Shown here: piece after piece, positions 1 through 64,000 of the stretch
Layout: the number at the start of each line of letters is the position of its first letter
Position numbering within the stretch: position 1 is the stretch's first letter
NCBI GenBank assembly: GCA_963726615.1
Contig: CAVSCX010000015.1
Coordinates: 13,822 to 77,821 of the forward strand
DNA from: an uncultured Actinomycetota bacterium
GTDB taxonomy: Bacteria; Actinomycetota; Actinomycetes; JACCUZ01
Direction of reading: 5' to 3'
DNA: 64,000 nucleotides
Program-made: the position numbers and the translations under genes
Notes under the pieces: generated by a model
Seen by the model: the letters and a program-made list of their open reading frames with translations, nothing else
Told to the model about the DNA's origin: nothing
Database searches by the model: none

Positions 1-1611
1 GGCCAGCGGGTGCCGGCCGGCCGCCTTGGCCGCGGTGGCCACCGCCGCGACCACTGCGCCGTCCTCCGGGTCGTCGACGCAGCCGGCGACGAAGGTCCGG
101 TCCACCTTCAGCGTGTCCACCGGCAGCCGGCGCAGGCCGGCGAGCGACGTACCACCGGAGCCGAAGTCGTCGATCGCCAGGCCGACGCCGAGCCGGCGCA
201 GCCGGTCCAGCTCGTCCGGCAGGGCGGGGCCGGCGTCGGGCAGGTCCTGCTCGTGCAGCTCGAGGTAGAGCCCGCGCGCCTGCAGCCCGGCCCAGGTCAG
301 CAGCAGCGCCACCGTGTCGGCGAACCCGGGACGGGCCACCTCGCCGGCCCACATGTTCACCGAGACCCGCACCGACGGGTCGTGCCAGGACGCGGCGTCG
401 CGCACCGCCGCCCGCAGCACCCAGTCCGACAGCGACGTCGCCAGCGGGGTGTTGGCGATGCGGGGCAGGAAGTCCTGCGGCATCAGCAGCCCGAGCCGCG
501 GGTGCGGCCAGCGCACCAGCGCCTCCAGCCCCATCAGCCGGCCGTCGACGCTGACCACCGGCTGGTAGTGCAGCTGCAGCAGGTCGGCCTGGATCGCGTG
601 CCGCAGCTCCGCGATCAGCCCGCGCGCCTCCCGCGGGTCGCCGGAGACGTCGTCGCCGATGGTGTCGTCGGCCACCACGAACGGCAGCTCCGGGTGCCGC
701 TTGGCCCGCATCATCGCCAGGTCGGCCCGCCGCATCAGCTCCTCGCCGGTCGTCGCGTCCGGCCCGGCGATCGCGACGCCCACCGATGCGCGCACGCGCA
801 CCTCGCGTCCCCGAGCCTGCACCGGCCGGCCGATGCCTGCGCGCAGCCGGTCGACGAGGGCCACCAGGTCGTCGTCGTCGGTCAGCTCCTCGGCGATCAC
901 GACGAACTCGTCGCCGCCGAGCCGCGCGACGGTGTCGTTGGCGCGCAGCGCGCCGAGGATGCCGGCGGCCACGGACACCAGCACCTCGTCGCCGACGTCG
1001 TGGCCGAAGGTGTCGTTGACCTCCTTGAACTTGTCCAGGTCGACGAACAGCACCGCCACCCGCTCGGCGGTGCGGTGGGCGCGGGTCAGCGCGGTCTCCA
1101 GCCGGTCCCGCAGCAGCCGCCGGTTCGGCAGGTTGGTCAGGCTGTCGTGCAGCGCCGCGTGCAGCAGCATCCGCTCGGTGTTGCGCCGGTTGGTCGCGTC
1201 GTCCAGCGACACCAGCGCGGCGCCGGCGCCGGCCTCCGGCATGGGTACGGCGGACACGACCGCCCACAGGTCGTGCCCCCGCGCGTGCCGGAGCCGACGC
1301 TCGGCGGTGCCCAGCAGCACCCGGCCGACGTCCTCCGGCGCCATGTGCTCGTGCAGTGACGTGCCGGCCAGCGCCTCCGGCGGGTGCCCGAGGTACTGGG
1401 CCAGCGCCGGGTTCACCTCGAGCACCCGGCCGGTGCCGTCGACCACCGCCATCGCCACCGGGCTGCGGGTGAACACCGCCCCGCCGTACATCGACCCGGC
1501 CAGGGCCGAGACCACCAGGTCCGGCTCGGCACCGGGCACCACCTCGAGGGGCACGACGAGGACCGACTCGGCACCTGCCGAGCCGGTCCGGGCGTCGTCG
1601 TCTGCCAGCAC
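1..1611 (-). CDS. PAS-GGDEF-EAL c-di-GMP turnover protein (C-terminus runs off the window edge at position 1)
   Basis: The minus-strand translation reads GTG(1611)...FTRSPVAMAVVDGTGRVLEVNPALAQY (PAS-like), ...LTNLPNRRLL...GGDEFVVI (GGDEF) and ...ELRHAIQADLLQLHYQPVVS...DDFGSGGTSLAGLRRLPVDTLKVDRTFV (EAL). RBS AAGGGGGAG upstream of GTG. Not in ORF track because no stop inside window. Confidence 0.8.
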   Translation of the reverse strand, partial: MLADDDARTGSAGAESVLVVPLEVVPGAEPDLVVSALAGSMYGGAVFTRSPVAMAVVDGTGRVLEVNPALAQYLGHPPEALAGTSLHEHMAPEDVGRVLLGTAERRLRHARGHDLWAVVSAVPMPEAGAGAALVSLDDATNRRNTERMLLHAALHDSLTNLPNRRLLRDRLETALTRAHRTAERVAVLFVDLDKFKEVNDTFGHDVGDEVLVSVAAGILGALRANDTVARLGGDEFVVIAEELTDDDDLVALVDRLRAGIGRPVQARGREVRVRASVGVAIAGPDATTGEELMRRADLAMMRAKRHPELPFVVADDTIGDDVSGDPREARGLIAELRHAIQADLLQLHYQPVVSVDGRLMGLEALVRWPHPRLGLLMPQDFLPRIANTPLATSLSDWVLRAAVRDAASWHDPSVRVSVNMWAGEVARPGFADTVALLLTWAGLQARGLYLELHEQDLPDAGPALPDELDRLRRLGVGLAIDDFGSGGTSLAGLRRLPVDTLKVDRTFVAGCVDDPEDGAVVAAVATAAKAAGRHPLA

Positions 1612-1759
1612 CGCTCCCCCTTGCTGCTGACCATGGTCCCGTCACGCAGCGTCGAACAACCGCCGACCCGCCCGGGTTCACCCCCCCGCTGGCAAGAGTC
1701 ACGAGTTGGTCAAGTCCGGCTACGCAGGGTGAGCACAGATCCGGACGAAGCCGGACGGG

Positions 1760-3445
1760 TCAGGACCGGGGCCGCAGCCAGAGGCTGCCGTAGCGCCCGA
1801 GCGGCACCTGCAGCCGGCCCTCGGCGTCCGCGGTGGCGGCCCGGGTGCCCAGCGGCTCGACCAGCTCGACCGGGCCGCGGCCCGCCGCGAGCCGCACCGA
1901 CGCCCGCACCGGCGCGGCGGCCAGGTTGTGCAGCGCCACCAGGGTCCGGTCCTCCCAGGCGACCTGGTGGGCCAGCACCGACGGGGTGTCGCAGGACAGC
2001 AGGGTGAACTCCCCCCAGCCCAGCTCCGGGCACTCGCGGTAGGCCCGGACCAGCGACCGGACGTACGCGTGCAGCGAGCCCGGGTCCGGGCGCTGCGTCT
2101 CGACGTTGACGTTCCTCGGGCCGAGGTCGCCGCGCACCATCGGCGAGACCAGCGAGCGCGCCGGCGCGGTGGAGAAGCCGCCGTTGCGCGCCGGTGTCCA
2201 CTGCATCGGGGTCCGGACCGCCAGCCGCCCCGACGCGCCGAGGTTCTCGCCCATGCCGATCTCGTCGCCGTAGAACATGACCGGGGTCCCGGGCAGGCTG
2301 AACAGCAGGGAGAGCACCAGCCGGATCCGGTCCTGGTCCCCGTCGAGCATCGCCGCCAGCCGGCGCCGCAGCCCCCGGCCGTAGACCTGCATCTTCTTGC
2401 TCGGGCCGAACGCCGCGAACACCTCGTCCCGCTCGGCGTCGGTGAGCCGGTCCAGGGTCAGCTCGTCGTGGTTGCGCACGAACGTCGCCCACTGCGTCTC
2501 GGGCGGGATCGCCGGCCGGTCCTGCAGCGCGTGCGCCAGCGGGCCGGCCTCGCCGCGCGCCATCGACAGCCACAGGTTCGCCATCGAGATGAAGTCGAAC
2601 GAGCTGGTCAGCTCCTCCGCGCCGTCGACGCCGAAGAACAGCCGCTGCTGGTCGTGCGGCAGGTTCGCCTCGCCGAGCAGGAACGAGTTGCCCCGCCGCC
2701 GGTTGAGGTAGCCGTGCAGGTCGCGCAGGAACTCGTGCGGGTCGGGCAGCCGCGCCCTCTCCGCGTCGTCGTCGCTCTGCAGCAGCGCCGGCACCGCGTC
2801 CATCCGGAACCCGTCGATGCCCAGCTCGCTCCAGAACCCGGCGATCCGCGCCAGCTCGTCGCGCACGTCGCCGTGGCTGATGTCCAGGTCAGGCTGGAAC
2901 CGGTAGAACCGGTGCAGGTAGTGGCTGCCCGCCACCTCGTCCCACTCCCAGATGCTCGTCTCGTCGCCGGGGAACGCGACGTCGGCCGGGGCGGTCGGCG
3001 GCGGGTCGTCGTTCCACACGTACCAGTGGTGGTACGGCGAGTCCGGCCCGGTCCGCGCCGACTGGAACCACGGGTGCGCCACCGAGGTGTGGTTCGGCAC
3101 CAGGTCCGCGATCACGCGCAGCCCCCGGTCGTGCGCGGTGCGCAGGAAGTCGACCAGGTCGCCGAGCGTCCCGAGCCGGGGGTCGACCGTGTAGTAGTCG
3201 CTGATGTCGTAGCCGTCGTCCTGCAGCGGGCTGGGGAAGAACGGCATCAGCCACAGGCAGGTGACCCCGAGGTCGGCCAGGTAGTCGACCTTGCCGGCCA
3301 GCCCGCGGAAGTCGCCCCACCCGTCGCCGTCGGAGTCGGCGTACCGCTTGACGTCCAGGCAGTAGACGACGGCTGTCTTCCACCACAGGTCGCTGGTGTC
3401 GGTGAGGCGCACGGCGACATTCCTACCCGACGCCCGCAGGTCCAC
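1760..3445 (-). CDS. treS: GH13 trehalose synthase / maltose alpha-D-glucosyltransferase (TreS-like)
   Basis: 561 aa. WWKTAVVYCLDVKRYADSDGDGWGDFRGL...LWLMPFFPSP...DLVPNHTS...FVRNHDELTLDRLTDAERDEVF closely matches TreS/GH13 catalytic motifs. Confidence 0.75.
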   Translation of the reverse strand: MDLRASGRNVAVRLTDTSDLWWKTAVVYCLDVKRYADSDGDGWGDFRGLAGKVDYLADLGVTCLWLMPFFPSPLQDDGYDISDYYTVDPRLGTLGDLVDFLRTAHDRGLRVIADLVPNHTSVAHPWFQSARTGPDSPYHHWYVWNDDPPPTAPADVAFPGDETSIWEWDEVAGSHYLHRFYRFQPDLDISHGDVRDELARIAGFWSELGIDGFRMDAVPALLQSDDDAERARLPDPHEFLRDLHGYLNRRRGNSFLLGEANLPHDQQRLFFGVDGAEELTSSFDFISMANLWLSMARGEAGPLAHALQDRPAIPPETQWATFVRNHDELTLDRLTDAERDEVFAAFGPSKKMQVYGRGLRRRLAAMLDGDQDRIRLVLSLLFSLPGTPVMFYGDEIGMGENLGASGRLAVRTPMQWTPARNGGFSTAPARSLVSPMVRGDLGPRNVNVETQRPDPGSLHAYVRSLVRAYRECPELGWGEFTLLSCDTPSVLAHQVAWEDRTLVALHNLAAAPVRASVRLAAGRGPVELVEPLGTRAATADAEGRLQVPLGRYGSLWLRPRS

Positions 3446-3457
3446 GCGACGCGGCCG

Positions 3458-4348
3458 CTAGCTCAGCGACAGGCTGGTCCCGGCCTGGTCCTCGAACCGG
3501 TCCCTGTCCACCCGCTCCAGCGACGCGAGGACGGAGCGTGCCTGCGCGAGGCTCTCGGCCGGGTCGTCGTACGGCCCGGGCTCGACGTCCACCGACACGG
3601 CCGACCCGTCCGGGTAGACCAGCGCCAGGTACCCGTCCGCCTGCGGGTACGTGCCGTACGACGCGGTCCGGACGTAGGAGCGCAGCTCACCGTCCGGAAG
3701 CTCTCCGGCCGTCGAGCAGGTGTAGGCCGGAGCCGTGGCGGCGCAGTCCCCCGCGTCGGTGTGCATCGTGACGAAGGTGACCCCGCTCGGGGTGAAGTAC
3801 TTCAGGTAGCCCTCGTGGCCGCGGTCGGTGAAGCTGTGCGACGGCCGCAGCCTGAGGGTGGCGAACTGGTCCCGGCGCCAGCCCGGGAAGCCGGGGTCGG
3901 CCGTCGTGCCGCCGAACAGGACCAGCGGCGTCTCGGCCGCCGCCAGGCCCAGCACGGCCACCAGGGCGGTCCGGGCCGCGGGGGCCGGCTGGTGCAGGCC
4001 GAGCAGCACGGCGCCGTACGCGGCCGTCGCGGCCGAGCCGGCCAGGGTGAGCAGCACCGGCTGCCCGCGTCGCCCCGGCGGGAACAGGCGGCGGGAGGCG
4101 ACCACGAGCGCCAGCACCCAGGCCACGGCGGCAGCGGCCAGCCCAACCACCGCACCCAGGACGAACGCGCCCAGGGCCGCCCAGCCGTCCCCGCCGCTGG
4201 CGCCGGCCAGCCAGACCGCTCCGACGGCGGTCCCGACCACAGCACCCGCGGCACAGCCGGCGGCCAGCGCCAGCAGCGGTCCCGCGACGAGCCGCCCAGG
4301 GCGGGGCGGGGCGGCCGGCCGCGGCCAGCCGTCCCCGGTCGTCGTCAC
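3458..4348 (-). CDS. hypothetical membrane protein (4 predicted TM helices, C-terminal soluble domain)
   Basis: The ORF-track N-terminus looks like antisense noise. Plausible GTG start at 4348 (VTTTGDGW...) is followed by Ala/Gly/Val-rich helices and a C-terminal domain ending ...FEDQAGTSLSLS. Confidence 0.45.
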   Translation of the reverse strand: MTTTGDGWPRPAAPPRPGRLVAGPLLALAAGCAAGAVVGTAVGAVWLAGASGGDGWAALGAFVLGAVVGLAAAAVAWVLALVVASRRLFPPGRRGQPVLLTLAGSAATAAYGAVLLGLHQPAPAARTALVAVLGLAAAETPLVLFGGTTADPGFPGWRRDQFATLRLRPSHSFTDRGHEGYLKYFTPSGVTFVTMHTDAGDCAATAPAYTCSTAGELPDGELRSYVRTASYGTYPQADGYLALVYPDGSAVSVDVEPGPYDDPAESLAQARSVLASLERVDRDRFEDQAGTSLSLS

Positions 4349-4817
4349 GGACCCACCGTGCCGGAAGGACAGCCCGCCGGCATCGACCCGCCGGTCGCAG
4401 GCCCGGCGTGTCGGCGCCGGTCCCTCGACCGGCCGATCGACTTCGACCTGATCGAGCGCCGGTTCGTGCTGCCGCCGACGATCCGGCTCGACCGCGAGCA
4501 GGACCTCATCTGCGACGACGCCTACTACTCGCACGTCTACGGCGGCGACGCCCAGCGCCGGCTGCGCGAGCAGCACCCGCCGCGCGACGGCTGACCCCGG
4601 CGACGAGCCGGCGGGACGGCGGACTAGTACAGAAGGACTAGGCCGACCTGGTGACAGTGCGCCCCCGGTGAACCCTGTGTTGCCAGTGTGTCACCACACC
4701 CGCCGGTATCCGGCTACTTCCGCCGTTTCCTGATGGTTCGTACCCGGCTCCACCTACCCGGTCGACACCCCCCGCCTTGCCTATAGCCGGGACGAGCGGC
4801 GGCGACCTAGCGTTCCA

Positions 4818-5531
4818 GTGCGTTCCCGATGTACCTGGGGGGGAGCGCTCGGTGCGGGGGGATTCGGGTGCGTGGGGGGTGAACTGGTGGACGTCTTCGA
4901 CGCCCGGGACGAGGTCCTCTCGTCCCCCGGGCAAGCGCTGTGCCATGACCTCAAGCAGCCGGTGGCGGCGATCCTCGTCATCGCCTCGGAGGCGGCGTCG
5001 CTGCCGGCGCACGAGCTCAGCGACGGCGTGCGGTCCCGCCTGCGGCAGATCGAGGAGCAGGCCGAGGCGCTGGCCGAGGTCATCGACTCCACCCTCGGCC
5101 CCGTTCCGGACACGGACGCCGACGCACCGGCGACAACCGACCTGGACGCCACGCTGGCCGCTGTCGTGTCGCTGACCCGGCTGACCTACGGCGGGGAGGT
5201 CGCGCTGGCCGCCGACGCCGCACGGGCGCGGGTCGGGCTGGGGCACGTCCTGGTACGCCGGGTGCTCGGCAACGTCCTGGGCAACGCCACCCGCGCGGCC
5301 GGTGCCGGCGGCAGGATCTGGGTCACGTCGTCCCGCATCCCTGCACGGGTCGTGGTCGACGTCGACGACGACGGTCCCGGCTGGGGGCAGATGGCTCCCG
5401 GTCACGGGCTCGGTCTCTCCATCGTCACCGAGGTGATGGCGGCGACCGGCGGGTCGGTCACGGCGCTCGTGCTGCCGACCGGAGGCACCCGGGTGCACCT
5501 CGAGTTCCCGATCGCGACGCATGCGGGCTGA
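4818..5531 (+). CDS. sensor histidine kinase, short and apparently cytoplasmic (HisKA_3-type H-box plus HATPase_c)
   Basis: H-box LCHDLKQPVAAI, N-box LGNVLGNATRAAG, DDDGPGWG and GHGLGLSIV motifs. No TM or sensor domain. Stops upstream contain the N-terminus, so the exact start is uncertain (a GTG near 4870 is an alternative). Ends 7 nt before the response regulator. Confidence 0.75.
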   Translation: MRSRCTWGGALGAGGFGCVGGELVDVFDARDEVLSSPGQALCHDLKQPVAAILVIASEAASLPAHELSDGVRSRLRQIEEQAEALAEVIDSTLGPVPDTDADAPATTDLDATLAAVVSLTRLTYGGEVALAADAARARVGLGHVLVRRVLGNVLGNATRAAGAGGRIWVTSSRIPARVVVDVDDDGPGWGQMAPGHGLGLSIVTEVMAATGGSVTALVLPTGGTRVHLEFPIATHAG

Positions 5532-5537
5532 GGGCTG

Positions 5538-6188
5538 ATGCGGTTGGTCATCTGCGACGACCATCGGCTGCTGCTGGACACCCTCGGCGCGGCTCTGGCC
5601 GGTCGCGGGTACACCGTCGCGGCCCTGGTGACCACGGCCGCGGACGCCGTTGCGGCGGTGCGCGACAACGACCCGGACATCGCGATCGTCGACGTGCACC
5701 TGGCCGCGGGCAGCGGCCTGGCCGCCGCGGCGGAGATCGTGCGCGCGCACCCGCGGACCAAGGTGCTCATGCTCTCGGCCTCACCCGACGCGGAGTTGGT
5801 CCGCGCCGCCCTCGAGATCGGCGCGGCCGGCTTCGTCCGCAAGGACCAGAGCGTCGACGGCATCGTGCGTCGCCTCGAGCAGGTCGCGGACGGCGAGGCG
5901 GCCTTCGACCTCGTGGTGCTCCGGCGGGCGGTCTCGGCGCCGACGGCCAGCGGTGCTGCTCAGCAGCTGGCCCGGCAGCTCAGCAAACGCGAGCGTGAGG
6001 TGCTCGCGCTGCTCGTCGAGGGACGCGCCACCTCCGAGATGGCCAGCGAGCTGCACATCGCGGACAGCACCGCACGCACCCACGTCCAGAACGTGCTCGT
6101 CAAGCTCGGTGCGCACTCGCGGCTGCAGGCCGCGGCGATCGCGGCGCAGACGGGCCTGCTGGACCTCCTCGTCCAGCGCGGGCCCTAG
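5538..6188 (+). CDS. NarL/LuxR-family response regulator
   Basis: Begins MRLVICDDHRLLLDTL with DIAIVDVHL receiver motifs. C-terminal LuxR HTH region: KREREVLALLVEGRATSEMASELHIADSTARTHVQNVLVKLG. Confidence 0.9.
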   Translation: MRLVICDDHRLLLDTLGAALAGRGYTVAALVTTAADAVAAVRDNDPDIAIVDVHLAAGSGLAAAAEIVRAHPRTKVLMLSASPDAELVRAALEIGAAGFVRKDQSVDGIVRRLEQVADGEAAFDLVVLRRAVSAPTASGAAQQLARQLSKREREVLALLVEGRATSEMASELHIADSTARTHVQNVLVKLGAHSRLQAAAIAAQTGLLDLLVQRGP

Positions 6189-6265
6189 GGCGAGTCGGGA
6201 GACGCGCTAGACGCGACGACCTCGGTCTGGACGGCCGCCTACTGCATCGGGCGTAGGCCCGGTTC

Positions 6266-7009
6266 ATGTCAACAGCGGTTCCGGCGAACTGGCGGTGCCG
6301 TGATGGTGAACGGGTGCCAGACATCTCCGTCCTGCTCGTCGGCAGGCAGCGCACCCTGACGCAGAGCCTGGCCGAGCGGCTGGAGGTCGAGGCCGACCTG
6401 CTCGTCGTCGGCGTAGCGGAGACCCTGACGCAGGCGCGCACCTCGGTCGTCTGGCTCTGCGCCGACGTCGTGCTGCTGGACTGCGACCTGGAGACCCCGA
6501 CCAGCGAGCTGGCGGCGACACTGGGTGCCGCCGGCCAGGCCCCGCGCATCGTGCTGCTCGCCGACGCCGCCCGGGAGGCCGATGTCGCGGTGCTCGTCCG
6601 GGCCGGGGTGTCCGGCTGGGTGGACAAGGCCGACGACCTGGCCCAGCTGTTCTCGACGGTCCGGGGCGTCGCCGCCGGCGAGGTGTGGATCCCGCCGCGG
6701 CTGCTCGGAAGCGTCGTGCAGAGCTACCGCGACGGGGAGGCGGCGCGACGTCCCTGGGACGGGCTGCACACGCTGTCCGAACGCGAGCGGGAGGTCCTGT
6801 CCCGGATGGTGGCCGGACGCAACCGGGCCCAGATCGCGTCCGAGATGGTGCTGTCCGAGAGCACCGTCCGCACCCACGCGCAGAACGTCCTGCGCAAGCT
6901 GGGTGTGCACTCCTCGCTGGCCGCGGTCGCGCTGGCCCGGCGGGCCGGGCTGACCGCGCCGGGCGCCGGACCGGTGCCGGCCGGGTCAGGGGCGGGGGAG
7001 CCCGCGTGA
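6266..7009 (+). CDS. LuxR-family response regulator, atypical receiver, first gene of the downstream glycosylation operon
   Basis: VLLVGRQ...VVLLDCDLE receiver-like region. C-terminal SEREREVLSRMVAGRNRAQIASEMVLSESTVRTHAQNVLRKLG. Its stop overlaps the GTG of the next gene (GTGA). Start uncertain (ATG 6266 or GTG 6314). Confidence 0.75.
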   Translation: MSTAVPANWRCRDGERVPDISVLLVGRQRTLTQSLAERLEVEADLLVVGVAETLTQARTSVVWLCADVVLLDCDLETPTSELAATLGAAGQAPRIVLLADAAREADVAVLVRAGVSGWVDKADDLAQLFSTVRGVAAGEVWIPPRLLGSVVQSYRDGEAARRPWDGLHTLSEREREVLSRMVAGRNRAQIASEMVLSESTVRTHAQNVLRKLGVHSSLAAVALARRAGLTAPGAGPVPAGSGAGEPA

Positions 7010-9489
7010 GCACCCGGACCTTCGACTCCCCGCCCACCGAGCGGGCTGCCGGCACTCCCGCGGTGACGGTCATCGTGCCGACCCGCAACGAGGCCGGCAA
7101 CGTGGCAGTCCTGGTGGAGCGGCTGGACGCCGTGCTCCGCGGTGTTCGCGCCGAGATCCTGTTCGTCGACGACAGCACAGACGACACACCGGACCGCATC
7201 CGGTCGGTCGCGGAGCGCCCCGGACCGGAGGTCCGGCTCCTGCACCGCAGCGGCTCCGAGCGGGTCGGCGGGCTGGGCGGGGCGGTGCTGGCCGGCCTCC
7301 GGTCGGCCCGCGGCAGCTGGGCCGTCGTGATGGACGGGGACCTCCAGCACCCGCCGGAGTCGGTCCCCGAGCTGGTGCGGGCCGGTGACGACAGCGGTGC
7401 CGACCTCGTCGTCGCGAGCCGCTACCGCGGGGCCGGCAGCGCCGCCGGCCTGGCGGGCTCGACCCGTCGCCGGGTGTCCGGCGCCGGTACGCGCCTCGCC
7501 CGCGGCGCCTTCCCCCGGCGGCTGGCGGGCTGCACCGACCCGATGAGCGGGTTCTTCGCCGTGCGCCGGGGCGCGATCGACCTCGACCGGCTGCGTCCCC
7601 GCGGCTTCAAGATCCTGCTCGAGATCGTGGCCCGGTCGCCCCGGCTGCGGCTGGCCGAGGTGCCCTTCGCCTTCCAGCAGCGCCACAGCGGCGAGAGCAA
7701 GGCCTCGCTGCGCGAAGGTCTGCTGCTGGCCCGCAAGCTCGTCGGGCTGCGCGCGGCCTCGCTGCTCGGTGGCCGGGACGCGATGCCGGCCAGGGTCCTC
7801 GGCTTCGGTGCGGTCGGTGCGACCGGCATCGTGGTCAACAGCCTGGCCCTCTGGCTGCTCGTCGACGGCGCGGGTGCCGGCGTGCTCGTCGGGGCGAGTC
7901 TCGCGACCCAGGCGTCGACCCTCTGGAACTACCTGCTCACCGAGTCCCTGTTGTTCCGGGGGCCGAAGGCCCGGTCCCGCTCGACCCGGTTCGTCGGGTT
8001 CGTCGCGGTGAACAACGTCGTCCTCCTCCTCCGGCTGCCGTTGCTCGCCTGGCTGGTCCGCGGTGCGGGCGTCGACTACCTCGTCGCGAGCGTCCTCACC
8101 CTCCTGGCCGCGTTCGCCGCGCGGTTCCTGGTCTCCGACCGCTACCTCTTCCGCTCAGGAGCATCCATGTCCTCTACCCACGACCGGGTCGTCACGGCGA
8201 GCCCCGCTGGCGAGTCGGCGCGCGTTCCCGCGCCGGACTGCGCCACACCCGCGACCCCTGCACGCCGTGGCAACCCGGTGGACCTCGTCGTCGACCTTCG
8301 GGAACGGTCCGTCGTCCCCCGGCAGCGCACGCGCACCGAGGCCCTGCCGTTCCGGTACGACGTGCACGGTCTGCTCACGCTCGGGTCCGAGGTGCCGCTC
8401 GCCGAGCTGGCCGGCTTCGCCACCGAGCCTTCTGCGGAGCGCGTGGACATCGAGATCAGGCGTGGCGTGGTGGGTGGCGGCGGCTTGCGACGTCGTACCC
8501 GCGTGACGCAGTTCGCGACCCCGGCGGCTGTCACCTACCAGGAGCACCTCGGCCGCTTCGGCTCGGACTTCGCGGTCGAGATGGGCACGACGATCCACGT
8601 CGTCGTCGGGCCGTTGCTGGTCCGGTCGCCGCACGTCCTCTACACGAACGTCGTCGAGGCTCTCCTGCGGTTCGTCCTCGTCTCGCGCGGTCACGTCCTC
8701 CTGCACTCAGCGTGCCTCGAGCTCGGTGGTCGCGGCGTCCTGCTCTCGGCCCTGACCGACACCGGCAAGACCGGGACCATCCTGCGGCTGGTCCGGGAGA
8801 ACGACAGCAGGTTCCTCTCCGACGACATGACGGTGCTGCGCCCGGACGGCACGGCGCTGTCGTTCCCCAAGCCGCTCACGATCAGCCAGCACACCCTGCG
8901 AGCGGTCGAGGCGGGCGACCTGACCCCGCGTGAGTGGCGCAGGCTGCGCATCCAGAGCCGGCTGCACTCCAAGGAGGGTCGCGGCATCGGGGTACGTCTC
9001 GGCGAGATGAACATCCCGATCATGAGTCTCAACGCCGTGACCCAGGTGGTCGTCCCGCCGCCCAAGTACGACATCGAGCGTCTGGTCCCGTGCGAGCGCG
9101 CCAGCAGCGTCCAGGTCCAGGACCTGTTCGTCATCGAGCGCCGCCCCTACGAGCTCCGTGACATCGACCCGGACCTCCTGCTGGACGAGCTCATCGCGAA
9201 CACCGACGACGCCTACGGCTTCCCGCCCTTCCGCTACTTCGCGCCGGCGCTGGTGGTCGAGGGTCTGGGCTACGAGGAGCTGCGGGCGGCCGAGCGGGCG
9301 ATCCTGGCCGAGGCGCTGGTCGGCATCCGGGCCCGCCGGCTGGCGACGCCGGACTTCACCTGGGCGGACCTGATCCCCGTCCTGGCCACCGACGGAGGCA
9401 CGACGCAGACGACCACGGGGGTCATCAGGGAGCCGGAGCCGCCGCTCGGGCTGCCGCCGCTGTCAGCAGCCGCCGGGCACGGCGAGTAG
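7006..9489 (+). CDS. tri-domain fusion: GT2 polyprenyl-phosphate sugar synthase (DPM1/GtrB/ArnC-like) + GtrA-like membrane domain + HPr-kinase-C-like P-loop domain
   Basis: VTVIVPTRNEAGNV...ILFVDDSTDDTPD...VVMDGDLQHPPE...DPMSGFFAVRR (GT2). 4-TM GtrA-like segment (FGAVGATGIVVNSLALWLLV...). C-terminal LLHSACLELGGRGVLLSALTDTGKTGT resembles the HprK C-terminal P-loop. One continuous frame (no stop). An internal AGGAG-N5-ATG at 8167 lies at the GtrA/kinase boundary. Confidence 0.75.
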   Translation: MSTRTFDSPPTERAAGTPAVTVIVPTRNEAGNVAVLVERLDAVLRGVRAEILFVDDSTDDTPDRIRSVAERPGPEVRLLHRSGSERVGGLGGAVLAGLRSARGSWAVVMDGDLQHPPESVPELVRAGDDSGADLVVASRYRGAGSAAGLAGSTRRRVSGAGTRLARGAFPRRLAGCTDPMSGFFAVRRGAIDLDRLRPRGFKILLEIVARSPRLRLAEVPFAFQQRHSGESKASLREGLLLARKLVGLRAASLLGGRDAMPARVLGFGAVGATGIVVNSLALWLLVDGAGAGVLVGASLATQASTLWNYLLTESLLFRGPKARSRSTRFVGFVAVNNVVLLLRLPLLAWLVRGAGVDYLVASVLTLLAAFAARFLVSDRYLFRSGASMSSTHDRVVTASPAGESARVPAPDCATPATPARRGNPVDLVVDLRERSVVPRQRTRTEALPFRYDVHGLLTLGSEVPLAELAGFATEPSAERVDIEIRRGVVGGGGLRRRTRVTQFATPAAVTYQEHLGRFGSDFAVEMGTTIHVVVGPLLVRSPHVLYTNVVEALLRFVLVSRGHVLLHSACLELGGRGVLLSALTDTGKTGTILRLVRENDSRFLSDDMTVLRPDGTALSFPKPLTISQHTLRAVEAGDLTPREWRRLRIQSRLHSKEGRGIGVRLGEMNIPIMSLNAVTQVVVPPPKYDIERLVPCERASSVQVQDLFVIERRPYELRDIDPDLLLDELIANTDDAYGFPPFRYFAPALVVEGLGYEELRAAERAILAEALVGIRARRLATPDFTWADLIPVLATDGGTTQTTTGVIREPEPPLGLPPLSAAAGHGE

Positions 9490-9506
9490 CAGAAGAGGAC
9501 CGAGAC

Positions 9507-12500
9507 ATGAGTGCTCACCGGGCACGTCGCACCACCCCCCGTCAGCTCGGCACCGTCGTCGTCGCCGTCGCGCTGCTGTCGGCGGTCGGAGGCACCGCCC
9601 ACGCAGCGAAGGCACCGGACACGCTGATCGACTCCGGCCCGGCCGCTGCGAGCAACAGCACCAGTGCCACCGTCACCTTCCACAGCAAGCCGAAGAAGGC
9701 CACGTTCTCGTGCCAGCTCGACGCCGGGGCGGCCGTCGCCTGCGACGCGGGTGCGATCACCTACTCGGCGCTGACCGCCGGCACGCACCTCGTCACCGTG
9801 ACGGCCTCCGCCAGCGGTCTGGACGACCCGTCGCCGGCGACGTGGTCCTGGACGGTCGACCTCTCGGCGCCGACCGCGCCCACGAACCTGGCGGCGACGA
9901 CGCCGAAGCCGAAGTCCGTGGCGCTGACCTGGACCGAAGGAAGCGACGACCGGGCCGTCACCGGCAACGACGTCTACCGGGACGGTGCGAAGGTGGCGAG
10001 CGTCGGGGCGGTGACCAGCTTCACCGACGCGTCACCAGCGGCGCGTCGCACACCTATGCGGTGGTGGCGAAGGACGCCGCCGGCAACTCCTCGCCGATGA
10101 GCGCGGCGGTCGCCACCGGCGCGGCAGGCACGACCTACGACCCGCACCTGACGCGGTCGCCCTACCTGACCGACCTGGTGGGCACCGGGGTCACTGTCAA
10201 CTTCGGCACCGACCGGTCGCAGTCCGTCGCCAGCGTGAGGTACGGCGCGGTCGGCGCCGGCGGCGCATGCACGCCGACGACCACGGTCGCGGCGACCAGC
10301 ATCGTCGTAGCAGTCGGCAGCGTGAACGAGTTCCAGTGGAAGGCCCGCCTCGACCTCCCCGGCCCCGGCAGCTACTGCTACCGGCCGTTCCTGGGCGGCA
10401 CGGACCTGCTGGCCGGGAACACCTCACCGGTCGCCACGACCCAGGTCCCGCCCGGGTCGACGCAGCCGTACTCCTTCGCGGTGTTCGGCGACTGGGGCCA
10501 GGCCTACGCCGCACCGGGCAACGTCAACCAGACCAAGGTGATGTCGCAGCTCGCGGCCAGCGGGGTCCGGTTCGCGCTGACGACCGGGGACAACGGATAC
10601 CCGTCCGGGTCGCAGCTCAACTACGGCGACCTGCAGCAGAGCGGCGCCGACATCAGCGGCATCTTCGGCCCCGGCCAGTGGGGCGTGCCGGGGGCCTCGA
10701 TCCCGTTGTTCCCGGCGATCGGCAACCACGGCCTGGCCCGCAACGACGGGATCCACCCGCACTTCGGCATCTGGCCGCAGGACAACGCCGTGTCCACGTC
10801 GGGCGGCAGCTACGCGCGGACGAGCTACCCGAGCATCAACGGCAGCACGGCAGCCAGCTATCCCAGCCCGTGGTACGCCTTCGACGCCGGCAACGCGCGG
10901 TTCTACGTCCTGGACGCGGCGTGGCCGGACCTCAACGGCGGCAGCGCCGGGGTCTACGCCACCGAGGCCGCCGCGCACTGGACGCCCGGCGCGGCCCAGT
11001 ACGAGTGGCTCAAGCGCGACCTCCAGACCCACCCCTCCGGCCTGAAGTTCGCGTTCTTCCACTACCCGCTCTACTCCGACCAGCCCTCGGAGGCGTCGGA
11101 CACCAGCCTGCGCGGCGCGTCCTCGCTCGAGGGGTTGCTGGTGGCCAACGGGGTGAACATGGCGTTCCAGGGGCACGCGCACATCTACCAGCGCAGCAGC
11201 GGCCTCGGCGGCCTGGTCAGCTACCTCACCGGCGGCGGTGGCGCCAAGGCCCAGTCCACCGGCGCGTGCAGCCCCGAGGACAGGTACGCGGTCGGCTGGT
11301 CGTACACGAAGTCGCGCGGGACCAGCTGCGGCGCCGCGAAGGCGCCGAAGTCGGACGCCGAGGTCTACCACTTCCTCAAGGTGACGGTGAACGGTCGCCA
11401 GGTCACCGTCGCGCCGACCGACTCGACCGGCAAGACGTTCGACGTGCAGACCTACACCTTCGACCCGGCCCCGGAGACGTTCATCGACAGCGGCCCTCCG
11501 GACGCGGCCGCCAGCACCACCGCGACCTTCGGGTTCCGCGCGAGCAGTGGCGCGGCGACGTTCAGCTGCCGGCTCGACTCCGGCCCGGCGACGGCATGCA
11601 CCAGCCCGACGACATACACCGGGCTCGCGCAGGGACCGCACTCCTTCGCCGTCACCGCAACGGCCGGCGGCGTCAGCGACCCGGCGCCGGCGACGTGGTC
11701 CTGGACGGTCGACACCGTCGCGCCGTCGGCGCCGAGCAGCATCACCGTGACGGCCCCGTCGCCGTTCCGGGTCGACGTGAGCTGGCCGACGGCGTCGGAC
11801 AACATCGGCGTCACCGGCTATGACGTCTACCGCGACGGCGCGCTCCTCAGTGCGCTCGGTGTCGCCACGTCGTACAGCGACGGCTCGGTCCTGCCCGCGT
11901 CGACGCACGAGTACGCCGTTCGGGCCCGGGACGGCGCGGGAAACGTGTCGGCGTTCGTGTCCGCCAGCGTGACCACGCCGGCGATCGCCCCACCTGTCTT
12001 CGCGGACGGCTTCGAGTCCGGCAACCTGACCGCCTGGACCACGACGTCCGGCCTGACAGTGCAGAGCGGCACAGTGCACAGCGGGGCGTGGGCTGCCGTG
12101 GGCGCCAGCCCGACCGGAGTCACCTGGGCGAAGAAGACGCTGCCCGGCGGCCCGTACCCCGACGCCTACGCCTCCCTGGCGTTCCGGGTCAACAGCCAGG
12201 GCTCGCAGACCACGTTGCTTCGGCTGCGCAGCACGCCCACGGGCACCGCGGCCGGCTACCTCTACCTGACGCCCGCCGGCAAGCTCTCCTTCCGCAGCGA
12301 TGCGCTCGCGGCCGGGACCGTCAGCGCGGTCGTTCCCAGCACCGGGGCCTGGCACACGGTCGAGCTGCACCTCACGGTGGGCACGTCCGCGGGCGCCCTC
12401 GGATCCGTCGAGGTGTGGCTGGACGGCGCTCCCGTCGCGGCGCTGAGCAGCTCGTCGGTCGACGTCGGCTCGACCCCGGTCGGCGTGGTCCAGATCGGTG

Positions 12501-12583
12501 ACACGGCCGGCAACGGCACCGGCACCGGCTGGGACATCGGGTACGACGACGTGGCGTTCTCCACCAGCCGCCTGGGGACCTGA
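9507..12583 (+). pseudogene. secreted calcineurin-like metallophosphoesterase with fibronectin-III domains, split by a 1-nt frameshift near 10031-10034 (possible sequencing indel)
   Basis: Signal peptide MSAHRARRTTPRQLGTVVVAVALLSAVGGTAHA. The N-terminal module ...VYRDGAKVASVGAVTSFTDAS stops matching its internal duplicate ...VYRDGALLSALGVATSYSDGSVLPASTHEYAV exactly where the frame changes to ...VTSGASHTYAVVAKDAAGN. Metallophosphoesterase motifs GDWGQ, GDNGY, GNHG and GHAHIYQR follow. Confidence 0.7.
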
Positions 12584-12584
12584 G

Positions 12585-14210
12585 GTGGTCGACGAGCACC
12601 GTGCCGAGCTGGGCCGGTCGCTCGCGCTCACCGGCTCGTGGGCGCGGCTCACGGCCCTGCGGGTCCGCGCCGGCGGCGTCACCCCGGCCGCGGTGCGGGC
12701 CCGGTTGGGCCGGGTCGCTGCGCCGGTCCTGGCGGCGGGCGCCCGGCCGCTCGACGTCGGCCTGCTCGGCCTCGCGGTGCTCGTCGCCGCCGCGCTCCGC
12801 CTGGTGGACCTCGGACGGATCGGGCTCAACAGCGACGAGGCGGTCTATGCCGGGCAGGCCGCCTCGCTCGCCGGCAACCCGAGCTTCACCGACAACTTCC
12901 CGGTGATCCGTGCGCACCCGCTGCTGTTCCAGCTGGTCACGTCTCCGTTCTACCGCCACGGCATCCCGGACGTCCCCGGGCGGTACGTGGGCGCCGTGTT
13001 CGGCATCGCGACAGTCGCCCTCGTCTTCGTCGTGGGTCAGCAGCTGTACGGCCCCCGGGTGGGGTCGCTCGCCGCGCTGCTGCTCGCGGTGTCGCCGTAC
13101 CACGTGGTCATCACCCGGCAGCAGCTGCTGGACGGCCCGATGACCCTGTTTGCCACCGGAGCGCTGGCCTGCCTCGCGGCCATGGGTCGCAGCGGGCGCG
13201 GCCGTTGGCTGGTTGCGGCGGGTGGCTGCCTCGGGGCGGCGGCGCTGACCAAGGAGACGGCGGTGATCCTGGTCGCCGCGGTGTTCGCGTTCCTGTCCCT
13301 CGCCCCGCAGTTCTGGCGGCCGATGCGGCACGTGATCGGCGGGGCCGCGCTGGCGCTGGTGCTCGTCGTGGCCTACCCGGTCCTCACGAGCCTGTCCGGT
13401 GGGGCGCGCGGCGGGCAGTCCTACCTCCTCTGGCAGCTGACCCGCGGCCCCAACCACAGCTTCGGCTTCTACTTCACCGCGGTGGGCGTCTCGATGGGCC
13501 TGCTGCTCGTCGCGGCGGCCGTGGCCGGGCTGCTCGTGCTGCACCGGTCGTCGTCCTGGCGCGAGACCCTGCTCGTCTCGTGGGTCGTCGTCCCGCTGCT
13601 GTTCTTCGAGATCTGGCCGGTCAAGGGCTTCTCCTACCTGCTCCTGCTGCTCCCGGCGATCGCCGTCCTGGCGGCCAGACTGCTGGCCTGGCTCTTGGAC
13701 CGGCCCACCGGCTCGGCGACGTCCCGGACGGCCGGAGCACTCGTGACCCTGGTCGTGGTGGCCTCGCTCGCTGTCCCCGCAGCCGGCTCGGTGCTCGCGC
13801 CGAGGTCGTCCAGCCTGGCCGGAGCCGGCGGGACACCGGGCGGTCGCGAGGCCGGGCGGTGGGTCGCCGCGCACGTGCCTGACGGCGCCAGGCTGATGAC
13901 CATCGGTCCGTCGATGGCCAACATCATCCAGTACTACAGCGGGCGGGCCGCGGACGGCCTGTCGGTCAGTCCCAGCCCGGCGCACCGCAACCCGAGCTAC
14001 CTGCCGGTGCCCAACCCGGACGCCGCGGTGCGCTACGGCGACTACCAGTACCTCGTCTGGGACGCCTACTCGGCGCAACGGTCGTCGCACTTCGCCGCCA
14101 AGCAGCAGGAGCTGATCGGCAGGTACCACGGCATCGCCGTGCACACCGAGACGGCGCGGATGGACGGCCGGACGCAGCCGGTCATCGTGGTCTACGAGAT
14201 GCACCCATGA
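12585..14210 (+). CDS. GT39/PMT_2 (ArnT-like) polyprenyl-phosphate-sugar-dependent membrane glycosyltransferase
   Basis: GTG start 2 nt after the upstream stop, with GGGGA RBS. Multi-TM protein with NSDEAVYAGQAASLA loop motif and about 12 predicted helices, typical of PMT_2/ArnT GT-C enzymes. Confidence 0.75.
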   Translation: MVDEHRAELGRSLALTGSWARLTALRVRAGGVTPAAVRARLGRVAAPVLAAGARPLDVGLLGLAVLVAAALRLVDLGRIGLNSDEAVYAGQAASLAGNPSFTDNFPVIRAHPLLFQLVTSPFYRHGIPDVPGRYVGAVFGIATVALVFVVGQQLYGPRVGSLAALLLAVSPYHVVITRQQLLDGPMTLFATGALACLAAMGRSGRGRWLVAAGGCLGAAALTKETAVILVAAVFAFLSLAPQFWRPMRHVIGGAALALVLVVAYPVLTSLSGGARGGQSYLLWQLTRGPNHSFGFYFTAVGVSMGLLLVAAAVAGLLVLHRSSSWRETLLVSWVVVPLLFFEIWPVKGFSYLLLLLPAIAVLAARLLAWLLDRPTGSATSRTAGALVTLVVVASLAVPAAGSVLAPRSSSLAGAGGTPGGREAGRWVAAHVPDGARLMTIGPSMANIIQYYSGRAADGLSVSPSPAHRNPSYLPVPNPDAAVRYGDYQYLVWDAYSAQRSSHFAAKQQELIGRYHGIAVHTETARMDGRTQPVIVVYEMHP

Positions 14211-15583
14211 CCGGCCGGGTGCGGAGCGGCGGGGTCGCCGTCGGTGTCCTTGCCGTGCTCGCCGGCGTCGTGCTTGGCGGCGTCGTGGTGTCCGGCCCGG
14301 GCGCCGCGGCAGCGACCGGGCCGACAGCGTCGACCCCGATCGGCCACGTGGTGGTGATGACGCAGGAGGGCCACAGCTTCGACAGCTACCTCGGTCGTCG
14401 GCACGGTGTCGACGGCCTGCCGTCGGGCGTCTGCCTGCGGGTCGAGCAGGCGGCGGCGCCCCCGTGCCAGCGGCCGTTCGCGCTCGCCCGGACGGCCGCG
14501 CGCCCGCGGCTCGACAGCTCCGCCGCGGCCCAGGCCACCGCCGTCGCGGACGGGCGGATGGACGGGTTCGTGCTCGCCCAGGCGTCGTCGCGGAGAACGG
14601 GACGCGACGCCATGGGCTACTACCGGCCCGCCGACCTCCCGGTCCTCAACCAGCTGGCGGACCACGGCGTGGTCTTCGACCGGTGGTTCAGCGCGGTGCC
14701 CGGCGGCGGGATCGTCAACCAGCTCTTCGCCGTCTCGGGCGCCGCCGCGGCGGACGTGGCGGCGGTGCCGGAAGCAGGGTGGGCCGACCTGCCCCTGGTC
14801 TTCGACCGGCTCGAGGCGGCCGGAGTGAGCTGGAAGGTGTACGTCGAGAACTACGAGCCGGCGCTGACCGGCGCGACAGCCGGCGTCGCGGCGCGGCGCG
14901 GCGGCCAGGTGGCCCGGGTCCCGCTGCTCGCCCTGCCCAGGTACGAGCGCGACCCGGCACTCACCTCCCATGTCGCGGACCTCGGCGACTACTACCGCGA
15001 CCTGCGGTCCGACTCGCTGCCCGCCGTGTCCTGGGTGGTCACCACGTCGTCGACGGAGAAGTCACCGTCGCGCCCGGTCGTGGGGCAGGGCGCCGTGCGG
15101 GACGTCGTCAACGCCCTGGGAGAGAGCTCCGCCTGGCCGGACTCGATGTTCGTGCTCAGCTACGACTCGCCCGGCGGCTGGTACGACCACGTGGTCCCGC
15201 CCAGGACCGTCGACGGGCGCCTGGGGCTGCGCGTCCCCGCGGTCCTGGTGAGCCCGTACGCCAGGGCGGGCTCCGTCGACCACACCACGCTGGACAGCGC
15301 CGCCGTCCTGCGCTTCCTGCAGGACAACTGGAGCCTGGCCCCGCTCAGCACGCGGGTCAGCGCGTCCCCGGGCCTCGGGTCGGCCCTGCGCTTCGACCGG
15401 CCGGCCCAGGCGCCGGTGCTTGTCAGCGCCGCCCAGCCGAGACCGCCGATCGACCAGCCGAACGGCCGGGTGATCGTGGTCGGCTACCTCACCGCGATCC
15501 TGGTCGCGGCGGGGTCAGTGCTCTGGGCCGCGCGCGACCGCGCCGCGATCGTGCCCGCCGACGTCCGGCTGGACACGCCGTGA
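14207..15583 (+). CDS. phosphoesterase-family protein (phospholipase C / acid phosphatase AcpA-like, PF04185), secreted
   Basis: Overlaps the upstream gene as ATGA. Signal peptide present. HVVVMTQEGHSFDSYLG phosphoesterase signature. Confidence 0.75.
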   Translation: MTGRVRSGGVAVGVLAVLAGVVLGGVVVSGPGAAAATGPTASTPIGHVVVMTQEGHSFDSYLGRRHGVDGLPSGVCLRVEQAAAPPCQRPFALARTAARPRLDSSAAAQATAVADGRMDGFVLAQASSRRTGRDAMGYYRPADLPVLNQLADHGVVFDRWFSAVPGGGIVNQLFAVSGAAAADVAAVPEAGWADLPLVFDRLEAAGVSWKVYVENYEPALTGATAGVAARRGGQVARVPLLALPRYERDPALTSHVADLGDYYRDLRSDSLPAVSWVVTTSSTEKSPSRPVVGQGAVRDVVNALGESSAWPDSMFVLSYDSPGGWYDHVVPPRTVDGRLGLRVPAVLVSPYARAGSVDHTTLDSAAVLRFLQDNWSLAPLSTRVSASPGLGSALRFDRPAQAPVLVSAAQPRPPIDQPNGRVIVVGYLTAILVAAGSVLWAARDRAAIVPADVRLDTP

Positions 15584-17112
15584 GCCGCCGCGGGCTGCTC
15601 CGCGCCGCCGTCCTCGCCGTCCTGCTCCCGGGGCTGGCCGCAGCGGCGGTGCCGGCCACTGGCGCGGGGGCGACACCGGGACGGGTGGTCGTCACCACGA
15701 CGCCATCGCTGGCGGGGGTGCGGCTGCTGGTGGGCTCCTCCGTCGTGACGACGGGGTCCGACGGGCGGGTCGCCGCCCGCGTCTCCGACATCAACGGCAT
15801 CGCCTCCAGGGTGTCGCTGGCCGGCCGCGCCTTCGGCGCCCGCCACCGCCTGTCGCTCGCGTTCGTGGCGCCGGCGCCGCACACCGTGCGGTACGAGAGC
15901 CACCTCACCGTCGGCCTCGACGTCCGGTCGCGGGTCCGGCTGCGGGTGGACCCCGGCACCACCGGCGCGGCCCGCAAGGAGGTGCGCGCCGTCCGGCTGC
16001 ACGCGGTCACCGGCGAGACCCGGCTGGTGGACCCGCGCCGGACCACGACGCTGTGGTTGCCGTCGCGGAAAGCCCGCCGCAGCGGGTCGAGCGCACCCGG
16101 GGCGGTCACCTGGACGGTGGACAGCCTGCGCGCAGGTGCGGGCTCGACGTTCGCCACGTCGCGAGCGCCGTTCGACCCGTTCCGGTCCCGCACCTGGCGG
16201 CTCGAGCTCCGGCCGGTGAAGGGGACCGTCGTCGTCGACACGGTCCCCGCGACTCCGGGGGTCACCTTCGCGCTCGACGGCGCGACGTTCACCACCGACG
16301 GAGCCGGGCACGCGACCTCGATCGTCGCCGACCTCAACGGCGTCGACAAGCGGCTGCGGACCACCCGGGCCGAGGCCGGCGAGGTGACGGTCTCGGTCTC
16401 CCGGGTCGGCCGGCTTGCTCCGCAGGCAGCGTTCCAGCGGCACCTGGTGGTCGCCCTCGCCGTCAGCCGGCCGGTCGACCTTCGCTTCACGGACCCTGCG
16501 GGACGCAGGGTGCCGGCGAGCCGGGTCAGCGAGGTCCGCCTGGACAGCGGGGCGCACACCGTGCTGCTCGGCCCGGACCAGCTCCGCGAGGCGGTGCCGC
16601 TGCTGTCCAGCATCGGCAAGCTTGTCGACGGCGTCTGGGCGCCGCAGCCCGTCACCTACGCGGTCACCCGGGTCGGCGTCGAGGGCTCCAACGCCGTCTT
16701 CTCGGGCCGTCAGCGGATCGACCCGGCCGTGGGCCGCGACTGGGACATCTCGGTGTCGGTGTTCGACGTGCACGTGACGGTGCGCGACGCGCTGTTCGGC
16801 CACCGGCTGTCGTCCGCCGCGCAGGTGCTGCGGCCCGACGGCGTCCGCTCGGCGGTGGCGCTCGACTCCGGCCGGCCGACCGTGATCCGGTCCCTGGTCC
16901 GCGGTGAGTACACGCTGAGCACAGACTCTGCGGTGGTCGGGACGGACACCCGGATCCTGGTGAGCAAGACCTCCGACGTCGAACTGCGGGTGGTCACCCT
17001 GTTGGACGCCGCGGTGGTGACAGTGCTGCTGCTCATGGTCGCCGGCGGCCTGGTCGGCCTCGGGCTCACGCTGCGACGGCGGGCCCGCCGCGCCCGCCCT
17101 GCAGCGGCATGA
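15580..17112 (+). CDS. secreted hypothetical protein with C-terminal TM anchor
   Basis: GTG start overlaps the upstream stop (GTGA). Begins VSRRGLLRAAVLAVLLPGLAAAAVPA (signal peptide) and ends with a hydrophobic helix plus RRRARRARPAAA. Confidence 0.6.
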   Translation: MSRRGLLRAAVLAVLLPGLAAAAVPATGAGATPGRVVVTTTPSLAGVRLLVGSSVVTTGSDGRVAARVSDINGIASRVSLAGRAFGARHRLSLAFVAPAPHTVRYESHLTVGLDVRSRVRLRVDPGTTGAARKEVRAVRLHAVTGETRLVDPRRTTTLWLPSRKARRSGSSAPGAVTWTVDSLRAGAGSTFATSRAPFDPFRSRTWRLELRPVKGTVVVDTVPATPGVTFALDGATFTTDGAGHATSIVADLNGVDKRLRTTRAEAGEVTVSVSRVGRLAPQAAFQRHLVVALAVSRPVDLRFTDPAGRRVPASRVSEVRLDSGAHTVLLGPDQLREAVPLLSSIGKLVDGVWAPQPVTYAVTRVGVEGSNAVFSGRQRIDPAVGRDWDISVSVFDVHVTVRDALFGHRLSSAAQVLRPDGVRSAVALDSGRPTVIRSLVRGEYTLSTDSAVVGTDTRILVSKTSDVELRVVTLLDAAVVTVLLLMVAGGLVGLGLTLRRRARRARPAAA

Positions 17113-18347
17113 CGACACCCCGGCCGGGTCGCACCGGCACCGCCCGCCGTACTGCCCGCGCCCACCGGGTCCGCCGGCTGGTCTGCGCGCTGGCCGTCGT
17201 CCTGGCGGTCGTCGGGCTGCCGGCGGCCCAGGCAGCCGCGGCCACCGCCGCCCCGCGCGACCCGGGGGTGCCGGTGTTCGCGTACTTCTACCAGTGGTTC
17301 ACGCCGTCCTCCTGGGACCGCGCCAAGTCGGACTACCCGCTCGCGGGTCGCTACGGCAGCGACGACGCGCCCGTCCTGCGCGACCAGGTGCTGCTCGCTC
17401 GCAGCGCCGGCATCGACGGCTTCCTCACGTCGTGGAAGGACACCCCCACGCTGGACCGACGGCTGGACCTGCTGATCCGCGTCGCCAGGTCGGAGGACTT
17501 CGACCTCGGCGTGGTCTACCAGTCGCTCGACTTCGCGCGGGTGCCGCTGCCCGTCGAGACCGTGCGGCGCGACCTGCGCCGCCTCGTCGACCACTGGGGC
17601 CGCGACCTGACCTCGACGTACTACGGCAAGCCGGTGATCGTCTGGACAGGGACCGACCAGTACACGACGGCCGACGTGCACGCGGTACGTGCGGCGGTGG
17701 GCGACCGCGCGCTCCTGCTGGCGAGCTCGCACTCCGTCGAGGGGTACGAGCGGGTGGCCCGGCTCGTCGACGGCCTTGCGTACTACTGGTCCTCGGCCGA
17801 CCCGTCCTCGGCCATGACCCAGGCGAAGCTCGCGGCGATGGCGGCGGCCGTGCACCGTCACCACGGGCTGTGGCTCGCCCCCGCGGCTGCCGGCTACGAC
17901 GGCCGCACGCTCGGCGGCACCCGGGTGGTCGGACGTGCGGACGGCCAGACGCTGGTGCGCAGCCTGACCAACGCCTACGAGAGCTCGCCGGACGGCGTGG
18001 CACTGATCAGCTGGAACGAGTGGTCCGAGAACACCTACGTCGAGCCCGGGACGAAGTACGGCCAGCGCGAGCTGGTGGGGCTCAAGCGCTTCCTGCTCGC
18101 CCGCGGCGAGGAGGTGCCACCGGGGCTCACCGAGGCCGATGCCGACCGGACGGACCCGGGCGCGGCACCGTCGCCGGTGCGGGTCGGGCTGACCTCGGTC
18201 GGCGCCCGGTCGAGCTCGGGATGGACCGGGGCGCGCGCCGCCCTCACCCTGGTCCTGCTGTCGCTCGCCGCCCTGCCGGCGCTGTCGGTCCTCGGCCGCC
18301 GGCGGCACCGCCCCGGCGTGTCGGGGCGGCACCGAGCAGCGAGGTGA
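17109..18347 (+). CDS. secreted glycoside-hydrolase-like protein (GH99-like, possible endo-alpha-mannosidase fold), C-terminal anchor
   Basis: ATGA overlap with the upstream gene. Signal peptide present. FAYFYQWF...ISWNEWSENTYVEP resembles GH99/DUF4015-type hydrolases. C-terminal hydrophobic stretch. Confidence 0.55.
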   Translation: MTTPRPGRTGTARRTARAHRVRRLVCALAVVLAVVGLPAAQAAAATAAPRDPGVPVFAYFYQWFTPSSWDRAKSDYPLAGRYGSDDAPVLRDQVLLARSAGIDGFLTSWKDTPTLDRRLDLLIRVARSEDFDLGVVYQSLDFARVPLPVETVRRDLRRLVDHWGRDLTSTYYGKPVIVWTGTDQYTTADVHAVRAAVGDRALLLASSHSVEGYERVARLVDGLAYYWSSADPSSAMTQAKLAAMAAAVHRHHGLWLAPAAAGYDGRTLGGTRVVGRADGQTLVRSLTNAYESSPDGVALISWNEWSENTYVEPGTKYGQRELVGLKRFLLARGEEVPPGLTEADADRTDPGAAPSPVRVGLTSVGARSSSGWTGARAALTLVLLSLAALPALSVLGRRRHRPGVSGRHRAAR

Positions 18348-18432
18348 GCCGCCAGGGGACCCGGAAGCCGGATCCTCGCGAGGCGCATCCCGACACCGGC
18401 CGCGACGGGCCGATCGGTGCTTCAATGCTCGG

Positions 18433-18714
18433 GTGGCCGACCGTGTGGACGCCCGGGTGCGGGTGTCGTGCGCCCACTGCGGCACGATCGAGGTGCCGGC
18501 GGCCGAGGTGCGCCTGGTGATGGGCCGACCGGAGACTGCCGGCGACCCACCGCGCGACGAGGTCGAGTTCCGCTGCGGCACCTGCGGGCTCGGCGGTTCG
18601 ACCCGCGTGGACGAGCGGGCCGCCCGGCTCGTGGCCCGGGCGGGTGCCCCGGTAGCGGGGCCACCGGCGCCCCGGGCGGCGCCGCCCGCGCGCGGCCGAC
18701 GCCGGCCTCGCTGA
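18433..18714 (+). CDS. small Cys4 zinc-ribbon protein
   Basis: VRVSCAHCGTIEVPAAEVRLVMGRPE...EVEFRCGTCGLGGSTRVDE. Same CxxC-(27-30)-CxxC architecture and flanking pattern as the 25153-25509 product. Confidence 0.4.
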   Translation: MADRVDARVRVSCAHCGTIEVPAAEVRLVMGRPETAGDPPRDEVEFRCGTCGLGGSTRVDERAARLVARAGAPVAGPPAPRAAPPARGRRRPR

Positions 18715-18871
18715 CTGCGCGCGCGTGCCGGGTCGCCGCTGCCGGGCGACCGACGACGGGTGGAGGTCGACCGCGGGCCGGAGGTCCGGTGACCGCGGGC
18801 CGTAGGGCCCTGGGGTCCGGCGCCCTGGCGCGGACACGCTGAGCGCACCGGTCGTCCCTGGGAGGAACGTC

Positions 18872-19885
18872 ATGGCATCGACACGACCCCGCGCCGGGGT
18901 GACCGCGCTGCCGGCTGCGCGCACGACAGCCGCGCCGGCCGAGCCGACGCCGCCGTCACCCGTCGGGGTCGGCGGCGACCGGCCGGACCGGCCCGACAGG
19001 TTGGTGGTCGGGAAGGAGGAGCTGACGGCCCCGGAGCTGGTGCAGCGCTACCTCGACACCCAGGAGGAGCTGCGGTCGCTGCGCAAGCGAGCACGTGACG
19101 CGCTGCGCACCCAGCGCGCAGAGCTGCAGCTGCGACCGTGGCAGGTCGAGCTGCTGAAGATGCAGCGCCACCTCGAGGCGACCAGGCAGCGCATGATCGT
19201 GGTCTTCGAGGGCCGTGACGCCGCCGGCAAGGGCGGCACGATCCGGCGGGTCACCCGGTACATGAACGAGAAGCACTACCGGGTCGTCGCCCTGGCCAAG
19301 CCGACCGACGAGCAGCGCTCTCAGTGGTACTTCCAGCGCTACGTGGCGCAGTTCCCGACCGGCGGGGAGGTCGTGCTCTTCGACCGATCCTGGTACAACC
19401 GCGCCATGGTCGAGCCGGTGTTCGGCTTCTGCACCGACGAGGAGTACGACAACTTCGTCCACGGCGTGACCGGCTTCGAGAAGGACCTGGTGCGCCAGGG
19501 GACGATCCTGGTGAAGCTCTACTTCAGCGTCACCAAGGCCGAGCAGGCCCGGCGGTTCGCCCGCCGCCGCGACGACCCCTTGCGGGAGTGGAAGCTCAGC
19601 GAGGTCGACATGCAGGCACAGGACCGGTGGGACGACTTCACCGACCGGAAGTACCAGATGCTGCGCCGCACCAGCACGGTCGCCGCGCCCTGGACGATCG
19701 TCCGGTCCGGCGACAAGCAGCGCGCGCGGCTCAACGCGATGAAGTCCATCCTCAACGCCGTCGACTACGACGACCGCGACACGTCGCTCGACTGGGTGCC
19801 GGACCCCAAGGTCGTGGTGTCCGGCCCGGAGGAGATCAGCCTGATGGAGGCCGAGCGGATCCGGAAGGGACGGTTCACCGGATGA
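18872..19885 (+). CDS. ppk2: polyphosphate kinase 2 (PPK2) family protein
   Basis: GGGAGGA RBS. MIVVFEGRDAAGKGGTIRRV Walker A, YFQRYVAQFPTGGEVVLFDRSWYNRA and lid motifs. Confidence 0.9.
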   Translation: MASTRPRAGVTALPAARTTAAPAEPTPPSPVGVGGDRPDRPDRLVVGKEELTAPELVQRYLDTQEELRSLRKRARDALRTQRAELQLRPWQVELLKMQRHLEATRQRMIVVFEGRDAAGKGGTIRRVTRYMNEKHYRVVALAKPTDEQRSQWYFQRYVAQFPTGGEVVLFDRSWYNRAMVEPVFGFCTDEEYDNFVHGVTGFEKDLVRQGTILVKLYFSVTKAEQARRFARRRDDPLREWKLSEVDMQAQDRWDDFTDRKYQMLRRTSTVAAPWTIVRSGDKQRARLNAMKSILNAVDYDDRDTSLDWVPDPKVVVSGPEEISLMEAERIRKGRFTG

Positions 19886-20694
19886 CGGCGCGTGCGGCCG
19901 AGCCGACCGTGCCAGGGACGGAGCCGATGAGCGCGGCGGCGTACGAGCGGCACCTCGCGAAGCTGCAGCGGGAGCTGGTGAAGCTGCAGGAGTGGGTCGT
20001 GCACGAGGGCCTGCGGGTCTGCGTGCTCTTCGAGGGCCGTGACGCTGCCGGCAAGGGCGGCACGATCAAGCGCATCGTCGACCGGACCAATCCGCGTGTC
20101 GTCCGGGTGGTGGCCCTCGCCAAGCCGGACGAGCGCGAGCGCACGCAGTGGTACTTCCAGCGCTACGTCGCCCAGCTGCCCGCGGCCGGTGAGGTCGTGC
20201 TGTTCGACCGCAGCTGGTACAACCGGGCCGGCGTCGAGCACGTGATGGGCTTCTGCTCCGATGCGGAGTACGAGGAGTTCCTGCGGTCGGCACCCGGTCT
20301 GGAGGCCATGCTCATCCGGTCCGGCATCATCCTCGTCAAGTACTGGTTCTCCGTGAGCGACGAGGAGCAGGAACGCCGATTCCAGGAGCGGATCCGGAAC
20401 CCGCGCAAGCGGTGGAAGCTCAGTGAGATGGACCTGCAGTCCCGGGCCCGCTGGGTCGACTACTCCCGGGCCAAGGACCGCATGTTCGAGCTCACCGACA
20501 CCAAGCTGTCGCCGTGGTGGGTGGTGGACGCCGACGACAAGCGCAGAGCCCGGCTCAACTGCATCCACCACCTGCTCTCGCAGGTGCCCTACCAGGACTG
20601 CACGTCGACGCCGCTCGTCCTCCCTCCCCGGCAGGCCGACGACTACGTCCGGCCGCCGCAGACCGAGCTGACGGCTGTGCCCGAGCGCTACTAG
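19882..20694 (+). CDS. ppk2: polyphosphate kinase 2 (PPK2) family protein, tandem paralogue
   Basis: ATGA overlap with the first PPK2. VCVLFEGRDAAGKGGTIKRI and YFQRYVAQLPAAGEVVLFDRSWYNRA. Confidence 0.9.
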   Translation: MTARAAEPTVPGTEPMSAAAYERHLAKLQRELVKLQEWVVHEGLRVCVLFEGRDAAGKGGTIKRIVDRTNPRVVRVVALAKPDERERTQWYFQRYVAQLPAAGEVVLFDRSWYNRAGVEHVMGFCSDAEYEEFLRSAPGLEAMLIRSGIILVKYWFSVSDEEQERRFQERIRNPRKRWKLSEMDLQSRARWVDYSRAKDRMFELTDTKLSPWWVVDADDKRRARLNCIHHLLSQVPYQDCTSTPLVLPPRQADDYVRPPQTELTAVPERY

Positions 20695-20805
20695 GGCCGG
20701 GTCGGGTCCCCGCTCGGAGTGGCGGCGCGTCACCAGTCCGCTCGCCCGCCGGGCCCGCTGGTCCGATCATGCTCGAGGGGCTCGCACCCGGCGACTCGGG
20801 GGGCG

Positions 20806-21455
20806 AGATGGCCGGCGCCCGACCTTCCGTAACGGTCACGGCGCTCGCGATACTCCGTGTCATGGTCGTGTCACGCGGGTTCGGCGGCCTTCGGCGCGGT
20901 TCGGCGGACCTGCCGCCCGGGCAGTACCTCACCGAGGACTTCCCGGTGCTCACCGCCGGGCCGACACCGCGGGTGCCGACAGACACCTGGGAGCTCGCCG
21001 TCTCCACCGAGACCGGTGCGGTGCACCGGTGGGACTGGGCGACCTTCCGCGGGCTGCCGCAGGAGACACCCACCGTCGACCTGCACTGCGTCACCAGCTG
21101 GTCCAAGCTCGGCACCGACTGGCAGGGCGTCTCGCTGGACGTGCTGCTCGAGGACGTCGAGACCACGGCCGATTACGCGGTCATCACGTCGTACGGCGGG
21201 TACACGACCAACCTTCCCCTCGCCGACCTGCTCGACGGCCAGGCCTGGGTCGCGCACAGCTACGACGGTGCGGATCTGGAGCCCGCCCACGGAGGCCCGG
21301 CCCGGCTGCTGGTGCCGCACCTCTACCTGTGGAAGAGCGCCAAGTGGGTGCGCCACATCCGGCTCTCCCACGACGACGAGCCCGGGTTCTGGGAGACGGC
21401 CGGCTACCACGCGTACGGCGACCCGTGGCGCGAGCAGCGCTACTGGGACTCGTGA
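20806..21455 (+). CDS. sulfite-oxidase-family molybdopterin-binding oxidoreductase (YedY/MsrP-like catalytic domain)
   Basis: LPPGQYLTEDFPVLTAGPTPRV...LHCVTSWSKLGTDWQGVSLDVLL...LLVPHLYLWKSAKWVRHIRL. Start uncertain (ATG 20769, ATG 20806 or GTG about 20851). Confidence 0.7.
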
Positions 21456-21470
21456 CCGGGTGAGCCGCTC

Positions 21471-22208
21471 GTGAGGGGCTGGCGGCCCGCGGCGGTCGCG
21501 TCGGTCCGGTCCGAGTCGGCCTCGGCGCGCACCGTGGCGCTCGAGGTCGCCGACTGGTCCGGGCACCTGGCCGGTCAGCACGTCGACGTCCGGCTCACCG
21601 CCGAGGACGGCTACTCGGCGACCCGGTCCTACTCGATCGCGTCGGCCGCGGACGGCGCCGGAACGCCGGTCGAGATCACCGTCGAGCGGCTGCCCGACGG
21701 CGAGGTCTCGCCCTACCTCGTCGACGAGGTACGCCCCGGCGACCAGGTCGAGGTCCGCGGCCCGGTCGGCGGCTGGTTCGTCTGGCGGCCCGAGCAGCCC
21801 GAGCCGGTGCTGCTCGTCGGCGGCGGCTCCGGCCTGGTGCCGCTGATGGCGATCGTCCGCACGCACGCCGCGACCGGCTCGGGGGCACCGCTGCGCTTGG
21901 TGCACTCGGTGCGGACCCCCGCTGCGCTGCTGTATGCCGACGAGCTCGCCTCGCTGTCCGCGTCGACCGGCCTCGGCGTCACCCACGTCTTCAGCCGCGA
22001 GGCGCCGACCGCCTGGGACGGGACCGTCGGCCGGCTGGACGCCGACCGGCTCGCGCGGGTCGCCTTCGCGTCGGGCGACCGGCCGACGACCTACGTCTGC
22101 GGCCCGACCGGTTTCGTCGAGACCGTCGCCGACCTGCTCGTGACCGCCGGCCACGATCCGGCGCGGGTGCGCACCGAACGCTTCGGACCCTCAGGAGGTG
22201 GCCGATGA
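21471..22208 (+). CDS. ferredoxin-NADP reductase-like FAD/NAD-binding oxidoreductase
   Basis: RSYSIAS (FAD RxYS motif), LLVGGGSGLVPLMAI (NAD-binding GGxGxxP), FVCGPTGF C-terminal motif. Confidence 0.8.
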   Translation: MRGWRPAAVASVRSESASARTVALEVADWSGHLAGQHVDVRLTAEDGYSATRSYSIASAADGAGTPVEITVERLPDGEVSPYLVDEVRPGDQVEVRGPVGGWFVWRPEQPEPVLLVGGGSGLVPLMAIVRTHAATGSGAPLRLVHSVRTPAALLYADELASLSASTGLGVTHVFSREAPTAWDGTVGRLDADRLARVAFASGDRPTTYVCGPTGFVETVADLLVTAGHDPARVRTERFGPSGGGR

Positions 22209-22489
22209 GCAGTGACCCGGACGGGCCCAGGTTCCTCGACGGCAACGCGATCGGCGGGGTGCTCGCCGGCGTGTTCGCTGTCGACGTCACCGCTGCAGTC
22301 GGTCGGTGCGCCGGCTGCGGTCGGGAGGCCGTGCTCGCCGAGACGCACGTCTACGTCGACGCGCCCGGCACCGTGGTCCGGTGCGCGGGCTGCGAGGCGG
22401 TGCTGCTCCGGGTGGTGCAGGCGCCGGACCGCACCTGGCTGGACCTGCGCGGCCTCGCCGTGCTTCAGCTCGCGACGGGCGGCGGCTGA
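22205..22489 (+). CDS. small Cys4 protein (zinc-ribbon/rubredoxin-like), translationally coupled to the reductase
   Basis: ATGA overlap. ...GRCAGCGREAVLAETHVY...VVRCAGCEAVLLRVV. Confidence 0.5.
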   Translation: MSSDPDGPRFLDGNAIGGVLAGVFAVDVTAAVGRCAGCGREAVLAETHVYVDAPGTVVRCAGCEAVLLRVVQAPDRTWLDLRGLAVLQLATGGG

Positions 22490-22628
22490 TCCTGCGCTGA
22501 CTCCGGCACTGGTCGGGCGGGCCCCTCGGCTGCCCCGGGCAGCAGGCAGGTGTCGTCGTCGCACGTCGGTGCCGAGGTGTCGCCGACCATCACGAACGGC
22601 ACCGGTGCGCCGGTCCGGTCGCCTGTGC

Positions 22629-23288
22629 TCACGCCGCCCGCTCGGCCGCGACCTGGCTGAGGACCTGCGCGAAGGCCGCCGCCTCCTGGGCACCGGAGAC
22701 GCCGTAGCGGCCGTCGACGACGTAGAACGGCACGCCGTTGATGCCGTAGGTCACGGCCTGCGCCATGTCGGCCTTCACGTCGGGCAGGTAGCGGTGGTCG
22801 GCGAGCGCCGCGGCGGCCTCGTCGGGGTCCAGCCCGGCGTCGGCGGCCAGGCCGGCGAGCTCGTCGGCCCTCCCGACGTGGCGGCCCTCGACGAAGTACG
22901 CCCTGAGCAGTCGTTCCTTGAGCTCGGCCTGCCTGCCATGTGCCTTCGCGAAGTGCAGCAGCTCGTGCGCCAGCACGGTGTTGGTCTGGTGGATGTGGTC
23001 GTAGTCGTAGTCGAGCCCGACCTGCGCGGCGAGGCCCACGACACGGTCGACCATCGCGTGGGCCTGCTCACGCGAGGTGCCGTACTTGGCGGCCAGGTAG
23101 TCCACCGGCGTGCCGTCGAACTCGACCGGGGTGTCCGGCGCCAGCTCGAAGGAGTGGTACTCGACCTCGACGTCGACGCCGGACAGGGCCACCCCCTGCT
23201 CGAACCTGCGCTTGCCGATGTAGCACCACGGGCACTGCACGTCGGACCAGATGTCGACCTTGACCGGAGATGTCGTCACACCGATCAC
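22629..23288 (-). CDS. DsbA-family (FrnE-like) thiol-disulfide oxidoreductase
   Basis: VKVDIWSDVQCPWCYIGKRRFE CxxC active site. Full DSBA-like fold length. Confidence 0.85.
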   Translation of the reverse strand: MIGVTTSPVKVDIWSDVQCPWCYIGKRRFEQGVALSGVDVEVEYHSFELAPDTPVEFDGTPVDYLAAKYGTSREQAHAMVDRVVGLAAQVGLDYDYDHIHQTNTVLAHELLHFAKAHGRQAELKERLLRAYFVEGRHVGRADELAGLAADAGLDPDEAAAALADHRYLPDVKADMAQAVTYGINGVPFYVVDGRYGVSGAQEAAAFAQVLSQVAAERAA

Positions 23289-23357
23289 AAGCCGCCTAGA
23301 GGGGAAAGGTATTCCGCAGCGCGCACTGCGGCAGCCTCACGACGGAGCTGCACACTC

Positions 23358-23441
23358 GTGCCCCCGGTGGGATTCGAACCCACGATGGCGTTTCCGCGCC
23401 GGATTAAAAGTCCGGAGTCATCGGCCGCTAGACGACAGGGG
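23358..23441 (-). tRNA. tRNA-like gene, anticodon UUU (Lys) by manual folding, atypical 84 nt with a 15-nt variable arm
   Basis: Minus-strand sequence GCCCCTG-TC-GTCTAGCGGCCGATGAC-T-CCGGA-CTTTTAA-TCCGG-CGCGGAAACGCCATC-GTGGG-TTCGAAT-CCCAC-CGGGGGC-A. 7-bp acceptor, canonical T-arm, anticodon loop C-U-UUU-A-A. Confidence 0.6.
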
Positions 23442-23517
23442 CGGGCGCGGGTCGAGCCTCCGTCGAGGCACCCTGGAGAGACCTTCCGGATGAACCCGCC
23501 GCGAACACGCGGACAGG

Positions 23518-24189
23518 CTAGCGTCCGGCGCGCGGCATCTCGTCGAGGTCGGCAGTCTTCGTCGGGTCGGGCGCCGACCGCAGCGGGTCCCGGCGCATCG
23601 CCATGGCGACCAGGGCGAGAAACCCGGCTGCACCCACGAGCAGGCTCCCGACCCACAGCCAGGGCACGGGCGCCGGGCTCCACGTCAGCGCGCCGTGGAC
23701 CGTGACGTCCTCGGTCCCGGCGCGCAGCGGCACCGTCCACCGGGAGATGACACGTTGTCCGTTCGCGCCTGCCGGCGCGGCCAGTCCTGCGGGTGGCCGG
23801 GGCACCCGGATGTCCCGGAACCGCACGGTCGAGCCGGTCGAGACCGGTAGCCAGTGCGGCGGCGCCACGTCCGCCGCCGCAGGTCGCCGCTCGTCGACGA
23901 TGTCCACGGCCGGAGCCCGGTCGCTGCGCCACACGCCGTCGCGCGTGACCCGCAGGACCGGCTCGCCGTCAAGGCCGAGCACGACGACGGGCTCCGCACC
24001 CGTGTTGGTGACCCGGATCCAGGCGCCGTCCTCGGCCACCGTCACCGCGAGGCCGGCCACGGCCGGTCGTACGGACTCGGCAGTGGTCCGGTAGACCCCG
24101 TTGCCGTGCGCGGATGCCGGCCACGCCAGCATCAGCAGGGCCGATGTCGCCGTTGCCAGCAGGACGGTGGTGCGGCCGACGACCGTCAT
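23518..24189 (-). CDS. secreted hypothetical protein with C-terminal TM anchor
   Basis: Signal peptide MTVVGRTTVLLATATSALLMLAWPASAHG. C-terminal helix WLWVGSLLVGAAGFLALVAMAM. Confidence 0.5.
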   Translation of the reverse strand: MTVVGRTTVLLATATSALLMLAWPASAHGNGVYRTTAESVRPAVAGLAVTVAEDGAWIRVTNTGAEPVVVLGLDGEPVLRVTRDGVWRSDRAPAVDIVDERRPAAADVAPPHWLPVSTGSTVRFRDIRVPRPPAGLAAPAGANGQRVISRWTVPLRAGTEDVTVHGALTWSPAPVPWLWVGSLLVGAAGFLALVAMAMRRDPLRSAPDPTKTADLDEMPRAGR

Positions 24190-24297
24190 GGCCCCACGCC
24201 TCGGCGCGGGAGCGCCCCGCCGTTCGGGTCCGGGGCGCCGGGTCGTGGGATCCCCTCGCCGTTCGTCGGCTGGCTGGGAATCGCTGCCGGCTTCGGC

Positions 24298-24927
24298 TCA
24301 GGCGCCTCCTTGCCGGGACCTGCGCAGACGCGCCGCCACGAACAGCATCAGCGCCAGCACGAGCGCGAGCGCGCAGGCCAGGGCCGGCCCGGCGAGAGAG
24401 GCGGCCCGTGACGGGGTGGTCGCCCGTGGAGGCAGCGAGGCCGGGTCGAAGCCCGCGCTGAAGGACATGCCGCGCAGCTGCCCGTCGCCGGCGGTCGTGA
24501 AGACGCCGGTGGCCGAGCCGACCGTGGCTGCCTTCGCATCGACGCGCAGCGTCCAGTTCCCCGGCGGGAGGCGGAGCCGGGCCGCGAAGTGGCCCGCCGT
24601 GGACCGGTCCGGCTCCAGCTGCACGGTCCTCCGTCCCCAGGGCCCGGAGATGTCCGCCAGGACGAACTCGTCGGTAATCGGCTCGCGGTCGTCGGCGTAG
24701 ACGAGGAACGCGTGCACGACGGTCACGTCGGTCTGCGACGTGACGGCCAGCCGCACGATCGAGCGGTTCGTGTGCGCGACCGCCGAGACGCTGTGCCAGG
24801 GGGTGGCGGACACCAGCACGACGAGGAGCAGGAGCAGCCCGGTGCGCACGAGGTTCCGTGGCAGGCCCAGCGCGGGCGCCGACGTGGTGGCGGCACGTCG
24901 GCGCCGCCCGGCCCGCGGACATGCCAC
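24298..24927 (-). CDS. secreted hypothetical protein (CopC/YcnI-like beta-sandwich possible) with C-terminal TM anchor
   Basis: Signal peptide then mature N-terminus HTNRS. C-terminal LAGPALACALALVLALMLFVAARLRR. Confidence 0.45.
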   Translation of the reverse strand: MACPRAGRRRRAATTSAPALGLPRNLVRTGLLLLLVVLVSATPWHSVSAVAHTNRSIVRLAVTSQTDVTVVHAFLVYADDREPITDEFVLADISGPWGRRTVQLEPDRSTAGHFAARLRLPPGNWTLRVDAKAATVGSATGVFTTAGDGQLRGMSFSAGFDPASLPPRATTPSRAASLAGPALACALALVLALMLFVAARLRRSRQGGA

Positions 24928-25152
24928 GACGGTAGTCGCAGGCGGGCGCGGGATGCCTCGGTTCTTGGGGGACCACTGTGGGGGCCGATCCGGGGCAGAA
25001 CATGACGATCTGACGACTTCGGGCGCTGAGTGTGGCGAAGCGCTGGCGCCGGCCCGCGATCGCGAGCATCCTCCTCAAGCATCGCCGCAAGTGCGCCGCA
25101 AGTCCGCCGCCAGTAGCGGGGCGCACGGTGGGTCCAACAGGAGGAGGACCCG

Positions 25153-25509
25153 ATGTCCAGCCAGAACCGCAGGGCCCGCTACACGCTGACCTGCCCGGAG
25201 TGCCAGGCCGAGGTCTCGCTGTCAGCGCGCCGGCTGCTGGTCCGGCTGGACGAGGGGATGGCGACGCACGGCGAGGTGCTGTTCACCTGCCTGTCCTGCG
25301 ACTCGACGGTCTCGGTCGCCCTGGACGCCAGCGGCCTGGCGGCCCTGGTCACCGGCGGCGTGACCCATCTGAGCCTGTCCACACCGGTCGTGGAGCCGCT
25401 CGAGCGGGTGCCGGACGGGCCGCCGCTGACCATCGACGACCTGCTCGACCTGCACGGCGAGCTGGCGCGCGACACCTGGTTCCAGCAGCTGGTGGCCGAC
25501 GACTGCTGA
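25153..25509 (+). CDS. small Cys4 zinc-ribbon protein (paralogue of the 18433-18714 product)
   Basis: Strong RBS GGAGGAGG-N5-ATG. YTLTCPECQAEVSLSARRLLVRLDE...VLFTCLSCDSTVSVALD. Confidence 0.55.
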   Translation: MSSQNRRARYTLTCPECQAEVSLSARRLLVRLDEGMATHGEVLFTCLSCDSTVSVALDASGLAALVTGGVTHLSLSTPVVEPLERVPDGPPLTIDDLLDLHGELARDTWFQQLVADDC

Positions 25510-25532
25510 CCGACGGCCGCTGAGCGGCCGGG

Positions 25533-26672
25533 CTAGGCGACCGGCGGCTGGGCCGCGGACCGGGCCCGGGACACCTGCGCCAGCAGCTCGCGCTCGCGGG
25601 CGGGGAAGTCCGGCACGTCCAGACCGCGCTCCAGCCGGTCCCGCAGGAAGGCCAGCTCGGTCGCGGCGTGCTGGAACTCCCGCAGCGCCTGCGCCGGGCC
25701 CCCGCCGTACCGGCCGTGCACCCACTCCTGGGCCTGCCGCCGTCGCTGCAGCGAGGCGATCATCGGCACGTCTCCCGGGTCGAGCCAGCCGGCCTCGACG
25801 TACGCCGGCAGCCGGGCCGCGACCGTGCGTCCCTCCCGGCGCCGGGACCAGACTGCGATGCCTACCGCCAGCACCAGCACCGGCAGCATCACCAGCACGT
25901 AGCCGGTGAAGAACCCGGTCAGGCCGGACAGCGACGACAGGTTCCACGCGGCGTGCAGCAGCACCGCGAGCAGGTAGCCGACCAGCGGTGCACCGATCCG
26001 CAGACCCCGCCGGGTGGTCTGCGCCGCGATGCCGAGCCCGATGCCGATCATCGTGGTGAACAGCGGGTGCGCGAACGGGGACAGGATCCCGCGCAGCAGG
26101 AACGTGAACCCGGCCGCGAACAGCCCGGTCGCGAGGCCCTGCTGCTGGCCGGCCAGGAACGCGCGCCCGAAGTACAGGATGTTCTCGGTGAACGCGAAGC
26201 CAACGCCGGACAGCCCGGCGAGCACGATCCCGTCGACGACACCGTCGAACTCGTGTCGCCGGAACAGCAGGACCAGCAGGACGGCGGTGCCCTTGGCCGC
26301 CTCCTCGACCCACGGCGCCACCAGCACTGCGGTGGCGTCCATGCCCTCGGCGCCCGCTCCCGTGCGGGCGACGGCGATCAGGCTTGCGGTGTTGAGCACC
26401 GCGGCCGCCAGCGCGGCGACCGTCGCCCCCCAGGCGAACGCGAACACCAGCACCGACCTCGGCTCCGGCTCGAACCGGTCCAGCCAGCGGTACGCCGCCA
26501 GCACCACCGGCAGCGGCAGCAACGCCAGGGAGACGCCGATGAGGAAGCCGAGCACGCCGGTGTCGTGGGTGACGGCTCCGAGCAGCACCAGCGCGGACGC
26601 GCCCATGACCAGGACGAGGAAGCCCATCAGCAGCCACCGGCGCAGCCGCCACCACCCGTCCGTCGTGCCCAT
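25533..26672 (-). CDS. prsW: PrsW-family intramembrane metalloprotease
   Basis: Multi-TM protein with EEAAKG, FAFTENILYF and HAAWN motifs characteristic of PrsW/CPBP-like proteases. Confidence 0.75.
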   Translation of the reverse strand: MGTTDGWWRLRRWLLMGFLVLVMGASALVLLGAVTHDTGVLGFLIGVSLALLPLPVVLAAYRWLDRFEPEPRSVLVFAFAWGATVAALAAAVLNTASLIAVARTGAGAEGMDATAVLVAPWVEEAAKGTAVLLVLLFRRHEFDGVVDGIVLAGLSGVGFAFTENILYFGRAFLAGQQQGLATGLFAAGFTFLLRGILSPFAHPLFTTMIGIGLGIAAQTTRRGLRIGAPLVGYLLAVLLHAAWNLSSLSGLTGFFTGYVLVMLPVLVLAVGIAVWSRRREGRTVAARLPAYVEAGWLDPGDVPMIASLQRRRQAQEWVHGRYGGGPAQALREFQHAATELAFLRDRLERGLDVPDFPARERELLAQVSRARSAAQPPVA

Positions 26673-26844
26673 CGGGGGAGCCTAGCCAGCGGCCGCGCAC
26701 GTTCCCTCTGTCGGGATTGGCACCTCGTCGACGGGGAACTGGCGATCGAGGACGGGGGCCGGCATACGGCAGGGGACGCCGGTCCCCGTCCCTCGTGCGC
26801 AGAGCCTGTGGCCGTCGCTCTCGCCCGCCGACTAGCGTGCCGCC

Positions 26845-28212
26845 ATGCCCCTCGCCTCCCCGGTCGACCCTGCGCGGGTCGACGAGCTGCTCGCCGCCGA
26901 GAACCAGCGGTTCGCCGCCTCCAACCCCCGCAGCCGCGAGGTCTTCGAGCGGGCCCGCGCGGTGATGCCGGGCGGGGTGCCGATGAGCTGGATGGTCAAG
27001 TGGCCGGGGGACTTCCCGGTCTTCGTGGCGGAGGCCTCCGGCGCCCACTTCCGCGACCTCGACGGCCACGACTACGTCGACCTCTGCCTCGGTGACACCG
27101 GCGCGATGACCGGGCACTCGCCGGCGCCGACGGTCGCGACGGTCCGCGAGCAGGTGGGCCGCGGCATCACCGCGATGCTCCCGACCGAGGACTCGGTGGT
27201 GGTCGCCGAGGAGCTGCGCCGGCGGTTCGGCCTGCCGCTGTGGCAGTTCACCCTGTCGGCCACCGACGCCAACCGGCACGTCATCCGCTACGCCCGGCAC
27301 GTCACCGGCCGCCGGAAGGTCGTCGTGCACGACCACTGCTACCACGGAAGTGTCGACGAGACGTTCGCGACGTTGGACGGGGACGGCCGCACGGTGTCCC
27401 GGCGCGGGAACATCGGTGCGCCGGTCGACCCGGCGGAGACCACCTGGGTGGTGGAGTTCAACGACGTCGACGGCCTCGAGCGGGCGCTGTCGAGCGGCGA
27501 GATCGCCTGCGTTCTGGCCGAGCCCGCCCTGACCAACGTCGGCATCGTGCTGCCGGACGACGGCTACCACGAGGCGCTGCGCGAGCTGACCCGGCTCCAC
27601 GACGTCCTGCTGGTCATCGACGAGACGCACACGCTGTCAGCCGGGCCCGGAGGCTACACCGGCGCACACGGCCTGCAGCCCGACCTCATGACGATGGGCA
27701 AGGCGATCGCCGGCGGCATCGCGGCCGGCGCGTTCGGCATGACCGAGGAGGTCGCCGCCCGGGTCGCCGCCTCTATCGAGCTGGAGGACATCGACGTCGG
27801 CGGCATCGGCGGCACCCTCGCCGGGAACGCGCTCTCGCTGGCGGCCATGCGCACCACCCTCACCGAGGTGCTGACCGAGGAGGCGTACGGCCGGATGCTG
27901 CCGCTCGGCGACCGCTGGGCCGACGGCGTTGACGCCGGCATCGCGGCGTACGGCCTGCCGTGGCAGTGCACCCGGCTCGGTGCTCGCGGCGAGTACACCT
28001 TCACCGCGACGGCGCCGCGCACCGGTGCCGAGGCCTTCGCAGCCGGCGACTTCGCGCTGGAGCAGCTGCTGCACCTCTACGCGCTCAACCGCGGCGTCCT
28101 GCTCACGCCGTTCCACAACATGGCGCTGATGTCACCGGCAACGACCGAGGCCGACGTGGACCGGCACACCGACGTCTTCCACGACCTGCTCGCGGCGCTC
28201 CGTGCGGGCTGA
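26845..28212 (+). CDS. class III (PLP-dependent) aminotransferase, glutamate-1-semialdehyde aminomutase-like
   Basis: 455 aa. ...DLCLGDTGAMTGHSP...VLLVIDETHTLSAGPGGYT...MTMGKAIAGG (PLP-lysine region). Confidence 0.85.
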   Translation: MPLASPVDPARVDELLAAENQRFAASNPRSREVFERARAVMPGGVPMSWMVKWPGDFPVFVAEASGAHFRDLDGHDYVDLCLGDTGAMTGHSPAPTVATVREQVGRGITAMLPTEDSVVVAEELRRRFGLPLWQFTLSATDANRHVIRYARHVTGRRKVVVHDHCYHGSVDETFATLDGDGRTVSRRGNIGAPVDPAETTWVVEFNDVDGLERALSSGEIACVLAEPALTNVGIVLPDDGYHEALRELTRLHDVLLVIDETHTLSAGPGGYTGAHGLQPDLMTMGKAIAGGIAAGAFGMTEEVAARVAASIELEDIDVGGIGGTLAGNALSLAAMRTTLTEVLTEEAYGRMLPLGDRWADGVDAGIAAYGLPWQCTRLGARGEYTFTATAPRTGAEAFAAGDFALEQLLHLYALNRGVLLTPFHNMALMSPATTEADVDRHTDVFHDLLAALRAG

Positions 28213-28364
28213 CCCGTCTGGACACCGCAGCCGGGCAGCGTCACCCGGCTGGGCCACTCCTGGAATGACCCGGGTGGGTCATGGTGGGGCGAACCGGGCA
28301 TACCTAGGCTGGCCGCGGACCGGTCCGACGTCGACCGGTCCGACGACGAAGGAGGCGCGCAGCG

Positions 28365-28537
28365 TGGTGCCCAGTGGTGACGGCCGGCTGCAGGACCCGC
28401 AGGCCCTGGACGAGATCGAGCTGTACGCCGAGCTCGTCATCGCCGCCTCGTCCTCGGAGCGCCCCCTGAGCCCGGCCGAGATCGACCGCGTCCTCGGTCT
28501 GCGGCGCGGCGCCGAGTCCGAGTCCCAGCCCGCCTGA
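28365..28537 (+). CDS. small hypothetical protein (57 aa)
   Basis: Strong RBS GAAGGAGG 8 nt before GTG. Product VVPSGDGRLQDPQALDEIELYAELVIAASSSERPLSPAEIDRVLGLRRGAESESQPA. Confidence 0.35.
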
Positions 28538-28678
28538 CGCCCCGGCGAGGGTCCGCCCGCGCGGGCCCGGGACGCCCCGGATTGCGGTGTCCCGGCCCGG
28601 TGGCTCTAGCATCCTCCCGGACCGTGCCTCACCGACCGCCGTACGTGCCTGCCCTCATGTCGCAAGCCGGGAGACTCC

Positions 28679-29293
28679 GTGCGTTTCAGCCCACGCAACA
28701 ACGCCTTCTACGCGATGTTCGCCACGTCTGGGCAGAACCTGGTCGTCGGCGCCGGGCTGCTCAAGGAGCTGCTCGGCGCCGACCCGGCCGACCGCAAGGC
28801 GATCGCCGAGAAGATGCGGGCCGCCGAGCACGCCGGTGACGAGGCCACCCACGCCATCATGCGCGAGCTGAACGAGACGTTCATCACGCCGTTCGACCGG
28901 GAGGACATCTACCGTCTGGCCTCCAGCCTCGACGACGTCATGGACGCCATGGAGGCTGCTGTCGACCTGGTCGTCCTCTACCAGATCGGCGAGCTGCCGA
29001 TGGAGATCGCCGACCAGGTCGAGGTGCTGGAGCGGGCTGCGGAGCTGACCGCCGAGGCGATGCCGCGGCTGCGGTCGATGAAGGACCTCACCGAGTTCTG
29101 GATCGAGCTCAACCGGCTCGAGAACCAGGCCGACCAGGTCTACCGGCGGCTGCTGGCCCGGCTGTTCAACGGCGACTACGACGCGCTGACCGTGCTCAAG
29201 CTCAAGGAGGTCGTCGACCAGCTCGAGGCTGCCGCCGACGCGTTCGAGCACGTCGCGAACACCGTCGAGACGATCGCGGTCAAGGAGTCCTGA
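28679..29293 (+). CDS. DUF47 (PhoU-like) protein, companion of PiT transporter
   Basis: GTG start. MRFSPRNNAFYAMF...HAIMRELNETFITPFDREDIYRLASSLDDVMD typical DUF47/YkaA. Confidence 0.85.
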   Translation: MRFSPRNNAFYAMFATSGQNLVVGAGLLKELLGADPADRKAIAEKMRAAEHAGDEATHAIMRELNETFITPFDREDIYRLASSLDDVMDAMEAAVDLVVLYQIGELPMEIADQVEVLERAAELTAEAMPRLRSMKDLTEFWIELNRLENQADQVYRRLLARLFNGDYDALTVLKLKEVVDQLEAAADAFEHVANTVETIAVKES

Positions 29294-29296
29294 GCC

Positions 29297-30289
29297 TTGG
29301 AGCTCGCCACGATCATCGCGGTCATCGTGATCGCCCTGGTCTTCGACTACACCAACGGCTTCCACGACGCCGCGAACGCGATCGCGACGTCCATCTCGAC
29401 CAGGGCGCTGACCCCGCGGGTCGCCCTCCTGCTGGCCGCGGTGATGAACTTCGTCGGCGCCTTCCTCGGCACCAAGGTGGCCAAGACCGTCTTCTCGGTG
29501 ATCGAGCCACCCACCGGTGAGCACGCGCTGGTGGTGGTGCTCGCTGCGCTGGGTGGCGCGATCACCTGGAACCTGGTCACGTGGTACCTCGGCCTGCCGT
29601 CCTCGTCCTCGCACGCCCTGATCGGGGGGCTTGTCGGCGCCGGCCTGGCAGGGTCGGTGACGGTGCAGTGGAGCGCCGTCGTCGACAAGGTCGTCATCCC
29701 GATGCTGGTCTCACCGGTCGTGGGCGGCCTGCTCGCCTTCGCGCTCACGATCGCGATGCTGTGGATCTTCCGCAACGGCAGCCCCGGGCCGACCAACCGC
29801 GGTTTCCGGATCGCCCAGACGGTCTCGGCGTCGGCGATGGCCCTCGGCCACGGCCTGCAGGACGCGCAGAAGACGATGGGCGTCATCGTCCTGGCCCTGG
29901 TCACCGGCGGCTACCAGGACAGCTTCTACATCCCGTGGTGGGTGATCGTCATCTCGGCCGGCGCCATCTCCCTGGGCACCTACTCCGGCGGGTGGCGGAT
30001 CATGCGGACCCTCGGTCGGCGGATCATCCACATCGACCCGCCGCGTGGCTTCGCGGCCGAGACCGTCGCCTCCTCGGTGCTCTACACCACGGCGTACGTC
30101 TTCGAGGCGCCGATCTCGACCACCCAGACCATCACCGGCTCGATCATGGGTGCCGGGGCCACCCGCGGACGCAAGGCGGTCCGCTGGACCGTAGCCGGCA
30201 ACATCCTCTGGGCCTGGGTGCTCACGATCCCGATGGCCGGCCTGGTGGCCGCCGCCCTCTACTACGCCGTCCACCTGGTGCTGGAGTAA
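29297..30289 (+). CDS. pitA: inorganic phosphate transporter, PiT family
   Basis: MELATIIAVIVIALVFDYTNGFHDAANAIATSISTRAL...GHGLQDAQKTMGVI PiT signature repeats. Confidence 0.9.
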   Translation: MELATIIAVIVIALVFDYTNGFHDAANAIATSISTRALTPRVALLLAAVMNFVGAFLGTKVAKTVFSVIEPPTGEHALVVVLAALGGAITWNLVTWYLGLPSSSSHALIGGLVGAGLAGSVTVQWSAVVDKVVIPMLVSPVVGGLLAFALTIAMLWIFRNGSPGPTNRGFRIAQTVSASAMALGHGLQDAQKTMGVIVLALVTGGYQDSFYIPWWVIVISAGAISLGTYSGGWRIMRTLGRRIIHIDPPRGFAAETVASSVLYTTAYVFEAPISTTQTITGSIMGAGATRGRKAVRWTVAGNILWAWVLTIPMAGLVAAALYYAVHLVLE

Positions 30290-30333
30290 GCCCCGCTCCG
30301 CCTCCGGTCATGCGGGAACGGCAACGAGCCGGC

Positions 30334-31110
30334 TCAGCCGAAGCGGCCGGTGATGTAGTCCTCCGTCGCCTTCTCGGCCGGCCGGCTGAACATCTCCGCG
30401 GTGTCGCCGACCTCGATCAGGCGGCCGGGCCTGCCGGCGCCCGCGATCGTGAAGAAGGCGGTCCGGTCGCTGACCCGGGCGGCCTGCTGCATGTTGTGGG
30501 TGACGATGATGATCGTGTACTCGTCCTTGAGCTGGTGGATCAGGTCCTCGATCGCCAGCGTCGAGATCGGGTCCAGCGCCGAGCACGGCTCGTCCATCAG
30601 CAGCACCTGCGGCTCGACGGCGATCGCGCGGGCGATGCACAGCCGCTGCTGCTGACCGCCGGACAGCCCCGAACCGGGCTTGCCGAGCCGGTCCTTGACC
30701 TCGGACCAGAGGTTGGCGTGGTGCAGGGAGCGCTCCACCACCTCGTCGAGGGTGACCTTCTTCTTCACCCCGTTCAGGCGCAGCCCGGCGGCGACGTTGT
30801 CGTAGATCGACATCGTCGGGAACGGGTTCGGCCGCTGGAAGACCATGCCCACCGTGCGCCGGACGGCGACCGGGTCGACGTCGTCGGCGTAGAGGTCCTG
30901 GTCGTCGAGGAGGACCTTGCCGCTGACCCGGGCGCCGGGGATGACCTCGTGCATCCGGTTCAGGGTCCGCAGCAGTGTCGACTTCCCGCAGCCCGAGGGG
31001 CCGATGAACGCCGTCACCGACCTCGGCTGGACGGTCAACGACACGTCCTCCACAGCCTTGAAGTCGCCGTAGAAGACGTCGAGCCCCGAGACATCGATGC
31101 GCTTTGCCAT
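30334..31110 (-). CDS. pstB: phosphate ABC transporter ATP-binding protein PstB
   Basis: [12 protein letters not shown] Walker [26 protein letters not shown]. Confidence 0.95.
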
Positions 31111-31117
31111 CTGTTCC

Positions 31118-32029
31118 CTACTTCTTCACGGAGCCGAACCGGGCGACGAACCGCCCGAGCAGGCTGAGGAGCATCACGAGGACGATGAGTGTCAGCGCTG
31201 CCGACCAGACCCGGTCCAGGGCCGGGTCCAGCGCCTGGTTCCGATCCTGGTTGATCATCGTCGGCAGCGCTGCCATGTTGCCGCTGAACGGGTTGGTGTT
31301 GATCGAGCTGGTGTACGGGCCGAGGATCAGCAGCGGGGCCGTCTCGCCCATCACCCGGGCCAGGCCCAGGAACACGCCTGTCATGATGCCGCTGAACGCG
31401 GTGGGCACCACCACCCGCATGACGGTCTTCCAGCGCGGCACGCCCAGGGCGTACGACGCCTCGCGGATGTCGCGGGGTACCAGCCGGAGCATCTCCTCGG
31501 TGGACCGGACCACCACCGGGATCATCAGCAGCACCAGGGCCAGCGAGACGGCGAAGGCGACCCTGGTGAAACCGAACGTGGTGACCCAGAGCGCGTAGAT
31601 GAACAACGCCGCCACGATCGAGGGCACCCCGGTGAGCACGTCGACCATGAAGCTCACCGCTCGGGCGAACCGCCCCCGTCCGTACTCCACCAGGTAGATG
31701 GCCGTCCCGATCGCGATCGGCACGCTGATCGCGGCCGTCACGAACGCCATCAGCAGCGTCCCGAGGATCGCGTGGTACGCGCCGCCGCCGACCCGCCGGG
31801 CGGTGATGCCGCGCTGGGAGTTGGTCCACCAGGTGGGGTCGGTGATCAGCCCGGCGCCCTTGCTGAGGACGATCCAGAGGATCCACAGCAGGGGGACCAG
31901 TGCGATCAGGAAGCAGCCGTAGACCAGCACGGTGGCCAGGTTGTTGCGGAACCGCCGTCCGGCGGACTCGGGCACCAGCAACGGGTTACGCCCGTCACGG
32001 GCGGGTGCGGTCGCGGCGGTGGCGCTCAT
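31118..32029 (-). CDS. pstA: phosphate ABC transporter permease PstA
   Basis: ATG at 32029 lies 1 nt after the pstC stop. Permease with EAAxALG-like motif [14 protein letters not shown]. Confidence 0.9.
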
Positions 32030-32030
32030 G

Positions 32031-33041
32031 TCAGTCCTCCCTCGCGCTGCGGGCGATGACGACCCGGGCCACGGCATTGACAGCGAAGGTCAGCACGAAC
32101 AGCACCAGGCCGGCGGCGATGTAGGCGCCGGTCTTCTGCGGCGTGGAGAACTCGCTCGCGTTGTTGGCGATCTTGGAGGCGAAGGTCTCGCCGCCGTAGA
32201 ACACCGACAGGTCGAACGTGTCCAGGCTGCTGGGCTGGCTGAGGATGATCGTCACCGCGATCGTCTCGCCGAGCGCCCGCCCCAGGCCCAGCATCGACGC
32301 GCTGATGACACCTGGCTTGCCGAACGGCAGCACCGCGGTGCGGATCATCTCCCAGCGGGTCGCGCCTAGTGCGAGCGCCGCCTCCTTGTTCGGCAGCGGG
32401 GTCTGGTCGAACACCTCGCGGCTGATGGCCGTGACGATCGGCAGGATCATGATGGCCAGGACGACGGCGGCGAGGAACACGGTGCCCTGCGAGACGCCGG
32501 TCCGGGCGAACAGCGGGATCCAGCCGAGGCCCTTCTCGAGGCCGACCCGGACCGCGGAGTCCTGGCCGGCCAGCACCGGGCCCAGCACCCGGATGCCCCA
32601 CAGGCCGTAGATGATCGAGGGGATTGCCGCCAGCAGGTCGATGAGGTAGGCCACCGGCCGGGCGGCGCGCCGCGGTGCGTACTGCGTGATGAACAGCGCC
32701 AGCCCGACCGCGACCGGGACCGCGAGCACCATGGCCACGGCGGAGGCGAGCACGGTGGTCCAGAGCAGTGCGGCGATGCCGAACGCCGGCGGCGTGGTCG
32801 CCGGCTGCCACACCCTGTCGGTGAAGAAGTTGGCGGAGTTCGCCGCCAGGGACGGCGCGGCCTTCCAGACCAGGAACGCTCCGGTCAGCGTGACCAGGGC
32901 GACAACGAGCAGCCCGGCCCCGCGGACTGCGGCACCGAAGACGGCGTCGCCACCGCTGCTCGTGCCGCGTCCCGCCAGTGCCGAGGTGCGCTCCGGGCCG
33001 GCGGCGGGGCCGCTCGTCGGCGGCGGAGCCGTTGTCGTCAT
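32031..33041 (-). CDS. pstC: phosphate ABC transporter permease PstC
   Basis: KEAALALGATRWEMIRTAVLP permease signature. 6 TM helices. Confidence 0.9.
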   Translation of the reverse strand: MTTTAPPPTSGPAAGPERTSALAGRGTSSGGDAVFGAAVRGAGLLVVALVTLTGAFLVWKAAPSLAANSANFFTDRVWQPATTPPAFGIAALLWTTVLASAVAMVLAVPVAVGLALFITQYAPRRAARPVAYLIDLLAAIPSIIYGLWGIRVLGPVLAGQDSAVRVGLEKGLGWIPLFARTGVSQGTVFLAAVVLAIMILPIVTAISREVFDQTPLPNKEAALALGATRWEMIRTAVLPFGKPGVISASMLGLGRALGETIAVTIILSQPSSLDTFDLSVFYGGETFASKIANNASEFSTPQKTGAYIAAGLVLFVLTFAVNAVARVVIARSARED

Positions 33042-33195
33042 GGTCTCTCCTCCGGTCGGGGGTGGCGGGCGGCTCGTGGGCGCACCGGGTCAGCCTGGCG
33101 TCATGGGCGGGCGGTACGACGCCCGCAGCCCTGCCCGGACGGTGCCGGCCCGGGCAGGGCGTCGAGCCGCGGCGTCGGCCGCGGTGGGCAGTAGG

Positions 33196-34308
33196 TCAGC
33201 CGAGTGCCCCGACGGCGGTCTCGACCTTGCTGCGGACCTCCTCGGGGAGCGGCGCGTAGCCGAGCTCCTCGAGCGAGGACTGGGTGTCGGCGGAGGAGAA
33301 GTAGGTGAGGAACTTCTGCACCGCGTCGGCCTTGTCGGCGGCCAGGCCCTTGGAGCAGACGACCTCGTAGGTGACGAGGTCGATCGGGTAGGCACCGGCG
33401 GTCTTGGTGGCGTAGTCGAGCTCCAGGCGCAGGTCGTTCCCGGTGCCGACCTGCTTGGCCGAGGCGATCGCGGTGCCGACGGCCTCACCGGTCAGCTCGA
33501 CCGGGCCGGAGCCGTTGTCGACCTGGGCGATGCCGAGGCCGTTGTCCTTGGCGTAGGACCACTCGACGTAGGTGATGGAGCCCTCGGTGGTCTTCACGCC
33601 GTCGGCGACGCCCGAGGACTTCTCGCGGCCCTCGCCGGTCCCCGGCCAGACCTTGGAGGGCTCGTCGGTCCAGGCGCCGCCGCCGGCACCGGCCAGGTAC
33701 TTCTGGAAGTTCTCGGTGGTGCCGGACTCGTCGCTACGGAAGAAGACCTTGATGTCCGCGCTCGGCAGCGTGGCGTCCTTGTTGAGGGCCTTGATGGCCG
33801 GGTCGTCCCAGGTCTTGATCTTGCCGGCGAACAGGTTCGACGCGACCTCGGGGGTGAGCACCAGCGAGTCCACTCCGGGCAGGTTGTAGGCCATCGCGAT
33901 CGGGCCCACGACCATCGGCAGGTTCCAGGCGTCGTTGCCACCGCAGCGCTTGTTGGCGGCCGCGACCTCGCCCTCGTCCTCCTTCAGCGCCGAGTCCGAG
34001 CCGGCGAAGTCGACCTGGCCGTTGGTGAACTGCTCGATGCCCGCACCGGAGCCGGTCGGGTTGTAGTTGATGGTGGCGTCGCCACACGTCGCCGTGTAGT
34101 TGGCGATGACCTCGTCGATCGCGTTCTGCTGGGCAGACGAGCCCTCGGCGTTCAGCGTGCCGCTGAAGCAGGAGCTGTCGGCCGGCTTGGCGGCCGCCGC
34201 GTTCCCGGCGTCACCCGTGCCCGCGTTGTTGTCGCTGCCGCAGGCGGTCAGCAGGAGCGCGCCGGCGGCGAGGGCCGCGGCGGTGCCGGAGAAGCGGTTG
34301 AGCTTCAC
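33196..34308 (-). CDS. pstS: phosphate-binding lipoprotein PstS
   Basis: Lipobox LLLTAC. ...AEGSSAQQNAIDEV...TGSGAGIEQF...SDESGTTENF PBP motifs. Confidence 0.9.
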   Translation of the reverse strand: MKLNRFSGTAAALAAGALLLTACGSDNNAGTGDAGNAAAAKPADSSCFSGTLNAEGSSAQQNAIDEVIANYTATCGDATINYNPTGSGAGIEQFTNGQVDFAGSDSALKEDEGEVAAANKRCGGNDAWNLPMVVGPIAMAYNLPGVDSLVLTPEVASNLFAGKIKTWDDPAIKALNKDATLPSADIKVFFRSDESGTTENFQKYLAGAGGGAWTDEPSKVWPGTGEGREKSSGVADGVKTTEGSITYVEWSYAKDNGLGIAQVDNGSGPVELTGEAVGTAIASAKQVGTGNDLRLELDYATKTAGAYPIDLVTYEVVCSKGLAADKADAVQKFLTYFSSADTQSSLEELGYAPLPEEVRSKVETAVGALG

Positions 34309-34399
34309 GTTCGAGTCCTCCCAGGACGTCTGCTGTGGGTCGGCCGCGTCGGTGCGACCGGTCGTGATCTCGTGACGTTGCGGACGCTAGGCACGGGAG

Positions 34400-34440
34400 G
34401 TGACGTGACAACCCGGTCACGGTGAACGACAGGTGAACAG
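34400..34440 (-). promoter_or_regulatory. candidate PHO box (PhoP-type direct repeats) upstream of pstS
   Basis: In pstS orientation reads GTTCACCtgtcGTTCACCgtga plus a degenerate third unit cGTCACC, with 11-nt periodicity. Lies 95-130 nt upstream of the pstS start. Confidence 0.45.
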
Positions 34441-34477
34441 CGGCACAGCCTTGGCGTCGAACCGGGCGCCAGCGGGC

Positions 34478-35482
34478 TCAGGCGTGACTGCCGTCACGCC
34501 GGAACATGACGTCGGTCTCCCACCGGGTGAAGCCCAGGGCCGTGTAGACGGCGATCGCCGCGGCGTTGTCGGCGTCCACGTACAGCATCGCGTCGGGCAG
34601 GCCGAGGTGGCGCAGGTGACGGAGCCCCACCAGGGTCAGCGCCCGGCCGAGCCCGTTGCCGCGCTCGGTCGGGTCGACACCGACGACGTAGACCTCCCCG
34701 ATCGGCTCGTGGCCGTGACTCCCGGTCTGGCCCTCGTGGGCGTGCGGCTGGTCGAGCAAGGCGTGCGCCGGCCCCGCGCCACCGTGGACCTTCGTCCAGT
34801 GGAACCCGACCAGCCGCGTGCCGCGGTCGTCCGTGCGCTCGGCCAGGAAGAAGCCGGCCGGGTCGAACCAGGGCTCGCCGACCCGTCGGTGCAGGTCGTC
34901 GACGGTCCATGAGGCCTGCTCCGGGTGGCCGCGGAACGCCGCGGAGTTGAGGGCCACCCACGCGTCGTCGTCCGCCCCGGGGACGAACTCCCGCACGCTG
35001 ACCCCGGCGGGCAGGTCCGCGACCGGCAGGGCTGCGTACAGCGAGCGGCGCATCTGCCACAGCGCCCGGGACTGGACGAACCCGAGCGTTGCCGCGAGGG
35101 CGGCGGCGCCGGGGTGCCCGCCATGCGACCAGAGCCGCAGCCGCCCGTCCGGCGTCTCGTCCAGGGTGGCCCGGACGAGGGCCCGGCCGACGCCCCGGCC
35201 CCGGTGCGCCGGCGCCACGACGAGCTCGGCGCTGGCTCCCTGCACCTCGTCGGTGACGTCCAGGTGCGCGTATCCGGCCAGGTCGCCGGCGGCAACGCCG
35301 TCCTTGACCCAGGCGAGCACGTTCCGGACCGGCTCGTCCCCGCCGTAGCGCAGGTGCAGCATCACGTGCTCCGAGAGCGGCCGGACGCCGTCGGCCTCGG
35401 TGGCGGCCTCGACCAGGCCGCTCACCGCGCGGACCTCGGTCGGGTCCAGCGGGCCCACCACCTCGAGGCTCAGCACCGGCAC
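34478..35482 (-). CDS. mshD: mycothiol synthase MshD (tandem GNAT domains)
   Basis: Two acetyltransferase halves (…LVVAPAHRGRGVGRALV… and …GVDPTERGNGLGRALTLVGLRHL…). Length 334 aa. Gene neighbours match the M. tuberculosis Rv0819 locus (GlnR-like gene and thiX/cysA2/sseC2-like run). Confidence 0.85.
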   Translation of the reverse strand: MPVLSLEVVGPLDPTEVRAVSGLVEAATEADGVRPLSEHVMLHLRYGGDEPVRNVLAWVKDGVAAGDLAGYAHLDVTDEVQGASAELVVAPAHRGRGVGRALVRATLDETPDGRLRLWSHGGHPGAAALAATLGFVQSRALWQMRRSLYAALPVADLPAGVSVREFVPGADDDAWVALNSAAFRGHPEQASWTVDDLHRRVGEPWFDPAGFFLAERTDDRGTRLVGFHWTKVHGGAGPAHALLDQPHAHEGQTGSHGHEPIGEVYVVGVDPTERGNGLGRALTLVGLRHLRHLGLPDAMLYVDADNAAAIAVYTALGFTRWETDVMFRRDGSHA

Positions 35483-35599
35483 AGCCTAGGGAAGGGACGA
35501 ATGCGGCGACTTCGGGACCAGAGATGGCGAAGTTCCCCTGTCCGGGATGGTGCGTCTGGACTAGGTTCCTGTGATCCGATCCCCACCCCGAGGAGCCAC

Positions 35600-37375
35600 A
35601 TGTCTCGCTCTGGACCGCTCACCCGCCGTATCCCGGTGGCGCTGGCGGTGTGTGCGGCTGCCGCACTCGCCCTCGTCCCCGCCACCGCCAACGCCGGGAC
35701 CGTCAAGGCGCTGAAGTACAACAAGCACAAGATCCCGGTCCAGCTCCTGTCGTTCAACGACTTCCACGGCCACATCGAGCAGGATCTCGGGACCAGCTCG
35801 GACGGCTCGGTGACCTTCGAGGGCAACCGGGTCCCGGCCGGTGGAGCGGCCTACCTGGCAACCCACCTGCGCGAGCTGCGCAAGGGCCACCCCACGAGCC
35901 TCACCGTGGCGGCAGGCGACCTGATCGGCGGCTCCACGTTCACCTCCGGCGTCTTCCACGACGAGCCGTCCGTCGAGGTGCTCAACGCGATGGGCCTGGA
36001 CGTGTCCAGCGTCGGCAACCACGAGTTCGACGAGGGGATCACGGAGCTCAAGCGGATGCAGTACGGCGGCTGCCACCCGGTCGACGGCTGCTTCCTGCAG
36101 GACGCGAACGGCAAGGACATCGCCTACCCGGGCGCCAGGTACCAGTACCTCGCCGCGAACGTCGCCAGCGAGAAGACGGGCAAGACCGTCTTCCCGCGCT
36201 GGTGGATCAAGAAGGTGGGCCCGGCCAAGATCGGCTTCATCGGGATGACCCTGGAGGGCACCGACTCGCTCGTGTCGCCGTCCGGCGTCGCCGGGTACGA
36301 CTTCCTCGACGAGGTGAAGGCCGGCAACGCGGCGGCCAAGATCCTGCAGAAGAAGAAGGGCGTGAAGGCGATCGTCGTGCTGATCCACGAGGGCGGCTTC
36401 CAGACCGGCTCCTACAGCGCCTGCGAGGGCATCTCCGGCCCGATCGTCGACATCGCCAAGCGACTCGCACCCAAGATCGACATGGTGGTCACGGGCCACA
36501 CCCACCAGCCCTACGTCTGCAACATCCCGGACCCCAAGGGCCAGCGCCGCCTGGTGACAAGCGCGATGTCGTTCGGCAAGATCATCACCGAGACCAACTT
36601 CAAGATCGACACCAGGACCAAGGACGTCATCCGCAAGTCGGAGAAGGCCGTGAACCACATCGTGACGCGGACCGTCCCGCAGGCGCCCGGGATCCAGGGC
36701 ATCGTCGACCGGTGGGTGGCCAAGGCTGCCGGCCCGGGCAACAGGGTCGTGGGCTCGATCGCCGCGGACATCAAGCGGGCGGTCGGGAGCGACGGCAAGG
36801 AGGACCGTGGTGCAGAGTCGCCGCTGTCCAACCTCATCGCCGACGCCCAGCGCGACTCCACCGGGTCGCAGGTCGCGTTCATGAACCCGGGTGGGGTGAG
36901 GTCCGACCTGCTGGTCAACAACTCACCGGCCGGTGAGGCGCCAGGGCAGATCACCTACCGCGAGCTGTTCAACGTCCAGCCGTTCAGCAACATCCTGCAG
37001 ACCTACGACATGACCGGTGCCCAGATCGAGGCCCTGCTCGAGCAGCAGTGGGTCACGAACCGGCCCGGTGGTGCCGAGATCCTGCGGCTGGGCATCAGCT
37101 CCGGCTTCACCTACACCTGGTCCAAGAGCGCTCCCAACGGCAGCAAGGTCGACCCAGCGTCGATCAAGCTTGACGGAGTGACGCTCGACCCGGCGAAGAC
37201 CTACCGGGTGACGACGAACAACTTCATGGCCGACGGCGGCGACAGCTACACCGCTCTGGTCAACGGTGCCCCGCGCACCGGCGGCAAGGTCGACCTGGAC
37301 GCACTGGTCGACTACTTCGGCGCGCACCCGGGTCTCACCGGGCCGCCGACGCCGCGCAGCACCCAGGCCCCGTAA
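35600..37375 (+). CDS. secreted bifunctional 5'-nucleotidase / UDP-sugar hydrolase-like metallophosphoesterase
   Basis: GAGGAG RBS. Signal peptide present. LSFNDFHGH, GNHEFD and GHTHQ metallophosphoesterase motifs. C-terminal 5'-nucleotidase substrate-binding domain (...NPGGVRSDL...). Confidence 0.85.
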   Translation: MSRSGPLTRRIPVALAVCAAAALALVPATANAGTVKALKYNKHKIPVQLLSFNDFHGHIEQDLGTSSDGSVTFEGNRVPAGGAAYLATHLRELRKGHPTSLTVAAGDLIGGSTFTSGVFHDEPSVEVLNAMGLDVSSVGNHEFDEGITELKRMQYGGCHPVDGCFLQDANGKDIAYPGARYQYLAANVASEKTGKTVFPRWWIKKVGPAKIGFIGMTLEGTDSLVSPSGVAGYDFLDEVKAGNAAAKILQKKKGVKAIVVLIHEGGFQTGSYSACEGISGPIVDIAKRLAPKIDMVVTGHTHQPYVCNIPDPKGQRRLVTSAMSFGKIITETNFKIDTRTKDVIRKSEKAVNHIVTRTVPQAPGIQGIVDRWVAKAAGPGNRVVGSIAADIKRAVGSDGKEDRGAESPLSNLIADAQRDSTGSQVAFMNPGGVRSDLLVNNSPAGEAPGQITYRELFNVQPFSNILQTYDMTGAQIEALLEQQWVTNRPGGAEILRLGISSGFTYTWSKSAPNGSKVDPASIKLDGVTLDPAKTYRVTTNNFMADGGDSYTALVNGAPRTGGKVDLDALVDYFGAHPGLTGPPTPRSTQAP

Positions 37376-37392
37376 GGGACCGCCGCACGGCC

Positions 37393-37428
37393 GGACGCCC
37401 CCGGGAGCAGCTGCTCCCGGGGGCGTCC
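37393..37428. terminator. perfect 17-bp-arm palindrome between convergent genes (bidirectional terminator candidate)
   Basis: GGACGCCCCCGGGAGCAG|CTGCTCCCGGGGGCGTCC lies between the 5'-nucleotidase stop (37375) and the response-regulator stop (37510). No U-tract (common in high-GC actinobacteria). Confidence 0.55.
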
Positions 37429-37509
37429 GTCGTCCCACGCACCGGGGGGTCAGTCGTCCGTGTCGCCCAGGACGTACGCCGTGACCGCGCCGGCCGAAAC
37501 GGCCGGCCG

Positions 37510-38244
37510 TCAGCCGACGGGGACGGGGGACTTGGGGACCGGGATGTCGGCGCCGGCGTCCTGCGGCTCCTTCGGCAGCACGAAGCGGTAACCGACGTTG
37601 CGCACGGTCCCGATCAGCGTCTCGTGGTCGGAGCCGAGCTTCGCCCGGAGCCGGCGTACATGCACGTCCACCGTGCGGGTGCCGCCGTAGTAGTCGTAGC
37701 CCCAGACCTCCTGCAGCAGCTGGGCCCGGCTGAAGACGCGGCCGGGGTGCTGCGCGAGGAACTTGAGCAGCTCGAACTCCTTGTAGGTCAGGTCGAGCAC
37801 CCGGCCCTTGACCCTCGCGGTGTAGGTCGCCTCGTCGATGGTCACGTCGCCGCGCCGGATCTCGGTGAGGTCGTCCTCGCCGCCGTTGCGGCCGGCGAGC
37901 CTGCCGATCGCCAGTCGTAGCCGCGCCTCCACCTCGGCCGGGCCGGCGGTGTCGAGCAGGACGTCGTCGACACCCCAGTCGGCGGTGACGGCGGCGAGGC
38001 CGCCCTCGGTCGCGACGAGCAGGACAGGGCAGTCGACACCCGTGCTGCGCAGGACTCGGCACAGCGACCGGACGTGCGGCAGGTCCCGGCGCCCGTCGAT
38101 GAGCAGCGCGTCCGAGGGCGGCGCCTCCAGCAGCGCTGAGGCCTCGGCGGGGGCCACCCGGAGCGTGTGCGAGAGCAGGCCGAGCGCGGGCAGCACCTCG
38201 GTCGACGGCTGCAGCGTGTTCGTCAGCAGCAACAGCTGGCTCAT
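37510..38244 (-). CDS. glnR: OmpR-family winged-helix response regulator with atypical receiver (GlnR-like)
   Basis: C-terminal ...[53 protein letters not shown]... Receiver lacks a clear phospho-acceptor context. Adjacent to mshD as glnR (Rv0818) is in mycobacteria. Confidence 0.65.
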
Positions 38245-38384
38245 CTGTCCCCAATTCCTCGGGCGGGCGTCCAGTTCACCATGATGGTGTCACCAGGATC
38301 GGGTCCTGTCCGGTCGGCGAGAACGCCTTACGCAGGCGAAACATCACCGTCACACGGCGGCACGCACACGGGAGGGAGGCTCAG

Positions 38385-38633
38385 GTGGCCCAGGGGACGC
38401 TGCGGTACTGGGCCGCGGCCCGGGCGGCTGCGGGCGTCACCGAGGAGCCGTTCGAGGGCGTGACGCTCGGCGAGGTGCTGGACCGGGCGGTGGCCGCTCA
38501 CGGGCCTGAGCTGGCCCGGGTGCTCGGAGTCGCGAGCTTCCTCGTGGACGGCGTGCGCTCGGCCCGCGACAGCGCCCTCGCCGACGGCGTGACCGTCGAG
38601 GTGCTGCCTCCCTTCGCGGGCGGAAGCCGGTGA
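38385..38633 (+). CDS. MoaD/ThiS-family sulfur-carrier-like protein
   Basis: 82 aa ending ...VEVLPPFAGGSR (GG followed by 2 extra residues). Confidence 0.55.
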   Translation: MAQGTLRYWAAARAAAGVTEEPFEGVTLGEVLDRAVAAHGPELARVLGVASFLVDGVRSARDSALADGVTVEVLPPFAGGSR

Positions 38634-39363
38634 GTGCAGGCCTCGCTGCCGGCCTCGCCGTCCTGCTCGTCCTCGGAGCCGCCACCGACCCGGTCGTGCT
38701 CCTGGCCGCCGTGGCGCTGGCCCAGGTGCTCACGGCCGTGCCTGGTTCGCGGCGCTGGGCGTCGCGCGGATGCGCCGAGGGCCAGGTCCTGGTCGCGCGG
38801 CCGCTGTGGCCGCCGACATCACGGTGCTCCGGTCGGACGAGACGCGACCCCTGGCGCACGTCGGTCCGGTGCTCGCCGTGGCGCTGCTCGCGACGCTCGT
38901 GCTGCAGCTGGTCGCGCGCCGGGACGGGCGCGACGGGGCTGACCGGCTCGCTCACGGCCAGCGGGTCCGCCTCGTGCTGGCCGGTCTCGCCGCGGCCTGG
39001 TTGGCCCTGGACGTGCAGAGGACGGGGTCGGCCTGGTCCTCGTCGCGGCCGTGGCGGTAGCGGCGGCCCCCGCTGCGGACTGGGCCGTCGGACCGGGCCG
39101 CGGTCCGGCTGCCGGTCCGGCGGTGGGTCCCGGTGCTGGCCGGAGCCGCCCTCACCGTGGCCGCCGGTGCCGTGGTGGCGTCGCAGTCGGGTCTGGACCT
39201 TCCGGTGGCGCTGGCCGCCGGGGCCGTGGCGGCAGTCGCGGCGCGGGTGGCCGTCGTGCTTGCCCAGCGGGTGCCCACGGCCGACCCGGTGCTGCCGGCG
39301 GTGCTGCCGGCGCTGCTCGTGGCTCCGGCGACGTACGTCCTCGCCCGGGTGCTGCTCGGCTGA
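38630..39363 (+). pseudogene. Rv0817c-like membrane/exported protein with disrupted reading frame (in-frame TAG at 39058 and apparent frame changes)
   Basis: Hydrophobic segments appear in three different frames (38630 frame, 38770 frame, 39133 frame). The frame-1 ORF is broken by a single TAG. Region is strongly low-complexity. Confidence 0.3.
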
Positions 39364-39416
39364 CCGCCGGACCGACGCCGGGGAATCCGAGCGATCAGCC
39401 CGCAGTTGGTCCTGAC

Positions 39417-39842
39417 GTGACCGGACTGCTCGTCGTCGTCGTGACCCTGGCGGTCGCCTCGGCGGCCGGGCTGTGGATCCAGCGGTCGGGCCACCGGCTG
39501 GCCCGTCGCAGCCGCGCAGGCGTCGGCGCCGGTCCGGTGCTGGCCGCGAGCGACCTGGGCGCCGACCTCGGCGAGCGGGCCACCCTGGTGCAGTTCTCCT
39601 CCGCGTTCTGCCAGCCCTGCCGGGCCACCCGGCGGATCCTCGACGAGGTCAGCACCATGGTCGCGGGGGTGACCCACGTGGAGGTCGACGCCGAGAGCAA
39701 CCTGGACCTGGTCCGCCGGCTCGACGTCCGGCGCACGCCTACGGTGCTGGTCCTGGACTCGTCGGGCGCCGTGGTTCGCCGGGCCAGCGGGCAGCCCCGC
39801 AAGGCCGACGTGCTGGCCGCGCTGGGCGAGGCGGTCAGGTGA
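39417..39842 (+). CDS. thioredoxin-like protein with N-terminal TM anchor (ThiX/TlpA-like)
   Basis: VTGLLVVVVTLAVASAAGLW anchor then ...ATLVQFSSAFCQPCRATRRILDEV... (CxxC), ...LDVRRTPTVLVLDSSGAVV. Confidence 0.65.
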   Translation: MTGLLVVVVTLAVASAAGLWIQRSGHRLARRSRAGVGAGPVLAASDLGADLGERATLVQFSSAFCQPCRATRRILDEVSTMVAGVTHVEVDAESNLDLVRRLDVRRTPTVLVLDSSGAVVRRASGQPRKADVLAALGEAVR

Positions 39843-40019
39843 CCTGTCTCAGTGGGTGGAACACCTCGTGCCGAGGCGTGGACGGGGCTAGCATCGACGG
39901 CGTGAGCACGGAGCTGACCCGACGACGCGCAGTCGACCTGCTGCGCGTCGCGACTGCGCTCTGTCCCGCTTCCTGACACCAGACGAGACCCGTCCGTCCG
40001 CTTCCGTCAGGAGCACCCC

Positions 40020-40499
40020 ATGCCGTCCTCGGCAACCCCCGTCCTGGTCGACCCGCGCGGCCCCCGCGCCGGCGCCGCCCTCACCACCGTCGTCCTCGCC
40101 GTCGCGATCGCGACCGGCTGGTCGTGGCTGCTCGTCGGCCAGGCCGTCGTGTTCGCGCTCGGTGCCGCCGGCCGCTCGCCGTACGGCGTCCTGTACGCCC
40201 GGCTGGTCCGCCCGCGTCTGGGGGTGCCGGCCGAGCTCGAGGACAGCCGGCCGCTGCGCTTCGCCCAGGCCGTCGGCCTGGCGTTCAGCCTCGTCGCGCT
40301 GGCCGCCCTGGCGCTGCCCGGCGGGGCGGTGACCCTGGTCGCGACCGCGGCCGCGCTGGCGGCAGCCTTCCTCAACGCCGCGTTCGGCGTCTGCCTCGGG
40401 TGCGAGGCCTACCTGCTGCTCCGACGCAGCACGCCCATCGTGCGCACGGTCCCGAACCCGCGCGCCGCCATCCCCACCCGTTCGGAGGTCCCCGCATGA
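40020..40499 (+). CDS. DUF4395-family membrane protein (precedes rhodanese, as in the mycobacterial cysA2 locus)
   Basis: 4 predicted TM helices. ...AAFGVCLGCEAYLLL C-terminal motif. Stop overlaps next ATG (ATGA). Confidence 0.65.
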   Translation: MPSSATPVLVDPRGPRAGAALTTVVLAVAIATGWSWLLVGQAVVFALGAAGRSPYGVLYARLVRPRLGVPAELEDSRPLRFAQAVGLAFSLVALAALALPGGAVTLVATAAALAAAFLNAAFGVCLGCEAYLLLRRSTPIVRTVPNPRAAIPTRSEVPA

Positions 40500-41335
40500 G
40501 CCGCGACACCGCACTGGTCGACGCCGACTGGGTCGAGTCCAGGATCGACGACCCGAAGGTCGTCCTCGTCGAGGTCGACGAGGACACCGCCGCGTACGAC
40601 AAGAACCACATCCGGGGCGCCGCGCGCCTCGACTGGAAGAAGGACCTGCAGGACCCGGTCCGGCGCGACTTCGTGAGCAAGCAGCAGTTCGAGGCGCTGC
40701 TCTCGGCCAAGGGCATCGCCAACGACGACGTCGTCGTGCTCTACGGCGGCAACAACAACTGGTTCGCCGCCTACGCCTACTGGTACTTCAGGCTGTACGG
40801 CCACGGCGACGTCCGGCTGCTCGACGGCGGCCGCAAGAAGTGGGAGCTGGACTCCCGCGAGCTCGTCGACGAGGTCGTCGAGCGCCCCGCCACCACCTAC
40901 ACCGCGCAGGAGCAGGACCGGTCGATCCGCGCCTTCCGCGACGAGGTCGAGGCGGCCATCGGCCAGAAGAACCTCGTCGACGTCCGCAGCCCCGACGAGT
41001 TCTCCGGCAAGCTGCTCGCTCCGGCACACCTGCCGCAGGAGCAGTCGCAGCGACCCGGCCACATCCCGACGGCGCGCAACATCCCGTGGTCCCAGGCCGC
41101 CAACGACGACGGCACCTTCAAGAGCGACAGCGACCTCGCGACGCTGTACGGCGACAAGGGCGTCGACCTGGCCAAGGACACGATCGCCTACTGCCGCATC
41201 GGCGAGCGCTCCGCGCACACCTGGTTCGTCCTGCACGAGATCCTGGGCCAGCCGAACGTCAAGAACTACGACGGCTCGTGGACCGAGTGGGGCTCGCTCG
41301 TCGGGGTGCCGATCGAGCTCGGGGAGCAGCCCTGA
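40496..41335 (+). CDS. sseA: thiosulfate sulfurtransferase (tandem-rhodanese, SseA/CysA2-like)
   Basis: ...KNHIRGAARLDW... and active-site loop AYCRIGERSAHTWFVL. Two rhodanese domains. Confidence 0.9.
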   Translation: MSRDTALVDADWVESRIDDPKVVLVEVDEDTAAYDKNHIRGAARLDWKKDLQDPVRRDFVSKQQFEALLSAKGIANDDVVVLYGGNNNWFAAYAYWYFRLYGHGDVRLLDGGRKKWELDSRELVDEVVERPATTYTAQEQDRSIRAFRDEVEAAIGQKNLVDVRSPDEFSGKLLAPAHLPQEQSQRPGHIPTARNIPWSQAANDDGTFKSDSDLATLYGDKGVDLAKDTIAYCRIGERSAHTWFVLHEILGQPNVKNYDGSWTEWGSLVGVPIELGEQP

Positions 41336-41634
41336 TGTGCGGCGCGAAGGCCGGCGGCCCCTCCACCGAGGGTGTCGACCTCACCGACGAGTCGGTGGTG
41401 CAGGGCGTCGTCGTCCGTGACGGCTCGCCGGTCTCCGGCGCCTACGTGCGGCTGCTCGACGGCGGCGGCGAGTTCACCGCCGAGGTGCCGACCTCGGCGA
41501 CCGGCCAGTTCCGGTTCTTCGCCGCCCCGGGCACGTGGACGCTGCGGACCCTGGCGCCGAAGGCGGAGCCGGTCGACCGCACCGTGGTCGCCCAGCGCGG
41601 CGAGGTGGCCGAGGTCGAGGTGCTCATCGCCTGA
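41335..41634 (+). CDS. DUF1416 (SseC-like) protein
   Basis: TGATG overlap with rhodanese. MCGAKAGGP...QGVVVRDGSPVSGAYVRLLD...GQFRFFAAPGTWTLR. Confidence 0.75.
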   Translation: MCGAKAGGPSTEGVDLTDESVVQGVVVRDGSPVSGAYVRLLDGGGEFTAEVPTSATGQFRFFAAPGTWTLRTLAPKAEPVDRTVVAQRGEVAEVEVLIA

Positions 41635-41674
41635 CGTACTGAAGAACGTCGCGGTCCCCGCCGATGATGCAGGC

Positions 41675-42205
41675 ATGCGTTGTCGGCGGGGGCTCGTCCG
41701 TCTCGTGGTCTCGCTCGCTCTCGTGAGCTGCGCGGGGTCACCGGCGTCGTACGCCGTCGCGGGTGCGCCCACGCCACCGGGGCGGGCCTTCACCGCCCGG
41801 GTCGACCGCGTCGTCGACGGCGACACGTTCATCGCACTTCGGCGCGGCGAGCGGCTCCGGGTGCGCCTCATCGGCGTCGACTCCCCGGAGTCGGTCCGGC
41901 CCGGATCCCCGGTCGAGTGCTGGGGGCCGGAGTCCTCGGCCCGGTTGACCCGGCTGCTGCCGGTCGGGACCCGGGTGACCGGGGCGTACCAGGGCGGCGG
42001 GCGGCAGGACCAGTACGGACGCGACCTGTGGGACGTGTGGCTGCCCGACGGGCGGTTCCTCCAGGGCGTGCTGGTGCGTCGTGGTGCGGCGCGCGCCTAC
42101 CCCTACCGCCCGCAGGTCGCGCACGCGGCGTACCTCGAGAAGGTCGCGGCCCTGGCCCGTGACCGCGACCGCGGTCTCTGGGGGCATTGCCCCGGCCCTG
42201 CCTGA
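41675..42205 (+). CDS. thermonuclease (SNase/micrococcal-nuclease-like) lipoprotein
   Basis: Lipobox LVSCAG. ...RVVDGDTFIALRRGERLRVRLIGVDSPE...YGRDLWDVWLPDGRFLQGVLVRRGAARAY. Confidence 0.75.
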   Translation: MRCRRGLVRLVVSLALVSCAGSPASYAVAGAPTPPGRAFTARVDRVVDGDTFIALRRGERLRVRLIGVDSPESVRPGSPVECWGPESSARLTRLLPVGTRVTGAYQGGGRQDQYGRDLWDVWLPDGRFLQGVLVRRGAARAYPYRPQVAHAAYLEKVAALARDRDRGLWGHCPGPA

Positions 42206-42222
42206 CCGGCACGCTGGCGGGG

Positions 42223-42824
42223 TGACCGCCGTACCGCCCTGGTCCGGCACGACGGTGCTGACCAGCAGGCGGCTGCTGCTGCGCACCTGGCGGCGCGACG
42301 ACCTGCCGGTGTTCGCCGCGATGAACGCCGACCCGGCCGTGGTCGAGTTCCTCGGCGGGGCACCGCTGCCGCCCGAGGAGTCCGACGCGATCGCGGCGCA
42401 CGCCGACCGGCTCTGGGCGGCCGAGGCTCTTGGCCTGCTCGCCGTGGAACGCACCGACGACGGGACCTTCGTCGGATTCTGCGGGCTGCACCGGCTGCTG
42501 GACTGGTACCCCGACGACATCGAGATCGCCTGGCGGCTCGCCCGGCAGCACTGGGGCCACGGCTACGCCACCGAGGCGGCCGCGGCCTGGCTCGACTACG
42601 GCTTCGGGGTCCTCGGGCTCGACCGGGTCATCTCCACCACCGACCGCGACCCGCCCAACCTGCGCAGCATCGCCGTCATGCGCCGCCTCGGCATGGTCTG
42701 GGACCACGACGCCGAGCTGGTGGAGGACGGCGTGAGCTTCCCCGCCGTGGTCCACAGCATCACCGCCGAGCAGTGGGGGGAGCTGGCCGGATCCGGCCCC
42801 GGCCCCGACCCGGAGCGGGGCTAG
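42223..42824 (+). CDS. GNAT-family N-acetyltransferase (RimJ/RimL-like)
   Basis: GTG start. ...LTSRRLLLRTWRRDDL...IEIAWRLARQHWGHGYATEAAAAWLDYGF... Confidence 0.7.
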
Positions 42825-42865
42825 CGTGGGCGAAGGCGTCGACGTCGACGTCGGAAGGGCGGGCC

Positions 42866-43666
42866 ATGGAGGTGCTGCTGCTCGGGGCCAGCGGGTCGAT
42901 CGGCCGTGGCGCGTCCGCGGAGCTGCTGGCTCGGGGGCACGCCGTGCGGGCCGCCTCCCGGACCCCGCAGGCGTCTGTCGCCGGGAGCGGGCCGCGGTGG
43001 TTCCCGGTCGACCTGACCACCGGTGCGGGACTGCTCGACGCGGTCCGCGGCGTCGACGCCGTCGTCGACCTCGCGAACGTCCGCAGCCCCAGGCCCTCCG
43101 CGCTCGACGCCGTCCTGGTCGACGGGACCCGACGGGTCCTGCGCGCCTGCCAGGAGCTGGGAGGTGTCCGGTACGTGGGCATCTCGATCGTGGGCATCGA
43201 CGAGATCCCCTACGTCTACTACCGGGCGAAGCTGAGGCAGGAGCGGGTGATCGAGAGCGGTGGAGCCCCCTGGTCGTTGCTGCGCTCGACCCAGGTGCAC
43301 GACTTCGTCGACCAGATCCTGTCCCTCTCGGGGCGCGCGCCCGCGCTGGTCCTCCCCACCGACGTGCGGCTGCAGCCGATCGCCGTCGCCGACGTGGCGC
43401 GGTCGCTCGCAGATGCGGCCGAGCAGCCGGCGGCAGGCCGGCTGCCGGAGGTGGGGGGTCCGCGGATCCAGACCCTGGGCGAGCTCGCCCAGGAGTGGCT
43501 ACGCGCTCGCGGGCAGTCCAAGCGGGTCCTTCGCGTGCCGTTGCCCGGCCGAGTGGGAACGGCATTGGCCCGGGGCCGGCTGTGCACGCCCCAGCACGCC
43601 GTCGACGGCGCCGACTTCGCGCAGTGGCTGACGGGCACGAGGGGCGGGCCGGGGACACCGTCGTGA
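42866..43666 (+). CDS. NAD(P)H-binding NmrA/SDR-like oxidoreductase
   Basis: MEVLLLGASGSIGRGASAELLARGHAVRAASR Rossmann GxxGxxG. Confidence 0.75.
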   Translation: MEVLLLGASGSIGRGASAELLARGHAVRAASRTPQASVAGSGPRWFPVDLTTGAGLLDAVRGVDAVVDLANVRSPRPSALDAVLVDGTRRVLRACQELGGVRYVGISIVGIDEIPYVYYRAKLRQERVIESGGAPWSLLRSTQVHDFVDQILSLSGRAPALVLPTDVRLQPIAVADVARSLADAAEQPAAGRLPEVGGPRIQTLGELAQEWLRARGQSKRVLRVPLPGRVGTALARGRLCTPQHAVDGADFAQWLTGTRGGPGTPS

Positions 43667-43900
43667 CGAGGATGCTGCGACGGGACGTCCGTCGACCGGG
43701 CAGCTGACGTCACGGCGCCGCGCTGACGGCAACGAGGCGGGACCGGCCCCGCGTAGACTCGGTGGGTGCTGTCCACCGTGGTCGTCGTCGTGCTCGTGTC
43801 GACGTTCGCGATCGTCGCGGGGGTCGCCGGCTGGGTCGTGCGCCGGCTCTGGACCGCCACCGGCGACGGCCGCCCGACGTCCAGGGAGAGCTGACCGGCG

Positions 43901-44392
43901 GTGGAGATCCGCGCGGACATGCCGCTCCAGCTGGTCCCGGTGTCGTGGCTGCTCGGCACCTGGCGGGGTGTGGGCGTCGGCGGCTACCCGACCGTGCCGG
44001 AGTTCCGGTTCAGCCAGGAGGTCACCTTCACCGAGCTGCCCGGCAAGCCGTTCGTCCACCACCTGAGCCGAAGCTGGCTGCTCGACGACGACGGCACTGA
44101 GGTGCGCCCGCTCGCCCAGGAGACCGGGTACTGGCGCCCCGAGGCCGACGGCAGCCTGGAGGTCCTGCTCGCGCACCCGACCGGGTTCGTCGAGATCTGG
44201 GTGGGCACCGCCGACGGGGCGAAGGTCGAGCTGAGCACCGACGCCGTCGCCCGGACGGCGACCGCCAAGGACTACACGGCCGGCCACCGGTTGTACGGGC
44301 TGGTCAAGGGCGACCTGCTGTGGGCCTATGACATGGCGGCCATGGGCCAGCCGCTGCAGCCGCACCTGTCCGCCACCCTGACGAGGGTCTGA
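43901..44392 (+). CDS. FABP/nitrobindin-like beta-barrel protein (DUF1794, UPF0678)
   Basis: ...LQLVPVSWLLGTWRGVGVGGYPTV...GYWRPEADGSLEVLLAHPTGFVEIWVG... Confidence 0.7.
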   Translation: MEIRADMPLQLVPVSWLLGTWRGVGVGGYPTVPEFRFSQEVTFTELPGKPFVHHLSRSWLLDDDGTEVRPLAQETGYWRPEADGSLEVLLAHPTGFVEIWVGTADGAKVELSTDAVARTATAKDYTAGHRLYGLVKGDLLWAYDMAAMGQPLQPHLSATLTRV

Positions 44393-44393
44393 C

Positions 44394-44810
44394 GTGGCCG
44401 CCCAGGACCTGCCCGCGACCCTGCGCGCCAAGGGGTACCGGATCACGCCGCAGCGTCAGCTCGTGCTCGACGCCGTCACCGCCCTCGAGCACGGCACACC
44501 GGACGAGATCTGCGCGCAGGTGCAGCGCACCGCGACCGGCGTCAACCTCTCGACGGTCTACCGCACCCTCGAGCTGCTCGAGGAGCTCGGCCTGGTCACC
44601 CACACCCATCTCGGCCACGGCGCGCCGACCTACCACGCGGCCGGCGACATCGACCACCTGCACCTGGTCTGCCGCGACTGCGGCGAGATCATCGAGACCG
44701 ACGTCGCCCTCGCGGACTCGCTGGTGGGAATGTTGGCCGACCAGCATGGCTTCCAGACAGACGTGGCTCACTTCGCGATCTACGGCCGCTGTCGGGGGTG
44801 CGCGACATGA
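44394..44810 (+). CDS. Fur-family transcriptional regulator (Zur/FurB-like)
   Basis: GYRITPQRQLVLDAV...HTHLGHGAPTYH...HLHLVCRDCGEIIE...GRCRGC with metal-binding HxH and CxxC motifs. Confidence 0.85.
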   Translation: MAAQDLPATLRAKGYRITPQRQLVLDAVTALEHGTPDEICAQVQRTATGVNLSTVYRTLELLEELGLVTHTHLGHGAPTYHAAGDIDHLHLVCRDCGEIIETDVALADSLVGMLADQHGFQTDVAHFAIYGRCRGCAT

Positions 44811-45736
44811 CGAGCCCGCTTCTCTCCCGGCCCGGTGCCGTCGAGGCCGACCCGCCCGACGCCGGTGTGGCGGCCCACTACGGCGACCCGTTCCGCGAGC
44901 AGCGCGCGCTGGTCGACGGTGAGGCGTCGGTCGACCTCTCGCACCGGCCGGTCGTCCGCGTCGCCGGCCCGGACCGCCTGACGTGGCTGCACTCCCTCAC
45001 CTCCCAGCACCTGGAGGCGCTCACGCCGGGCACGGCGACCGAGGCCCTGCTGCTCTCGCCGCACGGTCACGTCGAGCACGACCTGCACCTCGTCGACGAC
45101 GGGTCGGCGGTCTGGCTGCACGTCGAGCCGGGCACCGCCGAGGCACTGGTGGGCTGGCTGGACTCGATGCGCTTCTGGTCCCAGGTGGAGGTCGAGAACC
45201 TCTGCGCGTCGTACGCCGTCGTACACCGCCCGACCGCGGTCGAGGGCGTCCCGAGCCGGCTCGTCCCGCACGGTGTCGAGTCGTTCGTCGACCGGGCCGA
45301 CCTGGAGGCCGCCCTGGCGGGGCCGGTCGCCGGAGTGTGGGCGCTCGAGGCGCTGCGGGTCGCCGACGGCCGGCCGCGGTTCGGCCTGGAGACCGACCAT
45401 CGCACGATCCCGCACGAGGTCGGCTGGATCGAGACGGCGGTACACCTGGACAAGGGCTGCTACCGGGGCCAGGAGACCGTCGCACGGGTGGCCAACCTCG
45501 GCCGGCCGCCGCGCCGGCTGGTGCTGCTGCACCTGGACGGCAGCGAGTCGGTGCTGCCCGGACACGGTGACCCGGTGCTGCTCGGGGACCGCCAGGTCGG
45601 GACTGTCACCTCCTCGGCCCGCCACTACGAGCTCGGCCCGGTCGCGCTGGCCGTGGTCAAGCGGTCCACGCCGGCCGACGCACCGCTCGTCGCCGGCGGG
45701 GTGGCCGCCGCCCAGGAGGTCCTCGTCCCGGCCTGA
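44807..45736 (+). CDS. ygfZ: YgfZ/CAF17-family folate-binding Fe-S cluster repair protein (GcvT-like fold)
   Basis: ATGA overlap with fur. ...AHYGDPFREQRALVDG...LDKGCYRGQETVARV conserved K-G-C-Y-x-GQE motif. Confidence 0.8.
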   Translation: MTSPLLSRPGAVEADPPDAGVAAHYGDPFREQRALVDGEASVDLSHRPVVRVAGPDRLTWLHSLTSQHLEALTPGTATEALLLSPHGHVEHDLHLVDDGSAVWLHVEPGTAEALVGWLDSMRFWSQVEVENLCASYAVVHRPTAVEGVPSRLVPHGVESFVDRADLEAALAGPVAGVWALEALRVADGRPRFGLETDHRTIPHEVGWIETAVHLDKGCYRGQETVARVANLGRPPRRLVLLHLDGSESVLPGHGDPVLLGDRQVGTVTSSARHYELGPVALAVVKRSTPADAPLVAGGVAAAQEVLVPA

Positions 45737-45758
45737 CGAGCCGGGCCTGGTCGGGGGA

Positions 45759-46193
45759 TCAGACCTCGAGGAGCAGGGTCACCGGGCCGTCGTTGACGAG
45801 GGACAGCTGCATGTCGGCCCCGAAGCGGCCGGTCTCGACCCTCGCTCCGCGCTCGCGCAGCACCGTGACGAGGTGTGCCACCAGCGGTTCGGCGACGGGG
45901 CCGGGGGCCGCGGCGTTCCAGGTCGGGCGCCGGCCCTTGCGGGTGTCGCCGTACAGCGTGAACTGGCTGACCACGAGCAGCGGGGCGCCTACCTCGGCCG
46001 CGGACCGCTCGTCGTCGAGGATGCGCAGCTCGTGCACCTTCACGGCGAGCCGTGCGGCCTTCTCTTCGGTGTCGTCGTGGGTCACGCCGACGAGGACGCA
46101 GAGCCCCTGCCCGGAGCCGTCCCCGATCCGGCTGACGACCTCGCCGCCGACGGTGACGAAGGCCTCGCGGACCCGTTGGACCAGAGCGCGCAT
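45759..46193 (-). CDS. dtd: D-aminoacyl-tRNA deacylase
   Basis: MRALVQRV...[29 protein letters not shown]...[20 protein letters not shown]. 144 aa from ATG at 46193. Confidence 0.85.
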
Positions 46194-46575
46194 CAGGCCA
46201 TGATCGCCGACCGCGCCAGGGAGGTCGTCAGCCGCGCCCGAACAGACCCTTGCGCTTCTTCTTGTCGGCACCGGGGGGTGGCGCCGACCTCGGAGCGGCG
46301 GGGCCGGAGGACTCCTCCGGACCGTCGTCCAGGCCGAAGCCGAGGCTGGAGAGCTCGCGCAGCAGCATCGCGGTGTCCGCCTGGTCGCGGGCAACCATCG
46401 GCTCGGGGCGGTCGTCGACCTCCTTGGCCTCGGGCTCCGGCTTCGCCGTCTCGACGGGCTTCTCCGGCACCACGGCGGGCGTCGGCTCCACCGGTGCGTT
46501 GCGGGTGAGCTCGGTCAGCATGTTCGCCGCCGCCCGCGGGCCGGCGTTGTCCCGGTGGACGGCGGCTGGGGCCCG

Positions 46576-46940
46576 CTCGGCCTCCGCTGCGTCGGCGGCG
46601 GCCTGCTCGGCGGCGACCCGCTCGGCCTCCGCTGCGTCGGCGGCGGCCTGCTCGGCGGCGACCCGCTCGGCCTCCGCTGCGTCGGCGGCGGCCTGCTCGG
46701 CGGCGACCCGCTCGGCCTCCGCTGCGTCGGCGGCGGCCTGCTCGGCGGCGACCCGCTCGGCCTCCGCTGCTCGGCGGCGGCCTGCTCGGCGGCGGCCTGC
46801 TCGGCGGCGGCCTGCTCGGCGGCGGCCTGGTCGGCGGCGACCCGCTCGGCCTCGGCGGCGGCCTGGTCGGCGGCGACCCGCTCGGCTTCGGCGGCGGCCT
46901 GCTCGGCGGCGACCCGCTCGGCCGCGGCGGCCTCCGCCTC
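46576..46940. repeat. 45-bp tandem repeat array (4 perfect copies 46576-46755, then degenerate copies)
   Basis: Unit ctcggcctccgctgcgtcggcggcggcctgctcggcggcgacccg x4. The 5th copy lacks one G. Confidence 0.8.
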
Positions 46941-47199
46941 AGCAGCCTGCTCCGCCGCGATCCGCTCGGCCTCCGCCGCCGCGATCGCCTCGGCCGCCTC
47001 GGCCGCGAGCCGGTCGGCCTCCTCGCGCTCACGTCGTGCGGCCTCGCGCCGGGCGATCCGCTCGGCCTCCTTGCGGGCCGCGGTCTCCTCGGCCTTGCGG
47101 GAACGGCGCGCAGCCTCCTCGGCCAGCTCCCGCTCGGCCTGCTCGCGGGCAGCCCGAAGCTCGGCCTCGCGGGCCGCCTCCTCGGCGGCGCGCTCGGCG

Positions 47200-47772
47200 G
47201 ACCAGGCGGCATGGTCGGCCCAGGCAGCCTCTTCGGCATCGGCCCGCTGGGCCGTCAGCCAGGCCCCGTGCTCGGCCCAGGCGGTCTCCTCGGCGGCGGC
47301 CCGCTGCGCCGCCAGCCAGGCGGTGTGATCGGCCCACGCGGTCTCCTCCGCTGCCGCGCGCTCGGCGGCAAGGGCGGCCCGGGCGTCGAGCCACGCGGTG
47401 TGGTCGGCCCAGGCGGACTCTTCGGCGGCGGCGCGCTCGCCCTCGAGCCAGGCAGCGTGGTCGGCCCAGGCGGTCTCCTCGGCGGCGGCGCGCTCGCCCT
47501 CGAGCCAGGCAGCGTGGTCGGACCAGGCGGTCTCCTCGGCGCCGGCCCGCTGGGCCGCCAGCCAGGTGGCGTGCTCGGCCCAGGCGGTCTCCTCGGCGTC
47601 GGCCCGCTGGGCCGCCAGCCAGGTCGCGTGCTCGGCCCAGGCGGTCTGCTCGGCAGCGGCCCGCTCGCCCTCGAGCCAGGCAGTGTGGTCGGCCCAGGCG
47701 GTCTCCTCGGCGCCGGCCCGCTGGGCCGCCAGCCAGGTGGCGTGGTCGGCCCAGGCGGTCTCCTCGGCCTCG
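47200..47772. repeat. 57-bp tandem repeat array, about 10 copies, two alternating subtypes
   Basis: Unit ggcccaggcggtctcctcggcggcggcgcgctcgccctcgagccaggcagcgtggtc with variants. Encodes the 19-aa W-containing protein repeats. Confidence 0.8.
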
Positions 47773-49348
47773 AGCCGCTCGGCGGCCTCGCGCTCGCGAC
47801 GGTCGCGGTCCTCCGCCTCCCGTGCCTCGGCCGCAGCCGCCTCGGCGGCGGCCTTCTCCTCCTCCTTGGCCAGGCGGCGGGCCTCGGCGCGCTCGGCGCG
47901 CGATGCCGCTTCCTTCTGTGCGAGCGCCTCCAGCTCCCGGTGCAGGATCTCCGCCTCTTCCAGGCGCTTCCTCTCGGAGGAGACCCGGACCCGCTCTGCC
48001 TCCCGGGCGGCGTCCTCCTCGGCCAGCCGGGCTGCCTCACCCGCCGCCACCCGCTCTGCTGCGCGACGACCGGTCTCCTCGGCCGCAGCCTGCTCGACGG
48101 CCAACATCTCGGCGGCCTGACGTCGGGCCTTCTCGGCCTTCTCGGCCTGCTCGGCCGCTGCCTGCTCGGCCGCTGCCTGCTCGGCCGCTGCGGTGTCCTG
48201 CTCCGCGGTGTCCTCGAGGTCGGCCACGGCGACGACCGGCAGCACCAGCTCGGGCCCGGCCGCGTCGACCGGCTCCAGCTCGTCCAGCGTGTCCAGCTCG
48301 AGCACCAGCTCCTCGACCGTCGCCTCGTCCGCCAGGGCGGTGGCAGCGCCGCCGTCCTGTGCGGCCGGGACTGCAGCGTCCCTGTCGTCCTCGCCGTCCT
48401 CGGCGCCGGGGCCGTCGACGCCGACGAGCCCGGCTTCGACAAGCCGCATGACGACCTGGCCGGCCTCGAACAGCGTGAACCCGCACTCGACAGCCAGCTC
48501 GGCGACGTCCCGGGTCCCGTCGACCTTGCACAGGAGGGCCCACTCGTTCGGGCCCAGAGCGACCTCGTCGGAGGGAGACGCGGCGTCCAGCATCGGTACC
48601 GCGGCAGGCCCCCCGGTGGCGGCGACGATGGTCTCCCACGTGGTGGCCCGCTCGCGCAGGTCGTCCAGCAGCACCGCGACGGGCGCGGGCGGGGCGACGT
48701 CCTGGCGGGTCTTCTTGTTCTTGCGGAACTTCCAGGCGGCGACCGGCCAGCCCAGCAGGTCGGTGAGTCCGTCCTTGAGCTGCTCGACGACGAACTCCTC
48801 GACCACGGAGACCTCGACGTAGCCCAGGTGCACGAGCAGCTCGCCCAGCCGCCAGCCCTGCAGCTCGGTGCGCTGGATCTCCAGCGCCTCGGCGAGTGCC
48901 TCAGGGGTCAGGGCGCCGCGGGACATCAGCCGGACACCGAGCAGGACCCGGCGGCCGGGGACGCTGACGGCGTAGACCTGACCGTCGCGCAGGTAGACCT
49001 CGGCCTCGTCGCCCTCCTGGTCGCGGACGAGGAGGCAGCCGGTGGCCCGCGAGTCGGCCAGGTCGCGCAGCACGGACTCGACGGTGTGGGTGAGGAGGGC
49101 ACCCTCAGGCACGAGCTGCCTCCCTTCCCCGAGTTGTGGACGTGCCGGGCCGGACCACGCGTCGCTCCGCTCTCGCGGCGGTCGCCCGGTCCCTGATCGC
49201 ATCGGCAGGACCGGCCGGAGTGTTGAGTGCGGTTCGCGCACCAATGTGCGGTACAACCGGCTCCCGCCGACCCTCTGCGCGCGCGAGGCCCGGCGCGGTT
49301 CGCCTGAGTCCGCTCCGGCGCCGCCTCCGGACGTGACACGATGCTCCG

Positions 49349-50221
49349 GTGGCACCGTCGCCTGCACCTCCCCGCACGCTGATCACGGTCGCGCCCACCG
49401 GGGCCGAGACCGCGAAGTCCGACGCGCCTGCCCTGCCCGTCACCCTCGACGAGCTGGTCTCCGCCGCCAAGGCCTGCGAGGCGGCCGGCGCCGCCATGGT
49501 GCACGTGCACATCCGCGACGACGAGGGCCGCCCGACCCTCGACCTGGGCCGCCTCCGGGCGACCGTCCAGGCCCTGCGCGAGTCCACGTCGCTCGTCGTC
49601 CAGCTCAGCACCGGCGGTGCGGTGACCGACCCGCTGGACGCGCGGCTTCGGGTCCTCGAGGCCGAGCCCGACTCGTGCTCGCTGACCTGCGGCACCACGA
49701 ACTTCGGCGACGACGTCTTCCTCAACCCGTGGCCGTTCATGGCCGACCTCTTCCAGCGCAGCCAGGCGGCCGAGGTGGTCCCCGAGTTCGAGCTGTTCGA
49801 CCTCGGGCACGTCGCCTCGCTGCACCGCCTGCTCGACACCTACGGGGCGCCGTACGGCGGGCAGGTGCACTGCGACCTGGTGATGGGCGTGCCCGGTGGG
49901 ATGCCGGGCACGGCGGCGGCCCTCGTGGCCGCGGTCGCAGCACTGCCGGCCGGGTGCTCGTGGAGCGCCACCGGCATCGGCCGGACCTCGCTGGCCGTGG
50001 CCCTCGCGGCGCTGTCGGCCGGCGGGCACCTGCGGGTCGGCATGGAGGACACCTTGACCTTCGCCCGGGGCCGCCCGGTCACCGGCAACGAGGAGCTCGT
50101 CGCGCGAGCGGCCCAGCTCGCGGAGCTGGCCCAGCGACCGCCCATGAGCACCGACGAGGCGCGCGCCCTGCTGCGCGTCAAGGACCGAACGACACCCGAG
50201 AGCACGGGGGAGCCCCGATGA
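49349..50221 (+). CDS. 3-keto-5-aminohexanoate cleavage enzyme family protein (BKACE/DUF849)
   Basis: ...[14 protein letters not shown]...[16 protein letters not shown]...FELFDLGHV... characteristic of BKACE TIM-barrel enzymes. Confidence 0.8.
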
Positions 50222-50769
50222 CGACCAGCCACGAGCCCTACCCCAACGGTCGGCGCCGGATCGACAAGGTGCTCGCCGAGGACTTCGCCGCAGATGTCGG
50301 CGGTCTCGACCTCGACGAGCTCCGGTCCCGCCGTCGGGAGGCCGAGCAGGAGGAGGCGGACCTCTCCTACGTCCGCAGGATGCTGCAGGGCCGGATGGAC
50401 ATCCTGCGCGCCGAGCTGGCCCGCCGGGCCGGGGGCGGCGACAAGATCGTCGAGCACCTCTCCGCGGTGCTGGCCGACTCCGCCCGCAGCGACCACGGAC
50501 TCGGCAGGTTCCTGCGGGTCGAGCCGTCCCGGGTCGACGAGCACCGCCGGCTGGTGGAACAGGTCATCGCCGACGTCGGCGTCTCCGACGTCGAGGGCCG
50601 CTCCGACGACGACCTGCGCGCGGCCCTCGGGCGCCTCGAGAAGTTCGAGCACGGCGTCTCCGAGGACCGGCGTGCCGTCCAGTCCGTGATGGACGCCCTC
50701 ACGGCCGAGGTCGCGGCGCGCTACAAGAGCGGCAGTGCGACGGTGGACGACCTGCTCGCGGAGCGCTAG
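50218..50769 (+). CDS. RsiG-like c-di-GMP-binding anti-sigma factor homologue
   Basis: ATGA overlap with the BKACE gene. 183 aa. Two exact E(X)3S(X)2R(X)3Q(X)3D motifs: residues 46-61 EADLSYVRRMLQGRMD and 144-159 EHGVSEDRRAVQSVMD, on predicted helices. Confidence 0.7.
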   Translation: MTTSHEPYPNGRRRIDKVLAEDFAADVGGLDLDELRSRRREAEQEEADLSYVRRMLQGRMDILRAELARRAGGGDKIVEHLSAVLADSARSDHGLGRFLRVEPSRVDEHRRLVEQVIADVGVSDVEGRSDDDLRAALGRLEKFEHGVSEDRRAVQSVMDALTAEVAARYKSGSATVDDLLAER

Positions 50770-50851
50770 ACCACCGTTCGCGACCCGCCGGTTGCTCGCC
50801 TTCCAGCGGGGGCCCCGACTGCTGTCGGGAACGCCCTTCTAGGGTCACGGG

Positions 50852-51823
50852 GTGGTCGACACCCCGCACGCTCCTCAGACCGTCGGTCCCGTCGTCGTCG
50901 CCGAGGTCGTGCGCTCGGGCTTCGTCGAGGGCCACCACCACGGCAGCGTCCTGGCGCTGGCCGCCGACGGCAGCCGGGTGCTGGCTCTCGGTGCGACCGA
51001 CGTCCCGGTCTTCCCGCGGTCCTCGAACAAGCCGCTGCAAGCCGTCGGCATGCTCGAAGCCGGGCTCGACCTCGACGGTGAGCTGTTGGCCCTGGCCTGC
51101 GCGAGCCACTCCGGCGAGCCGTTCCACGTCGAGGGTGTACGGCGGGTGCTCAGCGCCGCGGGGCTCGACGAGTCGGCGTTGCAGACACCGGCGGACTGGC
51201 CGGTGGACGACGCCGAGAAGCTCGCCCTGGCCGCCGCCGGAGGGCGGCCCGCCCGCGTCCTGATGAACTGCTCCGGCAAGCACGCCGCGATGCTGGCCAC
51301 CTGCGTCGCGAACGGCTGGCCGACGGACACCTACCTCGACGGCGACCACCCGCTGCAGGCCGGGCTCGCCCGGACCGTCGAGCGGCTGGCCGGCGAGCCG
51401 GTCACCGCGACCGGTGTCGACGGGTGCGGCGCCCCGCTGTTCGCGCTGACTCTCGCCGGGCTGGCTCGGGCGTTCGCCGCCGTCGCGACCGCGGCCCCTG
51501 GCACGCCGGGGAACCGGGTCGCCGCGGCGGTCCGGGGCCATCCGACGTGGCTCGGAGGCACCCGCCGCGACGTCACGGCGCTGGTCGCCGGCGTCCCCGG
51601 GCTTGTCGCCAAGGACGGCGCCGAGGGCGTCTACGCCGCCGCACTCCCCGACGGTCGGGTCGTCGCGCTCAAGGTTGACGACGGCGGCCAGCGTGCGCGA
51701 CCGCCCGTGATGGCGGCGGCGCTGCGCGCGCTCGGTGTGGACGCGACCGTTCTCGCCGAGCAGGCCGAGACCCCGCTGCTCGGCGGTGGCCGAACGGTCG
51801 GGTCGGTCCGGGCGACGTTCTGA
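50852..51823 (+). CDS. asparaginase-family protein (PF06089-type)
   Basis: ...PVFPRSSNKPLQAVGMLEAGL...NCSGKHAAMLATC... conserved motifs. Confidence 0.8.
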   Translation: MVDTPHAPQTVGPVVVAEVVRSGFVEGHHHGSVLALAADGSRVLALGATDVPVFPRSSNKPLQAVGMLEAGLDLDGELLALACASHSGEPFHVEGVRRVLSAAGLDESALQTPADWPVDDAEKLALAAAGGRPARVLMNCSGKHAAMLATCVANGWPTDTYLDGDHPLQAGLARTVERLAGEPVTATGVDGCGAPLFALTLAGLARAFAAVATAAPGTPGNRVAAAVRGHPTWLGGTRRDVTALVAGVPGLVAKDGAEGVYAAALPDGRVVALKVDDGGQRARPPVMAAALRALGVDATVLAEQAETPLLGGGRTVGSVRATF

Positions 51824-51848
51824 CCGGCGTCCGGCGGGGAGCGTCGCG

Positions 51849-53216
51849 GTGAGCGAGCAGCGGCAGAGCGCCGAGGTCGTCGTGGTCGGCGCCGGCTCCG
51901 GCGGCCAGCCGGTGGCCCAGGCCCTGGCGGCCGACGGGGTCGACGTGGTGGCGGTGGAGGCGTTCCGGGTCGGGGGCGAGTGCCCGTACGTCGCCTGCAT
52001 CCCGAGCAAGGCCCTGCTGGTCGCCGCCGCGGCCGGAGTCGACTGGGCCGAGGCCGTGCGCCGCCGCGACGAGGCCGCCGAGCACCGCGACGACACCGGC
52101 ACGGCGAGGTCGATGGTCGATGGCGGTGTCCGGCTGCTCCGCGGCACCGCCACCGTGGCGGCCCCGGGGTCCCTCGCGGTGGTGACGCCCGCCGGCGACA
52201 GGGTCCTGCTGCGATGGACCGGGGCGCTCGTGCTCGGCACCGGCAGCCGGCCTGTGGTCCCGCCGGTCGACGGCATCACCGCCGTCGAGACCTGGGGGAG
52301 CGCGGACGCCTTGTCGACAGGTCAGTGCCCGGACCGCCTGCTGGTCCTCGGCGGTGGCGCCGTCGGCTGCGAGCTGGGCCAGGCCTTCGCCCGGCTCGGC
52401 AGCCGGGTGACCATGGTCGAGGTCGCGCCCCGGCTGCTCGCAGCCGAGCAGCCGTGGGTCGGCCACGCGGTCGCCCGGGCACTGCGGTCCGACGGGGTCG
52501 TGGTGCACCTGGATGCGGAGGCCACCCGGGTGGAGCGCGCGGACGACGGAGCGGTCCGGCTGCATCTGGCCGGCGGCGAGGTGATCGAGGCCGACCGGCT
52601 GCTTGTCGCCGGGGGGCGCCGGCCGAACGGCGACGGCCTCGGTCTCGAGGCGCTCGGGGTTCGACCCGACGGGGGTGCCCTGAGGGTGGACCCGCGCTGC
52701 CGGGTGCTGACGGAGGACGGCCCGCTCGACGACGTGTTCGCCGTCGGCGACGTGACCGACGTCGCGCCGTACACCCACACCGCGAGCTACCAGGCCGAGA
52801 TCGTGGTCGACCAGCTGCTGGGCCGGGGGCGCGACGCCGACTACCGGGCGATCCCGCGGGTCGTCTACACCGACCCGGCGGTCTCGTGCGTCGGCGAGAC
52901 CCAGCAGACCGCCGGTGGCGACCTGGTCACGGCGGCGTTCGACGTCGCGGACACCGCACGCGCGTTCGTCGAGCAGCCGGAGGTGGCCGGCCGGGTGGAG
53001 CTGCTGGCCCGTGCGGACGGCACCCTCGTCGGCGCCGCGGTGGTGGCCCGGGCGGCCGACTCCTGGGCCGGCGAGCTGGCGCTGGCGGTCCGCGCCGGCC
53101 TGCCGGCCGCCCTGCTCGCCGACCACGTGCACCCGCACCCGGCCTGGTCCGAGGCGCTGCATCCCGCGGCCCGCGAGCTGGCGAAGAGGGTCGCTGCCGT
53201 CGGCGGCGCCAACTAG
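51849..53216 (+). CDS. FAD/NAD(P)-binding pyridine-nucleotide-disulfide oxidoreductase (dihydrolipoamide-dehydrogenase/mercuric-reductase-like)
   Basis: GTG start with GGGGA RBS. VVVVGAGSGGQPVAQAL (FAD GxGxxG), GGECPYVACIPSK (redox-active CxxxxC), LLVLGGGAVGCELGQ (NAD), C-terminal dimerisation HPHPAWSE. Confidence 0.8.
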   Translation: MSEQRQSAEVVVVGAGSGGQPVAQALAADGVDVVAVEAFRVGGECPYVACIPSKALLVAAAAGVDWAEAVRRRDEAAEHRDDTGTARSMVDGGVRLLRGTATVAAPGSLAVVTPAGDRVLLRWTGALVLGTGSRPVVPPVDGITAVETWGSADALSTGQCPDRLLVLGGGAVGCELGQAFARLGSRVTMVEVAPRLLAAEQPWVGHAVARALRSDGVVVHLDAEATRVERADDGAVRLHLAGGEVIEADRLLVAGGRRPNGDGLGLEALGVRPDGGALRVDPRCRVLTEDGPLDDVFAVGDVTDVAPYTHTASYQAEIVVDQLLGRGRDADYRAIPRVVYTDPAVSCVGETQQTAGGDLVTAAFDVADTARAFVEQPEVAGRVELLARADGTLVGAAVVARAADSWAGELALAVRAGLPAALLADHVHPHPAWSEALHPAARELAKRVAAVGGAN

Positions 53217-53228
53217 GTTCGGACGGAC

Positions 53229-54089
53229 GTGAGCACCATCGAGCTGTACGACGACGAGGTCCGCCTGCCCGGCGGCCCGCGCCTGGCGCTGCGCCGCGCC
53301 GACGGTGCCGGCCGACCCTTCCTGCTCGTGCACGGCCTGTCGTCCAACGCCAGGCTGTGGGACGGCGCCGCCCGCCGGCTCGCGACGGCGGGCCACCAGG
53401 TCGTCGCCGTCGACCAGCGCGGCCACGGCCGCTCCGAGCAGGTCGACGTCGGCTACACCACGCCGCAGTGCGCAGCCGACCTCGCCGCCCTGTGCGCGGA
53501 GCTGGGGCTCACCGGCGAGCGGGCACCCGTCGTGGCCGGCCAGTCGTGGGGCGGCAACGTCGTCCTCCACCTCGCCGTCGAGCACGGCGGTGTGGCCGCG
53601 GCGGCCTTCGTGGACGGCGGGTTCATCTGGCTCGCCGAGCGGTTCGCGACCTTCGACAAGTGCTGGGCCGAGCTCGCACCGCCGGTCATGGCCGACGTGA
53701 GCATGGCCGAGCTGACGGCGAGGTTCCGCTCCTGGTTCGCCGGCTTCCCGCCGGAGGGCCTCGAAGGACAGCTGGCCAACCTCACGGAGGTCGACGGCGT
53801 CGCCCGGGCCCGGCTGACACGCGAGCACCACCGGGAGATCGTCCGGTCGCTGTGGGAGGTCGACCCACGGCCGCTGTTCGGCAAGGTCGAGGTGCCGTCG
53901 CTGCTCGCCGTCGCCGTGCCAGCCGACGGGGAGGACCCGAGGGAAGGACCGCGGGTCGCCGAGGAGCTGCTGCCCGACGTCGTCGTGTCGCGCTACGTGG
54001 GCGCGCACCACGACCTGCACGCGCAGCATCCGGACCGGATGGCTGCCGACCTGCTCGACCTCGCCACGCGGGCGGAGGCGGCTCGGTGA
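53229..54089 (+). CDS. alpha/beta-hydrolase fold protein
   Basis: ...FLLVHGLSSNARLWD...VAGQSWGGNVV (nucleophile elbow GxSxG)...AHHDLH. Confidence 0.8.
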   Translation: MSTIELYDDEVRLPGGPRLALRRADGAGRPFLLVHGLSSNARLWDGAARRLATAGHQVVAVDQRGHGRSEQVDVGYTTPQCAADLAALCAELGLTGERAPVVAGQSWGGNVVLHLAVEHGGVAAAAFVDGGFIWLAERFATFDKCWAELAPPVMADVSMAELTARFRSWFAGFPPEGLEGQLANLTEVDGVARARLTREHHREIVRSLWEVDPRPLFGKVEVPSLLAVAVPADGEDPREGPRVAEELLPDVVVSRYVGAHHDLHAQHPDRMAADLLDLATRAEAAR

Positions 54090-55345
54090 GCCGGCTCGTG
54101 GTGATGGGATCCGGCGAGACGGCGCCGACCATGGTCAAGGTGCACCGCGAGGTGTTCGAGGACTGCCCGCCCGGCCCGGCCGTCATGCTCGACACGCCCT
54201 TCGCGTTCCAGCGGAACCGGGACGAGCTGGTGGCCCGAACCCAGTCGTACTTCGCGCAGAGCGTCGGTCGCGAGGTGTCGGTCGCGGTGTGGTCAGGAGA
54301 GGAGGACGCCGCCCAGCAGGAGAAGTCTCTCGCCCTGCTCGACCGGGCAGCCTGGGCGTTCGCCGGCCCCGGCAGCCCGACGTACGCCCTGGGCAGGTGG
54401 CGCGGCACGCCGGTGCCCGCGGCGCTGCTCGGCGTCGTACGCCGCGGCGGCACCGTGGTCCTCGGCAGCGCTGCCGCGCTCACGCTGGGCAGCCATGCCG
54501 TGCCGGTCTACGAGATCTACAAGGTCGGCGCCGAACCCGAGTGGGTGCCAGGGCTCGACCTGCTCGGCGAGCTCACCCGGGTCGCTGCCGCCGTCATCCC
54601 GCACTACGACAACAAAGAGGGCGCCACCCACGACACCCGGTTCTGCTACCTCGGCGAGGAGCGCCTCGCCGCGATGGAGGCCCAGCTGCCGGACGAGGTC
54701 GGCGTCCTCGGTGTGGACGAGCACACCGCACTGGTGATCGACGTCGTGGCGCGGACCGCGACGGTCTCGGGCAACGGCCTGCTCAGCGTGCGGCGCCGGG
54801 GTGCCACGACGACCTTCGCGGCCGGTGAGTCGCTCGGTCTCGACGACCTGTCCGCGATGCTGCGAGGCGAGCAGGCGACGCTCGCTGCTGCCGTCGCAGC
54901 CCCGGCGGCGGGCGTCGAGGAGGCCGCCGACGTCGATTCGCCCGCGCTGTCGCTGCGGGCCGAGGCGGACCAGGCTCGCGCGGACTTCGAGGCAGCGCTG
55001 AGCAGCCGCGACGTGGACGGCTGCGTCGCCGCCGTCCTCGGGCTGGAGCAGGCGATCGCCGCGTGGCAGGCCGACACGCTGCAGAGCGACGACGCGGACG
55101 AGGCGCGGCGGGTGCTGCGCGCCCTGGTGGTTCGGCTCGGCGAGCTGGCCGAGCGCGGTGCGGCCGACCCCAGGCAGGCCGTCGGGCCGTTCGTCGACGC
55201 ACTCATCGACGTACGCCGGGCCGCCCGCGACGCGAAGGACTTCGCCACCTCGGACCTGGTGAGAGACCGTCTCGTCGCTGCCGGCGTCGAGGTCCGCGAC
55301 ACCGCCGAGGGCACCGAGTGGACCCTCTCGCCCGACGGCGCCTGA
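54086..55345 (+). CDS. two-domain hypothetical: N-terminal peptidase-S51/cyanophycinase-like (class I glutamine-amidotransferase-like) domain + C-terminal cysteinyl-tRNA-synthetase-type DALR-2-like domain
   Basis: GTGA overlap with the hydrolase. N-terminus VVMGSGETAPTMVKVHREVF...IPHYDNKEG. C-terminus ...DFATSDLVRDRLVAAGVEVRDTAEGTEW resembles the CysRS C-terminal domain. Confidence 0.55.
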   Translation: MSRLVVMGSGETAPTMVKVHREVFEDCPPGPAVMLDTPFAFQRNRDELVARTQSYFAQSVGREVSVAVWSGEEDAAQQEKSLALLDRAAWAFAGPGSPTYALGRWRGTPVPAALLGVVRRGGTVVLGSAAALTLGSHAVPVYEIYKVGAEPEWVPGLDLLGELTRVAAAVIPHYDNKEGATHDTRFCYLGEERLAAMEAQLPDEVGVLGVDEHTALVIDVVARTATVSGNGLLSVRRRGATTTFAAGESLGLDDLSAMLRGEQATLAAAVAAPAAGVEEAADVDSPALSLRAEADQARADFEAALSSRDVDGCVAAVLGLEQAIAAWQADTLQSDDADEARRVLRALVVRLGELAERGAADPRQAVGPFVDALIDVRRAARDAKDFATSDLVRDRLVAAGVEVRDTAEGTEWTLSPDGA

Positions 55346-55410
55346 CCCGCGGCACGCTCAGGGCCTGCCCTTTGTGAGCAGAGTCACCCGAACAGTTGCT
55401 TGCTGAGTGC

Positions 55411-55439
55411 TTGCCACAGTTAGCACCCTGGGTAAGACT
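55411..55439 (+). promoter_or_regulatory. candidate sigma-A-type promoter giving a leaderless transcript
   Basis: TTGCCA(-35)-16/17 nt-TAAGAC(T)(-10) ends about 7 nt before the ATG at 55446. Confidence 0.3.
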
Positions 55440-55445
55440 CGGGAC

Positions 55446-55955
55446 ATGGCAACGCTGAAGGTCGGCTCGTTGGGTGAGTACATCCGCGAGCAACGCGAGT
55501 CGGCACAGGTGTCAATGCGCCAGCTCGCGAAGTCCGCCGGCGTCTCCAACCCGTACCTCAGCCAGATCGAGCGCGGGCTCAAGCGGCCCAGCGCCGAGAT
55601 CCTGGCCCAGATCGCCAAGGGCCTGCGGATCTCGGCCGAGAGCCTCTACGTCCACGCCGGGTTCCTCGACGAGCGCTCCGGCGGCGACGTCGTGGCGGCG
55701 GTGCTCGCGGACACCGCACTGGGGGACCGCCACAAGCGCGTCCTGATCGACGTCTACGAGTCGTTCCGCGCCGAGCACGCGGCGGAGCAGGCGCGGGGCG
55801 CGACCCCGGTGCGCCGGACCGCCACGACGCCACGGTCCACCGCGAGGAAGGCGGCCGCCACCAAGCCGTCCGCCGGGAAGAAGTCGGCGGCCGCGAGCAA
55901 GCGCGCCGCCACCACGACCACCACCAAGTCCACCACCACGAGGAGGAGCTCCTGA
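55446..55955 (+). CDS. XRE-family HTH transcriptional regulator with Lys/Ala/Thr-rich C-terminal tail
   Basis: ...IREQRESAQVSMRQLAKSAGVSNPYLSQIERGLKRPSAEIL (HTH_3) then ...ARKAAATKPSAGKKSAAASKRAATTTTTKSTTTRRSS. Confidence 0.75.
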   Translation: MATLKVGSLGEYIREQRESAQVSMRQLAKSAGVSNPYLSQIERGLKRPSAEILAQIAKGLRISAESLYVHAGFLDERSGGDVVAAVLADTALGDRHKRVLIDVYESFRAEHAAEQARGATPVRRTATTPRSTARKAAATKPSAGKKSAAASKRAATTTTTKSTTTRRSS

Positions 55956-56503
55956 TGAGCCCCATCACCACGATCACTCGCAGCAAGCCGTTCTACGTCG
56001 TCGCGGGTGCGACCGACCTGGCCGTGAAGAACCTGCGTCAGGTGCCCACCAAGCTCTCGACGGTCAAGATCGAGCGCCGCGACCTCGAGAAGGCCGCCGC
56101 GACCCTGCAGGCCGAGGCCGTCGCCCTCCCGAGCAAGGCGCAGGCCAGCGCGCTCGGCCTCACCGGCGAGGTCGTCGGTCGTGCGGACGCCGTGTACGGC
56201 GAGCTGCTCGGCCGCGGTCGCAATGTCGTCGGCCGGATCCGTCGCCAGAAGGCCACCCAGGACCTGAAGAAGGACGCTGCTACCACCGTCCGCCGTACCA
56301 AGGCCACCCGCACCGTCGCCAAGACGTCGGCCGCCGAGACCACCAGCACCGCGAAGAAGGCCGCCAAGCGCACGACCACCGCGGCGAAGAAGCGGGGCAC
56401 CACCACTCGCAGCACGGCCAAGTCGGCAACCACCGCGGCGCGCAAGACCAGCAAGTCGGCCGCCCGTGCCACCCGGGCCGGCGCCGCCAAGCTCGGCAGC
56501 TGA
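55955..56503 (+). CDS. HbhA-like (heparin-binding-haemagglutinin family) protein with Lys/Ala/Thr-rich C-terminal tail
   Basis: TGATG overlap. AGGAGGAG RBS. N-terminus ...PFYVVAGATDLAVKNLRQVPTKL resembles the HbhA N-terminal helix. Tail AKKAAKRTTTAAKKRGTTTRSTAKSATTAARKTSKSAARATRAGAAKLGS. Confidence 0.55.
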   Translation: MSPITTITRSKPFYVVAGATDLAVKNLRQVPTKLSTVKIERRDLEKAAATLQAEAVALPSKAQASALGLTGEVVGRADAVYGELLGRGRNVVGRIRRQKATQDLKKDAATTVRRTKATRTVAKTSAAETTSTAKKAAKRTTTAAKKRGTTTRSTAKSATTAARKTSKSAARATRAGAAKLGS

Positions 56504-56668
56504 CCCACCGGTCGACGGTCAGCCGGGACGCCTGGCGGACCGGTCGGCGCAGAACGCACGACACGGTACGACCGGGCCCCGGTCGCGGATCCACCTCCGC
56601 GGCCGGGGCCTCGTCGTCCGCGTCTCCCTGCCCCCGGCGTGATCCCTAGGCCCTGATGCTGTCGGACA

Positions 56669-57194
56669 TCAGTGGACCGTCGTGTCCTGGTACGCCGGTG
56701 TGAGCTCGGTCCAGCGTTCGTGCCAGGCCGGGGCCGCGGCCTGTGCCGACCAGCCGTCGGCGTGTGCGGAGCCTTCACCGACGAGCGAACGTCCGAGGTC
56801 CTCCAGGTGAACCTGCCAGCCGGCTCCGTAGAAGTGGAGCTGGCCGACAGGCAGGCCGCGCTCCTCGACCACCAGCCTGGTCCGCGATCCCTCCGCGGTG
56901 AGCCACGCCTCGATCTGGGTCTCGTCGTCGCTTCCCGGTTCGGTCGTCATCAACAGATGGTGCGGGGCGTCGCACGCCTCGATCCTCGCCGGACCGGTCC
57001 ACGTGCTCGTGAAGACGGCATGGACCGTCCCACCCACGCGCAGGTCACCCGTGACCTCGGCGATCCAGCGCGCCAGTCGCTCTGGTGTCGTGCAGGCCTT
57101 CCACATGTCGTCGATGTCGGTGTCGTACACGTCCTCCACCCGCACCGCTCCGCGGGTGTCGTCGAGCGCCAGCATCGTGCCGATGATCTTCACT
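56669..57194 (-). CDS. SRPBCC-superfamily protein (Aha1/START-like)
   Basis: GTG start overlapping the arsR stop (GTGA). ...AVRVEDVYDTDIDDMWKACTTPERLARWIAEVTGDLRVGGTV... Confidence 0.7.
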
Positions 57195-57540
57195 TCTGTG
57201 CCTTCTTTCCTCGTGCGATCTCCGTGTGCAGGGCATCGAGCCGGTTCTGCCACAGTGCGCGGTAGTTCCCCAGCCACCCGTCCACCTCGACAAGCGCATC
57301 AGGGCGCAAGCTGTAGATCCTGCGCTGCGCCTCCTGGCGCACGTGGACGAGCCCGGCCTCCCGCAGGACCCGCAAGTGCCGAGACACGCCCGGGCGGGCG
57401 ATCGGCAGTGCGTCGGCCAGCTCGCCGGCGGTCGCGGGATGGTCCCGCAATATCTCCAGCACCGTGCGCCTGCTCTGGTCGGCCAATGCCTGCAACACCG
57501 CGTCCACGAGGTGAATGTACCCGAACGGGTACGTACCCAC
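57190..57540 (-). CDS. ArsR/SmtB-family transcriptional regulator
   Basis: ...LADQSRRTVLEILRDHPATAGELADALPIARPGVSRHLRVLREAGLV... winged HTH. Confidence 0.85.
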   Translation of the reverse strand: MGTYPFGYIHLVDAVLQALADQSRRTVLEILRDHPATAGELADALPIARPGVSRHLRVLREAGLVHVRQEAQRRIYSLRPDALVEVDGWLGNYRALWQNRLDALHTEIARGKKAQK

Positions 57541-57708
57541 AAGGGTACATTAGTACGTCAGTGCCGACGGCAGGAGGTGGGGAGGCGGAGCTCCGGCTCG
57601 CATCACCCCGTCACGGCTCGCCTGACGAGCCCGCTCATGCGGAGGGGGACGCACCTGCGGGGATCGGCACTCCTCGGCGCACGCCGCCCGCACCCTGGAC
57701 AGCCGCGG

Positions 57709-58062
57709 TCAGGCGGGCTGCCACAGCTCGACCCGGTTGCCCTCAGGGTCGGTGACCCAACCGAATCGACCGACACCCTCCATGTCCTGCGTCTCTGCAA
57801 CCACGTCCGATCCCTTGGAGCGCAGCTGGGCGAGCATGGCATCCAGGTCGCGGACCCGGAAGTTGAGCATGGTGGGCTGGGAGCGGGACCCGAAGTAGTC
57901 GGTGTCGGCCTCGAACGCCGCGAACACCGTCAGCCCGGCTCCCTGACGCCACAGGCCGTTCGCATCGGAGTCCAGGCCCAGGCAGTCGCGATACCAGGCG
58001 CTCAGGGCCTCCGGGTCCGCGGCCCGGATGAAGTATCCACCGATCCCCAGCACACGTTCCAT
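57709..58062 (-). CDS. VOC-family (glyoxalase/bleomycin-resistance fold) protein
   Basis: 117 aa. ...FRVRDLDAMLAQLRSKGSDVV...GWVTDPEGNRVELWQP. Confidence 0.8.
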   Translation of the reverse strand: MERVLGIGGYFIRAADPEALSAWYRDCLGLDSDANGLWRQGAGLTVFAAFEADTDYFGSRSQPTMLNFRVRDLDAMLAQLRSKGSDVVAETQDMEGVGRFGWVTDPEGNRVELWQPA

Positions 58063-58130
58063 GCCGCAAGATTGCCAGAACGGCGACCGGGCAGGCCCGG
58101 CACCACGTCGTCGCCCGCTTCGTGCGCCGC

Positions 58131-59363
58131 CTACGCCAGCTGGTCGCGACGGCGTGTCAGGTAAGCGGTTTCCGCGGTGTTGCCGGCCAGCTCGATGGCT
58201 CTGTCGTACGCCGCGCGTGACTCCTGACTGCAGCCGAGCCGGCGCAGCAGGTCGGCGCGGGTCGCATGGTAGGCGTGGTAGCCGGCCAAGGGGTCCTGGA
58301 GACGGTCGACAGCCGCCAGCGCCACCTCCGGGCCGTCGAGCTCGGCGACCGCGACGGCCCGGTTGAGGGCGATGACCGGCGAGGGGTCGAGGCGGACGAG
58401 CCGGTCGTAGAGCGCGACGACCTGCGACCAGTCGGTGTCGCGGACGTCACGGGCGGAGGTGTGCACGGCGTTGATCGCCGCGAGGATCTGGTAGGGCCCC
58501 GGCGCCGCCCCGGCGGCCAGGCGCTCACGCACCAGCCGATGGCCCTCGGCGACCATCGCCTGGTCCCAGGCCCCCCGGTCCTGCTCGTCGAGGGTGACCA
58601 GCTCGCCGGTCGGCGAGACCCGGGCCGTGCGGCGAGCCTCGGTGAGGAGCATCAGCGCCAGCAGCCCGGCCACCTCACCGTCCCGGGGCATGAGGGCGCG
58701 GAGCATGCGAGTGAGCCGGATCGCCTCGGTCGTCAGGTCGTGCCGTACCGGATCGGTGTCGGGGCCGGTCGCCAGGTATCCCTCGTTGAACACGAGGAAC
58801 AGGGCGGCGAGGACGCCGGAGACACGTGCCGGGAGATCCTCCGGGGCCGGCAGCCGCCACGGGATCCGAGCCGTCCTGATCTTGGCCTTCGCGCGGGTGA
58901 TCCGCTGACCGACGGTGGTCTCCTGCACCAGGAATGCGCGGGCGATCTCTGGCAGGGTCAGTCCGCCGACCATGCGTAGCGTGAGCGCCACGCGGGCCTC
59001 CATCGAGAGCGCCGGGTGGCAGCAGGTGAAGACGAGCCGGAGCCGCTCGTCGTCGATGGCGCCGACAGGCTCGGGCAGGTCGTCGTCGTACAACATCCGA
59101 GCCTCCCTCTGCTTGTCGTCGCGCTTGCTCTCGCGCCGGATCCTGTCGATGGCCTTGCGGTTGGCGGTGGTGGTCAGCCAGGCGCCGGGGTTGGGAGGTA
59201 CGCCGTCGGCCGGCCACCGCTCGACCGCGGTGGCGAACGCCTCGGCAGCCGCCTCCTCGGCGATGTCGAGGTCACCGAAACGCCTGGCCAGGGAGGCGAC
59301 CACCCGAGCCCACTCCTCGTGGTGGGCCTGGGTGATCGCCTCCCTGGCGTCGGTCACGCTCAC
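58131..59363 (-). CDS. ECF-type RNA polymerase sigma factor with extended C-terminal domain (YciI-associated ECF group)
   Basis: Sigma-2 region ...EDLVQETTVG... and sigma-4 ...LTLPEIARAFLVQETTVGQRITRAKAKIR... The C-terminal extension of about 200 aa is TPR-like. Start overlaps the yciI stop (ATGA). Confidence 0.8.
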   Translation of the reverse strand: MSVTDAREAITQAHHEEWARVVASLARRFGDLDIAEEAAAEAFATAVERWPADGVPPNPGAWLTTTANRKAIDRIRRESKRDDKQREARMLYDDDLPEPVGAIDDERLRLVFTCCHPALSMEARVALTLRMVGGLTLPEIARAFLVQETTVGQRITRAKAKIRTARIPWRLPAPEDLPARVSGVLAALFLVFNEGYLATGPDTDPVRHDLTTEAIRLTRMLRALMPRDGEVAGLLALMLLTEARRTARVSPTGELVTLDEQDRGAWDQAMVAEGHRLVRERLAAGAAPGPYQILAAINAVHTSARDVRDTDWSQVVALYDRLVRLDPSPVIALNRAVAVAELDGPEVALAAVDRLQDPLAGYHAYHATRADLLRRLGCSQESRAAYDRAIELAGNTAETAYLTRRRDQLA

Positions 59364-59689
59364 TCGCCGAGGAACGGCCGCACCTCGACCTTCCGGTTGC
59401 AGGACTTCGACCCGTCGGCGGCGAGCTCGAGCGCCGCGTCGAGGTCCGGGGCCTCGATGATCCAGAAACCGGCGAGGTACTCCTTCGACTCCAGGAAGGG
59501 GCCGTCGGTGAACACCAGCTCGTCACCACGGTTGTCGATGACGGTGGCCGGGTCGGGCGACCCGAGACCGCCCGCGAAGACCCAGTGACCGTCGGCCCGG
59601 AGCCGGTCGTTGAACGCGTCGACGTCGGCCTCCTCGGTCGGGGTGGCCAAGCCGGTGCCGTCGTCGATCACGGACAACAAGTACTGCAT
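59360..59689 (-). CDS. YciI-like (DGPF) domain protein
   Basis: MQYLLSVIDDG...VFAGGLGSPDPATV...GFWIIEAPDLDAALELA. Confidence 0.8.
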   Translation of the reverse strand: MQYLLSVIDDGTGLATPTEEADVDAFNDRLRADGHWVFAGGLGSPDPATVIDNRGDELVFTDGPFLESKEYLAGFWIIEAPDLDAALELAADGSKSCNRKVEVRPFLGE

Positions 59690-59912
59690 CGCGGATCATC
59701 TCCTGTGATGTGGGGCGCCCCTCGTGGGTGGGGGCTCACCACTGCTACGAAAACCTCCGCCCCGATCCGACAGCGCTCTCCGGCGATCTTGCCAGGACTT
59801 TCCGGTACGCCGGTCGAGCCGGGCCGGGGCCTCCCGAGGCACGCAGGCTCGGGCCGCCGCACGCCGCGTGGGCAGTCACAACGACGGGGGACACCCAGTT
59901 AGGGTTGGAGGG

Positions 59913-60239
59913 GTGAACATCGTCGGCAGCGTCCAGACCTTCGTCCTGCTCGTGCTGGGCGTCGGCTCGCTGCTGCTCACCGGCTTTGCCTTCGTCGACG
60001 TGCTGCGCCGGCCCAGCGGGCTGTTCCCGAATGCCGGCCGGCTGCCCAAGGGGGCCTGGGTGGGCATCCTGCTGGCCGCGTTCCTCATCGCGATCCTCTT
60101 CTTCGGCTCGCCGTCGACGGTCGGCATCCTCAACGTCGCCGGCGTCATCGCCGCCGGCGTCTACCTCGCCGACATGCGACCGAAGCTCAAGCAGCTCGGC
60201 GGCGGGCGCGGCGGGTCGTCCGGCCCGTACGGGTACTGA
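59913..60239 (+). CDS. DUF2516-family small membrane protein
   Basis: GTG start with GGAGG RBS. 2 TM helices. ...FAFVDVLRRPSGLFPNAGRLPKGAWVGILL... Confidence 0.6.
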   Translation: MNIVGSVQTFVLLVLGVGSLLLTGFAFVDVLRRPSGLFPNAGRLPKGAWVGILLAAFLIAILFFGSPSTVGILNVAGVIAAGVYLADMRPKLKQLGGGRGGSSGPYGY

Positions 60240-60272
60240 TGCCGGGCCGTCGCTGATGCCCGGCGGGCACTG

Positions 60273-61013
60273 ATGTCGGGCGACGTCCACGGCCGGACCG
60301 GCAGGCTCGAGCTCGCCGACCAGTCGCTGCGGGAGTGGGACGCCACCGTCCTGGACTCCTCGGCCGAGGGCGTGGTCCTCGACAGGTCCGCGTTCTACCC
60401 GGGTGGCGGCGGGCAGCCACCGGACCACGGCGTCCTGCTCTGGGGCGGCGTGCAGACCAGGATCGTGGGGGTCCGCAAGGGGGACGACCTCGTCCTGGTG
60501 CCGGCCGAGGGCGATCCGGTCCCGCCGGCCGGTACGACCGTGCGCGGCGCCGTCGAGGACTCCCGGCGGACCGCCCTGATGCGTACCCACTCAGGTCTGC
60601 ACCTGCTGTCCGGGGTCGTGCTCCGCGACTTCGGCGCCCTTGTCACCGGCGGCAACATGGAGCCGCTCGAGGCCCGGATGGACTTCAACCTCCCGGAGGT
60701 GCCGGAGGCCTTCAAGGAGCGGGTCGCCGAGGCCTGCGCGGCCGAGGTGGCGGCCGACCGGGCGATCGAGGTGAGCAACCTGCCGAGGGAGGCAGCCTTC
60801 GCCACCCACCCCGACCTGATCCGCACCGCCACCAACCTGCTGCCGCCCGAGCTCGAGGTGGTCCGCATCGTCGACATCGTCGGGCTGGACACCCAGGCAG
60901 ACGGCGGCACCCACGTGACCTCGACCGCGCAGATCGGCCGGATCGAGGTCGTCAAGGTCGAGAGCAAGGGCAAGGGCTTCCGGAGGCTACGCGTCCGCCT
61001 GGTCGACGCCTGA
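60273..61013 (+). CDS. AlaX-M-like alanyl-tRNA editing (Ser-tRNA(Ala) deacylase) domain protein
   Basis: ...MRTHSGLHLLSG (HxxxH)...ADGGTHVTSTAQIG (zinc-site region), N-terminal beta-barrel. Confidence 0.7.
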   Translation: MSGDVHGRTGRLELADQSLREWDATVLDSSAEGVVLDRSAFYPGGGGQPPDHGVLLWGGVQTRIVGVRKGDDLVLVPAEGDPVPPAGTTVRGAVEDSRRTALMRTHSGLHLLSGVVLRDFGALVTGGNMEPLEARMDFNLPEVPEAFKERVAEACAAEVAADRAIEVSNLPREAAFATHPDLIRTATNLLPPELEVVRIVDIVGLDTQADGGTHVTSTAQIGRIEVVKVESKGKGFRRLRVRLVDA

Positions 61014-61580
61014 GCCGGTCAGGTCGCTGCGGTGACTCAGCCACACCAGCAGCGGCTTGCCGTAGAACTCCGTGGAGAGTCCGCGCAGCTCGAGGTCGAG
61101 CCGTCGGCACACGGCCTGTGAGGCGACGTTGGCGCCGTCGGTGAGGGCGAGCACCACCGCGATGCCGGCACCGTGGGCGCGGCCGAGCGCGCCGCGGGCC
61201 GCCTCGGTCGCGTAACCGTGGCCCTGAGCGTCCGGGTGCAGGTGCCAGGCCACCTCGACCGGCGCGTCCGGCGCGGTCGAGCCGTCGACAGTCACCAGGG
61301 CGACGGTCCCGGCGACCAGCCCGCTCTCGCGCACCTCGACCGCCCACCACCCGGTGGGCCGCCCGCCCGCCCGCTCCTCGTCGTTGCGCAGCCGACCGCG
61401 GTCGATCCGCGCCTCGGCCGCCGAGACGGATGCCATCGGGGACGGCGCCGGCCCGAGGAACCGGACCACGTCGGGACGGGAGTACATGTCGTACATCCGT
61501 GCGGCGTCCGCCCGCGCCCAGTCCCGCACCACGAGTCGTTCCGTCTCGAACGCGACACGGGGCTGCGGCTGGCTGGTCAC
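60987..61580 (-). CDS. GNAT-family N-acetyltransferase
   Basis: GTG at 61580. ...FETERLVVRDWARADAARMYDMYSRPDVVRFLG...WHLHPDAQGHGYATEAARGAL. Confidence 0.65.
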   Translation of the reverse strand: MTSQPQPRVAFETERLVVRDWARADAARMYDMYSRPDVVRFLGPAPSPMASVSAAEARIDRGRLRNDEERAGGRPTGWWAVEVRESGLVAGTVALVTVDGSTAPDAPVEVAWHLHPDAQGHGYATEAARGALGRAHGAGIAVVLALTDGANVASQAVCRRLDLELRGLSTEFYGKPLLVWLSHRSDLTGSGVDQADA

Positions 61581-61636
61581 CTGGACATCGTGGCAGTGCA
61601 GGGCGACCGCACCGACCGCGTCGAGGTCGACGAGGT

Positions 61637-62425
61637 CTACGTGATCGCCGGGGGGTGCCGGTCGACCCGGTGGACCTTGTGCTGGGCCGCCTGCGCCAGG
61701 GGCTTGACCACGAGCAGGTCGATGTCGACGTGCGGCGGCCTGGTCACGCACCAGGCGACGCAGTCGGCCACGTCCTCGGCGGTGAGCGGCTCGGCGACGC
61801 CGGCGTACACCTTCGCCGCGCGCCCCTCGTCGCCGCGGAAACGCTTCACCGCGAACTCGTCGGTGCGGACCATGCCGGGCGCGATCTCGGTGACCCGGAC
61901 CGGCTGCCCGTTGAGCTCCAGCCGGAGGGTCTCGGCCAGCGCCGCCGCCCCGTGCTTGGCCGCCGTGTAGCCGCCGCCGCCCTCGTAGACGATCCGTCCG
62001 GCGGTGGAGCCCATGACCACGACGTGCCCCCGACCGCTGGCCACCAGCGCCGGCAGCAGCGCCTGGGTCACCCGCAGCGCGCCGATGACGTTGACCTCGT
62101 ACATCGCCCGCCAGTCCTCCGGGTCCGCGTCGGCGATCGGGTCCATCCCGACAGCGCCACCGGCGTTGTTCACCAGCACCGTCGCTGCCGGGACGGCGGC
62201 GGCCAGGGCGGCGACCGACCCGGCCGAGGTGACGTCGAGCGGGTGCGGGCGCAGCGCGTCGCCCAGCTCGGCGTGCAGCTCCGCGAGCCGGTCCTCACGC
62301 CTGGCGGCGGCGACCACCTGGTACCCCTCCTGGACCAGGCGTCGGGCGGTGGCCGCCCCGATCCCGCTGCTCGCCCCGGTGACGACCGCCGTGCCCCTGC
62401 TCGCGCCGCTGACCATGGGCGACAT
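61637..62425 (-). CDS. short-chain dehydrogenase/reductase (SDR)
   Basis: [19 protein letters not shown] (TGxxxGxG)...NNAG...YTAAKHG (YxxxK). Confidence 0.8.
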
Positions 62426-62564
62426 CCTCACCCCATCCGCCGCGGCGGCGACGCCCGGGGCCACGGGTTGGGCGGACGGGGAATCGGGCAGGATGCGCCG
62501 GGGTTGTCCCTTGGTTGGAAGCGGGTGTGTGCCCGACGGCGAGCGCGGAGGTCATGGCGTGGGC

Positions 62565-63860
62565 ATGGCGAGGATGCCGGTCCGGGGACGACTGCCCCGG
62601 CGGGTGGCCATGGTGTCGGTGCACACGTCGCCGCTGGACCAGCCCGGCACCGGCGACGCCGGCGGCATGAACGTCTACGTGGTGGAGCTGTCCCGGCGGC
62701 TGGCTGCCCTCGGCGTCGAGGTGGACGTCATCACCCGCGCCACCAGCTCCGACCTGCCCCCGGTCGTCGAGCTCCAGCCCGGTGTCGAGGTGCGGCACGT
62801 CACGGCCGGCCCGTTCGAGGGGCTGGCCAAGGAGGACCTGCCGGCGCAGCTGTGCGCCTTCACCTCCGGGCTGATGCGCATCGAGGCGTCCCGGCCGCCG
62901 GGGTGGTACGACCTGGTGCACTCCCACTACTGGCTGTCCGGGCAGGTTGCGTGGCTGGCCGCCGAGCGTTGGGACGTGCCGCTGGTCCACACGATGCACA
63001 CCATGGCCAAGGTGAAGAACCTGACGTTGGCCGACGACGACGCGCCGGAGCCGGTGGCGCGCGCCATCGGGGAGGCGCAGGTGGTCGCGGCCGCCGACCG
63101 GCTGGTCGCCAACACCGACGACGAGGGCCACCAGCTCGTCGACCTCTACGACGCCGACCCCGACCAGGTGGCCGTGGTGCCTCCCGGCGTCGACCTCGAC
63201 CTGTTCTCCCCCGGGTCCCGGCTCGGGGCGCGCCGCGCCCTCGGGCTGCCCGGCGACGCCTTCGTCCTGCTGTTCGTCGGCCGGATCCAGCCCCTCAAGG
63301 CCCCCGACGTGCTGCTCCGGGCCGCTGCCGAGCTCGTGCAGCGCGACCCGTCGCTGCGGGACCGGCTCGTCGTGGCCGTCGTCGGCGGCCCCTCGGGCAG
63401 CGGGCTGGCCAGGCCTGAGTCGCTGCAGCGGCTGGCGTCCGACCTCGGCCTGCTCGACTGCGTGCGCATCGTCCCGCCGGTGCCGCAGGTCGGCCTGCCG
63501 GACTGGTACCGCGCCGCCGATCTCACCGTCGTGCCGTCCTACAGCGAGTCGTTCGGCCTGGTGGCGGTCGAGTCCCAGGCCTGTGGCACCCCGGTCGTGG
63601 CCGCCGCCGTCGGCGGGCTGCGCACCGCGGTCGCCGACGGCGTCTCGGGCGTCCTCGTCGACGGGCACGACCCACGGGCCTACGCCGACGTGCTCGGCGA
63701 CCTGGCGGACGATCCGGAGCGGCGCGCCGCCCTCGCCCGCGGCGCCCTGCTGCACGCGGGCCGGTTCGGCTGGCCGGCCACCGCCGCCGGGATGATCGAG
63801 GTCTACTCCGAGTCGCTGCTCGAGCACGAGAGCCGGACCGCGCTCGCCGTCGGCCGGTGA
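62565..63860 (+). CDS. mshA: D-inositol-3-phosphate glycosyltransferase MshA (GT4, mycothiol biosynthesis)
   Basis: ...[30 protein letters not shown]...SHYWLSG...[31 protein letters not shown]4 motifs. Divergent SDR upstream as in the Rv0484c-Rv0486 arrangement. Start alternatives ATG 62565 or GTG 62602. Confidence 0.85.
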
Positions 63861-64000
63861 CGCCGGAGCAGGAGTCAGCGGCAGCCGTGCTGCGCGAGGC
63901 GGTCGGCGACCTCGAGCACGAGGTGCCGGCACCGGACACCTTCGTCGTGCAGCTGCCCGGTGAGAAGAAGCTCAAGACCACCGTGAGCCTTGTCGTCGGC
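63857..64000 (+). CDS. YbjN-domain (Rv0487-like) protein, N-terminal fragment (runs off window)
   Basis: GTGA overlap with the mshA stop. [48 protein letters not shown]. No stop within window. Confidence 0.5.

Follow-up and report, generated by a model that had tools for sequence, protein, structure and literature searches.

In Streptomyces venezuelae, RsiG makes its sigma-4 contacts through R54, R57, R58, I183, Y187, L197 and L198 (PMC7005675). Twin-motif homologues of this c-di-GMP-dependent anti-sigma factor are known from 130 genomes spread over the Actinobacteria (PMC8325347; 2021), the pairing of RsiG homologues with WhiG2-clade sigma factors has been analysed (PMC12871210), and an RsiG homologue always co-occurs with a WhiG homologue (PMC8325347, PMC12871210). 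A sequence-only reading of the locus described here had put forward its non-Streptomyces context as new, a point that these two studies had already anticipated. Here we describe an rsiG gene in a 64-kb window, by which we mean the whole stretch of DNA analysed, from an uncultured Sporichthyaceae-like actinomycete. We conclude that 50218..50769 is very probably an orthologue of Streptomyces RsiG (AmfC), with an anti-sigma mechanism assigned by homology, and that it forms the second cistron after a BKACE gene, a linkage that is most simply explained as a lineage-specific operon arrangement.

Identity and predicted fold of the RsiG product

The rsiG open reading frame (50218..50769, + strand) is a real gene of 183 codons for amino acids, with a GC3 of 0.95 and a GC2 of 0.44. 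Its product matched Pfam PF22802 in two stretches (E=1.9e-36, 124 bits against a 27-bit cut-off), and residues 9-181 matched the S. venezuelae RsiG structure 6pfj_T over the full length (E=1e-38), with an identity to S. venezuelae RsiG of 45-48%. No NCBIfam model matched the protein, so its naming depends on Pfam and the PDB. The profile and pairwise comparison for which the sequence-only reading had called therefore bore out its assignment of the product to the RsiG type.

That reading had also described two exact copies of a motif for binding c-di-GMP, E(X)3S(X)2R(X)3Q(X)3D, in the 183-aa product, and both fit the pattern. The first, EADLSYVRRMLQGRMD (residues 46-61, nt 50353..50400, + strand), lies in a predicted helix spanning residues 32-70 and aligned with S. 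venezuelae RsiG residues 64-79 (E64, S68, R71, Q75, D79), while the second, EHGVSEDRRAVQSVMD (residues 144-159, nt 50647..50694, + strand), lies in a predicted helix spanning 130-171 and aligned with residues 162-177. Both motifs showed the same offset (18) to the S. venezuelae numbering, with an inter-motif spacing of 98 residues in both proteins, and ten of ten motif contact residues were kept in the alignment. The two motif helices were identical to one another at 16 of 39 positions.

An AF2 model of RsiG (mean pLDDT 78.4) contained these two helices and a low-confidence loop at residues 87-99, a predicted antiparallel coiled-coil with a connecting loop as in the RsiG family. When the model was searched with Foldseek, the top three matches (6pfv_T, 6pfv_E and 6pfj_T; TM-scores 0.65-0.78, probability 1.00) were all RsiG chains of RsiG-WhiG-c-di-GMP complexes, and the next match had E=0.27. 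The similarity thus extended over the full length of the protein and the predicted structure was helical, two of the points on which the sequence-only reading had staked its case.

The motif is short, and this is the one consideration in favour of the view that both copies are accidental matches in an unrelated helical protein. Against it, about 0.0009 motif matches would be expected in a protein of RsiG composition, and a search of the six-frame translation of the 64-kb window with either Q or H allowed returned two matches, both in the rsiG frame. Together with the Pfam match, the full-length match to a solved RsiG and the predicted fold, this expectation rules out a chance match, to which we assign a probability close to nil.

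We then compared the residues that contact the ligand and the sigma factor, using the residue list of PMC7005675. At the sigma-4-contact positions the window protein has R36, R39, R40, V165, Y169, L179 and L180 in the alignment, so that the sole change is I183 to V and the other six are kept. Of the c-di-GMP contacts in the loop (S. venezuelae D105/106, S108, H110, S112 and R115), D87 and R97 were in register, S91-x-H93 was shifted by one residue, and the rest differed.

Gene order and the element upstream of the operon

The neighbourhood was compared across 45 non-Streptomyces and 35 Streptomyces loci. A profile search with divergent RsiG sequences gave almost exclusively metagenomic sequences among its best 120 matches. 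Two genes identified by Pfam served as synteny anchors, a ygfZ-like GCV_T gene (44798..45736, + strand) and the D-Tyr-tRNA deacylase gene dtd (45759..46193, - strand). The order ygfZ-like, dtd, rsiG was found in 34 of the 35 Streptomyces loci, including that of S. venezuelae (L078); the remaining locus, L056, has dtd and gave no ygfZ-like match. The window follows the Streptomyces order with a PATAN gene and the BKACE gene inserted between dtd and rsiG. Downstream of rsiG, here as in most related loci, lies an L-asparaginase II family gene (50852..51823, + strand; Pfam PF06089, E=1.4e-108).

An extended -10-like element, GTGACACGATGC (49333..49344, + strand), lies 6 nt before the GTG start codon of BKACE and is, from its conservation, a predicted promoter. 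The element, with a spacing of 6-7 nt to the start codon, was present in 33 of the 35 loci L001-L035, and variants of it were present in L036-L044 and L084. In all 35 Streptomyces loci it is rsiG itself that has this element upstream. Judged by gene order and by this common element, the window gene qualifies as the positional orthologue of Streptomyces rsiG. The arrangement suggests that BKACE separates rsiG from its ancestral promoter, and that the BKACE-rsiG mRNA, driven by the predicted -10-like promoter, is probably leaderless; it would begin at the BKACE GTG (49349) and continue into rsiG.

Few other signals were detected around the operon. A simple scan of 48900..51000 for sigma-70 promoters and intrinsic terminators gave no match, Rfam returned only a tRNA distant from the rsiG locus, and no evident BldD-box-like site was seen in the intergenic region by eye. 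A WhiG-like motif inside BKACE (49722..49749, + strand) was considered as an internal rsiG promoter and rejected; it is unconserved in relatives and was therefore treated as a chance occurrence.

Pairing of rsiG with a BKACE-family gene

The first gene of the transcription unit (49349..50221, + strand) encodes a 290-aa Kce-like protein of the BKACE (DUF849) family (Pfam PF05853, E=4.1e-90, 302 bits). The product matched the Kce structure 2y7d over its full length (E=1.6e-56), and 3chv, 3fa5 and other structures also matched. In the alignment to Kce, the HxH (vHvHir/ihLHir), Glu (pEfEl/pEvEv) and G-x-E-D (gmED/gfED) positions coincided; these are positions that we take to be metal-binding and catalytic, and by this measure the enzyme appears catalytically intact. 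The protein scored 272 bits against the NCBIfam Kce equivalog NF052387, under its 382-bit cut-off, and the window held no kam, kdd, kal-type or other neighbours from lysine fermentation or a related pathway. Neither score nor gene context thus identifies the protein as Kce proper, the enzyme of 3-keto-5-aminohexanoate cleavage in lysine fermentation.

At the junction of the two genes (50206..50221, + strand), a Shine-Dalgarno-like GGGGGAG (50206-50212) precedes an ATGA stop/start overlap (50218-50221), in which the rsiG ATG overlaps the BKACE TGA by 4 nt, as the sequence-only reading had recorded. Following its suggestion that conservation of the pairing be checked, we found BKACE directly upstream of rsiG in 43 of the 45 non-Streptomyces loci, across RsiG identities from 96% to about 50%. 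The 4-nt overlap was present in 23 of these 43 loci, and in the other 20 the genes stood 13-745 nt apart, two of these loci being apparent disruptions. None of the 35 Streptomyces loci had BKACE, nor did Frankiales-type loci, and rsiG was present in both.

The same reading had proposed BKACE as an unusual metabolic partner gene. The pairing itself is real, being conserved in a broad uncultured actinobacterial clade and missing in Streptomyces. A partnership in function would mean that a beta-keto acid or amino acid activity, or an expression signal, is tied to the c-di-GMP/WhiG switch, such that development or motility answers to metabolic state. The depth of the adjacency, the overlap in 23 loci, the conserved promoter element common to both genes and the apparently intact active site are all consistent with such a tie. 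However, ygfZ, dtd, PATAN, BKACE, rsiG, asparaginase II and further genes are all collinear, and because the whole neighbourhood travels together the adjacency of BKACE and rsiG is not specific evidence of a functional tie. The gaps and apparent disruptions in 20 loci, the occurrence of rsiG without BKACE in the Frankiales-type and Streptomyces loci, the lack of other lysine-fermentation or related pathway genes in the window and a literature search that found no reported BKACE-RsiG link also argue against it. Given collinearity, an overlap that only about half of the loci keep, and rsiG lineages without BKACE, a metabolic partnership does not follow from the pairing, and we consider it unlikely; a lineage-specific operon arrangement is the simplest account of the linkage.

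A predicted WhiG-type promoter upstream of the divergent PATAN gene

Divergent from BKACE-rsiG lies a gene (46515..49112, - strand) for a protein with a PATAN domain (DUF4388/PatA_N; Pfam PF14332, E=1.6e-12), followed by tandem repeats that form a long Ala/Glu-rich coiled-coil region. In the window this gene is frameshifted within the repeat tract, which leaves its C-terminal part orphaned (46228..46521, - strand); comparison with the near-identical contig L081, in which the frame is intact and encodes 968 aa, revealed the split.

A predicted sigma-28/WhiG2-type promoter, (C)TCAA-N16-GCCGATGC (49199..49227, - strand), reads into the PATAN gene from about 87 nt upstream of its start, and the transcript would begin near 49192 on the - strand. 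The published WhiG2 consensus is T(A/C)AA-N16-GCCGATAA (PMC12871210), and a promoter of this type is expected to have T(A/C)AA, a 16-nt spacer and GCCGATAA with an invariant CGA, less than 200 bp from a start codon. The PATAN site, TCAA-N16-GCCGATGC, fits this consensus, and no other intergenic site in the window matched exactly. It was kept in 38 of the 45 related loci, and was also found in L082 and L084. Across 18 diverse loci the -35 and -10 columns were invariant amid variable spacers. Of 46 matches to the WhiG motif in 926 kb, 38 fell at the PATAN promoter site and 8 elsewhere. From this pattern of conservation we infer that the RsiG-controlled WhiG sigma acts directly on the PATAN gene. 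The main texts consulted (PMC8325347, PMC12871210) mention neither this target nor the BKACE operon.

Sigma partner and proposed mechanism

The window contains no sigma-28-type or WhiG gene, and the WhiG partner is therefore inferred; the only sigma-like gene in the window encodes a sigma of the ECF type that carries a DUF6596 extension (58131..59363, - strand). The sequence-only reading had regarded it as odd that no sigma factor gene lies close to rsiG. In S. venezuelae, however, rsiG lies about 1.5 Mbp away from whiG (PMC7005675), so that the absence of a neighbouring sigma gene is normal and an unlinked one is the rule. The PAS-GGDEF-EAL enzyme that the same reading had placed at 1..1611 is real; its gene is on the - strand, and the window edge cuts it off at the EAL end.

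By homology, two long antiparallel helices (32-70 and 130-171), each bearing a single E(X)3S(X)2R(X)3Q(X)3D motif, would clamp a partly intercalated c-di-GMP dimer between the motif pair. Loaded RsiG, with its flexible loop 87-99 and the Arg, Tyr and Leu residues conserved towards its N- and C-termini, would then bind and sequester a sigma-28-family sigma of the WhiG2 clade encoded elsewhere in the genome, and a drop in c-di-GMP would free the sigma factor. For models of RsiG with WhiG, the ipTM benchmarks in print are 0.80 (S. venezuelae pair) and 0.86 (G. obscurus pair). The RsiG-type role as a c-di-GMP effector and anti-sigma factor is supported by full-length homology, the predicted fold, the contact residues and positional orthology.

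It is conceivable that the RsiG fold and c-di-GMP binding are kept and that the output differs, the partner being another sigma factor or a non-sigma protein such as the PATAN protein. The lack of a sigma gene nearby and the loop residues unlike those of S. venezuelae RsiG fit this idea, as does the divergent PATAN gene, which outside Streptomyces is conserved beside rsiG more widely than any other neighbour. The sigma-4-contact residues are nevertheless kept, the conserved WhiG-type promoter beside rsiG points to an active WhiG-type sigma in these genomes, and both co-occurrence and interaction of RsiG with WhiG2 have been demonstrated in distant families (PMC8325347, PMC12871210). We therefore regard a different output as highly improbable and favour control of a WhiG2-clade sigma.

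Discussion

The RsiG protein is an ordinary member of a well-described family. It adds one more lineage, that of uncultured Sporichthyaceae-like soil actinomycetes, to that family and changes little. The new points are the conserved BKACE operon and the WhiG-type promoter next door, and it is the architecture of the locus that is more useful than the protein. The common promoter element ties Streptomyces to non-Streptomyces rsiG loci, the BKACE-first operon clearly differs between lineages, and the strongly conserved promoter on the PATAN gene makes that gene a concrete candidate, open to test, for a WhiG regulon member conserved outside Streptomyces. To our knowledge, the WhiG regulon of Streptomyces comprises only whiH, whiI and the gene for one dispensable membrane protein.

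Tentatively, and with considerable doubt, the non-Streptomyces rsiG locus might be seen as a compact module in which a leaderless, BKACE-headed operon would make the c-di-GMP-armed anti-sigma factor and the divergent PATAN/coiled-coil gene would be its conserved direct WhiG output. In cyanobacteria, PATAN proteins act on the motor of the type IV pilus as well as on cell polarity and differentiation (bioRxiv 10.1101/2021.06.11.447907; PMC12448109). Were the PATAN protein to share these relatives' action on polarity or on type IV pili, the RsiG-WhiG switch would have in it a conserved effector that has so far gone unrecognised. Should BKACE expression or activity tune RsiG dosage, a sigma checkpoint under c-di-GMP control would receive direct input from metabolism.

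Among described systems, the closest is S. venezuelae RsiG (AmfC, vnz19430; 6PFJ/6PFV), which the window protein resembles in motif pattern and spacing, coiled-coil prediction and sigma-4 contacts, and whose gene likewise has the ygfZ-like/dtd position and the upstream -10-like element and is unlinked to its sigma gene. The window protein differs in an N-terminus about 20 residues shorter and in keeping only part of the c-di-GMP-contacting loop residues, and its gene differs in being a second cistron after BKACE, flanked by PATAN, both of which the Streptomyces locus lacks. The twin-motif RsiG proteins of Geodermatophilaceae, Pseudonocardiaceae and other families (PMC8325347, PMC12871210) are likewise non-Streptomyces, and the same c-di-GMP regulation and WhiG2-type sigma are expected here; these two surveys do not name the window lineage, which consists of uncultured Sporichthyaceae-like MAGs. 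Rubrobacter radiotolerans RsiG (7LQ2-7LQ4) has the same motif and helix and matched window residues 25-86 (E=1.2e-07), but it carries one motif and forms a homodimer, whereas the window protein is of the derived monomeric twin-motif form. For the BKACE product, Kce of Cloacimonas acidaminovorans (2Y7D) is the best structural relative, with HxH, Glu and E-D common to both, and the window enzyme is set apart by a score below the equivalog cut-off (272 against 382 bits) and by the lack of lysine-fermentation genes nearby. Finally, the PATAN protein has its N-terminal PATAN/DUF4388 domain in common with cyanobacterial PatA, PixG and others, and is distinguished from them by the lack of a receiver domain, by its Ala/Glu-rich coiled-coil repeats, by its actinobacterial origin and by its predicted WhiG-dependent promoter.

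A twin-motif RsiG encoded downstream of a BKACE gene

By frame-specific GC3, the plus-strand open reading frames at 49349..50221 and 50218..50769 are both real genes in DNA of 73% G+C. The first encodes a DUF849/Kce-like (BKACE) enzyme and its TGA is overlapped by the ATG of the second, rsiG (ATGA, 50218-50221), with GGGGGAG lying 5 bases 5' of that ATG. The sequence-only reading had reported this overlap and two exact c-di-GMP-binding motifs in the 183-aa product, and both are present: motif 1, EADLSYVRRMLQGRMD, occupies residues 46-61 and motif 2, EHGVSEDRRAVQSVMD, residues 144-159. Translated in six frames, the 64-kb window contained no matches to E...S..R...[QH]...D other than these two, which both fall in the rsiG ORF, against ~0.0009 matches expected for a protein with the composition of RsiG. 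The PAS-GGDEF-EAL gene placed at 1..1611 is also real; it reads on the minus strand and is truncated at the window edge.

Comparison with characterized RsiG, the c-di-GMP-armed anti-sigma factor of WhiG, extended the similarity well past the motifs. The Pfam RsiG model matched the protein in two stretches (E=1.9e-36), and S. venezuelae RsiG (chain T of 6PFJ, where it is named AmfC) matched residues 9-181 (E=1e-38) with 45% identity between the two proteins; single-motif Rubrobacter RsiG structures matched the first helix. AlphaFold2, given 29 homologues, returned a model (mean pLDDT 78, pTM 0.71) with long helices at 32-70 and 130-171, carrying one motif each, and a low-confidence loop at 87-99. 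When this model was searched against the PDB with Foldseek, the only significant matches were three RsiG chains of RsiG-WhiG-c-di-GMP complexes (TM-scores 0.65-0.78). A constant offset of 18 maps both motifs onto S. venezuelae numbering, where 10/10 motif residues are identical, as are the sigma-4-contact residues R54, R57, R58, Y187, L197 and L198, I183 being replaced by V (contact list from PMC7005675). The full-length matches, the model fold and the motif and sigma-4-contact residues together bear out an RsiG-type protein and contradict a non-helical product similar only in its motifs; the 183-aa protein is a new member of the known, published RsiG family.

The non-Streptomyces host and the missing neighbouring sigma gene had both been taken as unusual, and both proved ordinary. 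Published surveys describe 135 RsiG homologues across Actinobacteria, 130 of them twin-motif and always co-occurring with a WhiG homologue (PMC8325347), with WhiG2-clade sigmas as the partners (PMC12871210), and rsiG lies ~1.5 Mbp from whiG in S. venezuelae (PMC7005675), so that a non-Streptomyces RsiG with no sigma gene nearby is to be expected. No sigma-28 gene was found in the 64-kb window, and its sole sigma-like gene is unrelated to WhiG: it encodes an ECF-type sigma extended at the C-terminus by DUF6596 and is translationally coupled to a YCII-family gene, the pair spanning 58131..59689 on the minus strand.

Conserved gene order around rsiG

RsiG homologues formed 4,188 clusters (90% identity) at E<=0.001. 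A 1,073,178-bp ENA contig (ERZ25039476:contig_5952) encodes an identical protein and matches the window closely but not exactly, and the closest relatives are uncultured Actinomycetota metagenome-assembled genomes, some labelled Sporichthyaceae. A scan of species-representative genomes yielded 80 loci, comprising 45 from outside Streptomyces (RsiG identity 96% to about 50%) and 35 from Streptomyces, S. venezuelae ATCC 10712 included, and synteny was assessed by tblastn with the proteins neighbouring rsiG in the window. The loci share the order ygfZ-like GCV_T gene, dtd (minus strand), then rsiG, and the window gene is therefore the positional orthologue of Streptomyces rsiG. Non-Streptomyces loci carry a PATAN/DUF4388 gene (minus) and BKACE (plus) between dtd and rsiG and an asparaginase II gene after it; tblastn detected neither PATAN nor BKACE in the 35 Streptomyces rsiG loci. 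Further out, the PhoU-like, PitA, pstBACS, mshD-like GNAT, 5'-nucleotidase, GlnR-type regulator, rhodanese, DUF1416, Fur-family and ygfZ-like genes at 28679..45736 follow an order that we take to resemble the Streptomyces core chromosome around amfC/rsiG, which fits an old, vertically inherited locus.

Some loci depart from the motif consensus. The first motif is degenerate in the Nanopelagicales-like loci L036, L037 and L039 (H for Q, S for the final D), its first E is D in L028, L030 and L033, and its R is G in L011. The Frankiales-type contig L084 has an SsgA-family gene (L084:10343-10609) within a few kb on the downstream side of rsiG, suggesting a sporulating organism. Elsewhere in the window, two polyphosphate kinase 2 genes stand in tandem with a 4-nt overlap (18899..20694, plus strand), downstream of a glycosyltransferase/PMT/phosphoesterase cell-envelope cluster (7006..18347), and two large predicted secreted or membrane proteins of 840 aa (10061..12583, plus) and 510 aa (15580..17112, plus) had no Pfam match at E<=1e-5.

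BKACE is a conserved neighbour

As a BKACE, the window enzyme is well conserved; among solved structures it matches Kce best (2Y7D, E=1.6e-56), with the HxH, Glu and E-D positions aligned. It scores under the NCBIfam Kce equivalog cut-off (272 vs 382 bits), and no lysine-fermentation genes were found near it in the window. BKACE lies directly upstream of rsiG in 43/45 non-Streptomyces loci, of which 23 share the 4-nt stop/start overlap, 18 have gaps of 13-186 nt and two have an apparently disrupted BKACE; in the Frankiales-type loci L043, L082 and L084, PATAN directly adjoins rsiG and BKACE is absent. Of the proposed unusual metabolic partnership, the operon thus stands as genuine and conserved, although the overlap itself is less so. 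Because the whole neighbourhood is collinear and rsiG occurs without BKACE in other lineages, we take the pair for a genuine operon specific to its lineage, which does not in itself point to a mechanistic partnership.

Predicted promoters of BKACE-rsiG and PATAN

When the PATAN-BKACE intergenic regions were aligned, a conserved element, GTG(A/G)CAC(G/C)ATGC, stood out at 49333-49344 (plus strand), 6 nt before the BKACE GTG. Of loci L001-L035, 33 retain a distance of 6-7 nt between element and start codon, and more distant loci contain variants that can still be recognised. The element has an extended -10 form (TG-n-CACGAT) positioned for a leaderless transcript, and BKACE-rsiG is probably transcribed without a leader. 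Upstream of rsiG, 35/35 Streptomyces loci (L046-L080, at about 5780-5895) carry this element too (GAGTGGCACCATGC...), and in L084 it abuts rsiG itself, which suggests one orthologous predicted rsiG promoter, separated from rsiG by BKACE in the clade of the window. Only one further match was seen in the window, GGTGACACCATC (38283..38292, minus), ~48 nt before the GlnR-type regulator gene (37510..38244, minus); with about two matches expected in 128 kb, it may have arisen by chance.

Scanning the window with published WhiG promoter criteria (WhiG2 consensus T(A/C)AA-N16-GCCGATAA; PMC12871210) gave a single intergenic exact match, (C)TCAA-N16-GCCGATGC at 49227..49199 on the minus strand, ~87 nt upstream of the start of the PATAN gene (46515..49112, minus). 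The motif occupies the equivalent place in 38/45 non-Streptomyces loci, and also in L082/L083 and L084. When 18 diverse loci were aligned, only the columns CT-AACA and TGCCGA-G proved invariant, the spacer sequence between them varying, and the PATAN site accounts for 38 of the 46 matches in 926 kb of loci (both strands). No such site was found near rsiG in the Streptomyces loci. This conservation, concentrated upstream of PATAN, argues strongly on comparative grounds for a WhiG-type sigma at work in the genomes of the non-Streptomyces loci, and marks the PATAN/coiled-coil gene as a predicted direct target. L036, L037 and L039, whose first RsiG motif is degenerate, also lack the WhiG-type site upstream of PATAN and may represent a decaying or rewired switch.

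The window copy of PATAN is frameshifted in a tract of 45-nt tandem repeats (46515..46980, minus; compared with L081:1-2895), slipping into a Pro-rich frame that stops at 46515 and leaving ORF 46228..46521 as an orphaned C-terminus. The near-identical ENA contig L081 carries one intact 968-aa ORF, and the frameshift likely reflects misassembly of the repeats or else strain variation.

A predicted WhiG target beside rsiG in comparison with known systems

The conserved WhiG-type predicted promoter of PATAN, which makes the gene adjacent to rsiG a new predicted WhiG target, is the most useful new lead. No WhiG-PATAN link was found in the WhiG literature examined or by DUF4388/PATAN text search; PATAN domains are otherwise known from cyanobacterial proteins that regulate type IV pilus polarity and differentiation (bioRxiv 10.1101/2021.06.11.447907; PMC12448109). 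By homology, the two motif helices of RsiG would clamp a c-di-GMP dimer when c-di-GMP is high, and RsiG so loaded would sequester a WhiG2-type sigma; at low c-di-GMP the sigma would be free to transcribe its targets, the neighbouring PATAN gene among them. RsiG would be made from a leaderless BKACE-rsiG message, and in the window, as in roughly half of the relatives, its translation would be coupled to that of BKACE. The c-di-GMP-contacting loop of S. venezuelae RsiG is conserved only in part in the window protein, and the two motif helices, identical to each other at 16/39 positions, fit the internal duplication that PMC8325347 describes.
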